Shown in pieces: positions 1 to 53,201 of a DNA stretch of 53,201 nucleotides; the stretch's first letter is position 1, and every line of letters starts with the position of its first letter. Where the stretch lies: assembly GCA_003331365.1 (NCBI GenBank), contig QOQC01000001.1:1-53201 (forward strand), written 5' to 3'. Under the pieces are notes generated by a model. It worked only from the letters and a program-made list of their open reading frames with translations. It was not told the DNA's origin and did not search any database. This stretch comes from Flavobacteriales bacterium. GTDB taxonomy: Bacteria; Bacteroidota; Bacteroidia; Flavobacteriales_D; Crocinitomicaceae. The translations under genes were made by a program, and so were the position numbers.

Positions 1-234
1 GAGCTTCGATTCAATGTTTACCCAAATCCATCATCAGGAACATTTAAGCTTGAAGTTGAAAATGTTCAATTGGATGTACAAGTTTCATTTAAAGTAGTGA
101 ATGTTCTAGGACAAATGGTTTATTCCGGAACAACTCGAGGGTTTTCTGAAATTACTTTAGGTGATGTGAATCCTGGGAACTATTTGGTTTTTGTTGAAGG
201 TGCTGAAGCTCCAGAAATGATTACAATCAAATAA
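1..234 (+). CDS. C-terminal fragment of a secreted protein ending in a T9SS type-A C-terminal sorting domain (5' end outside window)
   Basis: Frame 1 is open from the window edge to TAA at 232-234. The translation ELRFNVYPNPSSGTFKLEV...VNVLGQMVYSG...PGNYLVFVEG...ITIK matches the YPNP...G.Y tail of Bacteroidota T9SS cargo. A hairpin terminator follows. Confidence 0.7.
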   Translation, partial: ELRFNVYPNPSSGTFKLEVENVQLDVQVSFKVVNVLGQMVYSGTTRGFSEITLGDVNPGNYLVFVEGAEAPEMITIK

Positions 235-257
235 ATTTTAAATTAAACTAAATGAAT

Positions 258-285
258 AAGGAGGGGTTGCCCTCCTTATTTTTTT
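258..285. terminator. Bidirectional intrinsic terminator between convergent genes
   Basis: Stem aaggaggg (258-265), loop gttg, stem ccctcctt (270-277), then a T-run (279-285) with A-rich sequence upstream. It lies between the stop of the partial CDS and the stop of glmS. Confidence 0.75.
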
Positions 286-324
286 ATATAATTCTCAGAA
301 TTACAAAAGAAAAATACTTTGAAA

Positions 325-2169
325 TTATTCTACAGTAACTGATTTGGCCAGGTTTCTTGGTTGATCAACATTACAGTCTCGCATAACTGCTATGTAGTAC
401 GAAAGAATTTGAAATGGCACCGTGGCAATTAATGGGACCAAATACTCATTAGTTTCAGGAATCTCAATGTAATCATCGGCAAATTCTTTGACCTGTTCGT
501 CTCCTTCAGTAACTACCGCAATGATTTTTCCTTTTCTCGCTTTAACTTCTTGAATATTGCTAACTACTTTTTCGTATGAAGGACCTTTTGTTGCTATTAC
601 AAAAACAGGCATTTCTTCATCGATGAGCGCAATAGGCCCATGCTTCATTTCAGCGGCAGGATAGCCTTCCGCATGTATGTATGAAATCTCTTTCAATTTT
701 AATGCGCCCTCTAAAGCAACGGGAAAAGAGCTTCCTCTTCCCAAGTAAAGTGCATTGGAGGCATCTTTATATTTCGCAGCAATCTTTTTGATTTTCTCCG
801 TTTTGTCTAAAACCAATTGAACTTTATTTGGAATGGCTTCCATGGAAGACAGAAGATTTCTATACGTTGATTCGTTCAGCTTTCCTTTTTTTCTTGCTAA
901 AGATGCGGCCATTAATGTCAATACCGTCACTTGTGCAGTGAAAGCTTTTGTTGATGCCACGCCTATTTCAGGTCCAGCATGTGTATATGAACCAGCATCA
1001 GTAATTCTCGAAATAGAAGATCCAACCACATTACAGATACCAAGAATCGTTGCACCCTTGCTTTTTGCCAGCTCCAGTGCTGCCATAGTATCTGCTGTTT
1101 CACCAGATTGAGAAATCGCCAATACAATATCTCCCTCGTTGATTATTGGATTCCGGTATCTAAATTCACTTGCGTATTCCACCTCAACATTAATACGAGC
1201 AAGGTCCTCAAATAAGTACTCCCCAACCAAACAAGCGTGCCAGCTCGTTCCGCAGGCAACCATGACTATTCTGTTTGCCTTTATGATATCATCTTCGTAA
1301 TACTTAATTCCTCCTAAGGATACCCAGCCTTCTGATGCATTTAGTCTTCCCCTAAAACAGTCTTCTATTGAGCGTGGTTGTTCATGAATTTCTTTGAGCA
1401 TAAAATGATCGTATCCTCCCTTCTCTAATGCCTCAAGGTGAAGCTCAAGTTCTTCAATATATGGGTCTTGAAGGTCCTCCTCGTAATCATAAATTTTCAA
1501 ACCTTTTTCTTCATTCAATATCGCAATCTCCCCATCATTAAGGTAAACCACCTGCTTTGTGAATTCGACTATTGGAGTGGCATCAGAAGCAACATAAAAA
1601 TCATTGTCTTTTCCAATCCCCAATACAAGAGGGCTACTTTTTCTCGCGGCTACCAATTTGTTAGGCTCGTCCTTACACATAACAACAATGGCATATGCAC
1701 CAACAACTTGTTGAAGGGCAAGACGCACAGATTTAGCGAGTTTATAGCCGGTTTTTTCTTTGATATCAGAAATTAAATAGCTTAGGACCTCAGTATCCGT
1801 ATCACTTCTGAATGTATACCCTTTGTTTTCCAGCTCCTGCTTAAGTGTATCGTAATTCTCAATGATTCCATTATGAACTACAGCTAGGTCTCCACTTTCA
1901 GAAATGTGAGGATGAGCATTTTTATCGTTTGGAGGTCCGTGGGTTGCCCATCTTGTGTGGCCAATACCTCGGTTTGCAGAAATATCTTTGCCTTCTACAG
2001 CCTCTTGAAGATTTGAGACCTTTCCTTCCTTTTTGTAAATATTAATATTTCCATCTTTCAATAGAGCAACGCCTGCACTATCATAACCTCTGTACTCCAA
2101 TCTTTTTAATCCACTTAAGACAATTGGAAATGCTTCTTTCTGTCCAATATAGGCGACTATTCCACACAT
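325..2169 (-). CDS. glmS: Glutamine--fructose-6-phosphate aminotransferase (isomerizing)
   Basis: 614 aa. N-terminal MCGIVAYIG (Ntn catalytic Cys2), two SIS domains (GTSWHA, SQSGETADT) and the canonical C-terminus AKSVTVE. Confidence 0.97.
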   Translation of the reverse strand: MCGIVAYIGQKEAFPIVLSGLKRLEYRGYDSAGVALLKDGNINIYKKEGKVSNLQEAVEGKDISANRGIGHTRWATHGPPNDKNAHPHISESGDLAVVHNGIIENYDTLKQELENKGYTFRSDTDTEVLSYLISDIKEKTGYKLAKSVRLALQQVVGAYAIVVMCKDEPNKLVAARKSSPLVLGIGKDNDFYVASDATPIVEFTKQVVYLNDGEIAILNEEKGLKIYDYEEDLQDPYIEELELHLEALEKGGYDHFMLKEIHEQPRSIEDCFRGRLNASEGWVSLGGIKYYEDDIIKANRIVMVACGTSWHACLVGEYLFEDLARINVEVEYASEFRYRNPIINEGDIVLAISQSGETADTMAALELAKSKGATILGICNVVGSSISRITDAGSYTHAGPEIGVASTKAFTAQVTVLTLMAASLARKKGKLNESTYRNLLSSMEAIPNKVQLVLDKTEKIKKIAAKYKDASNALYLGRGSSFPVALEGALKLKEISYIHAEGYPAAEMKHGPIALIDEEMPVFVIATKGPSYEKVVSNIQEVKARKGKIIAVVTEGDEQVKEFADDYIEIPETNEYLVPLIATVPFQILSYYIAVMRDCNVDQPRNLAKSVTVE

Positions 2170-2172
2170 AAA

Positions 2173-3456
2173 CTAATAGCTTGTATATGTTAATACTAAG
2201 CGGGGTTTTTCCTTATTGATTGTATTTTTCCCATTAAATACAATCCGCTCTGCCGAATTTATAAAATATAAAGGAGATACGACAAGTTCGGTTAATGGTA
2301 AAGTTTTATTTACAATAGCCTGGGTATATTCACGAATATTGATATTAAACCTTTTATTGAAGTCGTCATATATTCCTATTATGCCGACATTCACTAAGTC
2401 AGTGGATAATGAATCTGCACGAGTGGCAACAGAAATATTTATCCCTGGCTGATATTTGTGACCTGATTGAAATTGGATGGGTAGCTCAAGGTCTGCACGA
2501 TGAACAACAATATTTTGGGGTAAATTTTGAAGCCCAGGAATCGAAAGCGCAGCGCGGTTATGAAAGGCTTGTGCATAATACGTGTTATTTCCTAATGTTG
2601 AATCTTGAATTACCTGATCGGCGGCTGTTCCTGAATTATTGATTTGAACATGTGTAAAGTCAGCACATTCAGAATTAATTAATAAATCATAAGAAGTGGC
2701 TACAGTGTCTTGATGGAAATAAATTGTAGCTTTTGAAGAGGGGTCATTGATGTCAAAATAAAATGCCGCACCCTCTCCGAGAGTTTGAGCTGGGTTGTTT
2801 GTAGTTATATATAAGCCTTTAAAGAATTCTAAAAATGCTTCATTACTTGAAAATGTACTTGAACCACTTGTGGCCTCGACAATTAATGAACGGGCAAGGT
2901 TTGTATCCAAATATAGTCGAAGCTGCGATGCTAGTGAATCCTCGCCAATGACTGTAGGGTCAAGGGGTTTCGGAGTAATTGTAGAGTACTCGGCAGGGAC
3001 TAAGTTAATACCATTATGTGCCACGGTACTAAACGAATAATAAGTTGAGTCAATAGATAGGGATTCGTTAAGCTCATATACTTCAAAAGTTTGTTCGTCT
3101 AACTCTCCGTAATAGCCGAGGTATTCTAACCCTAAAACAAAAGAATCAATTACAATAGACGAAGGGTCGCCAAAGTTGGGGTCAACACCTGCCAATCTAA
3201 GCTGAGTATAGAATGAAGATGAAAACTCTCCAAATAATGGGTCGTTGTATGATCCTAATAAAACATTCGATGCATTATCAGAAATAATAGAGTCTTCCAA
3301 GATGGTGTATGAATTAATATCGAAAGTATCTACTGATGTTCCTGCAAGTAAAGTCTCTTGATCAATGACATCAGAACCCAACTGATATTCCTTTTTCTTG
3401 CATGAAATTAATGTGGCAGTCGCAACGACAAACAAGAAGACAATACGAAGCATCAT
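2173..3456 (-). CDS. DUF4270-family lipoprotein
   Basis: 427 aa. Lipoprotein signal (LISC). LLGSYNDPLFGEFSSSFYTQLRL resembles DUF4270. It sits between a short GlgA-like gene and glmS, the synteny I recall as conserved in Flavobacteriia. The gap to glmS is 3 nt. Confidence 0.65.
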   Translation of the reverse strand: MMLRIVFLFVVATATLISCKKKEYQLGSDVIDQETLLAGTSVDTFDINSYTILEDSIISDNASNVLLGSYNDPLFGEFSSSFYTQLRLAGVDPNFGDPSSIVIDSFVLGLEYLGYYGELDEQTFEVYELNESLSIDSTYYSFSTVAHNGINLVPAEYSTITPKPLDPTVIGEDSLASQLRLYLDTNLARSLIVEATSGSSTFSSNEAFLEFFKGLYITTNNPAQTLGEGAAFYFDINDPSSKATIYFHQDTVATSYDLLINSECADFTHVQINNSGTAADQVIQDSTLGNNTYYAQAFHNRAALSIPGLQNLPQNIVVHRADLELPIQFQSGHKYQPGINISVATRADSLSTDLVNVGIIGIYDDFNKRFNINIREYTQAIVNKTLPLTELVVSPLYFINSAERIVFNGKNTINKEKPRLVLTYTSY

Positions 3457-3462
3457 TTATCT

Positions 3463-4284
3463 TTATGCCAAAGCGGTTTCTTGTATTACTTTATCATAGA
3501 ACTCAGAAAGCTCCTTGGCCATATGTTCTTCTTCTACAAAATCTAATTTATGAGAAGACAACTCATCATAAATACCTTTCAGATCGGCATTTAAATCTTC
3601 GGAAGAGATATTTACACCATCAAAAAACTGCAACATGTTCTTTGAATAATTTAAGAAAGAAGTGTCTTTGAATTTTTCGCAAACTGAATCTTCAAATCCT
3701 TCAAATTTTAATTTATCTGCAAATCGTTTATCCCAGTTTTCTTTATAGCTATCATTATAAAGGCTATAAACAACTTTAGTTTCCTTAAAATGAGGGTCTT
3801 TTCCGTACATCTCTTTTATGTACAGCCCCATGATTCCAGTCATGTAACCATGACAGTGAATGACATCCGGCTGCCAACCTAATTTCTTAACCGTTTCCAG
3901 GACTCCTCGACAGAAAAACATCGACCTTTCATCATTGTCTTTAAATTCTTTATCCTTGTCATCTGTCAAGGTATATTTACGTCTAAAATATTCATCATTG
4001 TCAATAAAGTATACCTGCATCCTTGCCGCAGATACGGAAGCCACCTTGATGATTAGTGGGTGATCATGGTCGTCAATACAAATGTTCAATCCAGACAATC
4101 GAATGACCTCATGTAGTTGATGTCTTCTTTCGTTAATTACTCCAAAACGAGGCATAAATACACGAATCTCTTTGCCCGCCTCTTGGATGACCTGAGGAAG
4201 CTTTCTTGATGTAGCTGCAATTTCTGATTTAGGTAAAAATGGTGATATCTCTTGTGATATGTAAAGGATTTTTTTCTTTTCCAT
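3463..4284 (-). CDS. Short glycogen/starch synthase-like protein (GT5 N-terminal half only)
   Basis: 273 aa. KILYISQEISPF...K resembles the GlgA N-terminal ADP-glucose/acceptor lobe. There is no C-terminal Rossmann half. Confidence 0.7.
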   Translation of the reverse strand: MEKKKILYISQEISPFLPKSEIAATSRKLPQVIQEAGKEIRVFMPRFGVINERRHQLHEVIRLSGLNICIDDHDHPLIIKVASVSAARMQVYFIDNDEYFRRKYTLTDDKDKEFKDNDERSMFFCRGVLETVKKLGWQPDVIHCHGYMTGIMGLYIKEMYGKDPHFKETKVVYSLYNDSYKENWDKRFADKLKFEGFEDSVCEKFKDTSFLNYSKNMLQFFDGVNISSEDLNADLKGIYDELSSHKLDFVEEEHMAKELSEFYDKVIQETALA

Positions 4285-4301
4285 AGGTGTTATTAGGAGT
4301 G

Positions 4302-4309
4302 CAAAAGTA
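4302..4309 (-). promoter_or_regulatory. Candidate Bacteroidota -7 promoter box (TAnnTTTG) for the glgA-like/DUF4270/glmS operon
   Basis: The minus strand reads TACTTTTG, 17 nt upstream of the ATG at 4284. Confidence 0.4.
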
Positions 4310-4340
4310 GGGATTTTTATCTAACTTTCCCAAAAAGAAT

Positions 4341-4348
4341 TAGCTTTG
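4341..4348 (+). promoter_or_regulatory. Candidate Bacteroidota -7 promoter box (TAnnTTTG) for panC
   Basis: TAGCTTTG is an exact consensus match, 21 nt upstream of the ATG at 4370. The TTG at 4346 used as the start in the ORF track lies inside this box. Confidence 0.4.
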
Positions 4349-4369
4349 TCTCCTATTATTCCTAGAAAA

Positions 4370-5212
4370 ATGGACACTTTTAGAACTTTTTATGATTTTA
4401 GTGAGTTAAAAGCGTATCTTAAAAATGAAAGGGCCGGACAGTCTATTGGATTAGTTCCAACAATGGGGGCATTGCATGAAGGACATCTTTCCTTAGTGAA
4501 AAAAGCACATAATGAGAATGACCTGGTGGTTGTTACCATTTTTGTTAATCCTAAACAGTTTAATGATCCAACGGATTTAAAAAAATATCCAAGAACAATT
4601 GAAAAGGACCTAGGGCTTTTGTCAAAATTTAAAAATGTATTGATATGCATCCCCAATGAAGATGCTGTCTATCCCAAAAATGACCCATATCAACCAGTTG
4701 ATTTAGGAAGATTAAATGAGGTGCTTGAGGGAAAATATCGACCAGGGCATTTTGACGGAGTTGCTCATGTTGTGCATAATTTTTTTCGTTTTATCGAACC
4801 AACAAGAGCTTATTTTGGTCTCAAAGATTACCAACAATTTGCTGTAATAAAAAAAATGACAGCACAGTCCGGTTTACAGCTTGAGCTTATTGGCTGCGAA
4901 ACGACCCGAAACAAAAGGGGCTTGGCCTTAAGTAGTAGAAATCAAAACCTGAGCAATAAAGAATTAGAAGATGCTCTGGTCATTATAGATACTTTGACTT
5001 TTATAAAAGAAAATCGCAGAAAATATAATCTTGATGAGTTAAAAGAAAATGCCATTACTCGTTTCAAAAAGAGTTCCCTCCTTCTCGAGTACCTAGAAGT
5101 TGTGGATTCGGAGAGCTTTGAAAAAGTCAATAATATTGGCACACAAACGGTATGTTGCGTGGCCGCATACTGCGGAGAAGTTCGTCTCATAGATAATATT
5201 TTACTTGAGTAG
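4370..5212 (+). CDS. panC: Pantoate--beta-alanine ligase
   Basis: VPTMGALHEGHLSL (HIGH-type motif), GHFDGV, FGLKDYQQ and ALSSRN are classic PanC motifs. I prefer the ATG at 4370 over the TTG at 4346. Confidence 0.95.
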   Translation: MDTFRTFYDFSELKAYLKNERAGQSIGLVPTMGALHEGHLSLVKKAHNENDLVVVTIFVNPKQFNDPTDLKKYPRTIEKDLGLLSKFKNVLICIPNEDAVYPKNDPYQPVDLGRLNEVLEGKYRPGHFDGVAHVVHNFFRFIEPTRAYFGLKDYQQFAVIKKMTAQSGLQLELIGCETTRNKRGLALSSRNQNLSNKELEDALVIIDTLTFIKENRRKYNLDELKENAITRFKKSSLLLEYLEVVDSESFEKVNNIGTQTVCCVAAYCGEVRLIDNILLE

Positions 5213-5227
5213 ATTAATAAAAACTGA

Positions 5228-6232
5228 ATGAAAAAACACGTAAGTACACTGATTAAGATATTCTTATCTCTTGGCTTAGGAATATACCTTACGTGGTATC
5301 TTTTCGATGTGATGTCAACAAATGATATCGAAATATTCAAAAAAGCAATTATTAATTCGAATTATTGGCTGATTGGTCTTTCATTGTTTCTAGCACTTTT
5401 ATCCTATTTCTCAAGGGCATATAGGTGGGGATATACCCTCTGGCCAATGGGTTATAAAAGCTCTTTTAAAAACCAATACCATTCCTTAATGATTGGATAC
5501 CTTGTTAACATGACAATTCCAAGAGCAGGTGAATTTTCCAGAGCAATTATGCTTAAACGATCTGACAATATTCCTGTTGGTCCAAGTTTTGGCACTATTG
5601 TTACCGAGAGAATTATTGATATGCTCATTATGTTGTCTTTGGCATTAGTAGCTATTGGAATGAGCCCAAAGGAAACCTCTTTAATATTCACAAGACTTAA
5701 AGAAAGCTTTGCTGGCCCTACCGATCAAAGCAATAATGGCGATATATGGCTGTATATTTTTATATCCATTGGTGTCGTCTTGCTATTGTTATTATGTGTG
5801 AAAACTATTCGGCAACGAATTATAGTATTTCTGATGTCCTTAAAAGATGGGCTTTCCTCTATTTTTAAGGTAAAGCAATACTGGTGGTACCTGTTACATA
5901 CCTTATTTATTTGGGTCTCCTATTTGGTCATGTTTGCCTTACCTTTTTATGCCGTTGAAGGTGCTTCAAGCGTTCCATTCAACGGGATGCTTTTGGCTTT
6001 TTGTTTTGGAGCGCTTGGCATCTCCTTTACGAATGGAGGGATGGGAGCATATCCTTTGTTAATAGGTGTTACTACAGCTTATTATTTGGAAAACCAAGGT
6101 ATTGAAAATGCGGAAGCCATCGGATATGCCCTTGGAATGATCATATGGGCTACCCAAACCATCTTTTTAATACTTTTAGGATTAATTTCACTTATCTTAA
6201 TGCCAAGAAAATATGATTCCAAAGTAAAATGA
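5228..6232 (+). CDS. Flippase-like / lysylphosphatidylglycerol-synthase transmembrane-domain (UPF0104) membrane protein
   Basis: 334 aa polytopic membrane protein. FSRAYRW...IPRAGEFSRA resembles the UPF0104/LPG_synthase_TM family. Confidence 0.65.
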   Translation: MKKHVSTLIKIFLSLGLGIYLTWYLFDVMSTNDIEIFKKAIINSNYWLIGLSLFLALLSYFSRAYRWGYTLWPMGYKSSFKNQYHSLMIGYLVNMTIPRAGEFSRAIMLKRSDNIPVGPSFGTIVTERIIDMLIMLSLALVAIGMSPKETSLIFTRLKESFAGPTDQSNNGDIWLYIFISIGVVLLLLLCVKTIRQRIIVFLMSLKDGLSSIFKVKQYWWYLLHTLFIWVSYLVMFALPFYAVEGASSVPFNGMLLAFCFGALGISFTNGGMGAYPLLIGVTTAYYLENQGIENAEAIGYALGMIIWATQTIFLILLGLISLILMPRKYDSKVK

Positions 6233-6735
6233 GTAAAGCTCAATTTGAAAATAAAATATCAACAATAAAAAATCTCCATGAACAACGTCACGCATGGCAG
6301 AAGAGCAAAAGTCGTGTTTGTTTTACAAATGGATGCTTTGATATCCTTCATAAAGGGCATGTGAAGTACCTTTCTGAGGCAAAAGCCTTGGGCGACATAT
6401 TGATCGTGGGTGTAAATAGCGACGATTCCGTTAGACGGCTCAACAAGGGCCCCAATCGGCCTGTTAATGACGAAAACTCTAGGGCGTACCTCATTGCCGC
6501 ACTAGAATTTGTAGATGTTGTTTTGATTTTTAATGAGGATACTCCAGAAAACCTCATCAGTGAAATTGTTCCAGATGTGCTTGTGAAAGGGGGGGACTAT
6601 GACCCTACTGTAGAAGACCGCAATCACCCAAAGTATATTGTGGGTAGAGACGTAGTATTAAAAAATAGTGGCTCCGTAAAAACAATTGATTTTGTGGAGG
6701 GATTCTCAACAACTGCAGCACTTAAAAAATTATAA
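6229..6735 (+). CDS. rfaE2: D-glycero-beta-D-manno-heptose 1-phosphate adenylyltransferase-like cytidylyltransferase (RfaE domain II type)
   Basis: 168 aa. FTNGCFDILHKGHVKYL is the HxGH nucleotidyltransferase motif, and VVLIFNEDTPENLI...VLVKGGDY also fits. The start overlaps the upstream gene by 4 nt. Confidence 0.8.
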   Translation: MSKAQFENKISTIKNLHEQRHAWQKSKSRVCFTNGCFDILHKGHVKYLSEAKALGDILIVGVNSDDSVRRLNKGPNRPVNDENSRAYLIAALEFVDVVLIFNEDTPENLISEIVPDVLVKGGDYDPTVEDRNHPKYIVGRDVVLKNSGSVKTIDFVEGFSTTAALKKL

Positions 6736-6773
6736 GACAATTCTAACGGTATAGCTAAAACAGGTAAAAACTT

Positions 6774-9446
6774 TTATCCTCCCCCTTTAATCCCAATAAT
6801 TTCCTCTTCCTCTTCTTGTTCCTTTTTTTGCTCTTCTTTTAATCGCTCTAGGGCTTTTTTGAGTTTAGATTCTTTCTTTTTTTCTGGTTCAACCTTCTCT
6901 TCAATGACCTCATCTTTAGTTTCACCGGTGGTCGGGTTCCAATCTATTTTAATCTCCTCTTTAGGTATTTCTTCTTTTTTATACTCTTTGATCGTTGTAT
7001 CATTTTTAAAAGCACCGAACTCGGATTTCAGCATTTCTTTTATTTGCTTTTTCTCTTCCTTTCGATATTCTTTTGCACTTTGCTTTTGCTGTTCACGGTC
7101 CCATTCTAAATCAGGGTCATATATGTTTCCAGTCATTTTCAAAAACATGCGAAAACCGGTTCCGTCATCAATAATTTCTCCAAACTCACTATCTCTATCA
7201 TTTGTTAAGAGGTCCCTAAATTTAAAATCAAATCTATAATCCACTTCATTGGAAAAATCATGGGTCCCTGAAACATTCATGTTTAAGGCCGAGGATGCAA
7301 TATTCATCCTAGGAACAATTACCTGCTCGTTTTTTATGGTTATTTCATTTTTTAAAGTACTAAATGAAATTTCATTCAGCCTCTTTTCAAGGAGTTGAAG
7401 GTTCTTTTTACCCATGGCTAATTTTGCAGGACTTTCCATTATGCTTTCTGCAATATCCTCCATCAATACTGAATTTTTTAGCACTCCATTATTGATTTCC
7501 AAATTAATTTTACTGTCAATTGATGGATAAATGATTCCGTGTTCTAAATTGAAGTCTGCCGCAAATTTCATATTTAGACTGGCGCGACCTGATATGTTCT
7601 CATGTATAATGACATCTTGATAAAAATTATTCCATTCCTGAAATGCTCTTTTAACATCAATATTATACGATTTTAGCTGTGTGTTTAGCTTAAATTGTTC
7701 GGGTTGAATTTCTTCAATTTTTAAATCTCCTCGTATGTTGGCACCGGCATTACTCAAACTTAAATTCGAGAATCCAATGCTACGATTTTGGATGTTCATT
7801 TGTCCCTTTAATTTTTCATAGCGATGGCCTCCATATTCAATTTTTCCTATATCGATTTGAATATTACCACTCAGATTATCAGGTAGTGCAAAGATTTTTC
7901 CATCTGCAATTTTTTCTTCTTTCGTCGTTGAGCCTAAGTCCTCAAGGGATACATTATCCCCTTTCAATAACAAATTCATAGAGAGTGCTTCATCATTGTA
8001 TAAATAGTTAAAAACATTTGACAATGAACCATTCAATTGAAGGTCTGATTCATCCACTAATAATGAAAATCGATTTACCCTAAGATCTCTCTTGGTAAAT
8101 TTCATTTGTCCATTAACCTCCTTAAACGCCCGTTTGTCATCTTTTAATTTGAAATTGCTATTTAGAATTGTGACATCTCCACTACACTTTCTAAACTTGA
8201 TTTCATTATTCTTTTGCTGATTGGCTTCAAAATCACAATACACGCTAAGCTTTCCATTGATTTCATCGAATTCGGGAAAATGAAACAGTCGGTGTGCAGA
8301 ATTAAGATTAATGGTTCCCTTAGCGAATCCTTTGAGTCTTGGATTTTCAAAATCAATAATGGAAAGGTTCCCTGAAAAAGGGCCTGTTTCGGAATCAAAA
8401 CTTACCTGGGATAACATAAGCTCTTCCAAAGTTGAATCCCTCTTATTGTAATGTCCATTTAATTGAATGTTTCTCAGCTTTATGTTCTCTACAGGCTCTA
8501 TAATTTCACCTTTGTTAACAGCGAAATCGCATGCGACATCTATTGGGTCTGTATTCTTCGTTCCTCCTTCAATGGATAAATTAAAATCAAGCATACCTTT
8601 ACCCGATAAATTTTTAAGATGATTGTCTTGGTCTATGGAGAATTTCTCAACCGCATCAGTCAATTGAATGGCATTCGATGCGATATTAAACTTTAAGCTG
8701 TCTTTATCTAATTTGCCGTTAATCTTAAATGGAAGTCCTCCGATTTGAATTTGAGCCATTGGTAATTTCGTTACTTCGTTTTTTTGATCAACATTTAGTT
8801 TTAGACTGAAGTCTATTTCTTGATTCTTGACCAATGTCACTCCTGAGCTCTTCGCGCTGTGTAAGAGAATTTGACCAGAAGTGAGCATTTCAAATTCATC
8901 GGTAGATAATTCTCCAGTCAATTTAACTTCTTGAAAATTGGATTTATATTCCTGATGGGTAATTTCATTTAAATAACTCACCTGCATAGATTTCAAAGTA
9001 ACGGCTTGCAGCTCAAGCTTAAATTCTGAATCGGGGTTTTCATCGGAGCTCTTTACAATATTGTAATTGTCCCTTCCAAGAGAATCGACATATAAATTCA
9101 ATTCTCCATTAGAAACATTGATTTGTTTTAAGTTGTAATCTCCAAATATTAGATCAAAGGGATTAAATCTCAGGTTGAATTTTTTACTTTTTAAAAGACT
9201 TGTGGATGTATTCCTACTTTTGATTTCTACATCGAGTAGGTCAACCGAAATATTTGGAAAAGTTGACCAAAAAGCAAAGGCCACGTCACCTACCTCCATA
9301 GGAACCTCAAGGTTTTTATTTATTTCCGCAATGGATGTTTCAATGATTTTATCCTTGAAAATAAATACCAAAAGAGAAATAAACAAAAAGCCCCCGACTA
9401 CTATTCCGAGCGTCCATTTCGCAATTTTAATGGCTTTTTGCTTCAT
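6774..9446 (-). CDS. AsmA-family outer-membrane biogenesis protein
   Basis: 890 aa. It has an N-terminal TM anchor, a long beta-rich repetitive body and a K/E-rich C-terminal tail. The size and architecture fit AsmA-like proteins. Confidence 0.6.
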   Translation of the reverse strand: MKQKAIKIAKWTLGIVVGGFLFISLLVFIFKDKIIETSIAEINKNLEVPMEVGDVAFAFWSTFPNISVDLLDVEIKSRNTSTSLLKSKKFNLRFNPFDLIFGDYNLKQINVSNGELNLYVDSLGRDNYNIVKSSDENPDSEFKLELQAVTLKSMQVSYLNEITHQEYKSNFQEVKLTGELSTDEFEMLTSGQILLHSAKSSGVTLVKNQEIDFSLKLNVDQKNEVTKLPMAQIQIGGLPFKINGKLDKDSLKFNIASNAIQLTDAVEKFSIDQDNHLKNLSGKGMLDFNLSIEGGTKNTDPIDVACDFAVNKGEIIEPVENIKLRNIQLNGHYNKRDSTLEELMLSQVSFDSETGPFSGNLSIIDFENPRLKGFAKGTINLNSAHRLFHFPEFDEINGKLSVYCDFEANQQKNNEIKFRKCSGDVTILNSNFKLKDDKRAFKEVNGQMKFTKRDLRVNRFSLLVDESDLQLNGSLSNVFNYLYNDEALSMNLLLKGDNVSLEDLGSTTKEEKIADGKIFALPDNLSGNIQIDIGKIEYGGHRYEKLKGQMNIQNRSIGFSNLSLSNAGANIRGDLKIEEIQPEQFKLNTQLKSYNIDVKRAFQEWNNFYQDVIIHENISGRASLNMKFAADFNLEHGIIYPSIDSKINLEINNGVLKNSVLMEDIAESIMESPAKLAMGKKNLQLLEKRLNEISFSTLKNEITIKNEQVIVPRMNIASSALNMNVSGTHDFSNEVDYRFDFKFRDLLTNDRDSEFGEIIDDGTGFRMFLKMTGNIYDPDLEWDREQQKQSAKEYRKEEKKQIKEMLKSEFGAFKNDTTIKEYKKEEIPKEEIKIDWNPTTGETKDEVIEEKVEPEKKKESKLKKALERLKEEQKKEQEEEEEIIGIKGGG

Positions 9447-9623
9447 TGTTTCTAAATTACATGGTTATCTCTCTGCTAATAATTAAATCCTATCATTTTA
9501 TCAACCGAAATATGTGAGTTGGTAACAAAAAGATTACTTTTTTCAATTTTTTTTTACGCTCTTGTGAACAAAGTGTTTTCTTTTTTGTCTAATGTTTGTA
9601 TTTAAACTTTAAACAAAATAGAA

Positions 9624-11189
9624 ATGAAAAGAAAAATTACCCCATTTGGTGTATTGAAAAGCACCCTTGGAGCAATCGCTTTTTTTGCGGTAAGTTCCAT
9701 TTATGCACAAACCAACGTATTTGATGATGTGATTGCCACAAGTCCAGATCACAACTATTTAGAAGCGGCTTTAGTACAAGAAGGCTTAGACGTAGCACTT
9801 CAAACCTCTCCTGAATTGACAGTCTTCGCTCCAACCGACCAAGCATTTACTGATATTGCAACGGCTTTGGGGACAGACATCAACGGTCTTTTAGAATTAC
9901 CAAACTTGAGTGATATCTTGACTTATCACGTTTTGGGAGCTGTTGTTCCTTCTAGTGCAGTTACCAATGGATTGATTGCAGAACCATTATCTACAACCAA
10001 TACCCTAAAGCTAACTGTCACTGGAAATGGTGAAGTATACGTTAATCAAGCGAAAGTTTCTGCAGTAGATCTAACTACCGATAACGGTGTCGTACACGTA
10101 ATTGATGGAGTTGTTCTTCCAAATGAAACTGTAGTTGATGTAGCTATTGACAACGGATTCAATGCTTTAGCTTCTGCCGTGATATCGTCAGAGTTGATGC
10201 CTGTATTGACTAACCCATTGGCAACATACACCGTATTCGCGCCAACCGATCAAGCATTTCAAAATCTAGCTGACCTAGTCGGTGTTCCACTTAATGCTTT
10301 GTTTGACCCTGCAGTAATTCCAACTGCGAGCTTACAAGCCGTTTTAGGAACTCACGTGTTGGGTGCGATTGTGCCTTCTGCAGACGTTACAAATGGTGCG
10401 ATTGTTGACAACATTGTGGGAATTAATACACTAAAACTTACAGTGAAGAGCTCGGGAGACGTATTTGTCAATCAAGCTCAAGTAACGGCTGTTGACGTAA
10501 ATTCTGACAATGGAGTTGTACACGTAATCAACAGTGTATTGCTTCCAGACGAAACGGTTGTTGATATTGCCATAGATAATGGATTTAGCTCACTAGCAAC
10601 AGCGGTAATAACTGCAGAATTGATGCCTGCATTGACCGATCCATATAATTTATTTACGGTTTTCGCCCCCACAAATGATGCGTTTGACAACCTTGCAGCG
10701 GCTTTAGGAACAGATATTAATGGTTTACTTGCTCTTCCAAACCTTGCAGATATTTTACTCTATCATGTAGTCGGTGGTGCAGTATTGTCTACTGACCTTA
10801 CCAATGGTAACGTGCCAACCTTAAATGGAGCAGACATCACGGTTGATCTTTCAAGTGGTGTAATGATTAACGATGCCATGGTAACCACTGCAGATGTTGA
10901 GGCAGATAATGGTGTGGTACACATTATTGATAAGGTCTTGTTACCTGGTGCTGGAATTTCAGAGCAAAGTATCGACGTCAGTATTTATCCAAACCCAGCA
11001 ACTGAAAAGCTTTATATTGAAAGTTCGGCTGATGTAGATTTTTACATAACTGACTTATCAGGTTCTGTTGTGAAAAGAGGAACAACAGGCATGAATGAAA
11101 TATCTATATCCAATCTGAATAGTGGTGCTTATTTAATCCACACTTCAGGATCTAAAAATGGTCAAGTTTATAGATTTATTAAGCAATAA
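9624..11189 (+). CDS. Fasciclin (3 x FAS1) domain protein with T9SS C-terminal sorting domain
   Basis: Signal peptide. TVFAPT(D/N)xAF occurs three times and DNGVVH(V/I)I occurs three times. The C-terminus SIYPNPATEKLYIES...GAYLIH is a T9SS tail. Confidence 0.9.
   Translation: MKRKITPFGVLKSTLGAIAFFAVSSIYAQTNVFDDVIATSPDHNYLEAALVQEGLDVALQTSPELTVFAPTDQAFTDIATALGTDINGLLELPNLSDILTYHVLGAVVPSSAVTNGLIAEPLSTTNTLKLTVTGNGEVYVNQAKVSAVDLTTDNGVVHVIDGVVLPNETVVDVAIDNGFNALASAVISSELMPVLTNPLATYTVFAPTDQAFQNLADLVGVPLNALFDPAVIPTASLQAVLGTHVLGAIVPSADVTNGAIVDNIVGINTLKLTVKSSGDVFVNQAQVTAVDVNSDNGVVHVINSVLLPDETVVDIAIDNGFSSLATAVITAELMPALTDPYNLFTVFAPTNDAFDNLAAALGTDINGLLALPNLADILLYHVVGGAVLSTDLTNGNVPTLNGADITVDLSSGVMINDAMVTTADVEADNGVVHIIDKVLLPGAGISEQSIDVSIYPNPATEKLYIESSADVDFYITDLSGSVVKRGTTGMNEISISNLNSGAYLIHTSGSKNGQVYRFIKQ
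9717..10967 (+). repeat. Three tandem FAS1 domain-coding units (about 0.41-0.43 kb each) inside the fasciclin CDS
   Basis: The H1 motif threonines fall at residues 66, 203 and 345. Units 2 and 3 are still recognisably similar at the DNA level (for example gttgtacacgtaat, gttgatgcctg(t/c)attgac). Confidence 0.8.
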
Positions 11190-11209
11190 TTTCATAAATA
11201 GATAGCGTT

Positions 11210-11234
11210 AAGGGGGCCTCGGTCCCCTTTTTGT
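11210..11234 (+). terminator. Intrinsic terminator after the fasciclin gene
   Basis: aagggggcc / tc / ggtcccctt hairpin followed by tttttgttgtt. Confidence 0.7.
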
Positions 11235-11278
11235 TGTTATTGACTTTTATAAAGTATCCTTATTTAATAGATGTGCAC

Positions 11279-11286
11279 TATCTTTG
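11279..11286 (+). promoter_or_regulatory. Candidate -7 promoter box (TAnnTTTG) for lysS
   Basis: TATCTTTG lies 19 nt upstream of the ATG at 11306. Confidence 0.4.
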
Positions 11287-11305
11287 CGGACATAAAGTGT
11301 TTATC

Positions 11306-13009
11306 ATGAGTTTACAGGAATTATCAGAACAAGAACTTTTTAGAAGGGAATCCCTAAAAAAGCTGAGAGAGATTGGAATAGAACCCTTTCCAGCTGAATT
11401 ATTTCCCGTTGATACTCTTTCCAATGAAATAAAAGACAAGTACGAAGAAGGTAAAAAGGTTTGTCTAGCTGGCAGAATCATGAGTAAACGCATAATGGGA
11501 AAAGCCTCTTTTGCCGAAATGCAAGATTCCGCTGGAAGAATACAGCTTTATTTTAATCGTGATGAAATATGTCCAGGTGACGATAAATCCATGTATAATG
11601 ATGTCTTTAAAAAGCTATTGGATTTAGGGGATTTTGTCGGCGTAAATGGAACTGTTTTTAAAACACAAGTAGGTGAAACCTCGGTTCACGTTGACAATTT
11701 TACTTTTTTAAGCAAGTCAATACGGCCCCTTCCTTTACCCAAGATAGATGCTGATGGAAATGTGCATGATGCATTTACCGACCCAGAATCCAGATATCGT
11801 CAAAGATATGTTGATTTGGTAGTTAACCCACAGGTAAAAGAGACATTTATAAAGCGTTCAAAAATCATTGCTTCCATGAGGTCTTTTTTAAATTCAAAAG
11901 GCTACCTGGAAGTTGAGACACCAATTTTACAATCTATTCCCGGGGGTGCCGCTGCTCGACCGTTCATCACCCATCATAATGCACTTGATATTCCTTTATA
12001 TCTTAGAATAGCTAACGAACTGTATCTGAAAAGATTAATTGTTGGAGGGTTTGATGGTGTTTATGAATTCGCTAAAGACTTTAGAAATGAAGGAATGGAC
12101 CGAACGCACAATCCCGAGTTCACTCAAATGGAAATTTATGTAGCCTATAAAGACTACATATGGATGATGGAGTTTGTGGAAGATATGCTCGAAAAAATAT
12201 GCTTAGATGTATTGGGCACTACTAATGTAAAGATAGGCCACAATACGGTAAGCTTTAAAAAACCTTTCAAAAGAATCAGCATGATTGATGCCATTGCGGA
12301 ACATACTGGAATCGATATTTCTGAGATGAATGAGAACGAATTGCGTGAAACTTGTAAAAAGCTCAATATTGAAATAGATGAAAGTATGGGCAAAGGAAAG
12401 CTCATAGATGAAATATTCGGAGAAAAGTGTGAGGGGAATTATATACAGCCAACATTCATTACAGATTATCCTGTTGAAATGTCCCCTCTGTGTAAAAAGC
12501 ATAGAAACAATCCTGAGCTTACGGAACGTTTTGAGCTAATGGTAAATGGAAAGGAACTTGCAAACGCCTATTCTGAATTGAATGATCCCATAGACCAAAA
12601 GGAACGCTTTGAAGAGCAAGTGAAATTATCTGAAAAAGGAGACGACGAAGCCATGTTCATTGATATGGATTTTGTCAGGTCTCTCGAATATGGAATGCCT
12701 CCCACTTCAGGAATGGGGATAGGGATTGATCGTCTTTGTATGTTCCTTACAAACAATGCCTCCATACAGGAAGTCTTGTTTTTCCCACAAATGAGACCCG
12801 AAGTAAAAACAGTGAAGCTTGAACTGTCTGAACATGAAAAAACCATTCATGAAAATCTAAAAAAAATGAACAAGTGTGAGCTTAAAGAGCTCCGTGGCTG
12901 TGTGGAGATGAGTAATAAAGCATGGGACAAAGCAATGAAAGGCCTTTCAAAAAAAGGTATTCTGAAAGTGAATAAAGAAGCCGATTTGTTGTTGGTTGCT
13001 TTATTGTAA
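11306..13009 (+). CDS. lysS: Lysine--tRNA ligase (class II) with a C-terminal extension of about 70 aa
   Basis: OB anticodon-binding domain ([18 protein letters not shown]). Class II motifs ([37 protein letters not shown]). I chose the ATG at 11306 because the ORF-track TTG at 11231 sits in the upstream terminator T-tract. Confidence 0.95.
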
Positions 13010-13010
13010 G

Positions 13011-14993
13011 CTAAACTCTTTTTGTCTTTAACTTTTTGTAAAAGTAGCTCATCGATAATATGTGAGGTAAGCTGATGCAAGAAATGAAAATAAAGATTTG
13101 GGCAATATTATAATCCCAACCCATTCCTGAATTCAAGAAAAGAACTACAAATAAAACAAAAGCGCCTAGATTAAATGGCAAGGCTGTTTTGAATAAACTC
13201 CAATTGCTTTCTTTGAAAGATGTTCTCAAATGTTTCCATCCACTCCAGCTGTGATGAAAGACAAAATAGATCGCAAATGACATTACCAGGGGCATCCAAT
13301 AGCTTAATGCGAGAAAACAGGTAAGTAAAACCCAAGGTAGTGACCGGTGCAATCTGGCTAATATAAAAGAAACAATAAGTGACCATATGAATAAGCCTAG
13401 CCATGGAAGTTCCGATGGCAGCGCTTGAACATTCAATGTCTTCAAGATTACATTCAATTCAGAAACATGGGAGAAAAATAGAGCTGAAAACATGAGAAGT
13501 CCCCAAAGAAACCCAACGAATCTCGAATTGATTTTCCATTCCTGAATGTCGGTTTCACCAAAGTGCCACGCCGAATATATTATAAATGTCACCAATGCTA
13601 CCGTTGGTGAAATAAGCCAAACCAAATAAGCCATAGACATGACACTTAAATACTTGAATATAAAGGATAGATTTATTTTTTTATTATCAGAAAATAGGCC
13701 TGTTTTATGATCCATTGCCCCGTGAGGTATCCCAACCAAAAATAGACCAATGGCAATTAAAGCATATATACTTAATTCTGCATATTCAGGAAGTATGAAA
13801 TGTAATAATCCATATAACATCAGGGGTGCAAACAGTATAAGTTGAGGCTTCGATTTTTCGATGAATAAATACAATACAGCTTTTAAAAAAGTACCAATTT
13901 GAAGCTTCGAAAACATTCCCATATCATCCTTTAAACTCGAGTTTTCATCTAAAAACCGCAAAATATAGCTCAGGGATTGAGACGAAAAAAGACGATTAAA
14001 AATGGGCTTACCCATTTGGGGCCAAACAGCGAGTATGTATATCAATAGTCGGTCATAAAATTTAAATCTTGATGAGGATTTCTGTTTTAGTATTGACTGC
14101 CCGACTTGTGCCGACAAGGTTTGTGCATGTTTATACATGTTCTTAAAGGCATATCCCGTACTCGGTTTTACCATATGGGCACGTGTTCCAATCGGTATAA
14201 TTCTTTTAGACTGTTGGCACTTTGGCATATCCATAAACATGGGTATTACCCCTCGTTCTACTTCAGCGATATTAAAGCTTCCATAGTTACGGTGGATATA
14301 ATTTTTCAAATCTCTTTGGGCAGCTTCAGTATTGATTTTTTCTTTTCCAAATCTGGTGAGTTCAAATAAGGCCTCACTGTTTGAATATGGGAGTATATAA
14401 ACAAACTGGGTTCCACCATCTTGATTCACATTAAAATCCATTAACGTACAGGTATTTTCATCCAACACAGCATCCTTCAGCTTTACTTTGTACCCTGTAA
14501 AAGATTGCCAGATGTTCTGTTTTTCAGATAAGGGCATTTTAATTTTTGGAGGTCTTGAATCAAAAACCATGTGAGCCTCATAAGTTGTTTTGGAAGTTGT
14601 AATCAATACCAAATTCTTTTCTTCAATTTGAGCAACCTTCTCTCTGCTCATCGTAACATCGTATTGTTTTAAAATCTTTCGCGTTTTGTTGTAGAGCCCT
14701 TCACAACTAATATGGTGATACTTCAATGGATTGATTTCACGCTTCTTCTTTTGGTTAATCATTACTTTTGACCAGCTGTGAGTTATGATCTCCTTGTAGT
14801 CTTCAATGATGTCGTCTGATGGCTTGGCCCAAAAACAAAATGTTTTGTCATTGGTTTTTTTTTCAGAGGGTTCAATGATTAAAATCCGTTTATTTCGGAG
14901 CTCGTTCTTCTTGTGGAGCTCATTGATTAAAATACACGAACTTGCACCAAACCCGGAAAAAACAACATCATATACGTGTTGAGCAGTTTTCAC
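13011..14993 (-). CDS. Fusion protein: lycopene beta-cyclase (CrtY-type, N-terminal ~380 aa) + Brp/Blh beta-carotene 15,15'-dioxygenase (C-terminal ~280 aa, membrane)
   Basis: N-terminal motifs: YDVVFSGFGASSCIL (dinucleotide fold), DKTFCFWA, QSFTGYKV, MDFNVNQDGGTQFVYILPYS, ERGVIPM, PSTGYAF. The C-terminal part is polytopic with the His motifs GIPHGAMDH, SAWHFGETD and FVFHHSWSGWKH. Confidence 0.8.
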   Translation of the reverse strand: MKTAQHVYDVVFSGFGASSCILINELHKKNELRNKRILIIEPSEKKTNDKTFCFWAKPSDDIIEDYKEIITHSWSKVMINQKKKREINPLKYHHISCEGLYNKTRKILKQYDVTMSREKVAQIEEKNLVLITTSKTTYEAHMVFDSRPPKIKMPLSEKQNIWQSFTGYKVKLKDAVLDENTCTLMDFNVNQDGGTQFVYILPYSNSEALFELTRFGKEKINTEAAQRDLKNYIHRNYGSFNIAEVERGVIPMFMDMPKCQQSKRIIPIGTRAHMVKPSTGYAFKNMYKHAQTLSAQVGQSILKQKSSSRFKFYDRLLIYILAVWPQMGKPIFNRLFSSQSLSYILRFLDENSSLKDDMGMFSKLQIGTFLKAVLYLFIEKSKPQLILFAPLMLYGLLHFILPEYAELSIYALIAIGLFLVGIPHGAMDHKTGLFSDNKKINLSFIFKYLSVMSMAYLVWLISPTVALVTFIIYSAWHFGETDIQEWKINSRFVGFLWGLLMFSALFFSHVSELNVILKTLNVQALPSELPWLGLFIWSLIVSFILARLHRSLPWVLLTCFLALSYWMPLVMSFAIYFVFHHSWSGWKHLRTSFKESNWSLFKTALPFNLGAFVLFVVLFLNSGMGWDYNIAQIFIFISCISLPHILSMSYFYKKLKTKRV

Positions 14994-15095
14994 TTTGTAG
15001 TGGTGTTTCTATTAGAACACATAAAAACCTGATTTGTTGACAATTAATTCAATACATAAATTATGTAATCGAGAAAGAGTTATCCCAAGTAATAA

Positions 15096-16484
15096 TCAAT
15101 TCACAATTAGCTTGAGTGTCTCGTTTTGCAAAATCAATTCTTCGGGAAATTCGATTTTTAGAAAATAGGTGCCTTGAGCAACATTAAGATTAATTGGCGC
15201 AAAGCTATTATCGTAAATTTCTTTCGCTAAAATTTCTTTTCCCGCCTGGTCAGATAGTGTAATACTGAATCGACTTATGTGATCATCTGCCATGCGAATA
15301 AAGACCTGTTCACCTTTAGGTGCAGGATTTGGGTAGCAGGACACAACTGATGGCGATTTGGCCTCTTCAAAAAAGGCCCTATCAAACTCAAATAAATACA
15401 AGCCACTTATACGATCTGAAATCAAAACCTGATTATTAAAAGCTCGAGCCTCTACGCCCCATGCGCCCCACATAGAAAACTCATTTCCAGATAGATCTGT
15501 ATGTGTGTCGTAAGCTGCAATTTCATTTGGAGGATTATTTCTTAAATCATAAATTCTTAGACCATCATTATAATAGGCCACATAAGCCAAGTTTCCAAGA
15601 ACCTTGATGTTATGTGCCGTTTTATCATAGGGTGTGTTTTCAGCTCCAAAAAGCTGTTGAACTTGTAGCCCATAGTTCTCTGCAACGGTACACTTTTTAA
15701 TTCTTGTGCCAGGTGTTTCATCTGCAAAAACATAGGTCGATCCATCCTCACTTAAGCTGCCTTGATGGTTGTAACCTTGTTCTTGATAAAATTCAAGATT
15801 GTTCAAATATATTGGGGCTTCAGGAATGGAAAAATCATAAACCCTAATCCCTTGAAAACCACAATTAAGAATACCTACCGATTCTTTAAACTCAAAATCA
15901 TGGACCTCTGAAAGGTCATCAAACCCACTAAATATTATACTTGGAGAAAGTGGGTTTTCAAGTGAATATACCCGAAGCGGAATCATAGATGTTTCCATGC
16001 CATTAACAATTGGGGTTACTAAACACAAATACATCAATGCCCGAGAAGTGTCAATATAAATGTTATGTGCTTTGCCTACCCTTTCGTCTTGAATATCTGC
16101 AGCAAGGTTTACCGCAGTAGGAAGATTAGACAAGTCTATAATTTGAAGTGAAGCGTCACCTTCATCTCCAATAGCGTATAAAAAATCATTGTAATGGGCA
16201 TATTCTCTTGTAATTGCCTGGGAAGAAAGAAAATTTCCTTTGATACTGTCAATGAATGTCAAACTATTGTCGACGGTAATTTCAAAAATGTGAAATCCCT
16301 CTGTTGTGCCAATAACCGCATAATCGTGTCCAGCCTTAGAAAATGAGTAGCAACCGCTGTAACGAACCTGGCTGGAATTTGAAATCAAAGATGAATCAGA
16401 CCAGTGGTCAAGAAGTGTGACATTTTTAATTTGTGCCGATAAAAACAAAGGAAATGCAAAAAGATAAAAGACCAACACCCTCAT
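15096..16484 (-). CDS. LVIVD-repeat / choice-of-anchor-B-like beta-propeller protein with T9SS C-terminal sorting domain
   Basis: 462 aa with a signal peptide and repeated hydrophobic-strand motifs (LYAIGD, MYLCLV, AYVAYY, LYLFEF). The C-terminal tail is CYPNPAPKGEQVFIRM...GTYFLKI. Confidence 0.5.
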   Translation of the reverse strand: MRVLVFYLFAFPLFLSAQIKNVTLLDHWSDSSLISNSSQVRYSGCYSFSKAGHDYAVIGTTEGFHIFEITVDNSLTFIDSIKGNFLSSQAITREYAHYNDFLYAIGDEGDASLQIIDLSNLPTAVNLAADIQDERVGKAHNIYIDTSRALMYLCLVTPIVNGMETSMIPLRVYSLENPLSPSIIFSGFDDLSEVHDFEFKESVGILNCGFQGIRVYDFSIPEAPIYLNNLEFYQEQGYNHQGSLSEDGSTYVFADETPGTRIKKCTVAENYGLQVQQLFGAENTPYDKTAHNIKVLGNLAYVAYYNDGLRIYDLRNNPPNEIAAYDTHTDLSGNEFSMWGAWGVEARAFNNQVLISDRISGLYLFEFDRAFFEEAKSPSVVSCYPNPAPKGEQVFIRMADDHISRFSITLSDQAGKEILAKEIYDNSFAPINLNVAQGTYFLKIEFPEELILQNETLKLIVN

Positions 16485-17014
16485 TTCATGAACTTTTTAC
16501 AAAACTCCCAAAGTATAATTCCGGCACATACACTGACATTTAGACTGTGCTTTGTTCCAAATTGGGGAATTTCTATTACCCGATTTGAATAATTCACTAC
16601 CTCTTGATCCACCCCATTGACCTCATTTCCAAAAATTAATGCCGTAGGGTGTTTTGGCAGGGCGGAAACCTCCTGTAAAAGTGTCGTCTCTTTTGTTTGC
16701 TCAACTACACAAATCTCATACCCATCTTTTTGCAAGTCTTTAATACATGATAGTGTATTTTTATAATGCTCCCATTGCACAGTTTCTGTTGATCCAAGTG
16801 CAGTTTTATGAATATCCCTATGAGGTGGTGGCGCTGTAATTCCACATAGACAAATCTTTTCAATATTAAATGCATCTGCTGTTCTAAAAAAAGAACCAAT
16901 ATTATTGAGGGAACGAATATCATCCAATACCACTACTATTGGAAACTTCTTTTGATCACGATATTCAGCTTCAGTTTTTCTATTTAACTCCCAAAGCTTT
17001 AATTTTTTGTTCAT
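16481..17014 (-). CDS. TrmH/SpoU-family RNA 2'-O-methyltransferase
   Basis: 177 aa. [22 protein letters not shown] and [18 protein letters not shown] are the three SpoU motifs. Confidence 0.85.
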
Positions 17015-17098
17015 TCTTTTAAAATATCTTTTTCCTATACTTTGATTTCCAAAGGGATGCGATTAACTTTACCTGCAAAATTTAGAAAATCATTTCAC

Positions 17099-19729
17099 TT
17101 GGCGAAATCCACTAAGGAAAAAGGAGCAACAGAAACTCCTTTGATGAGACAATATAATCAAATCAAGGCGAAGCACCCAAAGGCGATGCTGCTTTTTCGT
17201 GTTGGTGATTTTTATGAAACTTTTGGCGAAGATGCTGTCAAGGCATCAAACATCTTAGGTATTATTTTGACAAAAAGAAAAAATGGTGCAGCCGCCCACA
17301 TAGAGCTTGCTGGCTTCCCTCACCATTCGATAAACACCTATTTACCTAAGCTTGTCAGAGCTGGTGAAAGAGTTGCTATCTGCGATCAGCTCGAAGATCC
17401 TAAAATGACCAAAAAAATTGTAAAGCGGGGTGTTACTGAATTGGTAACTCCTGGAGTTTCTTTCAATGATGAGGTGCTGAATCAAAAGGAAAATAACTTT
17501 TTGTGCGCCGTACAACTTAACAAGCAAAATCACGGTATTGCCTTACTTGATGTTTCTACAGGAGAGCTTTTGGTGGCTCAAGGAGATCATGAATATATAA
17601 ATAAACTGATTTCAAATTTCAATCCCAGCGAAATCCTATTCCAAAAAAATAAAGGCAAGGAATTCGAAGGCTTGTTTGGTACGTCTCATTATACCTTTAG
17701 GTTGGATGACTGGGTATTTACCTCGGATTTTGCAGAAGAAATATTAAACAAGCACTTTGGCACTAAATCTTTGAAGGGGTTTGGTGTAGAAGGAATGACA
17801 GAGGCGATTATAGCTGCGGGAGCCGTATTTCATTATCTCGGAGAAAGTGAACATAAAAAACTAGATCACATTACCGGAATATCAAGAATCGAAGAAGACA
17901 AATACGTCTGGTTAGATCGCTTTACCATTAAAAATCTTGAGCTCGTTTCTTCACCGCATGAAAATGCAAGAACGCTTTCTGACATTTTAGACGAAACTCA
18001 AACGGCGATGGGAAGTCGTATGCTTCGGAGATGGATTATGCTTCCTCTTAAAAACAAAAAGCCCATTGAAGACCGAATTGAAGTTGTGGATTTTTTAAAA
18101 TCAAATGAAAAAATTGGCTTCGAATTGTCTCAAAGACTCAAAAATATTGGAGATCTAGAGCGATTAATTTCCAAAGTTGCTGTGGGCAGGGTGAATCCAA
18201 AAGAGGTGGCACACTTGAAAAAAACATTGCTTGAGATTGACCCATTAAAGAAACTACTTGATACCAGTAATCAACCAAAAAGTTTAAGTCATCTGATTGA
18301 GAAACTAGATTGCTGTCCATTATTAATTGAGCTCATTAATAAGTCACTGTGCGAAGAACCTGCAGGCCAAATTGGAAAAGGAGAGGTGATAAAGTCGGGA
18401 TGGAACAAGGAACTTGATGAACTTCGTGAGATTGCTTACCATGGAAAAGATTTTCTTGCCGAGCTTCAACAAAGAGAATCAGAACGTACGGAAATCCCGA
18501 GTCTTAAAATCGCATTTAATAACGTTTTTGGATATTATATAGAGGTAAGGAACACACACAAGGATAAGGTTCCTGAAGAATGGATTAGAAAACAAACCCT
18601 TGTAAATGCAGAAAGATATATCACCGAGGAGCTCAAGGTTTACGAGCAAAAAATATTGGGCGCTGAAGAAAAAATACTGGCACTTGAAACGCGTTTGTTT
18701 CATGAATTGGTATTAGAAATGGTCAATTTCATCACTCCCATTCAATTAAATGCCCAAATTCTCGGTAGACTCGATTGTTTGTTTTCTTTTTCAGTAATTG
18801 CGGATAAGTACAATTACTGTCGCCCCGAAATTAACGAAGGTCATTCTATCGACATCTCAAATGGAAGGCATCCGGTCATAGAACAGTCTCTTGAAATCGG
18901 AGAAAAATACATTTCAAATAACATCCACCTTGATCAAGAGACGCAACAAATCATGATGATTACTGGGCCAAACATGAGCGGTAAAAGTGCATTAATCAGA
19001 CAAACAGCACTCATAGTAATTATGGCACAAATGGGATGTTTTGTACCAGCACAAAACGCAAAAATCGGATTGGTAGATAAGGTTTTCACAAGGGTAGGGG
19101 CATCGGACAATATCTCTTCGGGTGAATCTACTTTTATGGTTGAAATGAACGAAACGGCAAGTATTTTGAATAATATTTCACCAAGAAGTCTCATCTTACT
19201 AGACGAAATCGGTCGTGGAACGAGCACCTATGATGGCATTTCAATAGCCTGGGCTATTGCAGAATACCTGCATGAAAACAAAAAAGCAAAATGCAAAACC
19301 CTTTTTGCAACCCACTACCACGAGTTAAATGAAATGACCCATAAGTTTAACCGAATTAAAAACTTCAATGTCTCCGTGAAGGAGGTAGGGAAGAAAATTC
19401 TTTTTATAAGAAAGCTGGTTGAAGGAGGCAGCGAACACTCTTTCGGTATCCATGTGGCCAAAATGGCAGGGATGCCAGCTCAGGTCGTGAAAAGATCAGA
19501 ACAGATACTCAACGATCTAGAAGCTATGCATTCATCTGTCGGTGGAAAGAAAAACAAAGAAGAAATCAAAACAAGTTTGAACGACTCCATGCAACTAAGC
19601 TTTTTCCAATTGAATGACCCCGTTTTGGAACAAATTCACGAAGAGCTTAAAAATGTTGATATTAACGGACTCACACCGGTTGATGCGCTTTTGAAACTAA
19701 ATGAGATTAAAAAACTATTAGGGAATTGA
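17099..19729 (+). CDS. mutS: DNA mismatch repair protein MutS
   Basis: [20 protein letters not shown], the Walker A motif [20 protein letters not shown] and THYHEL. The start is uncertain. The TTG at 17099 gives MAKSTKEK..., and the alternatives are the ATG at 17057 or the ORF-track TTG at 17042. Confidence 0.93.
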
Positions 19730-19730
19730 T

Positions 19731-20195
19731 ATGGAGGTTTCTATGAATAAAATGCGTTGGTTGCTTTTTCTATTGGGGTTCGTGAAAATCCCTATGATTA
19801 GATACACCAAACCCAAACTTTTAATGATTGACGACAATGTTGTTCGGGTTAAAATCAAGCTCAGAAGACGTACCAAAAACCACCTGAACTCTATGTACTT
19901 TGGTGCACTTTCGGTAGGAGCGGATATTGCAGGCGGTATACAGGTATTTTATTTTTCAAAAAAAATGGATCGAAAGGTCTCTTTTGCATTCAAAGGTATG
20001 AATGCACAATTTCTTAAGAGAGCCGAGAGCGATATTGTTTTTGAGAGCACTGAAGGTAAAAAAATTCAAAAGGCCATGCAGAAAAGTCTCGCTGAACGAT
20101 CGCGCGTTAATGATAGTATTATGGTTGAAGCGAAAAATAACCTTGGAGAGGTAGTAGCTACCTTCGAAATGATTGTTTCTGTTCGGGTATCATAA
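19731..20195 (+). CDS. Hotdog-fold protein (DUF4442 / PaaI-like thioesterase family)
   Basis: 154 aa. KNHLNSMYFGALSVGADIAGG resembles the hotdog-fold helix motif. It starts 2 nt after the mutS stop. Confidence 0.5.
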   Translation: MEVSMNKMRWLLFLLGFVKIPMIRYTKPKLLMIDDNVVRVKIKLRRRTKNHLNSMYFGALSVGADIAGGIQVFYFSKKMDRKVSFAFKGMNAQFLKRAESDIVFESTEGKKIQKAMQKSLAERSRVNDSIMVEAKNNLGEVVATFEMIVSVRVS

Positions 20196-20262
20196 AAGTA
20201 TCGTTAATTTAAAGTGATTTTTGAACGTATTTTCTAACTTTGTATTTCTTAAAAATAAAATT

Positions 20263-20676
20263 ATGTACCCACCAGAATTAGTACAGCCAATGAAAGAAGA
20301 TCTAACTTCTGTTGGCTTTAAAGAACTAGGCAAATCTGAAGATGTTGATGCTGCCATACAAAATACATCAGGAACACTACTTGTTGTAGTTAATTCCGTT
20401 TGCGGATGTGCCGCAGGGAATATGCGCCCAGGTGTTAAGCTTTCGGTTGAGGGAGGCAAAAGTCCTGATGCCTTAACTACTGTTTTTGCTGGTGTGGATA
20501 CCGAGGCTGTTGCTCAGGCTAGAAAATACTTTTTGCCCTACCCGCCATCATCACCTTCTGTGGCTTTGTTTAAAGATGGAAAACTCGTTCATTTTTTAGA
20601 GCGCCATCATATTGAAGGAGGTTCTGCCGAGATGATATCAAACAATTTGAAAGCTGCATACGCTGAGTTTTGCTAA
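20263..20676 (+). CDS. BrxA/BrxB-family bacilliredoxin (YphP/YqiW-type thioredoxin fold)
   Basis: MYPPELVQPMKEDLT...VVVNSVCGCAAGNMRPG has the CGC active site, and ALFKDGKLVHF also fits. I prefer the ATG at 20263 over the ORF-track TTG at 20221. Confidence 0.85.
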   Translation: MYPPELVQPMKEDLTSVGFKELGKSEDVDAAIQNTSGTLLVVVNSVCGCAAGNMRPGVKLSVEGGKSPDALTTVFAGVDTEAVAQARKYFLPYPPSSPSVALFKDGKLVHFLERHHIEGGSAEMISNNLKAAYAEFC

Positions 20677-21026
20677 AAGCTACTTTCTTTTATTTAAAAA
20701 CATGTGATACCTGTAGGCGTATTCTCAAGGAATTGAGCGTGCCTGATGGGCTTGTTCTTCGCGAAATAAAAACTTCTCCAGTTACTCCAACTGAATTGGA
20801 GAACATTAAGGATCATTTTGCGAGCTATGAGGAGCTCTTTAATAAACGTGCAGTAAAATTCAGATCTATTGATTCATCCTCTTTTAAAGATGTAGATTAT
20901 AAAAAATTACTCCTGAGCGATTATACCTTTTTGAAACGGCCCGTTTTGCTTATGGAGGATAAGGCATTTGCAGGAAATTCAAAGGCGACTGTATTACAGA
21001 TGATGCTTGCTTTGAAACAGAAATAA
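20670..21026 (+). CDS. ArsC/Spx/MgsR-family (glutaredoxin-like) protein with an N-terminal CxxC
   Basis: 118 aa. FFYLKTCDTCRR near the N-terminus and LLKRPVL near the C-terminus. The only in-frame start is TTG at 20670, which overlaps the bacilliredoxin stop by 7 nt. Confidence 0.65.
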   Translation: MLKATFFYLKTCDTCRRILKELSVPDGLVLREIKTSPVTPTELENIKDHFASYEELFNKRAVKFRSIDSSSFKDVDYKKLLLSDYTFLKRPVLLMEDKAFAGNSKATVLQMMLALKQK

Positions 21027-21033
21027 ATCCAAA

Positions 21034-22503
21034 ATGACCTGGAAAAAAGATAGACGTGATGTTGTGAAATTACTTTTAGCAGGCGGATTAAGTCTCTATA
21101 TACCTGCATGTCAATCTTCAAATAGAAAAAAAGAAGCGGAGGGTAAAGCACCAAGAAAAAAAGATTCGGGCTCAGAAATCGAGGAAGCTTTGCACTCCAA
21201 TAATGTTACCTTCCTACAGAAAGCAGATGAACAATTTAATGAGCTCAATCAAGGTTTTAATCTCGCCGTAGGTAAAATACCTGCATTAATTGCCCTTTGC
21301 GCGAATACAGAAGGTGTTGCAGAGGCGATTGGGTTTGCAAGGAAACAGGGCTTAAAAGTTGCCGTTAAAAGTGGGGGTCATAGCTTTGAAAATTTCTCCT
21401 CTATAAATGATGGTATGCAGATCAATCTTTCGCTTATGAATGAAGTGAGGTGGATAGATGAAAAAACGGTAAAGATTCAGCCTTCATGTACACTAAGAGA
21501 AATGTATGATGCCATTCTGCCAAAAGGTCGCATGATACCAGCAGGTTCTTGTGGAGGAGTCGGGGTTGGAGGAATTACATTAGGTGGAGGGTATGGTTTT
21601 TTTGCACGGAAATTTGGCTTGACCTGTGATCTGGTTAGTGAGGCTACTTTTGTTGACGGAAATGGAAAAACTCACCATGTAAAAAAAGGAGACGACTTAA
21701 TGTGGGCATTAAAAGGTGGTGGTAATGGGAATTTTGGTGTGGTTACCGATTTTACCTTTAAAACGTTTCCTGCACCCGACTCATTTACCCGTCATCGATT
21801 CAAGGCATACAAACTCGACAAGATTCGGACAAAAGAATTGCTTCAGACTTATTTTAAATATTCTAAAAATTTACCTGAATCTTGTTTTGCGGCATTTGTC
21901 CTAAACTACAAAACACTGGTGCTTCTCATTACCAATTATGGACCAAGAAATGAGGCACTCGACGACATGATTGATACCTTTTCTGCGCTTTGCGATGATG
22001 CCTCAATTGGCGAACCAAAAAACCTAGCTGTTTCACTCAAAAACTATTATGGTATAGAGTATCCTATCTACTTTAAAAATGCATCTGCTGGGTATTATGA
22101 AAACTATGAAACCATTGCCTCAAGTATCGATCAGGTATTGGATATCGTTTTTAGAAAAAGAGGGCTCATTTATCAGATAAATACACTTGGGGGAAATATA
22201 AACAATCCTGAATTTGAGAAGGAGTCATGCTATCCACACAGATCCTCCCCCTATTTATCAGAATTGCAATATTATTGGGATGAGAAAAAGGACCCCACAG
22301 CATTACTGAAGTCCTTTGATGAAATCCAAAACATACTTTACGAAAACGGTATTAGAAAGCAATACAGGAATTATCCAAGCTTAGGTTTTAAAGATTGGGA
22401 AAAGGCTTATTTTGGAGATGGCAACGAAAGACTCCAACAAATAAAAAGAAAATATGACCCTGAAAATATTTTTGAACACGAGCAAAGTGTTAGATTGGGT
22501 TAG
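21034..22503 (+). CDS. FAD-linked oxidase of the BBE/VAO family with a TAT-type lipoprotein signal
   Basis: RRDVVKLLLAGGLSLYIPAC (twin-Arg plus lipobox). VKSGGHSF (His flavinylation motif). AGSCGGVGVGGITLGGGYGF (Cys flavinylation/FAD motif). The C-terminal BBE domain is YRNYP...YFGDGNERLQQIKRKYDPENIF. Confidence 0.85.
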   Translation: MTWKKDRRDVVKLLLAGGLSLYIPACQSSNRKKEAEGKAPRKKDSGSEIEEALHSNNVTFLQKADEQFNELNQGFNLAVGKIPALIALCANTEGVAEAIGFARKQGLKVAVKSGGHSFENFSSINDGMQINLSLMNEVRWIDEKTVKIQPSCTLREMYDAILPKGRMIPAGSCGGVGVGGITLGGGYGFFARKFGLTCDLVSEATFVDGNGKTHHVKKGDDLMWALKGGGNGNFGVVTDFTFKTFPAPDSFTRHRFKAYKLDKIRTKELLQTYFKYSKNLPESCFAAFVLNYKTLVLLITNYGPRNEALDDMIDTFSALCDDASIGEPKNLAVSLKNYYGIEYPIYFKNASAGYYENYETIASSIDQVLDIVFRKRGLIYQINTLGGNINNPEFEKESCYPHRSSPYLSELQYYWDEKKDPTALLKSFDEIQNILYENGIRKQYRNYPSLGFKDWEKAYFGDGNERLQQIKRKYDPENIFEHEQSVRLG

Positions 22504-22526
22504 ACGAAAAATAAACTTTAACATCC

Positions 22527-22545
22527 AAAGCCCTCAGGTGGCTTT
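22527..22545. terminator. Weak hairpin between convergent genes
   Basis: Stems aaagcc and ggcttt flank a 7-nt loop. It overlaps the stop of the GH13 gene. The flanking T-run is short, so support is modest. Confidence 0.35.
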
Positions 22546-24412
22546 ACCTCAATTCTAAAACATATGAAGTCTTGCCTTTGACTTCGAATGTTTTTGATAA
22601 ATCTATATCATAGGATTCGTGATTTAAAACATCATAAGCCAATTTACGATTGGAAATGTTTTGTTTAAATCGAGATAAATTCAGGGTTCGGTTTTCTGGA
22701 GAATTATTGATGATTACCATTACTGTCTCCTCACTATCAAACCGAAAATAAACATATACATTTTGTTTTGGTACGTAGTGCATCATTTTTCCCTGGTGAA
22801 TCACTTTTTTGTTTTTTCTCCAATTCAACAAGTTTTTTGAGAATTCAAAATAACTGTTTTCTCTTTCTGTCCTTTGCTCTGAATCAAATGCATTGTGTTT
22901 GTCCTCTTTCCATCCTCCGGGAAAATCTCTACGAATATCGCCGTCACCATAATTCCTCTTCCCCTGCATGCCAATTTCACTGCCGTAATAGATTTGAGGT
23001 ACCCCTCTCGTAGTTGATATTAGGGTCATGGCTAATTTATAATCCTCAATATTCGGAAATTTTTCATTAAATCTTTCCGTATCGTGGTTTTCGAAAAAAA
23101 CACATAAGTTTCTGGGATTGGTAAATAAATAGTCGTTGATAAAGTTCTCATATACTCGCAGCATACCTTTGTTCCAGCTTTGCTCTGGCTCCTCAAAACA
23201 CTTTGACATGCCATCCATTAATGTGAAATCCATCAAATAAGGCAATCCCGAGTTGTAATCTTGGATTGCCGCTACAGGGCTTTCCCTTTGCCAAAATGCA
23301 ATTTGTGCTTGGTCCAACATCCAAACCTCTCCTACAATGGAAAAATTTGGATATTCATTCATCATAGCATGAGTCCATTTTGAAATACCCTCCTTAGAAT
23401 TGAAAGAATAGGTATCCACTCTGATTCCATCTAAATCAGCTGTCTCAACCCACCAAATGGAATTTTGTATGAGGTAATTCAAAACCAATGGATTGTCTTG
23501 GTTTAAATCAGGCATGGTTTTTACAAACCAGCCGTCTGTGCACTCTTTATAATCAATTTCAGACCTGTAGGGGTCCATGTGGGTCGTCATTCTAAAATTG
23601 GATTGGGTAAACTCTGGAAATTGATGAAACCAATCTTTTGTAGGAGTATCAAACATCATCCAGTGCATATAGCCCCAGTGATTTGTAACCACATCTTGAA
23701 TGATTTTTATTCCTTTTTCGTGTGCATGTTTTACCAAATTTACATAGTCTTGATTTGACCCAAACCTGGGGTCAATTTTATATACATCGCTTTGAGCGTA
23801 TGTGTGATAAGAGTACGTACTGTCATTATCCTCCATCAGTGGAGTTGTCCAAATTGCAGTTGCTCCCAGTTCATGAATGTAATCTAAGTGATTGATAATG
23901 CCTTCAACATCTCCGCCATGGCGTCCTCCAGGATTGCCTCGATCCATTTTTTCATAAACACTATCATCAGAATCATTATCTGGATTTCCATTTGAAAATC
24001 GATCCGGCATAATTAAATAAATAACATCAGATTGATCAAATCCTTTCCGGAGTTTTGACTCTTCTCTTCTCTCCTTTAATTCAAAATCATATGAAAGCTT
24101 TTTTTTGCTTTTTTTTGCTGAGGATTGAAATACCAACTTATAGAATCCAGGATTTTTGTTTTCCGTATCGACAGTTACAAAGAGAAAATTTGGGTTCTCT
24201 GTTTTCCTTATTTTTAATATGTTCAATCCCTCACAAGTAACTTCGTATTCTCCAATTTTTTCTCTATGAAAGAGGATTTCAACCTCAGAGTGCTCCATGC
24301 CAGACCACCAATTAGATGGCTCGACATGATTAAAAATTTGCATTTGTGAATTTGAATATTGAGCAATAGTCAAAACAAAAATAAATAAGAAGATATTTAA
24401 AGAACATTTCAT
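22544..24412 (-). CDS. GH13 alpha-amylase-family enzyme (cyclomaltodextrinase/neopullulanase, SusA-like)
   Basis: 622 aa with a signal peptide. GH13 regions DVVTNHWG, GIRVDTY, GEVW and FFENHD. It has N- and C-terminal cyclomaltodextrinase-like beta domains. Confidence 0.9.
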   Translation of the reverse strand: MKCSLNIFLFIFVLTIAQYSNSQMQIFNHVEPSNWWSGMEHSEVEILFHREKIGEYEVTCEGLNILKIRKTENPNFLFVTVDTENKNPGFYKLVFQSSAKKSKKKLSYDFELKERREESKLRKGFDQSDVIYLIMPDRFSNGNPDNDSDDSVYEKMDRGNPGGRHGGDVEGIINHLDYIHELGATAIWTTPLMEDNDSTYSYHTYAQSDVYKIDPRFGSNQDYVNLVKHAHEKGIKIIQDVVTNHWGYMHWMMFDTPTKDWFHQFPEFTQSNFRMTTHMDPYRSEIDYKECTDGWFVKTMPDLNQDNPLVLNYLIQNSIWWVETADLDGIRVDTYSFNSKEGISKWTHAMMNEYPNFSIVGEVWMLDQAQIAFWQRESPVAAIQDYNSGLPYLMDFTLMDGMSKCFEEPEQSWNKGMLRVYENFINDYLFTNPRNLCVFFENHDTERFNEKFPNIEDYKLAMTLISTTRGVPQIYYGSEIGMQGKRNYGDGDIRRDFPGGWKEDKHNAFDSEQRTERENSYFEFSKNLLNWRKNKKVIHQGKMMHYVPKQNVYVYFRFDSEETVMVIINNSPENRTLNLSRFKQNISNRKLAYDVLNHESYDIDLSKTFEVKGKTSYVLELR

Positions 24413-25815
24413 TTCACGTATTTTTTAACAAAACCATTACTATATACAATTAGGTATATTCCGTGAAAAGAATCAATCTCATTAATTGTCTTTCCATTAA
24501 GGTCAATAACACTTATTATTGTCGATTCAGGTAATAATTCCTCTAACCCAATATTACAAGGGGGCTCTAACGATAAGTAATCTTCAACCTGAAAACTTGC
24601 CGTCGCATTTCTTGTAGTAATATAGTCGTTCAACGAATAAGAGACATGGGCCCCAAAAGCATCTTCTATAGCATTTAAAAAATCAAGATCAGAAAACCCA
24701 TAATCGAGCTCCTTATAATCGTCAGCGAGGGCGGCATCAGAAATCATTGATTGAGTATTGATTAGTTGGCCTATTAGGTCAGTGGGGTTAAAATGATTCT
24801 GAATCAACTGGTGCATGTACATGTTGAAGCGATCCCGAAAATAAGGAACATTCATAATCCTTTGGTAAAGAGGCCTTTCATTCTCCCCCCAGAAATATAT
24901 GTTCTTATTTGCCCAATCCTCATCAAACCAATCTATACCAAAGGTGTTGTCCATGTCATATTGAATAAAAACAAACTTTCCATCAGAGGGTCTTTGATAC
25001 AAATAGAAATTATTTTTATTCACTGCATGACCATCCCAATGACCGATTAAGATTTCCAAAGCTAAAGTCTTGAGATAGATTTCCACGTCAAAAACATTCC
25101 AAATAGCACACGGAAAATCCTCATCCGATGAGTTATTGATGACTTCAATCAATGAAATTAACCCGGTGTAATCGTTTTCTGTTTTATTGGTTTTTAATTC
25201 ATAGATATCCGCGTATGCTTGCTGATTGTTTCCCAAATAATTGAAGTCTGCACCCCAGAAACACTTGTAAAGATTCCCTTCGTCGTCGTCGATAAACCTT
25301 CGCTGAAGGAATTCATCGTCAATATGTTCAACATTAATGTAAAGACCCTTATACTCTTCGTTGATAAAAAGTTTTACATAACTGGTTCTAGAGCAAGGCA
25401 AGTCAGCCGAGGCCAGAATTTGGTTTGAAAGCCGGGATCTCATAATAGAGACATCATTGTGCTCTCCATTCAAGTTCATTTTTTCTAGTCCGTTCCATTT
25501 TTGCCCTTGGACAAAGGCATTAAAGGCCACTTTAAAAGACTTTTTCTCGGCATTCCTAGAGGTATTGCCCCTCAAACGAAATCCCACATTAGGAATTGTT
25601 TCTGTAAAGCTAGAGGAAATATATGTGAAACTTGCTGGATATTCATAATCAGAATAAAGACTATCTGTCAAAATAGTCTCCATATATTCGGGATTGATCT
25701 CTATTGAAATGCTAGCAACCTCATCTTGAAGAAAAGCATCATTATTAGATGGGTGTACCATTTGTGAAAAAACGCCCTTAACGAGAAGCATAAAAAGAAA
25801 AAGAACTCTATACAT
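24409..25815 (-). CDS. CotH-family atypical protein kinase, secreted
   Basis: 468 aa with a signal peptide. LNGEHNDVSIMRSRLS, INEEYKGLYINVEHIDDEFL, GNLYKC, HWDGHAVNKNNFYLY and IQYDMDNTFG match CotH motifs. It overlaps the downstream GH13 by 4 nt and the upstream GH13 by 1 nt. Confidence 0.85.
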   Translation of the reverse strand: MYRVLFLFMLLVKGVFSQMVHPSNNDAFLQDEVASISIEINPEYMETILTDSLYSDYEYPASFTYISSSFTETIPNVGFRLRGNTSRNAEKKSFKVAFNAFVQGQKWNGLEKMNLNGEHNDVSIMRSRLSNQILASADLPCSRTSYVKLFINEEYKGLYINVEHIDDEFLQRRFIDDDEGNLYKCFWGADFNYLGNNQQAYADIYELKTNKTENDYTGLISLIEVINNSSDEDFPCAIWNVFDVEIYLKTLALEILIGHWDGHAVNKNNFYLYQRPSDGKFVFIQYDMDNTFGIDWFDEDWANKNIYFWGENERPLYQRIMNVPYFRDRFNMYMHQLIQNHFNPTDLIGQLINTQSMISDAALADDYKELDYGFSDLDFLNAIEDAFGAHVSYSLNDYITTRNATASFQVEDYLSLEPPCNIGLEELLPESTIISVIDLNGKTINEIDSFHGIYLIVYSNGFVKKYVK

Positions 25816-28574
25816 TATTGTAAGACAACTATTTGAGAATAATTCACATCCTTTGATGTGATTTTCAAAATATAAGATCCGGGAGCAACACTTTGAACGT
25901 TTATCTTCTTTTGAATAGAACCGTCATAAGGGATAAGCTCCTCTTTACTAACGATTCGACCCTGACTATCCAATAGCTGATATTGAACTTTTTGGTATTC
26001 TAGATTAGAAATCTGGATATTGATATTCTCATCACTCGGGTTGGGAAAAACATGAATATTTCCATATCCGTTTTGAACAATTCCAAGTTCTGAAAATTCA
26101 AAATTGACAGTTCCAATATTGACATCCGTATATACCCTAAAATCACCTGGAAGAAGTTGAATCGATGCATTAACATCTTCTACATAAATACTATCTCCAG
26201 AAAAATATTCATACCACCAGCCTGTATGGTGAAATGTTGGAATTCCCGACTGATCCACAATGTTAAAGTTGGTCAAGGTAATGGAATTCATGTCGGAATG
26301 GTTGTGTCTTAATCGTTTCACCGAACCCCCTAAAGAATAATCCACATCTAAAGTTTGGAAAGTCGGATAGTTTCTTTTCAAATGGTTCAAGGCTGCATAG
26401 ACATTATACAACTCTCTCCTTTTTTCTTCTTCGAAGTATTCCCAAAGAACGGGTTTATTGCACACACGACATGGTTGATCAATAGATATATCGTATCCCA
26501 ATTCACCAAACTGCCATATCATTTTAGGTCCTGGTTGAAGCAAAAATATAGTCGCCGCCGCTCTCATTCTTCCAAGGGCAACCAGCTCATCCTGAGCATC
26601 ATGATCTGCATTTATAGAGTTTCCAAATGAAATATTTTTGAACATCATTCTTTCTTCATCATGACTCTCCATATACGTTACCAAGTGTGGTACACTCCAT
26701 GACCTATTCAAGTATACTCCATTACTCAAATTAGAGCTGTTCGGATAACCCATGCCGCCTTCTTGATAAGCGTGAGTCATATTTCCCCAAAGCATCATTC
26801 CGTATTCAGCAAGTTCTTTTTCTTCGTTATTTCCAGACCAATGCTCCAAAATTATATATGTTTCTGGATGAATAGACCATATCGTATCTGCCATTCTTTT
26901 AATGAGTGCAATTCTTTCAGAATCGTAATTGTTCGTTCCGCTTCCAAAACCCTTTGTAAAATCAAAACGAAATCCATCAATATGATACTCATCAACCCAA
27001 AATAAATTAACCCGGTCTATGTAGTCTTTTGTAGCTTGGGTTGTATGATCGATGTCATACCCCCAGCAATAGGGTTCATGAGGACAGTCTACATTAAACC
27101 ATGGACTATTTTGAGCCGGTTTTTCGGTTGAGGCATCCCAATACATTCGAAGTAATGGACTCTGACCAAATGTATGGTTCAAGACCATATCTACTATTAC
27201 TGCAATTCCTCTAGAATGACATTCGTCCACAAATTCCTTGAACTTATCAGGGGTTCCGTAGTATTTATCTAAAGCCATGTGAAAAGAGGGGTTGTACCCC
27301 CAGCTTTCATTGTTTTCAAATTCGCCTGGAGGCATTAATTCAATCGCATTAATACCCAGGTTTTCAAGATAATTCAATGTATCTATCAATACCTGATAAT
27401 TACGATCGTGCGTGAAGTCCCGAACGAGAAGCTCATAAATAATAAGGTCTTTATTTTCGGGCTTTTCAAACCCATCATTTATCCAATCATATTCACTACC
27501 ACCTGGCGTAACCAAAGATATAAATCCACTCGTCAAGCCTTCTGGATACGGGTGTAAATTTGGAAATGTAGCTTCAGGGATGTTCCCGTCGTTATACGGG
27601 TCTAGAATCAATTCACTTAAGGGATCTGCAAGTTTGAGTTCACCATCAATATAGTATTGATATCCATAAGTTTGTCCTGGGTTCAATCCAGACACCTCTA
27701 TCCACCAAGTAGCATAATCGGTTCCTCTATTCATATGATAATCACTTGATAAATTCCAATTATTAAAGTCGCCAATAAGGTATATGTGCTCTTTATCTGG
27801 ACCATATAGTTTAAAAAGAATGGTTGAATCATTTAAATAATTAGCTCCCAATTTTGTAATAGGAGGATCTAATGTCGTTACCTCTGGATTGATCATAATA
27901 CTGATGGTATCATAGGCAAACTCTCCATTGGCCTCTGCAATGGATACAATTTCATGTATTCCTGAAGAAACACTACTGAAATCAAAAAACACTTCGGTAA
28001 CATCTGACTGAGAATCAATCTCTGTTCCGTTGTCGTATAGTAAGATATTACTGGTAATATTAGACTCTACATTTAAAACAAATGTCTCACCAATTTCAAA
28101 CAAGTCTAAATTTTGTGGATTGAAAATAGCACAAACCAATGGGCCATTAACCGGATATATATCATAGTAAATATCACTTCCATCCGAGTCTCTACCGACT
28201 ACACTACAATCAGCATTTCTAAAAACAAAAGCAAGCTGATAAACTTCTGTTCCCGGTGAATAACCATAAAACGTTGGAATATCAATGGTAATTTCAAATA
28301 AATTATTCCCGAGATTGTTCATTAAGACACTTGCATCGGTGGTCCCCCAATTTCCTTGAACAAATTGCCAGCTCGTTGGTGAAGTGCTGGCTTGGGTAAT
28401 AAGCCCCGTATGGCAATACACTTCTGTTTGACCCATCAAAGCACCATTACCTAGAGTTGCATCATATATAATAGATACTTGATCCTCTTGAGTAGGAAAC
28501 GAGGGGCTCAGATTCAAAATCTGAGAATTACCAATAATTGGTAAAAAAAAGAAAAATAATACTAAACGAACCAT
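25815..28574 (-). CDS. Large GH13 alpha-amylase/pullulanase-like enzyme with N-terminal binding modules (CBM48/E-set-like) and a T9SS sorting domain
   Basis: 919 aa. YLIGDFNNW...YGYQYYIDG (E-set). GH13 regions VDMVLNHT, GFRFDFTKG, ILEHW and YMESHDE. The C-terminus is HVFPNPSDENINIQIS...GSYILKI. Confidence 0.9.
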   Translation of the reverse strand: MVRLVLFFFFLPIIGNSQILNLSPSFPTQEDQVSIIYDATLGNGALMGQTEVYCHTGLITQASTSPTSWQFVQGNWGTTDASVLMNNLGNNLFEITIDIPTFYGYSPGTEVYQLAFVFRNADCSVVGRDSDGSDIYYDIYPVNGPLVCAIFNPQNLDLFEIGETFVLNVESNITSNILLYDNGTEIDSQSDVTEVFFDFSSVSSGIHEIVSIAEANGEFAYDTISIMINPEVTTLDPPITKLGANYLNDSTILFKLYGPDKEHIYLIGDFNNWNLSSDYHMNRGTDYATWWIEVSGLNPGQTYGYQYYIDGELKLADPLSELILDPYNDGNIPEATFPNLHPYPEGLTSGFISLVTPGGSEYDWINDGFEKPENKDLIIYELLVRDFTHDRNYQVLIDTLNYLENLGINAIELMPPGEFENNESWGYNPSFHMALDKYYGTPDKFKEFVDECHSRGIAVIVDMVLNHTFGQSPLLRMYWDASTEKPAQNSPWFNVDCPHEPYCWGYDIDHTTQATKDYIDRVNLFWVDEYHIDGFRFDFTKGFGSGTNNYDSERIALIKRMADTIWSIHPETYIILEHWSGNNEEKELAEYGMMLWGNMTHAYQEGGMGYPNSSNLSNGVYLNRSWSVPHLVTYMESHDEERMMFKNISFGNSINADHDAQDELVALGRMRAAATIFLLQPGPKMIWQFGELGYDISIDQPCRVCNKPVLWEYFEEEKRRELYNVYAALNHLKRNYPTFQTLDVDYSLGGSVKRLRHNHSDMNSITLTNFNIVDQSGIPTFHHTGWWYEYFSGDSIYVEDVNASIQLLPGDFRVYTDVNIGTVNFEFSELGIVQNGYGNIHVFPNPSDENINIQISNLEYQKVQYQLLDSQGRIVSKEELIPYDGSIQKKINVQSVAPGSYILKITSKDVNYSQIVVLQ

Positions 28575-28621
28575 TAAAAAAGAAAAGGCCCAAGTTTACC
28601 CTGAGCCTTTTACAAATTAAT

Positions 28622-29347
28622 TTATTTCTTGATAAATCTTCCTGATACAGCTCCTTGGCTGTTTGATACTCTGTATAAGTATAAACCAGGATTCAAATTT
28701 TCAATATTCAAAATTGTAAGCTGATTCATAGACTTAGTCGATAGTCTTTTCCCGCTCATATCAAACAACTCAATAGTTGAAGAATATGAATTGGCGTTTT
28801 CAAAATCAACATACAATTCTTTCTGAGCTGGATTTGGGTAAACATTTAGAGTGCCCATTATCCCCTCTTCAATTCCAACATTACAAGGATCACATCTATC
28901 CCAACAAAATGTGTAGGTCATATCAGCGGTAGGTACAGTTAACACTCGATTGATGTTCCCTGAACCATCATCAATTCCACATCCTCCTTCTGCAATTGCA
29001 GAGGTGTCTATTCCTTCATTGGTTCCCCAGTCTCCGTTCACAAATTTGTAAAGTTGTTCTGATCCGGCTGCGGAAGCATCGTACATTACCTCAATTGACC
29101 ACATGCCATTGCCCATATCCATCATTGCGGAATTGGCATCAGAAGGAGTCCAATCGGCCATGGCGCCTGCAGCGACTGAAGCACCGGTAGTTCCAAAATT
29201 TCCTCCAACTCTGATTCCATTTGGGTCTAGAGCATTGCCGGCAGCAAGATAATTAGTAATATCTACCTGCAGAGTAACTGTCACCATTTGACTGAAAGCA
29301 AAGCTTCCTACAAATAAAAAAGATAGTAAAGTGTAAAATTTTCTCAT
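28622..29347 (-). CDS. Small T9SS cargo protein with a putative carbohydrate-binding beta-sandwich module
   Basis: 241 aa with a signal peptide. VTVTLQVD...IRVGGNFG...WSIEV...YKFVNGDWGTNE resembles starch/glycan-binding modules. The C-terminus is NVYPNPAQKELYVDF...GLYLYRV. Confidence 0.55.
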   Translation of the reverse strand: MRKFYTLLSFLFVGSFAFSQMVTVTLQVDITNYLAAGNALDPNGIRVGGNFGTTGASVAAGAMADWTPSDANSAMMDMGNGMWSIEVMYDASAAGSEQLYKFVNGDWGTNEGIDTSAIAEGGCGIDDGSGNINRVLTVPTADMTYTFCWDRCDPCNVGIEEGIMGTLNVYPNPAQKELYVDFENANSYSSTIELFDMSGKRLSTKSMNQLTILNIENLNPGLYLYRVSNSQGAVSGRFIKK

Positions 29348-29515
29348 AAATTAAAATTTAATTAATACTGATTTAGCAACAACAAGATATGAAAAAGCAA
29401 TTCAAAACAGAAACTTTATGGTGCCTTAAACGCACTACAAGGTTTTAGTGTTAATAAATAGAATATGAAACTTTAATTAAAATCGCTTAATTTAAGGCTC
29501 GTCTACCCCATTAAA

Positions 29516-30547
29516 ATGAATCAGAAAATTACGCTCAAACAAATTGCAAAAGAATTGGATGTCTCCATCTCCACAGTTTCCAAAGCGCTTAAGGACAGCA
29601 AAGAAATTGGCGAGGAAACCAAAAAGAAAATACAGGCATTTGCAAAATACTACAAGTACAGACCCAACCCTCTAGCTGTTAGTTTAAAAAACAATACTGC
29701 CAAAATTATTGGTGTCATCATTCCCGAAATTGTCCATCATTTTTTTGCTGAAGTAATTAATGGGGTTGAAAAAACCGCTTCAGAAAATGGCTACACTGTG
29801 ATTATCACCTCATCAAATGAGCAATTTGAAAAAGAAGTTGCAAACATAAGTTCCCTATCGGATAGTTTAATTGACGGTTTTATTATTTCTGTTTCCAAAG
29901 GAACTTTAAAAGAAAAGAATTATGAACATATTTCTGACACTATTGAATTAGGCATCCCCGTGGTTCTCTTCGATAGAACGATCGATGATATCGAGTGTGA
30001 TAAAGTCATGGTGAACGATAGGCTTGGCGCTTATGAAGGGACATCTAAACTTATCAATAAAGGAAGAAGAAAAATAATATTAATTACGACCGAAGACTAT
30101 ATCAGCATTGGTAATGAGAGAACCCAAGGCTATATTGAGGCACACGATGAAGCCAATATAAATTACCAACAAGATTTGATCATTAAGTGTCAAGAAAAAG
30201 GTTCCCGGGAAAAGAACTTGAGTTCATTGGAAAAAAATTTAGAAAAATCATTAACACTAAATTCTGACATTGACGGCATAATTGCTGTAAACGAATCATA
30301 TGCGGCAGTAGCTTTAAAAGTTCTTGGAAAATTAAATATTAAGGTCCCTGAAAATGTCTCTTTAATTTGTTTTTCTGATGGAGTAATATCTCAATTTTCC
30401 ACACCACCAATTAGTGCCCTAAGTCAGCACGGAGAGCTCATGGGAAGGAAGGCTGCCAATCTTCTTATTGAACGTCTTAAAAACCCTGAAAGAGATTTCC
30501 AAACTGACGTTATCGAATGTACCTTGATTGATAGAAATTCAATTTGA
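29516..30547 (+). CDS. LacI-family transcriptional regulator
   Basis: The N-terminal HTH is ITLKQIAKELDVSISTVSKALKD...YRPN. A periplasmic-binding-protein-like sugar-sensor domain follows. It is divergent from the glucan operon. Confidence 0.9.
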   Translation: MNQKITLKQIAKELDVSISTVSKALKDSKEIGEETKKKIQAFAKYYKYRPNPLAVSLKNNTAKIIGVIIPEIVHHFFAEVINGVEKTASENGYTVIITSSNEQFEKEVANISSLSDSLIDGFIISVSKGTLKEKNYEHISDTIELGIPVVLFDRTIDDIECDKVMVNDRLGAYEGTSKLINKGRRKIILITTEDYISIGNERTQGYIEAHDEANINYQQDLIIKCQEKGSREKNLSSLEKNLEKSLTLNSDIDGIIAVNESYAAVALKVLGKLNIKVPENVSLICFSDGVISQFSTPPISALSQHGELMGRKAANLLIERLKNPERDFQTDVIECTLIDRNSI

Positions 30548-30671
30548 ATGGAATAATAACCAGCAACTAATTGGTAATGGAATCATTTAATATTGTGAAT
30601 CTAGGGTATAAATCCTCTTTTTTCACTTTCATATACATACTAAAAAATGTATCTTTCAAACCCATTAAAAG

Positions 30672-32528
30672 ATGAAGAAAATGGAACATGAAACAATACA
30701 TGCTTACCTAAAGGATGTCATCAAAAATATGCCTGATGATTGGTTGAATTTAACGACTCATCGTATTGATCTTTATGATGAGGCTCAAGCAAAATATCAA
30801 TATTTAAAAGAATTCAAGAGCTTATTCGATTTAGGAATTTCAGATACAAAATCATTGAACGCATTACCAACAGCTTTTGACTATATTCGATTGGGGCACC
30901 CTTTATCCTGTGTTTTAGAATGGATGATTGCATCCCTCTACAATGTTCCACCTAGTCATGTCATTAGTTTTGATTCAAAATCAATGCCCCTTCTTTCGAT
31001 TTTAAGAAGAAATGCATTATTGAATAAAAAGACAAGGATTCTATATAATGAGTCAAACCGTGGATGGTCTTTACCAACGGAAATATTAACTCAGATATAT
31101 GGTTACAAATTTACCTTGCAAAGCATTCAAGAAAACGAGACCGCTCCGAATTTTAATGGAAGCACCATTGTTATTTCGAATCAAGAAAATCTATCTGATT
31201 TTAATTTACATGACGATTATGACTTTATCATCAACTTTCACGAAAGCTTGGGAAGTATCGTTTTAGTAAATGGTAAACAGAATGACGAATATGTTTCGGA
31301 AATTCAACATGTAAGAAGACGAGAAACAATTGCCATGACCCCAGCTAATTCGTTAGCCGCAATCAATAATACAATTAATGGTAGTCCAGTCAAAATTAAC
31401 AATTCAGAAATTGAAAAAAATAAAAATAAGGTAATTGAAGAAATCCAGCAGATTACCAAAACAAGTGGAAAGCCACTTGTAGCCTCTAGTGGCTTATCCA
31501 TTCAATATGCCATCCTAATGGGACTTATTCATGAAGCAAAAGCAACATTGGGTGCTAAAAAAATTCAAATTATTGTACCAACAAATTGTTATGGGGGAAC
31601 GAATGATCAGGCTCGTCGAGTTGCTACGGTTATTGATGGTGTTGAAATTACAGATCTACATGTAGATGGAGAAAGTGATATGGTATACAGTATTGATCAA
31701 GTTTTAGAACAAGTCGCAAAAGATGATGCCGTTCCATATATCATCGCGGAAATACCAACCAATCCCAGGGTAGAAGTGCCCAATTTGTTAGCGCTCAAAA
31801 AAGTACTAGGCAAAAAGAGGTTGACTGGGTCAGGTGCAGAAGCAATTGAACCTGTATTTATCTTGGACCAAACATTTTGTCCAAATATTCACTTTCTAGG
31901 TCAAAGTGAAATTCTATCTGAAATCAAAGCGATATCCTATGTAAGTGGGTCAAAATTTCCAAGTGGAGGAAAATGTACCGCCGGTTATTGTGTGGCTAAC
32001 GAAAAAGCAGAAGGATTAATGGAAAATATAGGGCTTCACCTTTCTATTCAGGATAATGAAGCTACTCCTCTTCAGTATGAAATATTAGCGAAGCAGCTAC
32101 CCTCGATGAATGAACGAATTAAAAAAGCCTATATAAATACCAGAACGTTCGTAAACTTCATTGAAAAAACTTTACCTGAAGCAAAAATTAATTTTGTTTC
32201 TGAAGTATTGGCCAAACAAGGCTTTACACCTTCTGTATTTTCATTAGACCTTCCAGCGAAAGGAAGTACGGATGAAGAAAAAGAATTATATAAAAGGGAT
32301 TTAAACCTCAAGCTCATCAATCTTATGATTGAAAATATCCCTGAAGAAAGTAAGCATTGTGTTAGCTATGGGCAGCTCAAAGGTTGTTACTGGACTATTC
32401 CAGCCACCTCCACTCAAGGAACAACAAAAGAAGGGGATAAAGACTATATTGCCCGTGTTGCTTTATCACCAAAAATAAACCTTGAACGACACAAAGAAGT
32501 ATTTTTAGATTTTGTTAAAGGTCTATAA
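30672..32528 (+). CDS. Diverged Cys/Met-metabolism-type (fold-type I) PLP-dependent enzyme with an N-terminal degenerate duplicate domain
   Basis: 618 aa. The C-terminal ~360 aa align by eye to cystathionine synthase/lyase-type enzymes: ASSGLSIQYA, CYGGT, AEIPTNP, LDQTFCPN, VSGSKFPSGG (Schiff-base Lys) and VSYGQLKG. The N-terminal ~250 aa carry YIRLGHPLSCVLEWMIASL and a lysine-less copy of the fold. Confidence 0.5.
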   Translation: MKKMEHETIHAYLKDVIKNMPDDWLNLTTHRIDLYDEAQAKYQYLKEFKSLFDLGISDTKSLNALPTAFDYIRLGHPLSCVLEWMIASLYNVPPSHVISFDSKSMPLLSILRRNALLNKKTRILYNESNRGWSLPTEILTQIYGYKFTLQSIQENETAPNFNGSTIVISNQENLSDFNLHDDYDFIINFHESLGSIVLVNGKQNDEYVSEIQHVRRRETIAMTPANSLAAINNTINGSPVKINNSEIEKNKNKVIEEIQQITKTSGKPLVASSGLSIQYAILMGLIHEAKATLGAKKIQIIVPTNCYGGTNDQARRVATVIDGVEITDLHVDGESDMVYSIDQVLEQVAKDDAVPYIIAEIPTNPRVEVPNLLALKKVLGKKRLTGSGAEAIEPVFILDQTFCPNIHFLGQSEILSEIKAISYVSGSKFPSGGKCTAGYCVANEKAEGLMENIGLHLSIQDNEATPLQYEILAKQLPSMNERIKKAYINTRTFVNFIEKTLPEAKINFVSEVLAKQGFTPSVFSLDLPAKGSTDEEKELYKRDLNLKLINLMIENIPEESKHCVSYGQLKGCYWTIPATSTQGTTKEGDKDYIARVALSPKINLERHKEVFLDFVKGL

Positions 32529-32587
32529 AATTCAATTCTTAGAATTATTTTATTCTTTTCAATAGTAAAAAGTTATATTAAAAAAAA

Positions 32588-32609
32588 AAAGGGCGCAAAT
32601 GCGCCCTTT
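32588..32609. terminator. Bidirectional intrinsic terminator
   Basis: An A10 run precedes the gggcgc / aaat / gcgccc hairpin, and ttta follows it. It lies between the convergent PLP-enzyme and Trx-T9SS genes. Confidence 0.8.
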
Positions 32610-32632
32610 AAGTTTTTATAAATATTGCTTTC

Positions 32633-34144
32633 TTATTTGATTACAACATTTGAATTTGTAGTTAATCCATTAGCTTTAATGGAAACCACGTATGTTCCTT
32701 TCGCAAATCCTTCTGTAGAGAAAGAAATAACTTGAGTTCCGTTTGCTCCTGAAGCAACTTGAGTACCCAAAACTCTTCCTTGAAGATCCATGATTGAGAT
32801 ATAGGTATCAGAAGTATTTTCAAAAGATATATTTACAACATCCGTAGCTGGGTTTGGATAAACCTCAACATTTTGAGCTGTCAAATCTTCTAAAGAAGCT
32901 GATAGGTTTTTAACCAAACCTAAATCTGAACCTCCAAAGTCAGCAGCAGTCATTGATAGAATGGTTGAACCATTATTATCAGAAACGCTCCACGAACCGT
33001 CAGTTCCTCCCCATTGAGATGCTCCAATTCCATCACCATAGTAATCATATACGGTAAATGTGTAACAATCTACAGCAGGTAGTGAGATAGGCCATGAATA
33101 AGCTGTGTTATTCGTTAAAGCATTTGTAGGATCCGCAGGAGGGGGGAAATTTCCAGTGTTGAAGTTTCCGGCAACATTTTCGTTTCCTTCCGACCAAATA
33201 ACATCTCCATTTGAATTTGTCAACTCCATATAAGACTCATCAGCATAATCGTCTGTCAAAAACTCGACTGTAATTGAGCTATTCGTTTCTTCAGCTGTGC
33301 CAATAGTTTGAGACAATGAATTATTCGAAGCATCATCATCTGCTGAAGTAATTTCAATTGTATAAGTTGTAGTAGTTGACGGAGTAACTGTTCCAATAGC
33401 CACATTTTCCATTTCATAAGTAGCTAGGTTTCCTGACCAGTTATAAGAAAGAACAGAAGTTCCTCCATCCATAACTTCAATTGTAGCAGATGTCAAAGCT
33501 TGGTTACCCATGTTTTGAAGATCTACACTCATTGAAACTGGAGTTCCACATGAAACTGTTTCACCGGTATATCCCAATAAAGCTCCATTCACATCTCCAC
33601 TTGCAGAAGGACAAGCAGCGGCCCCGCTATAATGAGCAGTGGCAGATAGCTGACCTGATTCATTTATGATTCTGTTTGGACAGATAGTATAAATTATTGG
33701 CCAGTACGGCAACTGGTACAACTGAGCAATGTTATCGTCATCACAGATTGGGAATTGTGTACCTGTAATCCAATCACCTTGAGTATTTGAACCTGTACCT
33801 TCTAAATCCGCTTGAGTAGTAGACGCATCTCCTTCAAACCACAATACCACAACATCATCAGTTGTATTAGCAGAAACTCCAGGAGCACCTGCAGGACCAT
33901 GATTTGCCCAAAGATCTTCTAAGGCACCTCCTTGGTGGTAGCTCCAACATGGTGGGCACCAAGTTGCACTGATATCCATAATCACAGTGTAACCTTGATC
34001 TAGGTAATCATATAGATTGTGTGAGTTCCCGTTGATATCTACAGTAGTAAAATCAGGGGCAATACTTCCATCTGGAAGCTGTGCAATTGAATTGCTCGCA
34101 AATAATGTTGAACAAAGAATTGCTGATAGTAGAATTTTTTTCAT
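32633..34144 (-). CDS. Secreted thioredoxin-fold (TlpA/redoxin-like, WCPPC) multidomain protein with T9SS sorting domain
   Basis: 503 aa with a signal peptide. APDFTTVDINGNSHNLYDYLDQGYTVIMDISATWCPPCW. The middle section has CARDB-like and YGDG-containing beta domains. The C-terminus is EVYPNPATDVVNISF...GTYVVSI. Confidence 0.7.
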   Translation of the reverse strand: MKKILLSAILCSTLFASNSIAQLPDGSIAPDFTTVDINGNSHNLYDYLDQGYTVIMDISATWCPPCWSYHQGGALEDLWANHGPAGAPGVSANTTDDVVVLWFEGDASTTQADLEGTGSNTQGDWITGTQFPICDDDNIAQLYQLPYWPIIYTICPNRIINESGQLSATAHYSGAAACPSASGDVNGALLGYTGETVSCGTPVSMSVDLQNMGNQALTSATIEVMDGGTSVLSYNWSGNLATYEMENVAIGTVTPSTTTTYTIEITSADDDASNNSLSQTIGTAEETNSSITVEFLTDDYADESYMELTNSNGDVIWSEGNENVAGNFNTGNFPPPADPTNALTNNTAYSWPISLPAVDCYTFTVYDYYGDGIGASQWGGTDGSWSVSDNNGSTILSMTAADFGGSDLGLVKNLSASLEDLTAQNVEVYPNPATDVVNISFENTSDTYISIMDLQGRVLGTQVASGANGTQVISFSTEGFAKGTYVVSIKANGLTTNSNVVIK

Positions 34145-34213
34145 TGTTTATTTTTTTTAGTGAGGTAAATTTATAACATTAATATGACTTTACGAAACGA
34201 TTAACACAAATTT

Positions 34214-34906
34214 ATGCAAGCACAAATTATTATATTCTCTGGGGCGGGAATGAGTGCGGAAAGTGGTATAAAGACCTTTCGAGACTCTAATGGTTTGTGG
34301 GAGGATTATAACATTCAAGAGGTGGCTACCCCAGAAGCCTGGAAACACAATTCAGATTTGGTGACTGATTTTTACAACCAACGGAGAAAACAAATAATCA
34401 ATTCCAAACCAAATCAAGCACATTTTGCTATCGCCGAATTGGAAAAGAAAGCTGAAGTTCGAATCATTACTCAAAATATTGATGACCTTCATGAAAGAGC
34501 GGGATCGAAAAATGTATTGCATTTACATGGCAATATTCGATATGCAAAATCATCGGGGCCAAATCAAGAAAAAGAATATTATCCAATCGAAGGCTGGAAA
34601 CTTTCTAAAAATGATAAGTGCCCTGAAGGTTATCGCCTGCGACCTCATGTTGTTTGGTTTGGGGAGAAGGTACCAATGATGGAAAGGGCAATTGATGAAA
34701 TGAAGAGTGCAACACACTTCATTGTTATTGGATCTTCACTTCAGGTTTACCCTGCCGCGAATCTTTTATCCTTCTGTCCTACAAATGCGGAAAAGTGGAT
34801 TATTGATCCAAAAGCAGATGAATTTAACTATGGAAACGGATTTCGTTTAATAAATCAAAAAGCAGTTGATGGTATTCAATCCTTAATGAGTGAACTTAAA
34901 CTTTAG
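34214..34906 (+). CDS. cobB: SIR2-family NAD-dependent protein deacylase
   Basis: 230 aa. GAGMSAESGIKTFR, TQNIDDLHERAG, HLHG, RPHVVWFGE and GSSLQVYPA. Confidence 0.9.
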   Translation: MQAQIIIFSGAGMSAESGIKTFRDSNGLWEDYNIQEVATPEAWKHNSDLVTDFYNQRRKQIINSKPNQAHFAIAELEKKAEVRIITQNIDDLHERAGSKNVLHLHGNIRYAKSSGPNQEKEYYPIEGWKLSKNDKCPEGYRLRPHVVWFGEKVPMMERAIDEMKSATHFIVIGSSLQVYPAANLLSFCPTNAEKWIIDPKADEFNYGNGFRLINQKAVDGIQSLMSELKL

Positions 34907-35681
34907 CCTTTTTTTCCTGCTCTTTGATAAAAAGCTCTATAGCACCTACCATAGAAGGGGCTTTAGGATGTGGCGCCCTGATGTTTGGCTTTAAACCATT
35001 CTTAATAGCTGCAGTAGCTGTTGTTGATCCAAATGTTGCAATCAAGGTTTTGTTTTGTTCAAATTCAGGGAAATTCTTCAAAAGAGATTCTATTCCTCCA
35101 GGACTGAAGAAAACCAAAACATCATAAAAAACATTTTCTAAATCAGAAAGATCAGCTGCTACAGTTCTATATAAAACAGATTTGGTGAATTGTATGTTAT
35201 TTTCAGTGAGTGTGTTTGGGATTACATCTCTTAAGATATCAGTACACGGCAATAGTATGTTTTCAGATTTGTGCTTTTTGAGCACATCGATTAAATCATG
35301 AATATTTTGATTACCAAAAAATATTTTTCTTTTTCTGTAAGCAACAAACTTCTGCAGATAAAGAGCTACTGCCTCAGAAATACAAAAATACTTCATTGAA
35401 TCAGGCACCTCAAACCTAGTGGCTTCTGCCATTCTGAAAAAGTGATCCGCTGCTACTTTTGAGGTTAAAAGAACACCTGTAAAGTCGGCAAGATTTACCC
35501 TTTGCTCTCTAAACTCCTTAGGGCTCACCCCTTCTACTTTAATAAAAGGTCTGAAATCTATAGTTAAACCTTGTCTTTCAGCAAGCGAAAAATAAGGAGA
35601 TCTATTGCTTTGTGGTTTAGGTTGGGAGACTAGTATTGTTTTTATTGCCAAAACTATTTTATTAAATTCTGTATTAATCAA
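34896..35681 (-). CDS. hemD: Uroporphyrinogen-III synthase (HemD-like)
   Basis: 261 aa. ILVSQPKP...YFSLAE...IDFRPFI...LLTSKVAADHFF...VFFSPGGIESL matches Bacteroidota HemD-family proteins as I recall them. It lies next to DUF4271, which is the usual synteny. Confidence 0.7.
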   Translation of the reverse strand: MINTEFNKIVLAIKTILVSQPKPQSNRSPYFSLAERQGLTIDFRPFIKVEGVSPKEFREQRVNLADFTGVLLTSKVAADHFFRMAEATRFEVPDSMKYFCISEAVALYLQKFVAYRKRKIFFGNQNIHDLIDVLKKHKSENILLPCTDILRDVIPNTLTENNIQFTKSVLYRTVAADLSDLENVFYDVLVFFSPGGIESLLKNFPEFEQNKTLIATFGSTTATAAIKNGLKPNIRAPHPKAPSMVGAIELFIKEQEKKAKV

Positions 35682-36457
35682 AATAATTCTCTAAAATACT
35701 TGCCTAAAACGACCAAAGGAAGTATTTCGAGGGTGCAAAGATACAAAATTATATAAAACCAATCGTAATTATTTGATTTGGCATAGATTATCCCTTTTAC
35801 AATTCGGGCAAAAGGAAGTAAAAACAAGACAAAGTATACCAATAATCTAAATATTTCAGCATGCTGCTTATTTAATAAAATCAGTAAGGCTAATAAAAAA
35901 ATAACCAGACCCAAAAAATTCCATATTTGTTGAGTAATAACAGACATGTTTTTTCTCAAATCTGATTCTCCTAACAAAATAGAACTTAAACGAAAGCTAA
36001 GTTGCTGAAAAAGAAAAAATGTAGAAAGCATTAGAAAGCTATTAAACACAAGTTCTTCAAGATTAAAAGACTCATGTAAAACTGCAATTAAGCATACATT
36101 TAATGAGATAAATAAATTCATAAATAAAAGAAAATGTGCAGCTGGAGAAATAATTTCAGAATCACTAAAGGATTCATTATAGAATTTCCTTGACCAAAAA
36201 TCTCTATTTACTATTTTGAAAAGCTGGGGTGACATTAATCTCGATAAACCAATAAAGCCCACACAAACCAATATTAAGACCAATAAGGTGTTTTTTAAAA
36301 CATTTTCCCTTGGATAGAGTTGAATGGCCTGGATTAAAATTATCAATGGATACATACTGAGAAGTAAAATTAAATAGAAATTAAAAACATAAGCCCTGTA
36401 TAATTTGTTAATTTTGCGATCGTAAAAGCTTTTTTTGATGAAAACAGATTTATACAA
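35678..36457 (-). CDS. DUF4271-family polytopic membrane protein
   Basis: 259 aa with 6-7 predicted TM helices. It overlaps hemD by 4 nt. The start is uncertain because it overlaps the divergent ACAD start. Confidence 0.55.
   Translation of the reverse strand: MYKSVFIKKSFYDRKINKLYRAYVFNFYLILLLSMYPLIILIQAIQLYPRENVLKNTLLVLILVCVGFIGLSRLMSPQLFKIVNRDFWSRKFYNESFSDSEIISPAAHFLLFMNLFISLNVCLIAVLHESFNLEELVFNSFLMLSTFFLFQQLSFRLSSILLGESDLRKNMSVITQQIWNFLGLVIFLLALLILLNKQHAEIFRLLVYFVLFLLPFARIVKGIIYAKSNNYDWFYIILYLCTLEILPLVVLGKYFRELF
36409..36416 (+). promoter_or_regulatory. Candidate -7 promoter box (TAnnTTTG) for the acyl-CoA dehydrogenase gene
   Basis: TAATTTTG lies 21 nt upstream of the ATG at 36438, inside the annotated 5' end of the divergent DUF4271 ORF. 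Confidence 0.35.
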
Positions 36458-37631
36458 TCATCCCGATTATTATTTAATGGATGAATTATTATCAGACGAA
36501 CATAAGCTGGTAAGAGATGCCGCAAGGGCATGGGTGAAAAAAGAAGTGTCGCCTATTATAGATGACGCTTATGAAAATGCCGTTTTTCCCAAGCATCTTA
36601 TACCAGGTCTTGGTGAAATTGGCGCCTTTGGTCCATATATTCCAGAAGAATATGGAGGCCCTGGGCTTGATCAAATTTCATATGGACTAATAATGCAAGA
36701 ATTAGAGCGTTGTGATTCAGGTTTACGTTCAACAGCATCAGTGCAATCATCTCTTGTAATGTATCCAATATGGAAATATGGAAGTGAAGAACATAAAAAC
36801 AAATTTCTCCCGAAGTTAGCCTCAGGTGAAATGGTCGGTTGCTTTGGTTTGACTGAGCCCGATTTTGGATCTAATCCAGGAGGCATGATTACCAATTATA
36901 AAGAGGATGGTGACCACGTCATCTTGAATGGTGCAAAAATGTGGATTTCAAATGCCCCATTCGCCGATATTGCAGTGGTTTGGGCAAAAAGTGAAGAAGG
37001 GCGAATTCATGGCTTAATTGTAGAAAGGGGAATGGAGGGCTTCAGTACTCCAGAAATGCACGGAAAATTATCTTTACGTGCATCTGCAACAGGAGAATTA
37101 ATTTTTGATAATGTCCGTGTGCCAAAATCAAATATTTTACCGGGTAGGTCAGGTTTAGGAGCTCCGTTAAGTTGCTTGGACTCTGCACGCTTTGGTATTG
37201 CTTGGGGTGCCCTTGGAGCGGCAATGGATTGTTATGATCAAGCACTGCGCTATTCAAAGGAAAGAACCCAATTCGATGTGCCAATTGGTAGCTTCCAGCT
37301 CATTCAAAAAAAGCTTGCTGAAATGATTACAGAAATCACAAAAGCACAATTACTTACACTACGCTTGGGAGAGTTGCGAAATGAAGGAAAGGCGAGCTCA
37401 GCACAAATTTCAATGGCAAAAAGAAATAATGTAGAAATTGCATTAAACATCGCCAGGGAGGCTCGACAAATTCATGGAGGAATGGGTATTACTAGTGAAT
37501 ATTCTATGATGCGTCATATGGCAAATTTGGAATCGGTTCTCACCTATGAGGGTACGCATGACATACACTTGCTTATCACGGGTATGGACATCACGGGAAT
37601 TCCGTCATTTACTAGAGATATGCCTAAATAG
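36438..37631 (+). CDS. Acyl-CoA dehydrogenase, glutaryl-CoA dehydrogenase-like
   Basis: YGSEEHKNKFLPKLASGEMVGCFGLTEPDFGSNPGGM and LNGAKMWISNAPFADIAVVWAK closely resemble GCDH. The C-terminal motif is YEGTHDIH. Confidence 0.9.
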   Translation: MKTDLYNHPDYYLMDELLSDEHKLVRDAARAWVKKEVSPIIDDAYENAVFPKHLIPGLGEIGAFGPYIPEEYGGPGLDQISYGLIMQELERCDSGLRSTASVQSSLVMYPIWKYGSEEHKNKFLPKLASGEMVGCFGLTEPDFGSNPGGMITNYKEDGDHVILNGAKMWISNAPFADIAVVWAKSEEGRIHGLIVERGMEGFSTPEMHGKLSLRASATGELIFDNVRVPKSNILPGRSGLGAPLSCLDSARFGIAWGALGAAMDCYDQALRYSKERTQFDVPIGSFQLIQKKLAEMITEITKAQLLTLRLGELRNEGKASSAQISMAKRNNVEIALNIAREARQIHGGMGITSEYSMMRHMANLESVLTYEGTHDIHLLITGMDITGIPSFTRDMPK

Positions 37632-37634
37632 TGG

Positions 37635-39467
37635 CTAAAATTCAGCGCTTGGAGTGATGGTTTCTCCTCGCAATAAGCGAACTCTTTTTCTAGCTTCATG
37701 TCCATATAGACTAGATGGGTAATCGATTAGTAAAGCCTTATATTTTTCTAAGGCCTCTTGGTCCTTAAATAATTTGGTTTCTAATATTTCTGCAAAGTGG
37801 AATAGCGCATCATCTGCTAAAATGTCTTCTTTGTGAAACTTCAGAATATCCTCATAATACCCTATGGCCCTTTCCCAATTCCCCTGAAGCTCCATAGCTT
37901 TGGCTCTCTTGTATAAAATTTCATCGGCAAGAGAATGAAAAGGGTAATTCACTTGTATGCTGTCAAACAAGGAAAAAGCCTCTTTGAATTTGAATTGTTC
38001 GATGAATAAATCTGCCTTTGAAAACCAGGCCATTGCTATATAATTTGAGTCTAAACCGTAGTTATCGGTTATGGTTACTGAAAGCTGAATTGCGTCATTC
38101 GATAAAAGTTTCGATGTCGATTGCTTAAGGATGTCCAGTTGTGATTGTGCAAATTCAAATTCTCCTTGATAGTAGAAAATTCTTGCATTTTTAAATTTAG
38201 CTCTATTCCCAATGGTTTCATAATTAAAGGCTTCACTAATTTGCATATAAATGAGTGACGCATCCCAAACATTTCCTCTAAGTACCTCAATGTCTGCTAT
38301 AAGCATTTTCACCTTAGCTTTCATAATGTCCGTAAGCATTGTTGACCTCTCCGTATCTGCAAGGACTTTCAATGCTTTTTCTCTATCTCCATAATGATAT
38401 GATAGCAACTCAGCATACTCAAGAACTATAGAAAGTGTCCTTGAATTGGGAGACTGGACTTTTTCTAGGACTTTTTCGTAATGAAGAATGATTTTGTCCA
38501 GCTCTTCCCTAGTATATTTCTTTAATTTAGCAACCTTAATGTATCCAACATTTAAAATTCCAACTTGAGCTTTCATTTTTATATCTTCAGAAGAACTTAT
38601 CGATATTACCTCCTGAAACGCTCTAATTGAAGTCTGATAATCTTTATTTTCTCGGCAAACCATTCCAAAATCATAAAGTCTATATCCATTGGCTTTTGAT
38701 CTAATATCCACAGAAACCACCTGATTAAACACACCCTCAAAATTATCTACTTGTGAATAAAGCCAAATTAACATTTCTGAAAAAATAACCCCTGTATTTT
38801 CTTTTTTTGCCCTTTCAAAAAGTGCAGATTTAAACATCTGAAATTCTTTGGAGTCCTCAATTTCTAAATCTAAACGTCTTAATAGTGCCTTTTGAACAGC
38901 TTCCTGATAGTAGTCGTGTTTGTCAAGTAGTGACAAATATGATTCTATCATTTTTTCTTTTTCTTGTTTTTGAGCATACAAATCGGCTTCTTGAAAATTA
39001 AATGGATAGCTTTTAAATTTCTTTTTTGCATTGCTTAAAACCGTTAGTGCCAAGTCTGGCCTAGACATTACCAAAAAAGAGCTAAATAATGATATACATT
39101 GTGAAGGAGAATTACTTTGATTTTCGATAAGCTCATCATATATTTTATTCGCCTTCGCTGGCTGTCCCCTATTACCATAAAAACCAGCTAATTGTAATTT
39201 AAGGTCAACATTATTGCTTGTTTTAGAAATCTCTTTTTTTAACGTCTTTTCAGCTATTTTATATTCTTTTGTTTCAATAAGGCATTCATAATATTTCTTA
39301 AATATTACCAATGAGGGTGATTCATTATAAATTTTCTCATAATATTCTAGCGCCTTCGAATAATCTCCCTGCCCATAATAATGCTGAGCAAGTTGTAAAT
39401 CAGAATTGGATTGAGAAAATGAAAAAAGTGAGAATCCAATAAATGATATAAATAATAGGTACTTCAT
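37635..39467 (-). CDS. Tetratricopeptide-repeat protein (secreted/periplasmic)
   Basis: 610 aa with a signal peptide and many A/Y/L-spaced TPR-like helices (YYGQGDYSKALEYYEKI, YYQGEFEFAQ, LQGNWERAIGYYEDIL). Confidence 0.7.
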   Translation of the reverse strand: MKYLLFISFIGFSLFSFSQSNSDLQLAQHYYGQGDYSKALEYYEKIYNESPSLVIFKKYYECLIETKEYKIAEKTLKKEISKTSNNVDLKLQLAGFYGNRGQPAKANKIYDELIENQSNSPSQCISLFSSFLVMSRPDLALTVLSNAKKKFKSYPFNFQEADLYAQKQEKEKMIESYLSLLDKHDYYQEAVQKALLRRLDLEIEDSKEFQMFKSALFERAKKENTGVIFSEMLIWLYSQVDNFEGVFNQVVSVDIRSKANGYRLYDFGMVCRENKDYQTSIRAFQEVISISSSEDIKMKAQVGILNVGYIKVAKLKKYTREELDKIILHYEKVLEKVQSPNSRTLSIVLEYAELLSYHYGDREKALKVLADTERSTMLTDIMKAKVKMLIADIEVLRGNVWDASLIYMQISEAFNYETIGNRAKFKNARIFYYQGEFEFAQSQLDILKQSTSKLLSNDAIQLSVTITDNYGLDSNYIAMAWFSKADLFIEQFKFKEAFSLFDSIQVNYPFHSLADEILYKRAKAMELQGNWERAIGYYEDILKFHKEDILADDALFHFAEILETKLFKDQEALEKYKALLIDYPSSLYGHEARKRVRLLRGETITPSAEF

Positions 39468-39470
39468 ATA

Positions 39471-40007
39471 TTATTGTTGAGAAATCAAACCCCGACCGTA
39501 TTCAAGCAATTCCTTGTGTAGTCTGAAATATATTTCCAAAAACTGTGCCCTAAGTTTCAGGTATTCTTTAAAAAGAATATTTATTTGGGAAACCTTATTT
39601 TTCTCGAATTGAATATATTCATCATACGACTCCCTTTTCCCGTAGCCATTTGAGATGTCGGAGTGTAATTTTTTAAGCTGAGACAGCTCTTCATTAATGC
39701 TTTGACGCAATCTAAATTCTTCCTTACCAATAGGGCCAAGCATTCTCCTCATTCTCTTATAATCATCCATTTTTTGACCAAACTCAAGATTAATTGTATC
39801 TGAGAAATAGTTTTGTTTTATTCTTCGCTCAACCTCATACGTTGACAACTTTAATGCTGAAATACTATCTATTTTTATATTTTCAAATTCTCGATTTATC
39901 GCTGTTACTTGCTTGGTTAATTTCAATACATTTTGCGCTTGCTTCTCCTTATCAAAGTCGGAGCAGGATAAGCTTATTAAAATTATTAAACCAATGTATT
40001 TTCTCAT
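39471..40007 (-). CDS. Hypothetical coiled-coil lipoprotein
   Basis: 178 aa. Lipobox LSLSC. I recognise no family. It is 3 nt from the downstream TPR gene. Confidence 0.5.
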   Translation of the reverse strand: MRKYIGLIILISLSCSDFDKEKQAQNVLKLTKQVTAINREFENIKIDSISALKLSTYEVERRIKQNYFSDTINLEFGQKMDDYKRMRRMLGPIGKEEFRLRQSINEELSQLKKLHSDISNGYGKRESYDEYIQFEKNKVSQINILFKEYLKLRAQFLEIYFRLHKELLEYGRGLISQQ

Positions 40008-40029
40008 AAATCGTTTAAATATCCGGACA

Positions 40030-41301
40030 TTAAGATATTACTTTAAAGCCAGTATATGGAACAAGAACTTCAGGTATGTTAATTCCATCGTCTTTTTGAT
40101 GGTTTTCAAGTAGTGAGGCCATTATTCTTGGCAACGCTAATGCAGATCCATTCAGCGTATGGCAAAGTCTAGACTTGTTATTCTCATCCTTATACCTAAG
40201 CTTTAATCTATTTGATTGAAACGTATCAAAACGTGAAACAGAACTTACCTCAAGCCATTTATCCTGTCCAGCAGAATACACCTCAAAATCATAAGTAATC
40301 GCAGAGGCAAAGCCAGTATCTCCAGCGCATAATTTTAGGATGCGATATTGTAATCCTAATTTTTCTAGGAGCCCTTTTACGTGGGCAATCATTTCTTGTA
40401 AAGCTGATTCAGCATTATTTGGAGTTTCAATGCGTACAATTTCAACTTTTTCAAACTGATGTAATCTGTTCAAGCCCCTTACGTCCTTACCATAGCTCCC
40501 GGCCTCTCTTCTAAAACATGGAGTATGTCCTGTGATTTTTATTGAAAAATCAGCATTCGGAATTATGGTGTTTCGATACATATTTGTAAGTGGAACCTCT
40601 GCGGTGGGAATAAGATATAAGTTTTCCGCCCCCACATGATACATCATACCCTCTTTATCGGGAAGCTGTCCTGTTCCAATCCCACTTTCTTCATTGACCA
40701 TTAAGGGAGAACTGAACTCCTCATATCCCGCCTTACTCGCCTCATCTAAAAAGAAAGAAATTAAGGCTCTTTGCAGCCTAGCCCCTTGACCTCTGTAAAA
40801 TGGAAACCCTGAGCCTGTAACCTTAACGCCGAGTTCAAAATCTATAAGATTATACTTATTTGCTAAATCCCAATGCGGCAACTTAACCTCTTCTTTATTA
40901 GGGATTTCACCTGACTCGAAAACTATTTCATTGTCTTTCTCATCTTTCCCCGCTGGCACTTCTGGGCGGGGAATATTAGGTAATGACATTATGGCCCCTA
41001 ATAGCTTAGATTGAAGTTCCTCAACCTTTGCCTTTAAAGATGCTTCTTGTTTTTTTAAATCTACGCTTTGAGTTTTTAAGACTTGCGCCTGCTCTTTATC
41101 CCCTGAACTAAAAAGCCTACCTATTTCTTTAGAAATCGTATTTATCTTTGTGGATACCTCTTGAAGCTCTGTTTTGGCATTTCGCCAATCCTGATCAATC
41201 TCCAATATGTTATCGATTTCCTTTTCACAATTAATCCCCCTTTTATTTAAGCCTTCAATAACTTCGGATTTATTTTCTTTTATCCGCTGAATTTCAATCA
41301 T
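40030..41301 (-). CDS. serS: Serine--tRNA ligase
   Basis: 423 aa. N-terminal coiled-coil arm. Class II motifs (GSGFPFYRG, TGHTPCFRREAGS, GSALALPR). Confidence 0.96.
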   Translation of the reverse strand: MIEIQRIKENKSEVIEGLNKRGINCEKEIDNILEIDQDWRNAKTELQEVSTKINTISKEIGRLFSSGDKEQAQVLKTQSVDLKKQEASLKAKVEELQSKLLGAIMSLPNIPRPEVPAGKDEKDNEIVFESGEIPNKEEVKLPHWDLANKYNLIDFELGVKVTGSGFPFYRGQGARLQRALISFFLDEASKAGYEEFSSPLMVNEESGIGTGQLPDKEGMMYHVGAENLYLIPTAEVPLTNMYRNTIIPNADFSIKITGHTPCFRREAGSYGKDVRGLNRLHQFEKVEIVRIETPNNAESALQEMIAHVKGLLEKLGLQYRILKLCAGDTGFASAITYDFEVYSAGQDKWLEVSSVSRFDTFQSNRLKLRYKDENNKSRLCHTLNGSALALPRIMASLLENHQKDDGINIPEVLVPYTGFKVIS

Positions 41302-41318
41302 ACTAATAGTTTATGAAA

Positions 41319-41326
41319 CAAAATTA
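41319..41326 (-). promoter_or_regulatory. Candidate -7 promoter box (TAnnTTTG) for serS
   Basis: The minus strand reads TAATTTTG, 17 nt upstream of the ATG at 41301. Confidence 0.4.
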
Positions 41327-41448
41327 AGCAATTGAAAAAAGAATAGCTTCGATTTTAGCTTTTTAAAAAATACACATCATATTTTATCATGTTAAAAATG
41401 GTTAACTTTTCTTCACGAATGACTTGATTTTCTTTAGCTTCGTTTATT

Positions 41449-43074
41449 GTGTTGAAAAAAAATAAAATAAGCTTAGCTGTTCTACTTTTGGCATTGTCTA
41501 TTGTTAGCTTAATTATTGTTCAGTCATATCAATTACATTATACCTACAAGAGGAAGTCTAAAGAGTTAAATGAAAAAATTCAATCTTTTCAAGACAAGAT
41601 TTCTTTTCGACACGAAAAAGCTGAGGACTATCGGAAATATATGAATATAGTGAATGACGACTTTAGTGTCCAGTATAGGGAAATATTAAAGACAGAATTT
41701 GAAAATTTAGTTCCAACCCAAAACATAACCATTACTGATACAGTAATTTTCAATAAAGGCAGTAGAGAGGAGTATCTCGTTATTCAGGGCCGCGCCTTTG
41801 ATTCTATTCGAGGACTCAGCGCTGAGCAAAGGGTACTAGCTAAAGACTATAGAGAGATTAAAGATGTTTTTCAAGGAGGAACTAAAATTATTCCTGTAGC
41901 TGCTGATTCAGGTCAAATATCAATAGAGCTTAATCAAAAAGTAACTCAACAAATCTTTAAAAAGGCCAAGTTTATTAACGAAATGATGATACAGGCTTTT
42001 AAAGAAAATATTCTCGAGACACCACAGCAAAGAATTGACTTAATCTTTCTCGACTCCATCATTGCCTACGAATTAAAAAGTGAAAACTTGCCGAAAAATT
42101 ATAAATTCTGCATATATCAAGGGATGCAAAAACCTGTCATTTTCCCGCTTAAAACGAAAAATTATGATGCGTCTATTTCTTTTGATTCCATTCATAAGGT
42201 TAGTTTATTCCCAAATAATACTTTTAGCGAGCCCTTATATTTACAAATTCAATTTCCACAAAGGGGTCGTTATATCTTAAAAGAAATGACCTTATCAATT
42301 ACAGGATCAATAATAGTTATTTTCCTTGTGCTCATTGCCTTTGTGTTTATGTTTAAAACCATTATTGAGCAAAGGCGCCTTTCTGAACTAAAAGCGGGCT
42401 TTATATCAAATATGACCCATGAATTCAAAACACCGATATCAACTATTGCATTAGCTTGTGAGGCTATGGAGGATTCAGATTTAAATATTGGTAGGGATAA
42501 TTCTCCAGTTTTGCCGTTTATTGATATGATCAGACAAGAAAATAAAAGGCTAGAGATCCTGGTGGAAAGCATATTAGAAAGCTCTGCTCTTGAAAAGCAA
42601 AATATTCAATGGGAGAAAGAGGAGGTAAATCTGTCGGAGGTTGCTGATAAAGTCGTTGAAAACGCCTTATTTCGGGTGGGAAAAGAAAATTGTTCCATTC
42701 AGCTTTATAAACCTGAAGAGCCCTTAATCATACTTTGTGACCGACTTCATCTTAGAAATCTCCTTTCGAACATTATTGACAATGCCATTAAATATAGTAA
42801 AGGGAGAGGGTCGGTTGAAGTTGATATAAAACAAAATCAAAAAAGTGTAGTTCTAAGCATTTCTGATTCGGGTATTGGAATTAAAAAAGAGCATATTGAT
42901 AAAATATTTGATAAATTGTATCGTATACCTACAGGTGATATTCACAATGTTAAGGGCTTTGGACTGGGCTTAAATTACGTTAAGCGTATCTGCGACGGCT
43001 ACCAGTGGGATATAAAAGTAAAAAGCAAATATGGTGTAGGCACAACATTTGTTATAACAATGAATAAACAATGA
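41449..43074 (+). CDS. Sensor histidine kinase (two TM helices, ~260-aa extracytoplasmic domain, HisKA + HATPase_c)
   Basis: H-box FISNMTHEFKTPIS, N-box NIIDNAIKYS, and G-boxes DSGIGI and GFGLGL. It uses a GTG/TTG start. Confidence 0.9.
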   Translation: MLKKNKISLAVLLLALSIVSLIIVQSYQLHYTYKRKSKELNEKIQSFQDKISFRHEKAEDYRKYMNIVNDDFSVQYREILKTEFENLVPTQNITITDTVIFNKGSREEYLVIQGRAFDSIRGLSAEQRVLAKDYREIKDVFQGGTKIIPVAADSGQISIELNQKVTQQIFKKAKFINEMMIQAFKENILETPQQRIDLIFLDSIIAYELKSENLPKNYKFCIYQGMQKPVIFPLKTKNYDASISFDSIHKVSLFPNNTFSEPLYLQIQFPQRGRYILKEMTLSITGSIIVIFLVLIAFVFMFKTIIEQRRLSELKAGFISNMTHEFKTPISTIALACEAMEDSDLNIGRDNSPVLPFIDMIRQENKRLEILVESILESSALEKQNIQWEKEEVNLSEVADKVVENALFRVGKENCSIQLYKPEEPLIILCDRLHLRNLLSNIIDNAIKYSKGRGSVEVDIKQNQKSVVLSISDSGIGIKKEHIDKIFDKLYRIPTGDIHNVKGFGLGLNYVKRICDGYQWDIKVKSKYGVGTTFVITMNKQ

Positions 43075-43769
43075 GAGAAAATAAAAATATATTACTGGCT
43101 GAAGATGACGAAAACCTCGGCAAGCTACTTATCTCATACCTCCAAGCAAAGGGCTTCCATGTTGAATTGGCAAAGAATGGAAAAATAGCATATGAGCTTT
43201 TCAATAATACAAAACAAAAGTTCGACCTTCTTGTGCTTGATGTTATGATGCCTGAAATGGACGGCTTTACTCTTGGTTCGGAGATTCGCCTTTTAGATAA
43301 AAGTATTCCTTTCCTTTTTTTGTCTGCAAAATCAATGAAAGAAGACAAGCTTAAAGGATTTGGTGTTGGAGCCGATGATTACATTACCAAGCCTTTTTCA
43401 ATGGAGGAACTTTTAGCAAGAATAAATGCCATTCTAAAAAGAACTGCATCTAATGAAAAAAACATACAAGAAAAAATTCACGTTGGAAAAATTCAATATG
43501 AACCTGAGCTTAGTGTTCTCCACCTAAATGAAGGTCCTAAAAAGTTAACAACAAAGGAGAATATGTTATTAAAACTATTGGTTCAAAATCAAAATGACCT
43601 ACTTGATAGGCAGGCGGCCTTAAGAGCTGTTTGGGGTGATGATAACTATTTTAATGGACGAAGCATGGACGTCTACATTGCCAAGCTAAGAAAGCTTTTA
43701 AAAGAAGATCAGAATATAGAAATAATGAACGTGCATGGAATAGGATTCAAATTGCTCGTAAAGCAATAA
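43071..43769 (+). CDS. OmpR/PhoB-family response regulator
   Basis: The receiver domain has DDENL...LLVLDVMMPEMDG...SAK. The winged-helix output has TTKENMLLKLL...VYIAKLRKLL. It overlaps the kinase by 4 nt. Confidence 0.92.
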   Translation: MRENKNILLAEDDENLGKLLISYLQAKGFHVELAKNGKIAYELFNNTKQKFDLLVLDVMMPEMDGFTLGSEIRLLDKSIPFLFLSAKSMKEDKLKGFGVGADDYITKPFSMEELLARINAILKRTASNEKNIQEKIHVGKIQYEPELSVLHLNEGPKKLTTKENMLLKLLVQNQNDLLDRQAALRAVWGDDNYFNGRSMDVYIAKLRKLLKEDQNIEIMNVHGIGFKLLVKQ

Positions 43770-43770
43770 T

Positions 43771-45210
43771 ATGCAGAGAATTTTCTTTTCGAATTTGGTA
43801 TTGATGATTCTTTTGAATCTACTTATAAAACCTATAGCCTTATTTGGAATTGATGCTACTGTTCAAAACAGGGTGGGTCCTGAAAATTATGGATTATATT
43901 TCTCGCTACTCAACTTATCTGTGCTATTCAACATTTTATTGGATTTTGGAATTAATAATTATACTACAAAGAATCTCGCACAAAATCCCGTTGAAATAAA
44001 GAAATACTTTGGCAGAGTTTTTACTTTTCGGATTGTTCTTTTTAGTGTTTACAGTGTTTTTACCTTTAGTCTTGCCTACTTTTTGGGTTATTCCGGACGC
44101 CCAATGTTTCTTCTTTCTTTTCTTATTTTAAATCAATTTTTGGTATTAACTATTGCCTACTTTAGAAGTCATTTTGCCGGATTTCACTTCTTTAAAACAG
44201 ATGCTTTCATTTCAGTTTTAGATCGCGCCTTATTAATCCTAGTAGGAGGGGTTATGTTATTTTCTCCATGGGCTCCTAATATATTTAAAATCGAATGGTT
44301 TATATGGATTCAAACTTTTTGTTATGCTACTACACTATGTATAGGCTTCATACTTTTAATTAAACATCTTCATCGCCCATATTTTTCATGGGACCCCTCC
44401 TTTAGTATTAGTCTCATTAAAAAAAGTTGGCCATATGCCTTATTAATTGTTTTAATGTTATTGTATACAAGGGTAGATGGGGTTATGTTAGAAAGAATAC
44501 ACCATAATGGTGCTTATGAATCTGGTATTTATGCCCAGGGTTTTCGCCTTTTGGATGCGTTGTATATGTTTGGGATGATATTTGCCGGGTTATTATTCCC
44601 ATTATTCTCCAAACAGCTAAAAGAATCAATACCCGCAGTGCTTGATCTTGTGAAAACTTCGGCAAATCTTCTTTTAAGCGGTGTAATCATTATCATATTT
44701 GTAACATGCTACAACTCCGCATATATACTTGGTCTTATTTATACAGATTTTAATGAAGCCATTGGACCCTTTCAGTTTTTAATGCTTGGGTTTTTTCCTA
44801 TCTGTATGAATTTTATATTCGGAACCTTATTGACTGCAAATGGAAATTTAAAAGCGTTAAATATTATTTCTATTGGAGGAATCATTGCAAATATTTGTAT
44901 CAATTTAATACTGATTCCTAGTCACGGTGCTCTCGGTGCTGCTATTGCAACATTTTTCACACAGCTGGTAACTGCAATCCTTCAATTTAGTTATTGTGTT
45001 TTGAATTTTAAAATCCCGATTAAAATACTTGGCGCCTTAAAGTTTCTTGTTTTAATTTCAGGACTTTTTATCGTAAGTAATTACCTTCAAAACAGTTCAT
45101 ATTTAATCCTTTTCCAAATGTTTGTTGGTTTTATATTGACTTTTTCTATGTCTTTAATTGACCTTAACTCAATGAAGAAACTTTATTTCTCTTCAAGCCA
45201 AATCAAATAA
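43771..45210 (+). CDS. Oligosaccharide/polysaccharide flippase (Wzx-like, MOP superfamily)
   Basis: 479 aa with about 12-14 TM helices. This is typical flippase architecture. It starts 2 nt after the response-regulator stop. Confidence 0.75.
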   Translation: MQRIFFSNLVLMILLNLLIKPIALFGIDATVQNRVGPENYGLYFSLLNLSVLFNILLDFGINNYTTKNLAQNPVEIKKYFGRVFTFRIVLFSVYSVFTFSLAYFLGYSGRPMFLLSFLILNQFLVLTIAYFRSHFAGFHFFKTDAFISVLDRALLILVGGVMLFSPWAPNIFKIEWFIWIQTFCYATTLCIGFILLIKHLHRPYFSWDPSFSISLIKKSWPYALLIVLMLLYTRVDGVMLERIHHNGAYESGIYAQGFRLLDALYMFGMIFAGLLFPLFSKQLKESIPAVLDLVKTSANLLLSGVIIIIFVTCYNSAYILGLIYTDFNEAIGPFQFLMLGFFPICMNFIFGTLLTANGNLKALNIISIGGIIANICINLILIPSHGALGAAIATFFTQLVTAILQFSYCVLNFKIPIKILGALKFLVLISGLFIVSNYLQNSSYLILFQMFVGFILTFSMSLIDLNSMKKLYFSSSQIK

Positions 45211-45274
45211 TTTATCATAAATACAGTTTTAATTGTGTTTATAAGTCCTATTTTCGTAACCTGAAAAAAATATA

Positions 45275-46270
45275 ATGGAACAAACTGATCTAAACTTAAA
45301 TAAAGAAAGAGAGCGTTTATTGACATTTTTATTTCGTAAACGAAAAATAATTTTGTCTTTTTCCTTTGTTGCTAGTGCAATTGCTTTCTGTCTTTCATAC
45401 CTGATTACACCTTTATACCTATCAACGGCTATAATATTTCCTGCAGCGTCCAGTTCAGTATCTTTTTCTGAACAAAGGAATACGAAAGCTTCTTCAATGG
45501 ATTTTGGGGAGGAAGAGCAAGCTGAACAGCTTGTTCAAATTTTGCAATCTGCTCAAATTAAAGACTTAATTGTTGAGAAATTTGATCTAATGAAACATTA
45601 CAATATTAGTGAAAGTGATGGGTATAAGTATGATAAGCTTAATACAGCATATGAGGGGCATTTCTCTTTTGAGAGAACTAGGTTTGGATCTATTAAAATC
45701 GATGTATTAGATCGTGATCCGAAACTGGCTGCAAGAATGGCTAATGAGATTGTAAGTCTAATTGATACCGTTAAAAACAATATTATTAGGAAAAGAACGC
45801 TTCCTGCGTTTCAAATTACCAAAAGAAAAAAAGAGCAACTCGAATATGAAATCAATACTTTATTGAATGAGATGGACAGTTTATCCAAGCTAGGGGTCGT
45901 TTCGCTTGATGTTCGATCAAGACTTTTTCAAGCCTTGGTTGATTCGAAAAACCCTCAGGAAAAGAAACAATTACAAGAGAAAATTGAAATTAATTCACTT
46001 TTGGGATCAACTTTCGATGGTTTAGAAAGAAAAAGAAATGAAAAAATAACAAAACTCGAAGATTTTAAAGTGGCTTATGAACAAGCAGAATCTGATGCTG
46101 CAACAGAATTTAGCCATAAATTTGTTGTTGAAAGAGCAACGGTAGCCGATAAAAAAGACCAACCAAAAAGATTGATTATCACAATAATTGCAGCTATTGG
46201 TTCCTTCATTTTTATTGTCTTTTCTCTTCTTCTCATTGATCGTTATAAAGAATTAAAGCTGAAGTCATAA
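45275..46270 (+). CDS. Wzz-like polysaccharide chain-length determinant (PCP without a kinase domain)
   Basis: 331 aa with N- and C-terminal TM helices flanking a coiled-coil periplasmic region. The N-terminal part LITPLYLSTAIIFPA is Wzz-like. Confidence 0.55.
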   Translation: MEQTDLNLNKERERLLTFLFRKRKIILSFSFVASAIAFCLSYLITPLYLSTAIIFPAASSSVSFSEQRNTKASSMDFGEEEQAEQLVQILQSAQIKDLIVEKFDLMKHYNISESDGYKYDKLNTAYEGHFSFERTRFGSIKIDVLDRDPKLAARMANEIVSLIDTVKNNIIRKRTLPAFQITKRKKEQLEYEINTLLNEMDSLSKLGVVSLDVRSRLFQALVDSKNPQEKKQLQEKIEINSLLGSTFDGLERKRNEKITKLEDFKVAYEQAESDAATEFSHKFVVERATVADKKDQPKRLIITIIAAIGSFIFIVFSLLLIDRYKELKLKS

Positions 46271-46273
46271 ACT

Positions 46274-47710
46274 ATGGCCGGTGTAAATAAAATCGGTTTA
46301 GTAATAGGTGCAATAGGTCTTGCTACTCTCTTTGGTCTTCTAAATTTCATGAAGCTTGAGTATTTAGGACTCTTTCCTGTAGCCCTGCTATTTATTTATC
46401 TTGCTATTTTTGAAAGCGAAAAGTTCTTTTTATCTATCGCGTTTTTAACCCCGTTATCAGTAAACATAGAGGAATATACGGATAGTTTTGGGCTATTTTT
46501 ACCCACTGAGCCCCTATTGTTTGGTCTCATGATTTTTTTTCTTTTCCTTCAAATTAGAATTCCATTTTTAGATAAAAGAATATGGAGAAATCCCATTGTA
46601 ATTTGTGTGTTGATTTATTTATTTTGGCTCATTATAAGCTCAATTACTAGTACAGACCCTATAGTTTCTTTTAAATCTATATTGGCTAGGCTATGGTTCA
46701 TTATTCCTTTATTGTTTTTTGGAACACATTTTTTTAAAAAGCATGAAAATAGGGTTGTTTTTCTATGGCTTTTTATTGTTTCTTGCTCTCTTGTGGTTTG
46801 TTTTACTTTGATACACCATTCTATTTATAGCTTTGGAGAGGAGGAAGGACACTGGGTAATGTGGCCCTTTTTTAAAGACCATACCATTTATGGAGCAACT
46901 GTAGCACTTTGTCTTCCAATTAGCCTTGCATTACTGAATCAAAAAGGGAGTCCGCCCTTATCTAAAGCCGTCCTGATTCTTTTGAATAGCATTTTAATTA
47001 TAGGTCTTATATTTTCATATACAAGAGCGGCTTGGCTAAGTGTCTTTTGTGCGGGAATAATAGGGTTGCTTGTTTATTTTAAAGTTAATTTTAAGGTTTT
47101 ACTTGGACTTGGTCTTGTAATGGGTTTTGTAATTTATGGGCAATGGGATAATATCCAGCTCGTGTTATCAAAAAATAAGCATGAACATACTACTGAAGCT
47201 TTTGAAGAAAAAATTCAAAGTGCAGCTAATGTAACAACGGACGCATCAAATCTAGAGAGAATTAATCGATGGGATTGCGCATATCAAATGTTTAAAAAAA
47301 GGCCTGTTTTAGGTTTTGGCCCAGGAACCTATGCATTTGAATACGCTCCTTTTCAAGACCCCGAAAACCAAACGATTATTTCTACGAACTTTGGTGATAT
47401 GGGAAATGCCCATAGTGAGTATCTAAGCGCGCTCTCTGAAAGCGGTATTGTTGGGCTTTTACTTTTTATTTCAATTGTGGCTTCAATATTCATTTGTGCA
47501 ATAAAACTTTATTATAAAACTCCGAGTCAGGAAAATGACATTAAGCTTTTAATTATGGGTATTATCATTTCCCTATCCACTTATTTTATACATGCATTTT
47601 TAAATAACTATTTAGACACAGATAAAGCAGCTGTTCCTATTTGGTCAATGTGTGCCATGATTATTGCAATGAGTCTTAAAGCTAACGATCAATCCATAGT
47701 GCAGGATTAA
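46274..47710 (+). CDS. O-antigen ligase/polymerase-family membrane protein (Wzy_C domain)
   Basis: 478 aa, polytopic. SYTRAAWLS and a periplasmic loop with GFGPGTY...AHSEYL are typical of the Wzy_C family. Confidence 0.8.
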   Translation: MAGVNKIGLVIGAIGLATLFGLLNFMKLEYLGLFPVALLFIYLAIFESEKFFLSIAFLTPLSVNIEEYTDSFGLFLPTEPLLFGLMIFFLFLQIRIPFLDKRIWRNPIVICVLIYLFWLIISSITSTDPIVSFKSILARLWFIIPLLFFGTHFFKKHENRVVFLWLFIVSCSLVVCFTLIHHSIYSFGEEEGHWVMWPFFKDHTIYGATVALCLPISLALLNQKGSPPLSKAVLILLNSILIIGLIFSYTRAAWLSVFCAGIIGLLVYFKVNFKVLLGLGLVMGFVIYGQWDNIQLVLSKNKHEHTTEAFEEKIQSAANVTTDASNLERINRWDCAYQMFKKRPVLGFGPGTYAFEYAPFQDPENQTIISTNFGDMGNAHSEYLSALSESGIVGLLLFISIVASIFICAIKLYYKTPSQENDIKLLIMGIIISLSTYFIHAFLNNYLDTDKAAVPIWSMCAMIIAMSLKANDQSIVQD

Positions 47711-48947
47711 GGCTTTTTGTTGAGGTTCCACTAACTAAGTGTAATTCAAAGTGCAGTATCCCAAGTGAGTTCTCTTCGCTTAAAATTGTTCCAATTTTTT
47801 GCTTTGTGGACACCTTGTCTCCTTTTGATACTATGGTTTCCTTTAAATTACTGTATACGGTTCGATAATTCCCGTGCTTTAGGATTACCACTTTTCCGGA
47901 ACCGGGTATCATAAATACACTCGTTACTTCTCCTTCAAATATTGCTCTAACTTGAGAATTTGATGGACATGAAATATCAATTCCATTGTTATTGGTATAC
48001 ACACCATTTAAAGTTGGGTGCTGATTTCTTCCGAATGTTTCAGTAATAGAACCTTTAGTAACGGGCCAAGGCAATGCTCCTCTATTATTTTGGAATTTCT
48101 TGCTACTGATTTTTCCCTCAGAAGATTGATCTGTAAAACTTTGGGATGGAGTCGATACATCTTCGCCATTTTTTCTTGCTGCTTCTCTTCTGCGTCGTTC
48201 TGCTTCTTTACGCTTTCTTTCAATTTCTTCAAGTTCCCGTTTTATAACCTCATCAATCTTCTTTTTTATGGCCTGCTTTTTAATTTCATTTTTTCTAATT
48301 TCAGCCATTAAAACACTCTCTTCCTTTTGTATTTTTTCTAATACCTCCATTTTTTTACCCCTATCCATTTCAATCTCTTCTCGTTCGCGCCTTTTTTCAA
48401 TTAAAGTCTCCTCTTTTTTCTTTTTTTCTATTTCGATAGCTTGAATTTCATCTTTAATTTTTATTTGATCTTGAACGATCAGAGCCGCTTGCTTTTTATG
48501 AAGTGCGGAAACGCTTTTTATATATTTATTTCTTTTTTGTGCTTCATAATAACTGTCTGCAGAAAGAATAAACATCATTTGTCCATTTTTATTTCTGTTT
48601 TTATATGCATACAAAACCATCTCCTTATATTGAGCTTTAAGCTTTTCCATTCTCTTGGTTAATGCCTGAATCTTTTCTTGTTTTTCCGAAATGTACACAT
48701 CTGCCATCTTCACCTGATTATCATAAACCTTGAGTAGCGCTTCTCGACTATTTATTTGATTTTCAATCAGCTTTAGCTCATTTAGAGAAGCCTCTCTATT
48801 TGATGTTACTTTTTTTAATAGACTTTTAGTGTTCGTGATTTTTTTCTCAAGCTTCTTTTGTTCTCTTTTGAGCTTGTCGCTTTTAGATTGAGGTGTTACT
48901 GCAAAAGACAGTCCAACAAATAAAATTAAACTAATTACACGGATCAT
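47682..48947 (-). CDS. EnvC-like coiled-coil protein with a partly degenerate LytM (peptidase M23) domain
   Basis: 421 aa with a signal peptide and a long K/E/R coiled coil. The C-terminal LytM fold reads NNGIDIS (H->N), YSNL (H->N/S) and ILHFE (first H->I). Confidence 0.8.
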   Translation of the reverse strand: MIRVISLILFVGLSFAVTPQSKSDKLKREQKKLEKKITNTKSLLKKVTSNREASLNELKLIENQINSREALLKVYDNQVKMADVYISEKQEKIQALTKRMEKLKAQYKEMVLYAYKNRNKNGQMMFILSADSYYEAQKRNKYIKSVSALHKKQAALIVQDQIKIKDEIQAIEIEKKKKEETLIEKRREREEIEMDRGKKMEVLEKIQKEESVLMAEIRKNEIKKQAIKKKIDEVIKRELEEIERKRKEAERRRREAARKNGEDVSTPSQSFTDQSSEGKISSKKFQNNRGALPWPVTKGSITETFGRNQHPTLNGVYTNNNGIDISCPSNSQVRAIFEGEVTSVFMIPGSGKVVILKHGNYRTVYSNLKETIVSKGDKVSTKQKIGTILSEENSLGILHFELHLVSGTSTKSLNPALWIDR

Positions 48948-49749
48948 AACTTTCAGGGATAATTAAGGACAATTTTCTTGGTGCGTTAATTTTCAACTTA
49001 TTAAATAACAGTTTTATTTCAGCTGAGGTTTTTGGCCCTGTTAAAGAAACCATCATTTCTTTTGGGTATAAACACCCTTCTTTTTCTTGCCAACCATTGT
49101 ATTTTATGTCAATTTTCAATGAATCTGCTGGGCTGTAAATTTCTGTTGAAGAAAGACAATTTCCCTTAGTATTTAATTTATATGTATAAATAAGATTTGA
49201 CTTGTTGCGCTTTTCGCTTTTTTTCTGCCCACGTTTTTTGTGAGATGAAAGAATATACTCATATGGGCTACTCAAGACGTGGTACTTCTCTCCTTCAATA
49301 TAACCCATTGGTAAACCAAATAATAGTTCTTGAATGTTGTCAAATGACAATTGAATTCCCCATAAATCAGAGTAATCGGAAATGAATTTATTTGTGTAAC
49401 ATTTGTCTTTTTTATTTACAATTGTGATCTTCTGAGTATCTAAATAAGCTGTAAAAACAGGAATTGCTGCATAGGACAAAATGGTACTAAGCGCTGAGTC
49501 CTTGACAATATTCACTGAAGACTTAAAAGAAACCTTGCGATCTACATCCGAATACGTCACTTTAATTTTGGAATAAAAATAATTAGGTCGCATGTTGTGC
49601 AAGCTATCCATTTTTTGAATAAACATTTTCTCTTTAAGCTTTGGTAGTTTTTGTGGTTTCTCTCCCGTTTCAATCCACTGTCGAGAGCAAGAGGTCATTG
49701 CCATTAAAAGTATGAGGCCCAATATTACTTTATTCAAAAAATGCTTCAT
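48931..49749 (-). CDS. DUF4292-family (LolB-like) lipoprotein
   Basis: 272 aa. Lipobox MTSC. It sits between the TPR and M23 genes, as in other Flavobacteriia by my recollection. It overlaps both neighbours. Confidence 0.55.
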   Translation of the reverse strand: MKHFLNKVILGLILLMAMTSCSRQWIETGEKPQKLPKLKEKMFIQKMDSLHNMRPNYFYSKIKVTYSDVDRKVSFKSSVNIVKDSALSTILSYAAIPVFTAYLDTQKITIVNKKDKCYTNKFISDYSDLWGIQLSFDNIQELLFGLPMGYIEGEKYHVLSSPYEYILSSHKKRGQKKSEKRNKSNLIYTYKLNTKGNCLSSTEIYSPADSLKIDIKYNGWQEKEGCLYPKEMMVSLTGPKTSAEIKLLFNKLKINAPRKLSLIIPESYDPCN

Positions 49750-51409
49750 TCTTTATTTTTTTATCTAAGAGATCCCTTTCTGCGCCAAGTTTTTGAGCTG
49801 TTTTCCAGTAAAACATGGCTTTGGTTATGTTGTTTTGTTTTGCATACACATCGCCAAGTCTTTCATTTACAATAGGGGAGGATTGGTCCTTTTCTAATAA
49901 TCCAATAAATATAATTTCAGACTCAACATATTCCTCCTTTTTGAAATTAAGATCTCCTTTAAGGAGCTCTAAATCAAAGTTTGTTCCATTTTTTGAAATT
50001 AACTCTTGAATCATGCTTAGCCCTAAATCTAGATATACATTATTTTCATATAAGCGAAGACAAAAATTAAACTTGAGATAGTCATTCTCCTTTGCGGTTT
50101 CAATCGCTTTTATATATTCTTTTTTTGCTTCAGAAAACAGACCAAGACCGAAATAGGATTCTGCAATTTGTCCCTGCAAATCAGATCTCAATATAGAATC
50201 ATCCACCAATGTAAAAAGACCTTCTTTAGCATACCTTTGAGCTAATGAGAATTGACCGTTTTGATTTAAAGCTACACTCAACATATAATAAGGAAGAGAC
50301 TTAAGTGGGAATGTTTTTACAACAGTTTGACCCTTTTCGATAAGCCTTCCCCAATTTTTAGAATCGTAAAGAAGATACAAGAGTCTTTCCCAATTTGAGT
50401 AACTCCCCGGGTTAATTTCTGTTGCTAATTCAAAACAATTCACTGCGTCCTCTAAGGCCTTATCTTGAATATAAATATCACCCAGAAATTGTAAAATTGT
50501 GTCATTGTCATTGTAGCTTTTCTTAACCAGTTTGAGTATTGAATTCAAATTACTGTCATTCTTGTGTTCTTTTAAAAAACCTAATGCTTCCCTCAGTTCA
50601 TCCGTTTTAATGTTTTCTGATAAAATTGCTCGATTATAATATTCAGCTGCTTTTTTCAAATTGCTTTTTTCTACCTCAAATTGTGCTAAAAGAATGAGGC
50701 CATATCCATTTTTAGGGTCTAAATCAACCAAAGCATTCAAGTATTCCATTCCTTGACCTATTTTCCCTAAATTCAAATAAAAATCCACAAGAGTCGCAAT
50801 GATATATTGATTATTTGGTTCTTTTTTTAAAACCTCTAAGAGCTCGTTTTCTGCCTCTTTCAAATTGGAAAGCCCCTTATACCATTCATGCTTTTTTATG
50901 GACGCTTCAACTCTAGTTCCAATATTTTTTTCCAACAAATCCAATATTGAAATGGCTTTTTTTAGATTCCCTAATAACTCCCAAGATAAAGCGCATTCAT
51001 AATAGTAGTTCGCATTGGTAGAGCGCTTGTTGATAATCACTTCAAAAACATTAGCGGACTTTTCATAGTCCCCTGTCTCTCTATACATGTAGCCCAATTC
51101 TATTTGATAATACAAATTTGTATTATCAAGACTTGCTGCCTGCATCGTATGATATTTAGCTTGTTCTAAATCCCCTTTTATCAGCGAGATTTGAGCTAGA
51201 GCAAAATGACTGGCATCATCATTTGGAGCTTCTTTTAAACATGTTGTAAAAAGCTGTGTCGCTTTTTCATAATTACCCAATAACTTTAAACGAATTCCCT
51301 CGTGAAAAGACTTCGTATACGTTTCACTTTTGACTTGACTTAATGACTCCTCGCTATTCTTGCATGAAAGAAAAAAAAACAAACTAACAAAGAGTAAACT
51401 AATTCGCAT
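49730..51409 (-). CDS. Tetratricopeptide-repeat lipoprotein
   Basis: 559 aa. Lipobox FLSC. Multiple TPR units (GNYEKATQLF, GDYEKSANVF, GNLKKAISIL and others). Confidence 0.75.
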   Translation of the reverse strand: MRISLLFVSLFFFLSCKNSEESLSQVKSETYTKSFHEGIRLKLLGNYEKATQLFTTCLKEAPNDDASHFALAQISLIKGDLEQAKYHTMQAASLDNTNLYYQIELGYMYRETGDYEKSANVFEVIINKRSTNANYYYECALSWELLGNLKKAISILDLLEKNIGTRVEASIKKHEWYKGLSNLKEAENELLEVLKKEPNNQYIIATLVDFYLNLGKIGQGMEYLNALVDLDPKNGYGLILLAQFEVEKSNLKKAAEYYNRAILSENIKTDELREALGFLKEHKNDSNLNSILKLVKKSYNDNDTILQFLGDIYIQDKALEDAVNCFELATEINPGSYSNWERLLYLLYDSKNWGRLIEKGQTVVKTFPLKSLPYYMLSVALNQNGQFSLAQRYAKEGLFTLVDDSILRSDLQGQIAESYFGLGLFSEAKKEYIKAIETAKENDYLKFNFCLRLYENNVYLDLGLSMIQELISKNGTNFDLELLKGDLNFKKEEYVESEIIFIGLLEKDQSSPIVNERLGDVYAKQNNITKAMFYWKTAQKLGAERDLLDKKIKNEAFFE

Positions 51410-52415
51410 CTCCTATTTGTGTATAATCGCCAACACTAAGTTCTTTGGGTGTACCCTTTATTTTAGAATGACTACCTATCATCGAGTCTTTCAGGGTCAT
51501 ATTTGAAACTTCCGTATTCTGCTGTATGATAACATTTGAAACCCTAGAGTCAATAATCACTGAGTTTGCTCCTATTGATGCATGTGGCCCAATAACTGAC
51601 CTACTTAGTTTTACTCCCTCTCCAATAAAACATGGCTCAAGAATTACAGAATCAATTATTTGTACATTTTCGTGAATTAAATTATTTCCTTTTTCTTGTT
51701 CAAAATTTAATACCGATTTATTCGTCTCTACTGTCGCATTCTTGTTTCCGCAATCTAGCCAATCAGAAACTTTTCCAGGAATAAAAGATACGCCTTTTTC
51801 CGTTAACCTTCTTAAGGCATCCGGTAGTTGGTATTCTCCTCCTTTCATTTCTTTGTGATCCAGTAAATAGTTCAATTCTTCCTTTAAATCCTCTCCTGAT
51901 TTAAAATAATATATGCCTATCATTGCCAAATCTGATACAAATTCTTTAGGTTTTTCAATAAAATCAGTAATACAACCTGATTCATTTAGCTTAACCACAC
52001 CGAAAGCACTCGGATCATCAATTTGCTTAACCCATATAATCCCTTCTTGGCTTTCTGAAATTTTAAACTCCGCTTTAAATAATGTGTCGGCAAATGCAAC
52101 AATTACTGGGCCCGTTAACTTCTCCCCAGCGCAAAGAACAGCATGGGCCGTTCCGAGTGGCTCTTCTTGGTAATAAATAGACCCTTTTGCGCCCAACTTA
52201 TTGGCCACCTGTAATAACTCTTCCTCTGCCTCTTGACCAAAATCACCAATAATGAAAGATATCTCTTCTATTTTCTCTTCGCACATATCTGCAATGTCCT
52301 CAACTAATCGATGAACGATTGGTTTTCCTGCAACATGAACAAGAGGTTTCGGAACTGTAAGCGTATGAGGTCTTAATCTACTACCCCTACCTGCCATTGG
52401 TACTATAATCTTCAT
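51399..52415 (-). CDS. Sugar-phosphate nucleotidyltransferase with a C-terminal left-handed beta-helix
   Basis: MKIIVPMAGRGSRLRP...PKPLV is the nucleotidyltransferase signature. The C-terminal hexapeptide-like repeats include IGEGVKL...IGPHASIGANSVI. Confidence 0.85.
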   Translation of the reverse strand: MKIIVPMAGRGSRLRPHTLTVPKPLVHVAGKPIVHRLVEDIADMCEEKIEEISFIIGDFGQEAEEELLQVANKLGAKGSIYYQEEPLGTAHAVLCAGEKLTGPVIVAFADTLFKAEFKISESQEGIIWVKQIDDPSAFGVVKLNESGCITDFIEKPKEFVSDLAMIGIYYFKSGEDLKEELNYLLDHKEMKGGEYQLPDALRRLTEKGVSFIPGKVSDWLDCGNKNATVETNKSVLNFEQEKGNNLIHENVQIIDSVILEPCFIGEGVKLSRSVIGPHASIGANSVIIDSRVSNVIIQQNTEVSNMTLKDSMIGSHSKIKGTPKELSVGDYTQIGDAN

Positions 52416-52421
52416 TTTATT

Positions 52422-52862
52422 TTATTTTATTCCTGTACTGCCAAAACCTTTATTCCCTCTATCAGTAGCATTTACAACAGTAACGTCCTCTAAACTCACT
52501 TTTTCAACTTTTGCAAATACCAATTGTGCAATTCGATCACCACTATGTATCACTACTTTATCATCAGAAAGGTTCATTAATATGACCCCTATTTCACCTC
52601 TATAGTCAGCGTCTATGGTTCCAGGGCTATTTAATACGGTTATTCCTTTCTTAAGCGCTAAACCACTTCTAGGTCTTACCTGACACTCTAATGTCTCGTC
52701 CATTTCAATAAAAAGACCTGTTTTAATGAGTTCTCGACCAAATGGTTCTATTTCCGCGGGCTCACCAAGATATGCGCGAACATCCATACCTGAAGATCCT
52801 TTTGTTTCATACTCTGGATTCGGGTTGTTCGAGTTATTAATTATTTTAATCGTATGATTCAT
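52422..52862 (-). CDS. dut: dUTP diphosphatase
   Basis: 146 aa. GSSGMDVRA, RSGLALKKGI, PGTIDADYRGEIGV and RGNKGFGSTG are the five dUTPase motifs. Confidence 0.96.
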   Translation of the reverse strand: MNHTIKIINNSNNPNPEYETKGSSGMDVRAYLGEPAEIEPFGRELIKTGLFIEMDETLECQVRPRSGLALKKGITVLNSPGTIDADYRGEIGVILMNLSDDKVVIHSGDRIAQLVFAKVEKVSLEDVTVVNATDRGNKGFGSTGIK

Positions 52863-52867
52863 TTATT

Positions 52868-52875
52868 CAAATTTA
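52868..52875 (-). promoter_or_regulatory. Candidate -7 promoter box (TAnnTTTG) for the dut operon
   Basis: The minus strand reads TAAATTTG, only 5 nt upstream of the dut ATG. That would imply a leaderless or very short-leader mRNA. Confidence 0.3.
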
Positions 52876-52971
52876 CACATATTGTACCGAGACCATCATT
52901 GGTAAAATGATGAGAAATCAACAAAGCAATTAACAATTTTCATTTTAGTGTAAGTTATTTGCTAAAAATCT

Positions 52972-52979
52972 TATTTTTG
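52972..52979 (+). promoter_or_regulatory. Candidate -7 promoter box (TAnnTTTG) for the cyanophycinase gene
   Basis: TATTTTTG lies 4 nt before the first ATG (52984) and 22 nt before the second ATG (53002). This favours the second ATG as the real start. Confidence 0.3.
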
Positions 52980-52983
52980 TTTT

Positions 52984-53201
52984 ATGACGCCTAAAGGAAA
53001 AATGATAATTATTGGGGGGGGGGTCGATAAGGGAAGTTTTACCGAACAGGAATTCACAGATCAAGTCGAAAATAATCTAAATTTCTTTGAAAAAGGTATA
53101 TTAAGAAGACTTCTAGATGAGTCCGCTCTGGGACCGAATTCGAGAATAGAAATTGTTCCAACTGCTTCTAAAATTCCGAAAATTGTCGGAGATGAATACG
53201 C
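52984..53201 (+). CDS. Cyanophycinase (peptidase S51), N-terminal fragment; 3' end outside window
   Basis: MIIIGGGVDKG...GILRRLLDES...RIEIVPTASKIPKIVGDEY matches the cyanophycinase N-terminus (IGG.EDK ... I.IIPTAS). The start may be 53002. Confidence 0.7.
   Translation, partial: MTPKGKMIIIGGGVDKGSFTEQEFTDQVENNLNFFEKGILRRLLDESALGPNSRIEIVPTASKIPKIVGDEY

Follow-up and report, generated by a model that had tools for sequence, protein, structure and literature searches.

A single gene in the window, by which we mean the whole stretch of 53,201 nucleotides from a Flavobacteriales bacterium analysed here, encodes a CrtY-type lycopene cyclase joined directly to a Brp/Blh-type beta-carotene 15,15'-dioxygenase. 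The protein is probably a bifunctional membrane enzyme that derives from a crtY-blh gene pair, converts lycopene to retinal and serves an opsin encoded elsewhere, and its architecture would favor hand-off of the intermediate between its two halves. The preliminary description of this DNA had already read the gene as a single CrtY-Brp/Blh polypeptide for retinal synthesis, a reading borne out by the profile matches, by the conserved catalytic residues in both halves, and by the adjacent proteorhodopsin (PR) gene in 35 related loci. The complete coding sequence is located at positions 13011-14993 on the minus strand, with a GTG start codon at 14993 and a stop codon at 13011-13013, and encodes 660 amino acids. 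As had been claimed, the reading frame is uninterrupted, with zero internal stop codons, and all of the sequence motifs quoted from it earlier were found in the translated protein.

The two halves of the protein and their junction

The N-terminal half, residues 1 to about 378 (13860-14993; this and all further features of the gene lie on the minus strand), was identified as a CrtY-type FAD-dependent lycopene cyclase by its PF05834 match, by Foldseek and by alignment to its relatives. PF05834 (Lycopene_cycl) matches residues 9-363 with 157.4 bits (cutoff 23.4, E-value 7.5e-46), spanning positions 1-369 of the 380 positions in the profile, and the alignment with stand-alone and split CrtY relatives covers residues 4-381 of the fusion. 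Immediately after the first beta strand is a dinucleotide-binding GxG motif (G14-F-G16, 14946-14954), recognised by its conservation and by the predicted structure. The two glycines are kept in at least 90-97% of the members of the fusion family, and the AlphaFold2 model places a strand (residues 7-13) and a helix (residues 17-28) around them, predicting a dinucleotide (FAD)-binding beta-alpha-beta fold with GxG in the cyclase half. The top Foldseek matches of this half are FAD-dependent geranylgeranyl reductases and monooxygenases, which share the geranylgeranyl-reductase/PHBH flavoprotein fold (3oz2, E-value 5e-13). The structural search was informative for the flavoprotein half only, and no sequence homologue of the fusion was found in the PDB.

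The family-signature motif NDKTFCFW (residues 48-55, 14829-14852) is invariant or nearly so among 82 fusion proteins, and the same holds for L209, E211, T213, R214 and F215 in the LFELTRF motif (residues 209-215, 14349-14369). Plant and bacterial cyclases contain a conserved acidic residue in a FLEET-type motif, and we take E211 to be the likely counterpart of this catalytic glutamic acid. The NCBIfam models gave scores below their cutoffs, with 74.8 against 215.2 for TIGR01789 (lycopene beta-cyclase CrtY, an equivalog model) and 104.6 against 209.5 for TIGR01790 (carotene cyclase subfamily). Since all of the unfused Bacteroidota CrtY relatives also fall below the NCBIfam cutoffs, at 52-107 bits, the low scores reflect how far the clade as a whole has diverged from the seed sequences, rather than a defect that is specific to the fusion.

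The C-terminal half, residues 387 (approximately) to 660 (13014-13835), corresponds to the Brp/Blh dioxygenases. PF15461 (BCD) matches residues 416-650 with 100.5 bits (cutoff 28, E-value 1.6e-28), and NCBIfam TIGR03753 (Brp/Blh) scores 117.6 bits, above its cutoff of 95.25. The profile check that had been suggested thus assigns both halves, the cyclase by PF05834 and the dioxygenase by PF15461 and TIGR03753. The predicted structure is all-helical over residues 366-659, at pLDDT values of roughly 90 and upwards, and the hydrophobic character of these helices is that expected of a multi-pass membrane domain. [quoted passage not shown] The putative iron ligands that correspond to these are, in the same order, H424 in GIPHGAMDH (codon at 13722-13724), H477 in SAWHFGE (13563-13565), H581 in FVFHHSW (13251-13253) and H644 in SLPHIL (13062-13064). 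All four are invariant, and they are spaced by 53, 104 and 63 residues compared with 57, 110 and 68 residues in Blh 66A03, the equivalence being drawn from this spacing and from the profile alignment rather than from a pairwise alignment. The two proteins thus share family, four-histidine pattern and multi-helix membrane architecture, but Blh 66A03 is a stand-alone enzyme from a proteobacterial PR gene cluster, whereas the Blh half of the fusion is joined to CrtY. Conservation was scored over 77-82 family members with 25-80% identity, and catalytic residues are kept in both halves. Two other residues in this half, H509 and E512, are nearly invariant in the family (invariant, or at least 90%) and fall outside the described set of ligands.

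The junction between the two halves, estimated in the preliminary description at about residue 380 (near nt 13840), agrees well with the natural split pairs, which align to residues 379-386 or thereabouts (EKSKPQLI, approximately 13836-13859). In two of these pairs (L088 and L092), the end of CrtY and the start of Blh fall exactly at the fusion junction. The AlphaFold2 model presents the whole fusion as one rigid body (pLDDT 91.7, pTM 0.82), in which no low-confidence linker is seen and the pLDDT stays at 90-96 across the junction.

Distribution, origin and genomic context

The CrtY-Blh fusion family is large and widespread, and not a rarity. The best 120 clusters at 90% identity all consist of two-domain proteins of about 550-690 amino acids, most of them 633-687, and approximately 93 of the 150 best representatives at 50% identity are full-length fusions (at least 620 amino acids). 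A relative of the fusion is encoded by at least 126 species-level genomes, and the carriers among the genomes listed are all MAGs or SAGs of uncultured Bacteroidota or Kapaibacteria/Ignavibacteria. One relative with 80% identity sits on a 1.86-Mb scaffold (CALSRW010000001.1). No viral relative of the fusion was found in IMG/VR.

The closest homologs of each half of the fusion are found in overlapping crtY-blh pairs in uncultured Bacteroidota (L088-L090, L092 and L096), their identity to the fusion being 36-38% in the cyclase half and 32-35% in the Blh half. These pairs have the same gene order as the fusion and a collinear junction, and in L092 the pair also follows a PR gene, giving the order PR-crtY-blh. 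They differ in that they encode two polypeptides with a stop/start overlap of 4 or 16 nt, whereas the fusion is one reading frame; the CrtY genes P0227, P0230 and P0263 overlap a separate Blh gene by 16, 4 and 4 nt, respectively. A single extra A in a run of six A residues would join the crtY and blh frames in L092, and in another split pair (L091) the split point is located one helix away from the junction in L088 and L092. In a crude neighbor-joining tree, the split L091 and P0230 nest within a clade of mainly fused forms, and the mainly split clade includes a few that are fused. Most likely, the fusion originated when an overlapping crtY-blh pair, the translation of which was coupled, lost its stop/start overlap.

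Across the family, 35 of the approximately 80 related loci have a PR gene (Bac_rhodopsin) adjoining the fusion gene, and in 26 of these 35 it lies immediately upstream in the same orientation. The opsins beside the fusion are green proton-pumping proteorhodopsins, all 35 of which contain H75, D97, T101, M105, E108, D227 and K231. In an unbiased clustering of the neighboring genes, the opsin was the sole neighbor that recurred across lineages. Membership of the fusion in a larger crt cluster was considered and rejected, since no crtE, crtB or crtI neighbors were found in the neighbor clustering, in the Pfam annotation of the top clusters, or in a screen with PROSITE-style signatures. Polyprenyl synthase genes are present near the fusion in two loci only (L020 and L023).

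The window itself contains no opsin and no crtE, crtB or crtI, as first reported and now confirmed over the 53 kb by Pfam annotation, by opsin motif and BLAST screens, and by the signature screen. Likewise, none of these genes is located within 10 kb of the fusion in its closest relatives. Although this isolated context had been called unusual, among loci L005-L034 an adjacent opsin is present only in L025 and L032, and an opsin-free setting is the normal one in the marine clade to which the window belongs. On the downstream side, the lysS gene (plus strand) converges on the fusion gene and ends at 13009, leaving the two stop codons 1 nt apart, as previously stated. On the upstream side is a gene on the same strand as the fusion (15096-16484) with faint Pfam matches to LVIVD and Por_Secre_tail. 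The 102-nt gap between this LVIVD/T9SS gene and the fusion (14994-15095) may hold the fusion's own promoter or may be crossed by read-through from upstream. A single, weak sigma-70-like match at 15088-15060 is no better than chance, in a scan limited to promoter types other than those of Bacteroidota, and the promoter and terminator matches around the fusion gene were at least as frequent in shuffled sequence.

In the marine Flavobacteriales (Crocinitomicaceae-like) clade, the gene resides among housekeeping genes and would have become separated from the opsin. The opsin is presumably encoded elsewhere in this particular genome, and the purifying selection on both halves of the fusion in the opsin-unlinked clade lends this indirect support. 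Members of the Crocinitomicaceae possibly possess proteorhodopsin (PMC7214798), and Crocinitomicaceae MAGs contain solitary PR genes with neither blh nor the fusion within 6 kb. The nearest opsin-linked Crocinitomicaceae relative is L035, the PR of which yielded 7,909 matches when used as a query. In one sample (ERZ28548063), the tetranucleotide correlation between a contig with the fusion (L085) and a contig with a PR gene (L098) was 0.68, a noisy measure given that the window and its own sub-locus correlate at 0.78.

Proposed mechanism and alternative explanations

We infer both enzymatic activities from the profiles and the conserved catalytic residues. The N-terminal CrtY-type half, a flavoprotein that would face the cytoplasm, would cyclise both ends of lycopene to form beta-carotene, and the C-terminal Blh-type half, a multi-helix iron enzyme, would cut beta-carotene at the 15,15' bond to give two molecules of retinal. 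The retinal would be used as the chromophore of a proteorhodopsin, and the opsin gene along with crtE, crtB and crtI would be expected elsewhere in the genome. Because the two halves connect directly, helix to helix and linker-free, their active sites would be fixed in a 1:1 ratio, side by side in the membrane, which would favor passing the very hydrophobic intermediate straight from one site to the other. The rigid, linker-free two-domain model is consistent with such substrate channelling, although it is no proof of it. Close coupling could in principle also generate some acyclic by-product, since gamma-carotene, the monocyclic intermediate, is likewise a substrate of stand-alone Blh.

It is quite possible, if not what we expect, that the fusion has no kinetic role and is a neutral or regulatory result of the lost crtY-blh overlap, ensuring equal expression and co-localisation of two enzymes between which beta-carotene equilibrates with the membrane pool. 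Such a reading is in line with the coexistence and interconversion of split and fused forms, as illustrated by L091 and P0230 in the fused clade and by the reverse cases, and with the small distance between the two states, one helix in L091 and one nucleotide in L092. However, the fused state has been kept in the roughly 93 representatives at 50% identity, which come from several orders, and the linker-free junction is predicted to be rigid with the pTM given above. The persistence of the fused state, together with the rigidity of its junction, suggests a selected, fixed geometry.

The hand-off reading can also be put in a stronger form, which we hold only tentatively and regard as rather unlikely in full. 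According to this, the protein would be a dedicated one-protein retinal synthase and the sole lycopene cyclase of streamlined aquatic Bacteroidota, which would channel lycopene directly to retinal with no release of a free pool of beta-carotene and would make carotenoids solely for rhodopsin, and the fixed, linker-free interface would provide a continuous hydrophobic path from the flavin site to the iron site.

Improbable, in our assessment, is a non-canonical activity in one of the halves, such that the cyclase is a monocyclase or takes a different substrate, or that the Blh half acts on hydroxylated or keto carotenoids, and the product is not simply all-trans retinal. The scores of the cyclase half below the NCBIfam equivalog cutoffs, the nearly invariant H509 and E512 outside the described ligands, and the promiscuity of Blh enzymes in vivo, where they cleave gamma-carotene, canthaxanthin, astaxanthin and zeaxanthin, would fit such an activity. 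Against it, the low NCBIfam scores are common to all Bacteroidota CrtY relatives, the PF05834 match covers 369 of the 380 profile positions, and the opsins encoded next to the fusion are retinal-binding green proteorhodopsins of the standard type. Decoupling of the window's lineage from phototrophy, with the gene left either as a relic after loss of the opsin or as the source of an apocarotenoid for some other purpose, has a still smaller probability. It would account for the opsin-free window and the opsin-free 10-kb surroundings in the nearest relatives, but both halves are under purifying selection in the opsin-unlinked marine clade (dN/dS of 0.06-0.11 for each half), the length is fixed at 660 amino acids in the window's clade, and the indications of proteorhodopsin in the Crocinitomicaceae, including the solitary PR genes in such MAGs, also speak against it. 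Finally, although some relatives do have split versions, the chance that chimeric assembly or a frameshift in sequencing created the single frame out of two genes is negligible. The identical 660-residue protein recurs on 12 contigs (NCBI, ENA and Logan) that were assembled independently, with differing assemblers and from differing samples, which speaks indirectly to the question of read support; hundreds of homologs are also fused, and the junction is both collinear and conserved.

Relation to known systems and implications

The two activities, like the pathway as a whole, are known from textbooks, and current understanding is not overturned by the fusion. In PR-bearing Flavobacteriia such as Dokdonia, which has a PR-blh pair and its other crt genes separate, the same enzyme families lead from lycopene via beta-carotene to two retinal, and blh characteristically adjoins the opsin gene (PMC3587595; PMC5932025). 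In contrast to the separate crtY and blh genes of this type, the two enzymes are here one polypeptide; in the relatives it is the fusion, rather than blh alone, that adjoins PR, and the fusion in the window is unlinked from any opsin. Other carotenoid-pathway enzymes are likewise found in one chain in fungal CrtYB/CarRA and in engineered fusions for retinoid production. Fungal CrtYB/CarRA are bifunctional fusions of lycopene cyclase with phytoene synthase, and they differ from the fusion described here in their partners, in catalysing non-consecutive steps and in the type of cyclase.

A parallel in architecture is the CrtI-B-Yc/d-Blh protein of Thecamonas, in which a natural lycopene cyclase is fused directly to a C-terminal Blh, read by its authors as an arrangement for direct retinal production (PMC10016063). 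However, this protein is eukaryotic, contains two further domains, and has a membrane cyclase of the heterodimer-type CrtYc/d, whereas the cyclase half in the window is a CrtY flavoprotein (PF05834) and is not homologous to CrtYc/d. The architecture in the window is thus a fusion independent of, and convergent with, the Thecamonas protein. No bacterial CrtY-Blh fusion was found described in open-access text or in bioRxiv. The tentative mention in the preliminary description of a crtY-blh-type fusion in Salinibacter is not supported, as Salinibacter has an unrelated crtYcd cyclase and no crtY (PMC5877348).

Public annotation names only one half of the protein, with NCBI listing it as a Brp/Blh family or hypothetical protein and JGI and KEGG as a lycopene beta-cyclase. 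Metagenomic surveys in which crtY and blh are tallied as two different markers, such as by PF05834 and PF15461, would double-count or mislabel the fusion gene. One gene that is expected to turn lycopene into retinal is also relevant for the metabolic engineering of retinoids and for rhodopsin co-expression, in which Blh is expressed together with genes of the carotenoid pathway, at a level that has to be tuned. The protein represents a natural "Rosetta stone" fusion with a wide distribution among the abundant uncultured Bacteroidota of marine and fresh waters, and since related genomes contain the fused form alongside split-overlapping and solitary ones, the family offers a clean natural experiment on the channelling of a membrane-bound intermediate.

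Domain composition and spread of the fused enzyme

The open reading frame at positions 13011..14993 on the minus strand comprises 660 uninterrupted codons with a GTG start, and the ORF coordinates place its stop codon one base from that of the convergent lysS gene, as the preliminary description had noted. Residues 9-363 match the lycopene cyclase family (PF05834 Lycopene_cycl, E 7.5e-46, 157 bits) and residues 416-650 the β-carotene 15,15'-dioxygenase family (PF15461 BCD, E 1.6e-28, 100 bits), both far above the Pfam gathering scores, and the NCBIfam model for Brp/Blh, TIGR03753, is matched with 117.6 bits against a cutoff of 95.25. These matches bear out the earlier call of a single-ORF fusion and support the core reading of one polypeptide that combines a CrtY-type cyclase and a Brp/Blh dioxygenase for retinal synthesis. 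The cyclase half scores below the NCBIfam cutoffs (TIGR01790, 104.6 versus 209.5 bits; TIGR01789, 74.8 versus 215.2 bits), which explains why the NCBI pipeline names only the Blh half. All tested unfused CrtY relatives from Bacteroidota likewise fall below these cutoffs, with 52-107 bits, and the low scores reflect a clade-wide divergence from the seed sequences. The public names for the family each cover one half: “Brp/Blh family”, “hypothetical protein”, “lycopene beta-cyclase” or K06443.

An identical 660-aa protein is encoded by 12 independently assembled contigs (from the NCBI MAG GCA_042095295.1, an ENA assembly and several Logan assemblies), the longer of which all share the synteny of the window. 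These contigs, together with the many fused homologs, rule out that the fusion is an assembly artefact. A word-indexed search identified 1,319 relatives, and the best 120 of their 90%-identity clusters all contain both domains, at 42% to 90% identity and with lengths of mostly 633-687 aa, the few shorter ones being partial sequences. When 1.84 billion 50%-identity representatives were searched exhaustively with HMMER, 4,283 matches were obtained, and 93 of the best 150 are at least 620 aa long. When one genome was scanned for each GTDB species, 126 species were found to encode a relative. The 80 carrier genomes retrieved from these are all MAGs or single-cell genomes and belong to the Bacteroidota (Flavobacteriales, including Crocinitomicaceae, Cryomorphaceae and Schleiferiaceae; Chitinophagales; Cytophagales) and the Kapaibacteria/Ignavibacteria. 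No fusion was found on viral contigs in a search of IMG/VR. One fusion protein (P0054, MBL92965.1) was deposited under a “Myxococcales bacterium” MAG, although the remaining carriers all belong to the Bacteroidota or Kapaibacteria/Ignavibacteria, and this assignment is likely due to an error in binning or labelling. The titles of several MAGs, “Chitinophaga pinensis isolate ...” among them, resemble placeholder names. The gene in the window belongs to a large and widespread family of fused retinal-synthesis enzymes that is under-annotated and apparently undescribed.

Conserved residues and predicted structure

Alignments of 77-82 family members with 25-80% identity reveal conserved residues in both halves. 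The cyclase half retains G14 and G16 in the dinucleotide-binding turn, NDKTFCFW (48-55), QSF (163-165), TQFxY..P (195-202), LxExTRF with E211, and K276..TGY. The dioxygenase half retains H424, D428, H477, H509, E512, H581 and H644. For the Blh protein of marine bacterium 66A03, whose structure has yet to be solved, a 2026 preprint reports nine membrane-spanning helices and an iron site at His-21/78/188/256 that is retained in 500 homologs (bioRxiv 10.64898/2026.08.06.743266). Since the spacing of H424, H477, H581 and H644 (53, 104 and 63 residues) agrees with this pattern (57, 110 and 68), these histidines are putative iron ligands, an assignment made from the spacing rather than from a pairwise alignment. 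H509 and E512 (nt ~13456-13467) are retained in at least 90% of the family and are invariant in the 82-sequence alignment, but are absent from the iron ligands proposed for stand-alone Blh.

The AlphaFold2 model, based on a 77-sequence alignment, has a mean pLDDT of 91.7 and a pTM of 0.82, with pLDDT values of 90-96 over the junction. In this model, helices H366-385, H388-400 and H402-425 continue unbroken from the helical C-terminal part of the cyclase into the membrane domain. For a two-domain protein, the pTM indicates a confidently predicted, fixed mutual orientation, which is consistent with a direct hand-off of β-carotene without proving it. In a Foldseek comparison, the N-terminal half is similar to geranylgeranyl reductases that depend on FAD and to PHBH-type monooxygenases (3oz2, E 5e-13). 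No sequence homolog of either half was found in the PDB.

Opsin linkage and genomic neighbourhood

To search for opsins, the flanks of 88 loci were translated and compared with a proteorhodopsin (PR) probe sequence. An opsin ORF was found in 35 of the 88 loci, one of which was confirmed by a match to PF01036 (146 bits). It is located directly upstream on the same strand in 26 loci, at a distance of 4-139 nt measured stop to stop, divergently in four, directly downstream in five, and 4.7-6.2 kb away in two. All 35 contain H75, D97, T101, M105, E108, D227 and the Schiff-base K231 and are thus ordinary proteorhodopsins of the green-tuned, proton-pumping kind. When all flanking ORFs were clustered against each other, the opsin alone recurred as a neighbour in different lineages; the clusters ranking next (TonB receptor, DUF349, acyltransferase, DUF819, CTP synthase and thiolase) reflect lineage-specific synteny. 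Using PROSITE-style signatures, CrtI or CrtB was found in none of the flanks, and a polyprenyl synthase in those of only two loci.

The opsin-linked loci represent more distant relatives, with at most 41% identity to the fusion in the window, the sole exceptions being L025 and L032. Apart from these two, the flank search revealed no opsin within 10 kb of the window fusion or its closer marine relatives. According to the Pfam annotation, the remaining window genes are only housekeeping genes and T9SS cargo, so that the reported absence of an opsin from the window holds. In the comparison with L005 (80% identical), dN/dS is 0.11 in the cyclase half and 0.10 in the Blh half, and with L006 (68% identical) it is 0.06 and 0.11, respectively, with dS partly saturated. 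Selection therefore maintains the gene in this clade, although no opsin is linked to it. Crocinitomicaceae MAGs and one other lineage contain solitary PR genes that lack any blh or fusion within 6 kb, and this is the arrangement expected to complement an opsin-unlinked fusion. According to a taxonomic paper, members of the Crocinitomicaceae may possess proteorhodopsin (PMC7214798). The window's own genome is predicted to encode an opsin.

The divergence from L005 (10001-11983) is mosaic along the gene, with pS 0.37 and pN 0.05 in the Blh half and pS 0.66 and pN 0.16 in the CrtY half, which may be due to recombination between lineages. A divergent SpoU-methylase/MutS pair flanks the fusion in the window (16481-19729) and also a solitary PR gene of another lineage, located ~1.5 kb downstream of MutS (L097-L099, ~900-6744); this may be a remnant of a common neighbourhood or a coincidence. 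T9SS cargo proteins with Por_Secre_tail domains are unusually frequent in the window (9624-11189, 15096-16484, 25818-28595, 28625-29350 and 32636-34147) and include a fasciclin-repeat protein, an LVIVD protein, an α-amylase bearing CBM48, a small protein of 242 aa, and an AhpC/TSA-like protein that has a secretion tail. A gene of ~890 aa (6777-9464, minus strand; a stop-to-stop ORF of 896 codons) is retained in the NCBI and ENA copies of the locus and has no Pfam match on record.

Split counterparts, origin and implications

The nearest apparently single-domain relatives are members of crtY-blh pairs rather than independent CrtY genes. Downstream of the CrtY genes P0227 (12 contigs), P0230 and P0263 there is in each case a distinct Blh gene, which scores above the TIGR03753 cutoff and whose overlap with the CrtY stop is 16, 4 and 4 nt, respectively. 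At locus L092, the order is PR (a C-terminal fragment ending ...DAVNKIGFG...), crtY and blh. The split pairs align with the window protein in exact collinearity and without a linker, the junction being ...FLKAVLYLFIEKS/KPQLILF... in the window versus ...FLKALFLYIKK*/MNKWRYIIALF... in L092. In L092 (1466-1495), the sequence contains a run of six A before the ATGA stop/start overlap, and one added A would yield an in-frame fusion (...IKKMNKW...). L091, a 49% identical relative known from a single 1.8-kb contig, is split by a TAATG overlap at 1320-1380. Since the usual junction lies one helix further upstream, this is probably a separate, secondary fission, the alternative being a sequencing error.

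In a rough neighbour-joining tree built from the cyclase domain, without support values, the window protein falls within a large clade of mainly fused proteins, in which a few split forms are nested. Another clade consists largely of split or solitary forms and includes a few fused ones, a pattern which suggests that fusion or fission occurred more than once. The relative P0234 is a truly solitary CrtY, overlapping a photolyase-related gene (DPRP, PF04244; L095, 3521-6188). The DPRP family is also found ~1 kb from solitary PR genes (L097-L099, 7735-9207), and blh is not part of this recurring light-related neighbourhood.

In the canonical flavobacterial layout, a separate blh is located beside PR, and crtY and the other crt genes are separate (PMC3587595; PMC5932025). 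The eukaryotic Thecamonas CrtI-B-Yc/d-Blh protein is also a natural fusion of a cyclase with Blh, but its cyclase is of the unrelated CrtYc/d type (PMC10016063), and the architecture in the window is therefore independent and convergent. The crtY-blh-type fusion tentatively attributed to Salinibacter in the preliminary description is not supported, as this genus contains crtYcd and lacks crtY (PMC5877348). No description of a bacterial CrtY-Blh fusion was found in open-access full text or bioRxiv.

The biochemistry of the fusion is as expected and unsurprising. The flavoprotein half is predicted to convert lycopene to β-carotene at the cytoplasmic face of the membrane, and the attached iron enzyme would cleave it into two retinal for proteorhodopsin. 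The fusion would fix a 1:1 stoichiometry and the proximity of cyclase and dioxygenase, and β-carotene may be handed from one half to the other. Stand-alone Blh is published to leave lycopene uncleaved and to cleave monocyclic γ-carotene; the coupling would therefore have to permit both cyclisations before cleavage or tolerate some acyclic by-product. The family offers a putative one-gene lycopene-to-retinal module and supplies a correction for metagenomic marker counting, and its fused and split relatives provide a natural system for testing the channelling of a membrane-bound intermediate.

Follow-up and report, generated by a model that had tools for sequence, protein, structure and literature searches.

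The open reading frame (ORF) at 30672..32528 on the plus strand of the window, i.e., the whole 53,201-nucleotide stretch of DNA from a Flavobacteriales bacterium that was analyzed, raises the question of how a protein with the motifs of Cys/Met-family PLP enzymes is organized over 618 amino acids, and what the residues ahead of its PLP-binding domain do. An earlier note on this DNA had proposed a tandem of a degenerate and a complete PLP domain. We consider it probable that the protein is a PLP enzyme of the Cys/Met (gamma) family in which a dead copy of the large domain acts as the partner of a live copy. The ORF is real and encodes 618 aa plus a stop codon; from the sequence, the start codon may instead be the ATG at 30681 (Met4 equivalent), where many homologs begin. 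All the motifs on which the proposal had been built occur in the translation. The features of the ORF are as follows.

30672..30860, plus strand: residues 1-63, helical, family-specific N-terminal extension (model and alignment)
30861..30941, plus strand: residues 64-90, Y-x-R loop (D70-Y71-I72-R73...P77) and the next helix (L82-E83)
Residues 71-77: YIRLGHP
30942..31379, plus strand: residues 91-236, predicted degenerate copy of the PLP large domain (AlphaFold2 model, Foldseek, hhalign)
31308..31343, plus strand: residues 213-224, H-V-R-R-R-E-T-I-A-M-T-P, second conservation hot spot of the N-module
31380..31457, plus strand: residues 237-262, variable linker and helix into the live domain
31458..32171, plus strand: residues 263-500, live PLP-binding large domain
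Residues 271-280: ASSGLSIQYA
Residues 306-310: CYGGT
Residues 359-365: AEIPTNP
Residues 398-405: LDQTFCPN
Residues 424-433: VSGSKFPSGG, containing Lys428
Residues 465-472: TPLQYEIL
32172..32525, plus strand: residues 501-618, C-terminal domain
Residues 564-598: VSYGQLKG...ARVAL

Judged by its sequence, the C-module (residues ~263-618) is a divergent, catalytically complete Cys/Met-metabolism PLP domain (gamma family, fold type I). First, Pfam PF01053 matches residues 256-500 (profile positions 59-269) and scores 28.3 bits, barely above its gathering score of 27. Second, a family profile matched 82 PDB sequences at E<=1 (best E 5e-9), and all 60 that were listed of these 82 are Cys/Met-family enzymes; a PDB search with the single sequence returned nothing significant, and a profile of flavobacterial sequences returned one weak match only, to BesB. 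Third, hhalign aligned the C-module profile to canonical residues 74-403 of a 403-aa CGS/CGL with 93.7% probability. Given the PF01053 match, the PDB profile matches, and this alignment, the motifs are not chance resemblances. In addition, the predicted full-length model, which is of moderate quality (pLDDT 69), had BesB, MGL, CGL, CGS, and CndF as its top Foldseek matches, with E about 1e-8.

The residues expected to handle cofactor and substrate can be assigned one by one. In the C-module, the phosphate loop is S272-S273-G274-L275, the ring-stacking Tyr is Y307 in Y307-G308-G309, the pyridine-N-binding Asp is D399 (D399-Q-T401, aligned to canonical DNT), and the Schiff-base Lys is K428 (codon 31953-31955) in S425-G-S427-K428, which aligns to canonical SVTK; E360-I-P-T-N364-P365 is present as well. 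In a 22-sequence alignment of the two clades of the family, bacterial and eukaryotic, S425-G-S427-K428 and D399-Q-T401 are invariant, as are Y307-G308-G309, G274-L275, E360/P362/N364/P365, and R595, all in register with the canonical enzyme. The C-terminal domain carries C563-V-S565-x-G567-Q568, P577-A-T-S-T-Q-G583, and R595, the alpha-carboxylate-binding Arg of the "vRlSvG" motif, and with 71 of 118 positions invariant, residues 501-618 are the best-conserved part of the protein. Thus, the earlier description of a complete Cys/Met-type domain stands insofar as the domain is live and has its Schiff-base Lys; however, the domain begins at the equivalent of canonical residue 74, just past the Y-x-R/NPT position. 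A Y-x-R is absent from the C-module itself, and the region ahead of helix 244-262 is variable and gap-rich. As had been pointed out, the Y-x-R segment lies ~190 residues upstream of its normal place, and Y71-x-R73 here precedes the proposed dead copy.

What, then, separates the Y-x-R from the live domain? AlphaFold2, run on residues 1-262 (the N-module) alone and with no templates, gave a model with pLDDT 86.8 and pTM 0.85. With this model as the query, Foldseek returned 67 matches at E<=1e-3 (best 3e-6), with TM about 0.5, nearly the whole query covered, and probabilities of 0.99-1.00. Apart from a single further aminotransferase of type I and an integrative model, the PDB matches were nearly all to methionine gamma-lyase, cystathionine gamma-lyase, and gamma-synthase. 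Residues 91-236 are predicted to form strands at 97-100, 120-125, 147-151, 163-170, 185-190, and 194-199 with helices in between, and in the predicted models, strands and helices succeed one another as they do in the C-module. At the fold level, the dead-copy plus live-copy architecture is supported by these predictions, with two fold-type I large domains per chain and the PLP Lys in the C-terminal one only. The N-module lacks the Schiff-base Lys and the pyridine-binding Asp, and has Asn200 at the position of the latter; the canonical segment ~195-240 (DNT...SxTK, the Asp/Lys cofactor hairpin) corresponds to a deleted stretch, and the copy has no C-terminal domain. The suggestion of a compressed second copy without a lysine is therefore borne out as a fold, while at the sequence level it is borderline.

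The sequence comparisons are the ground on which a different reading of the N-module has to be weighed, namely that residues 1-262 are an unrelated Rossmann-like alpha/beta insert behind the N-terminal segment of a single-copy Cys/Met enzyme, and that the resemblance to a PLP domain is generic or an artefact of structure prediction. Consistent with such an insert, residues 1-255 alone have no Pfam match; TIGR01329 (NCBIfam) reaches residues 67-125 (profile positions 37-90) at E 0.067; PF01053 matches only 1 of the 20 N-modules tested, at E 0.017; the hhalign probability of the N-module against canonical CGS/CGL is about 1.4%; and hhalign of the N-half against the C-half finds no similarity (probability <1%) with shallow flavobacterial or diverse alignments, in local or global mode. 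However, the sequence matches to the PLP family, although none is significant alone (P about 0.04; E 0.017 to 1.5), all point the same way. There are four of them, all to one family and all in one shared, colinear register that starts at the Y-x-R. The N-module profile has just four PDB matches at E<=10, all of them MGLs and all beginning at the Y-x-R, and in the alignment to canonical CGS/CGL residues 62-236 run colinear with canonical residues 57-268, interrupted by one large deletion at the hairpin. Moreover, the structural matches are almost exclusively Cys/Met chains rather than generic Rossmann proteins, and the order of secondary-structure elements is that of the C-module. We regard an unrelated insert as quite improbable.

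If the N-module is a dead copy of the large domain, its conservation should indicate what it has been kept for. Among 81 flavobacterial sequences, residues 64-84 are the best-conserved stretch of the N-module (16 of 21 invariant), and residues 207-224 form a second hot spot. By contrast, the body between residues 85 and 200 is poorly conserved (15 of 116 invariant), and in the linker, residues 237-262, a single position of 26 is invariant and the length differs between the clades. Two hot spots on a poorly conserved body fit a scaffold that presents two functional loops. The first loop lies in residues 64-90, the counterpart of the canonical "Y-x-R-x-x-N-P-T...LE..LA" segment, and Y71-x-R73 is invariant from flavobacteria to eukaryotes in the 22-sequence alignment. 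The second is contained in residues 213-224, which align with the loop preceding the "sP.da" helix of canonical enzymes. T28, D70, Y71, R73, E83, and R217 are the N-module residues invariant in both clades, and R215 is nearly so; in the N-terminal extension, P21, W24, and T28 are kept in bacteria and eukaryotes.

In human CGL, in MGL, and in E. coli CGS, the PLP phosphate is bound by two residues from the neighboring subunit, the Tyr and Arg of its Y-x-R. For the second loop, aligned with R215-E218, we take Lys240*/Asp241* to be the residues that the neighbor contributes in P. putida MGL; a literature search on the trans residues of MGL found nothing. From the conserved Y71, R73, and R215-R217, we infer that the two halves pack as an intramolecular pseudo-dimer. 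We suggest that a partial tandem duplication of the large domain gave rise to the protein. The C-terminal copy (~263-618) would have retained all residues needed for PLP and an alpha-amino acid, together with the C-terminal domain, while the N-terminal copy (~64-236) would be catalytically dead because it has lost its Asp/Lys cofactor hairpin along with the C-terminal domain. Under very strong selection, the dead copy would nonetheless have retained the two loops that canonical subunits donate to the active site of their neighbor, i.e., Y71-x-R73, whose canonical counterpart binds the phosphate of the neighbor's PLP, and R215-R216-R217-E218. The dead copy would then stand in for the partner subunit of a canonical catalytic dimer and complete the active site of the live copy, so that each 68-kDa chain would have one site and bind a single PLP. 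The reaction would be an elimination or replacement, of the beta or gamma type, with an amino acid as the substrate; the side chain of this amino acid probably carries an anionic or sulfur-containing group, which the basic R-R-R loop may recognize.

The C-module has also retained a counterpart of the trans loop, D461-N-E-A-T, with D461-N462-E463 invariant in flavobacteria and the Asp kept in the eukaryotic clade. As this loop would be needless in a pure pseudo-dimer, its retention suggests a higher-order assembly. The loop would also make sense if the C-modules face each other. We have considered that the C-modules pair as a canonical homodimer or tetramer, with the N-module as an outer accessory domain, a relic of the duplication that has no pseudo-dimer role and serves in substrate or partner binding via the basic R-R-R patch, in regulation, or in oligomerization. 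The long and variable linker and the poor conservation of the N-module body would suit such an arrangement. It does not explain, however, why the C-module itself should lack a Y-x-R, whereas the sole Y-x-R of the chain sits on the N-module in the canonical position relative to the fold, a geometry that reaches into a neighboring domain, nor why Y71 and R73 are invariant in bacteria and eukaryotes despite a single PLP site. Pairing of the C-modules is in our view unlikely, and we favor the dead copy as the partner of the live copy.

The gene context gives no lead to the substrate. The PLP-enzyme ORF follows a LacI-family gene (29516..30547, plus strand) on the same strand after a gap of 124 nt, as had been reported. 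The LacI gene itself faces a divergent starch-utilization cluster. The LacI dependence that the earlier note had raised found no support, because the adjacency is not conserved: it is absent in a relative with 70% identity and in three more distant loci. When neighboring ORFs were clustered across 80 genome loci, no family occurred in more than 10 loci, the most frequent neighbors being an ECF sigma factor, an RNA methyltransferase, an acyl-CoA dehydrogenase, ABC-F, LytTR, RecQ, and others. In the three loci examined by hand, the neighbors provided no functional hint; there are indeed no genes for sulfur or amino-acid metabolism within about 8 kb of the gene, and neither the window as a whole nor, at a permissive threshold, the region upstream of the gene has an Rfam match to a riboswitch or any other RNA element. 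Two features bear on how the gene may be expressed.

30650..30657, plus strand: TATCTTTC, possible Bacteroidota -7 promoter element (weak call, read from the sequence)
32588..32609, no strand assigned: hairpin AAAGGGCGCAAATGCGCCCTTT, 9 bp and G+C-rich, between convergent genes

The Bacteroidota -7 promoter consensus is TAnnTTTG, and the candidate element lies 14 nt ahead of the ATG; it would make the promoter independent of the LacI gene. An A-run precedes the hairpin and a T-run follows. With a terminator score on either strand, the hairpin looks like a bidirectional intrinsic terminator, in agreement with the strong bidirectional terminator noted before. Read this way, the gene likely has its own promoter and terminator, and it is probably a stand-alone housekeeping gene of Flavobacteriia.

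The family to which the protein belongs comprises more than 8000 database proteins. Its bacterial members come from at least 595 species, most of them Flavobacteriales; a clade with ~25% identity is present in protists, among them oomycetes, brown algae, and ichthyosporeans. A second homolog search with a mixed alignment was dominated by flavobacterial sequences and added little. One homolog labeled "Euryarchaeota" (MBU38124.1) was rejected as an archaeal member; its contig looks eukaryotic (an RRM_1 gene, sparse Pfam matches), and the label is probably a binning error. On a eukaryotic Tara contig, a true PALP plus CBS-domain gene divergently adjoins a family member. The family is thus very common rather than rare. 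Our literature searches found no characterized member and no description of the dead-plus-live architecture, and searches on the eukaryotic locus tags of the family found nothing. In NCBI, UniRef, and JGI, members are named "cystathionine beta-synthase" or "cysteine synthase A". These names are unsupported because CBS and CysK are fold-type II enzymes (PF00291), a domain absent here; we rejected this identity after neither PF00291 nor a CBS domain gave a match at E<=10.

The same names, together with the distribution over Flavobacteriia and marine protists and a basic loop that could bind a phosphate or sulfonate group, would suit a cysteate synthase (O-phosphoserine + sulfite) for the sulfonolipid (capnine) of Flavobacteriia, or a sulfonate-forming enzyme shared with marine protists. 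In C. ochracea, the cysteate synthase gene presumably adjoins that for the cysteate acyltransferase; a SulA/CapB-like acyltransferase gene was present neither in the Pfam-annotated loci nor among the ten most recurrent neighbor families of the 80 loci. Validated cysteate synthases were selected by Pfam PF00291, a fold-type II domain (PMC11525784), which the 618-aa protein lacks, making the CapA reading unlikely. CapA is, moreover, distantly related to archaeal cysteate synthase (PMC10191378), and in Labilibaculum, the CapA match by tblastn is no longer than about 295 aa (PMC12927429); both argue against the 618-aa protein in this role. Overall, we give a cysteate synthase or related sulfonate-forming enzyme very little credence.

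A bolder version of our proposal is that this is the first intramolecular pseudo-dimer in the gamma family, in which a truncated copy replaces a subunit from Flavobacteriia to protists, that its substrate carries an anionic side chain, and that the reaction is one to which no gene has been assigned; taken as a whole, this version is possible, and we put it forward tentatively and with some doubt. Enzymes of the Cys/Met family are a textbook case of obligate oligomers, since none of their active sites is complete without residues of a neighboring chain. If our proposal is correct, the fused dead partner would reveal which parts of a partner are truly needed, and engineers would have a natural, asymmetric form with one site to work from. 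The gene is a core gene of Flavobacteriia, which are major degraders of marine organic matter, and is also present in many protists; it is unstudied and carries misleading names, and assigning its reaction could fill a gap in the sulfur or amino-acid metabolism of these groups. Should it prove to be just another cystathionine or methionine lyase, its interest would lie in the architecture only.

Among known systems, the PF01053 enzymes (MGL, CGL, CGS, and beta-lyase) are the closest in kind. They share with the 618-aa protein the fold type I of the C-module; the SSGL, YGG, ExPTNP, and DQT motifs; the SxSK Lys; the Ser of "VSxG"; the C-terminal carboxylate-binding Arg; and the Y-x-R segment. 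They differ in having chains of about 380-430 aa, whereas here a lysine-less extra copy of the large domain separates the Y-x-R from the live domain. Canonical members are homotetramers, i.e., dimers of catalytic dimers, with four PLP sites. In these enzymes, two identical chains build a site, while here one chain probably provides both halves of one site. A canonical CGS/CGL coexists with a family member in at least one genome (L027), suggesting that the 618-aa protein is not simply a replacement for CGS/CGL. BesB (PDB 9aua) and CndF (8zij/8zif) are Cys/Met enzymes of natural-product pathways that have N-terminal extensions and are longer than canonical members. BesB is among the best structural matches of the predicted full-length model (E 6e-9 over 369 aligned columns); however, identity to BesB and CndF is only 12-14%, and their genes lie in biosynthetic clusters, in contrast to the stand-alone gene described here. 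Cystathionine beta-synthase and cysteine synthase A are alike only as PLP enzymes of sulfur amino-acid metabolism. By analogy, the clearest precedent for a dead-plus-live tandem within fold type I is GcvP. Its chain of ~1000 aa consists of two homologous fold-type I halves, with the PLP Lys in the C-terminal half only and the active site at the interface between the halves, and in some bacteria, the halves exist as separate alpha and beta subunits; a split, two-gene form was not seen in the 618-aa family. GcvP belongs to another family and shows no sequence relation (the 618-aa protein has no GDC-P Pfam match). Its two halves are both full-size, whereas the dead copy described here comprises ~170 residues and has dispensed with the C-terminal domain.

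The gene of the 618-aa protein lies between a LacI-family gene and a convergent gene, with the following elements.

29516..30547, LacI-family gene, ending 124 nt before the PLP ORF
14 nt before the ATG of the PLP gene, TATCTTTC, candidate promoter element
30672..32528 (+), PLP ORF of 618 aa, from the ORF reading of the window
32588-32609, 9-bp G+C-rich hairpin flanked by an A-run and, opposite it, a T-run, scoring as a terminator on both strands

The candidate promoter element resembles the Bacteroidota -7 element. The ATG at 30681 may be the true start, since a large number of homologues start at the residue equivalent to Met4. The hairpin lies 59 nt past the ORF end, between this ORF and the convergent gene. 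The earlier description of the locus proved accurate in that all quoted peptide blocks were found at their positions in the protein, the 124-nt gap agrees with the ORF coordinates and the hairpin scores as a bidirectional terminator.

Several lines of evidence place the C-module (residues ~263-618) in the Cys/Met family as a divergent, live domain. First, PF01053 is the single Pfam family matched, over residues 256-500, at 28.3 bits and so only narrowly over the gathering score of 27. Second, a single-sequence search with the 618-aa protein gave no significant match among PDB sequences, and a profile of 22 full-length members of the family matched 82 of them at E≤1 (best E, 5e-9); all 60 matches listed of these 82 are Cys/Met-family enzymes. 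Third, the best PDB matches of the full-length AlphaFold2 model (pLDDT 69, pTM 0.73) are BesB, methionine gamma-lyases (MGLs), cystathionine gamma-lyases (CGLs) and gamma-synthases (CGSs), and CndF, at E about 1e-8. Fourth, in hhalign the C-module profile aligns with 93.7% probability to residues 74-403 of a canonical 403-aa CGS/CGL (from locus L027; NCBIfam NF005871, E 1e-153), with the catalytic residues in register.

C-module residues in register with the canonical CGS/CGL (hhalign)
S272-S273-G274-L275: phosphate loop SGM
Y307-G-G: ring-stacking YGG
E360-I-P-T-N-P: ETPTNP
D399-Q-T: DNT
S425-G-S-K428: SVTK
S565: Ser of ESLGG
P577-A-T-S-T-Q: PATMTH
R595: Arg of LIRLSVG

Because these residues, from S272 to R595, are invariant in the alignment even with relatives only 22-25% identical, the C-module is, as judged from its sequence, equipped for binding both PLP and an alpha-amino acid. 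The domain had been called complete; this holds for the catalytic residues, including the invariant Lys428, but not for the Y-x-R/NPT segment, directly past which the hhalign alignment begins. The sequence ahead of helix 244-262 is variable and rich in gaps.

The earlier note had proposed that a lysine-less second copy precedes this domain. At the profile level, residues 1-255 gave no Pfam match, but positions 37-90 of TIGR01329 align weakly to residues 67-125 (E 0.067). When a profile of 20 diverse N-modules (residues 1-262) was searched against PDB sequences, just four matched at E≤10 (E 0.75-1.5), all of them MGLs and all colinear with the N-module from Y-x-R (MGL Tyr56-59) to the 'IVDNT' strand. 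One of the 20 N-modules touched PF01053 (E 0.017), and comparison of the N-half with the C-half of the protein detected no similarity. Against the canonical CGS/CGL, hhalign gave P 0.036 and 1.4% probability, with residues 62-236 colinear with canonical residues 57-268; the single large deletion removes canonical ~195-240, the DNT...SxTK hairpin bearing the Asp and Lys.

Structure gives stronger evidence. Modelled alone from a diverse alignment and without templates, the N-module reached pLDDT 86.8 and pTM 0.85. Foldseek gave 67 PDB matches of this model at E≤1e-3 (best 3e-6), with probability 0.99-1.00 and TM about 0.5 across essentially the full query; nearly all matches are Cys/Met-family chains. 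In the models, its strand and helix order parallels that of the live domain.

Secondary structure of the N-module model
Strands: 97-100, 120-125, 147-151, 163-170, 185-190, 194-199
Helices after the strands: 205-218, 224-236

The second copy is thus supported by its fold and, weakly but consistently, by its sequence. We conclude that residues ~64-236 are a copy of the family's N-terminal segment and large domain, decayed and shortened, that lacks the cofactor-binding Asp and Lys as well as the C-terminal domain; a duplication in the 618-aa protein is thereby supported.

Conservation within the N-module is concentrated in two regions, 64-84 and 207-224 (Y207, I211-Q-H-V-R-R-R-E218, M222-T-P224).

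Invariant positions in 81 flavobacterial sequences
C-module: 180/356
N-module: 60/262
Residues 64-84, Y-x-R loop and helix: 16/21
Residues 85-200, domain body: 15/116
Residues 237-262, linker: 1/26

Across bacteria and eukaryotes, T28, D70, Y71, R73, E83 and R217 are invariant, and P21, W24, L62, F100, S102 and R215 nearly so. In the Cys/Met family, the Tyr and Arg of Y-x-R come from the neighbouring subunit and bind the partner's PLP phosphate. The loop aligned with R215-E218, which holds Lys240*/Asp241* in P. putida MGL, likewise extends to the neighbour's site. Given this conservation and the trans roles of both loops, the dead copy retains just what a subunit gives its partner and has lost the elements of a site of its own. 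With a single PLP site, carried by the C-module, and a single Y-x-R, carried by the N-module, the simplest reading, we infer, is that the N-module stands in for the partner subunit, making a pseudo-dimer plausible. The N-module could pair with the C-module of its own chain or, by a swap, with that of a second chain. A trans loop is also retained in the C-module itself, as D461-N-E, and hints at additional assembly.

The homologue search returned at least 8000 proteins; nearly all of the 120 listed are 598-627 aa long. The best are 87-90% identical to the 618-aa protein and typical flavobacterial members 62-66%. In one scan of species-representative genomes, the family was present in at least 595 species, of which the best 80 are Flavobacteriales together with Roseivirga, Lewinella and a Saprospiraceae MAG. 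The family is compact at 50%-identity clustering, with 362 representatives, many of them fragments. A second, eukaryotic clade (Aphanomyces species, Thraustotheca, Ectocarpus, Sphaeroforma, Creolimax and many MMETSP/EukProt transcriptomes) is 23-33% identical over the full length, N-module included. For some eukaryotic members (P0227, P0465 and P0466 of Aphanomyces astaci; P0483), the annotation shows a fusion to a kinesin motor domain (991-1085 aa) or to EF-hand/SPARC domains (714 aa); these are probably merged gene models. The 'Euryarchaeota archaeon' member P0352 (MBU38124.1), carried on Tara and other marine contigs (L090, L091), lies beside an RRM_1 protein, PdxS, a nitrilase and many Pfam-less ORFs; its contig looks to be of picoeukaryote origin and wrongly binned into an archaeal MAG. 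Source names for members include 'PLP-dependent transferase', 'cystathionine beta-lyase/gamma-synthase', 'cystathionine beta-synthase' and 'cysteine synthase A'; the last two are fold-type II names and unsupported, as Pfam gives PF01053 alone. The family is common, and its database names are generic or misleading, but no paper was found on any member and it appears never to have been studied.

A link between the LacI regulator and the PLP gene, raised in the earlier note, is unsupported, as the adjacency is absent in a 70%-identical relative and in the three more distant loci inspected. The likely target of the regulator is the divergent starch/maltodextrin utilisation cluster, which with the LacI gene spans 22544-30547.

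22544-24412 (-), cyclomaltodextrinase-like GH13
24409-25815 (-), CotH kinase-like protein
25815-28574 (-), 919-aa GH13+CBM48 protein with a type IX secretion sorting tail
28622-29347 (-), 241-aa secreted protein with a type IX secretion sorting tail

Past the other end of the PLP gene, 32633-34144 (-) encodes a 503-aa protein that joins an N-terminal AhpC/TSA (thioredoxin-fold) domain to a C-terminal type IX secretion sorting domain and is therefore apparently a secreted redoxin. A similar gene follows the PLP gene in the 70%-identical relative (L092, L093); synteny is thus kept on this side and lost on the LacI side. Farther downstream, the 3' end of a SIR2-family deacetylase gene (34214-34906, +) overlaps by 11 nt with that of a convergent gene (34896-35681, -) for a HemD-like uroporphyrinogen-III synthase. 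In the survey of homologue neighbourhoods, no neighbour family recurred in more than 10 of 80 genome loci, and no Rfam element was found at the PLP gene, which looks like a stand-alone housekeeping gene.

Individual loci show other neighbours. In two Tenacibaculum loci (L001, L002), a 119-aa cupin_2 gene begins ~3 nt past the PLP gene stop, and a homologous cupin follows in L018; upstream lies a fatty-acid beta-oxidation set (FadB-like, thiolase, 598-aa acyl-CoA dehydrogenase). This arrangement is confined to the genus level. On Tara eukaryotic contigs (L006-L008), a divergent cystathionine beta-synthase (PALP and CBS domains, 554 aa) lies ~1.7 kb upstream of the family member, a placement that may be accidental or may point to a common transsulfuration role. 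In a Cryomorphaceae MAG, the canonical 403-aa CGS/CGL (L027:3725-4933, +) lies ~3 kb upstream of a 614-aa family member; because the two coexist, the long protein is an addition there and not a replacement. For function, the eukaryotic neighbour, the cupin and the coexisting CGS/CGL are hints short of evidence.

The 618-aa protein is predicted to use PLP and to bind an alpha-amino acid as gamma-family enzymes of fold-type I do. Because its residues fit such binding, we commit to a predicted beta- or gamma-elimination or replacement. The invariance of the dead copy's basic loop suggests a substrate with an anionic distal group. Cysteate synthase of sulfonolipid synthesis was considered as an identity and judged unlikely. 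Compared with the Cys/Met family, the protein has the expected catalytic residues but departs from the architecture, which is one three-part chain in symmetric dimers. For a dead-plus-live protein, the nearest architectural precedent is the P-protein of glycine decarboxylase in its single-chain form, where the N-terminal half lacks the lysine and pairs with a C-terminal half that binds PLP.
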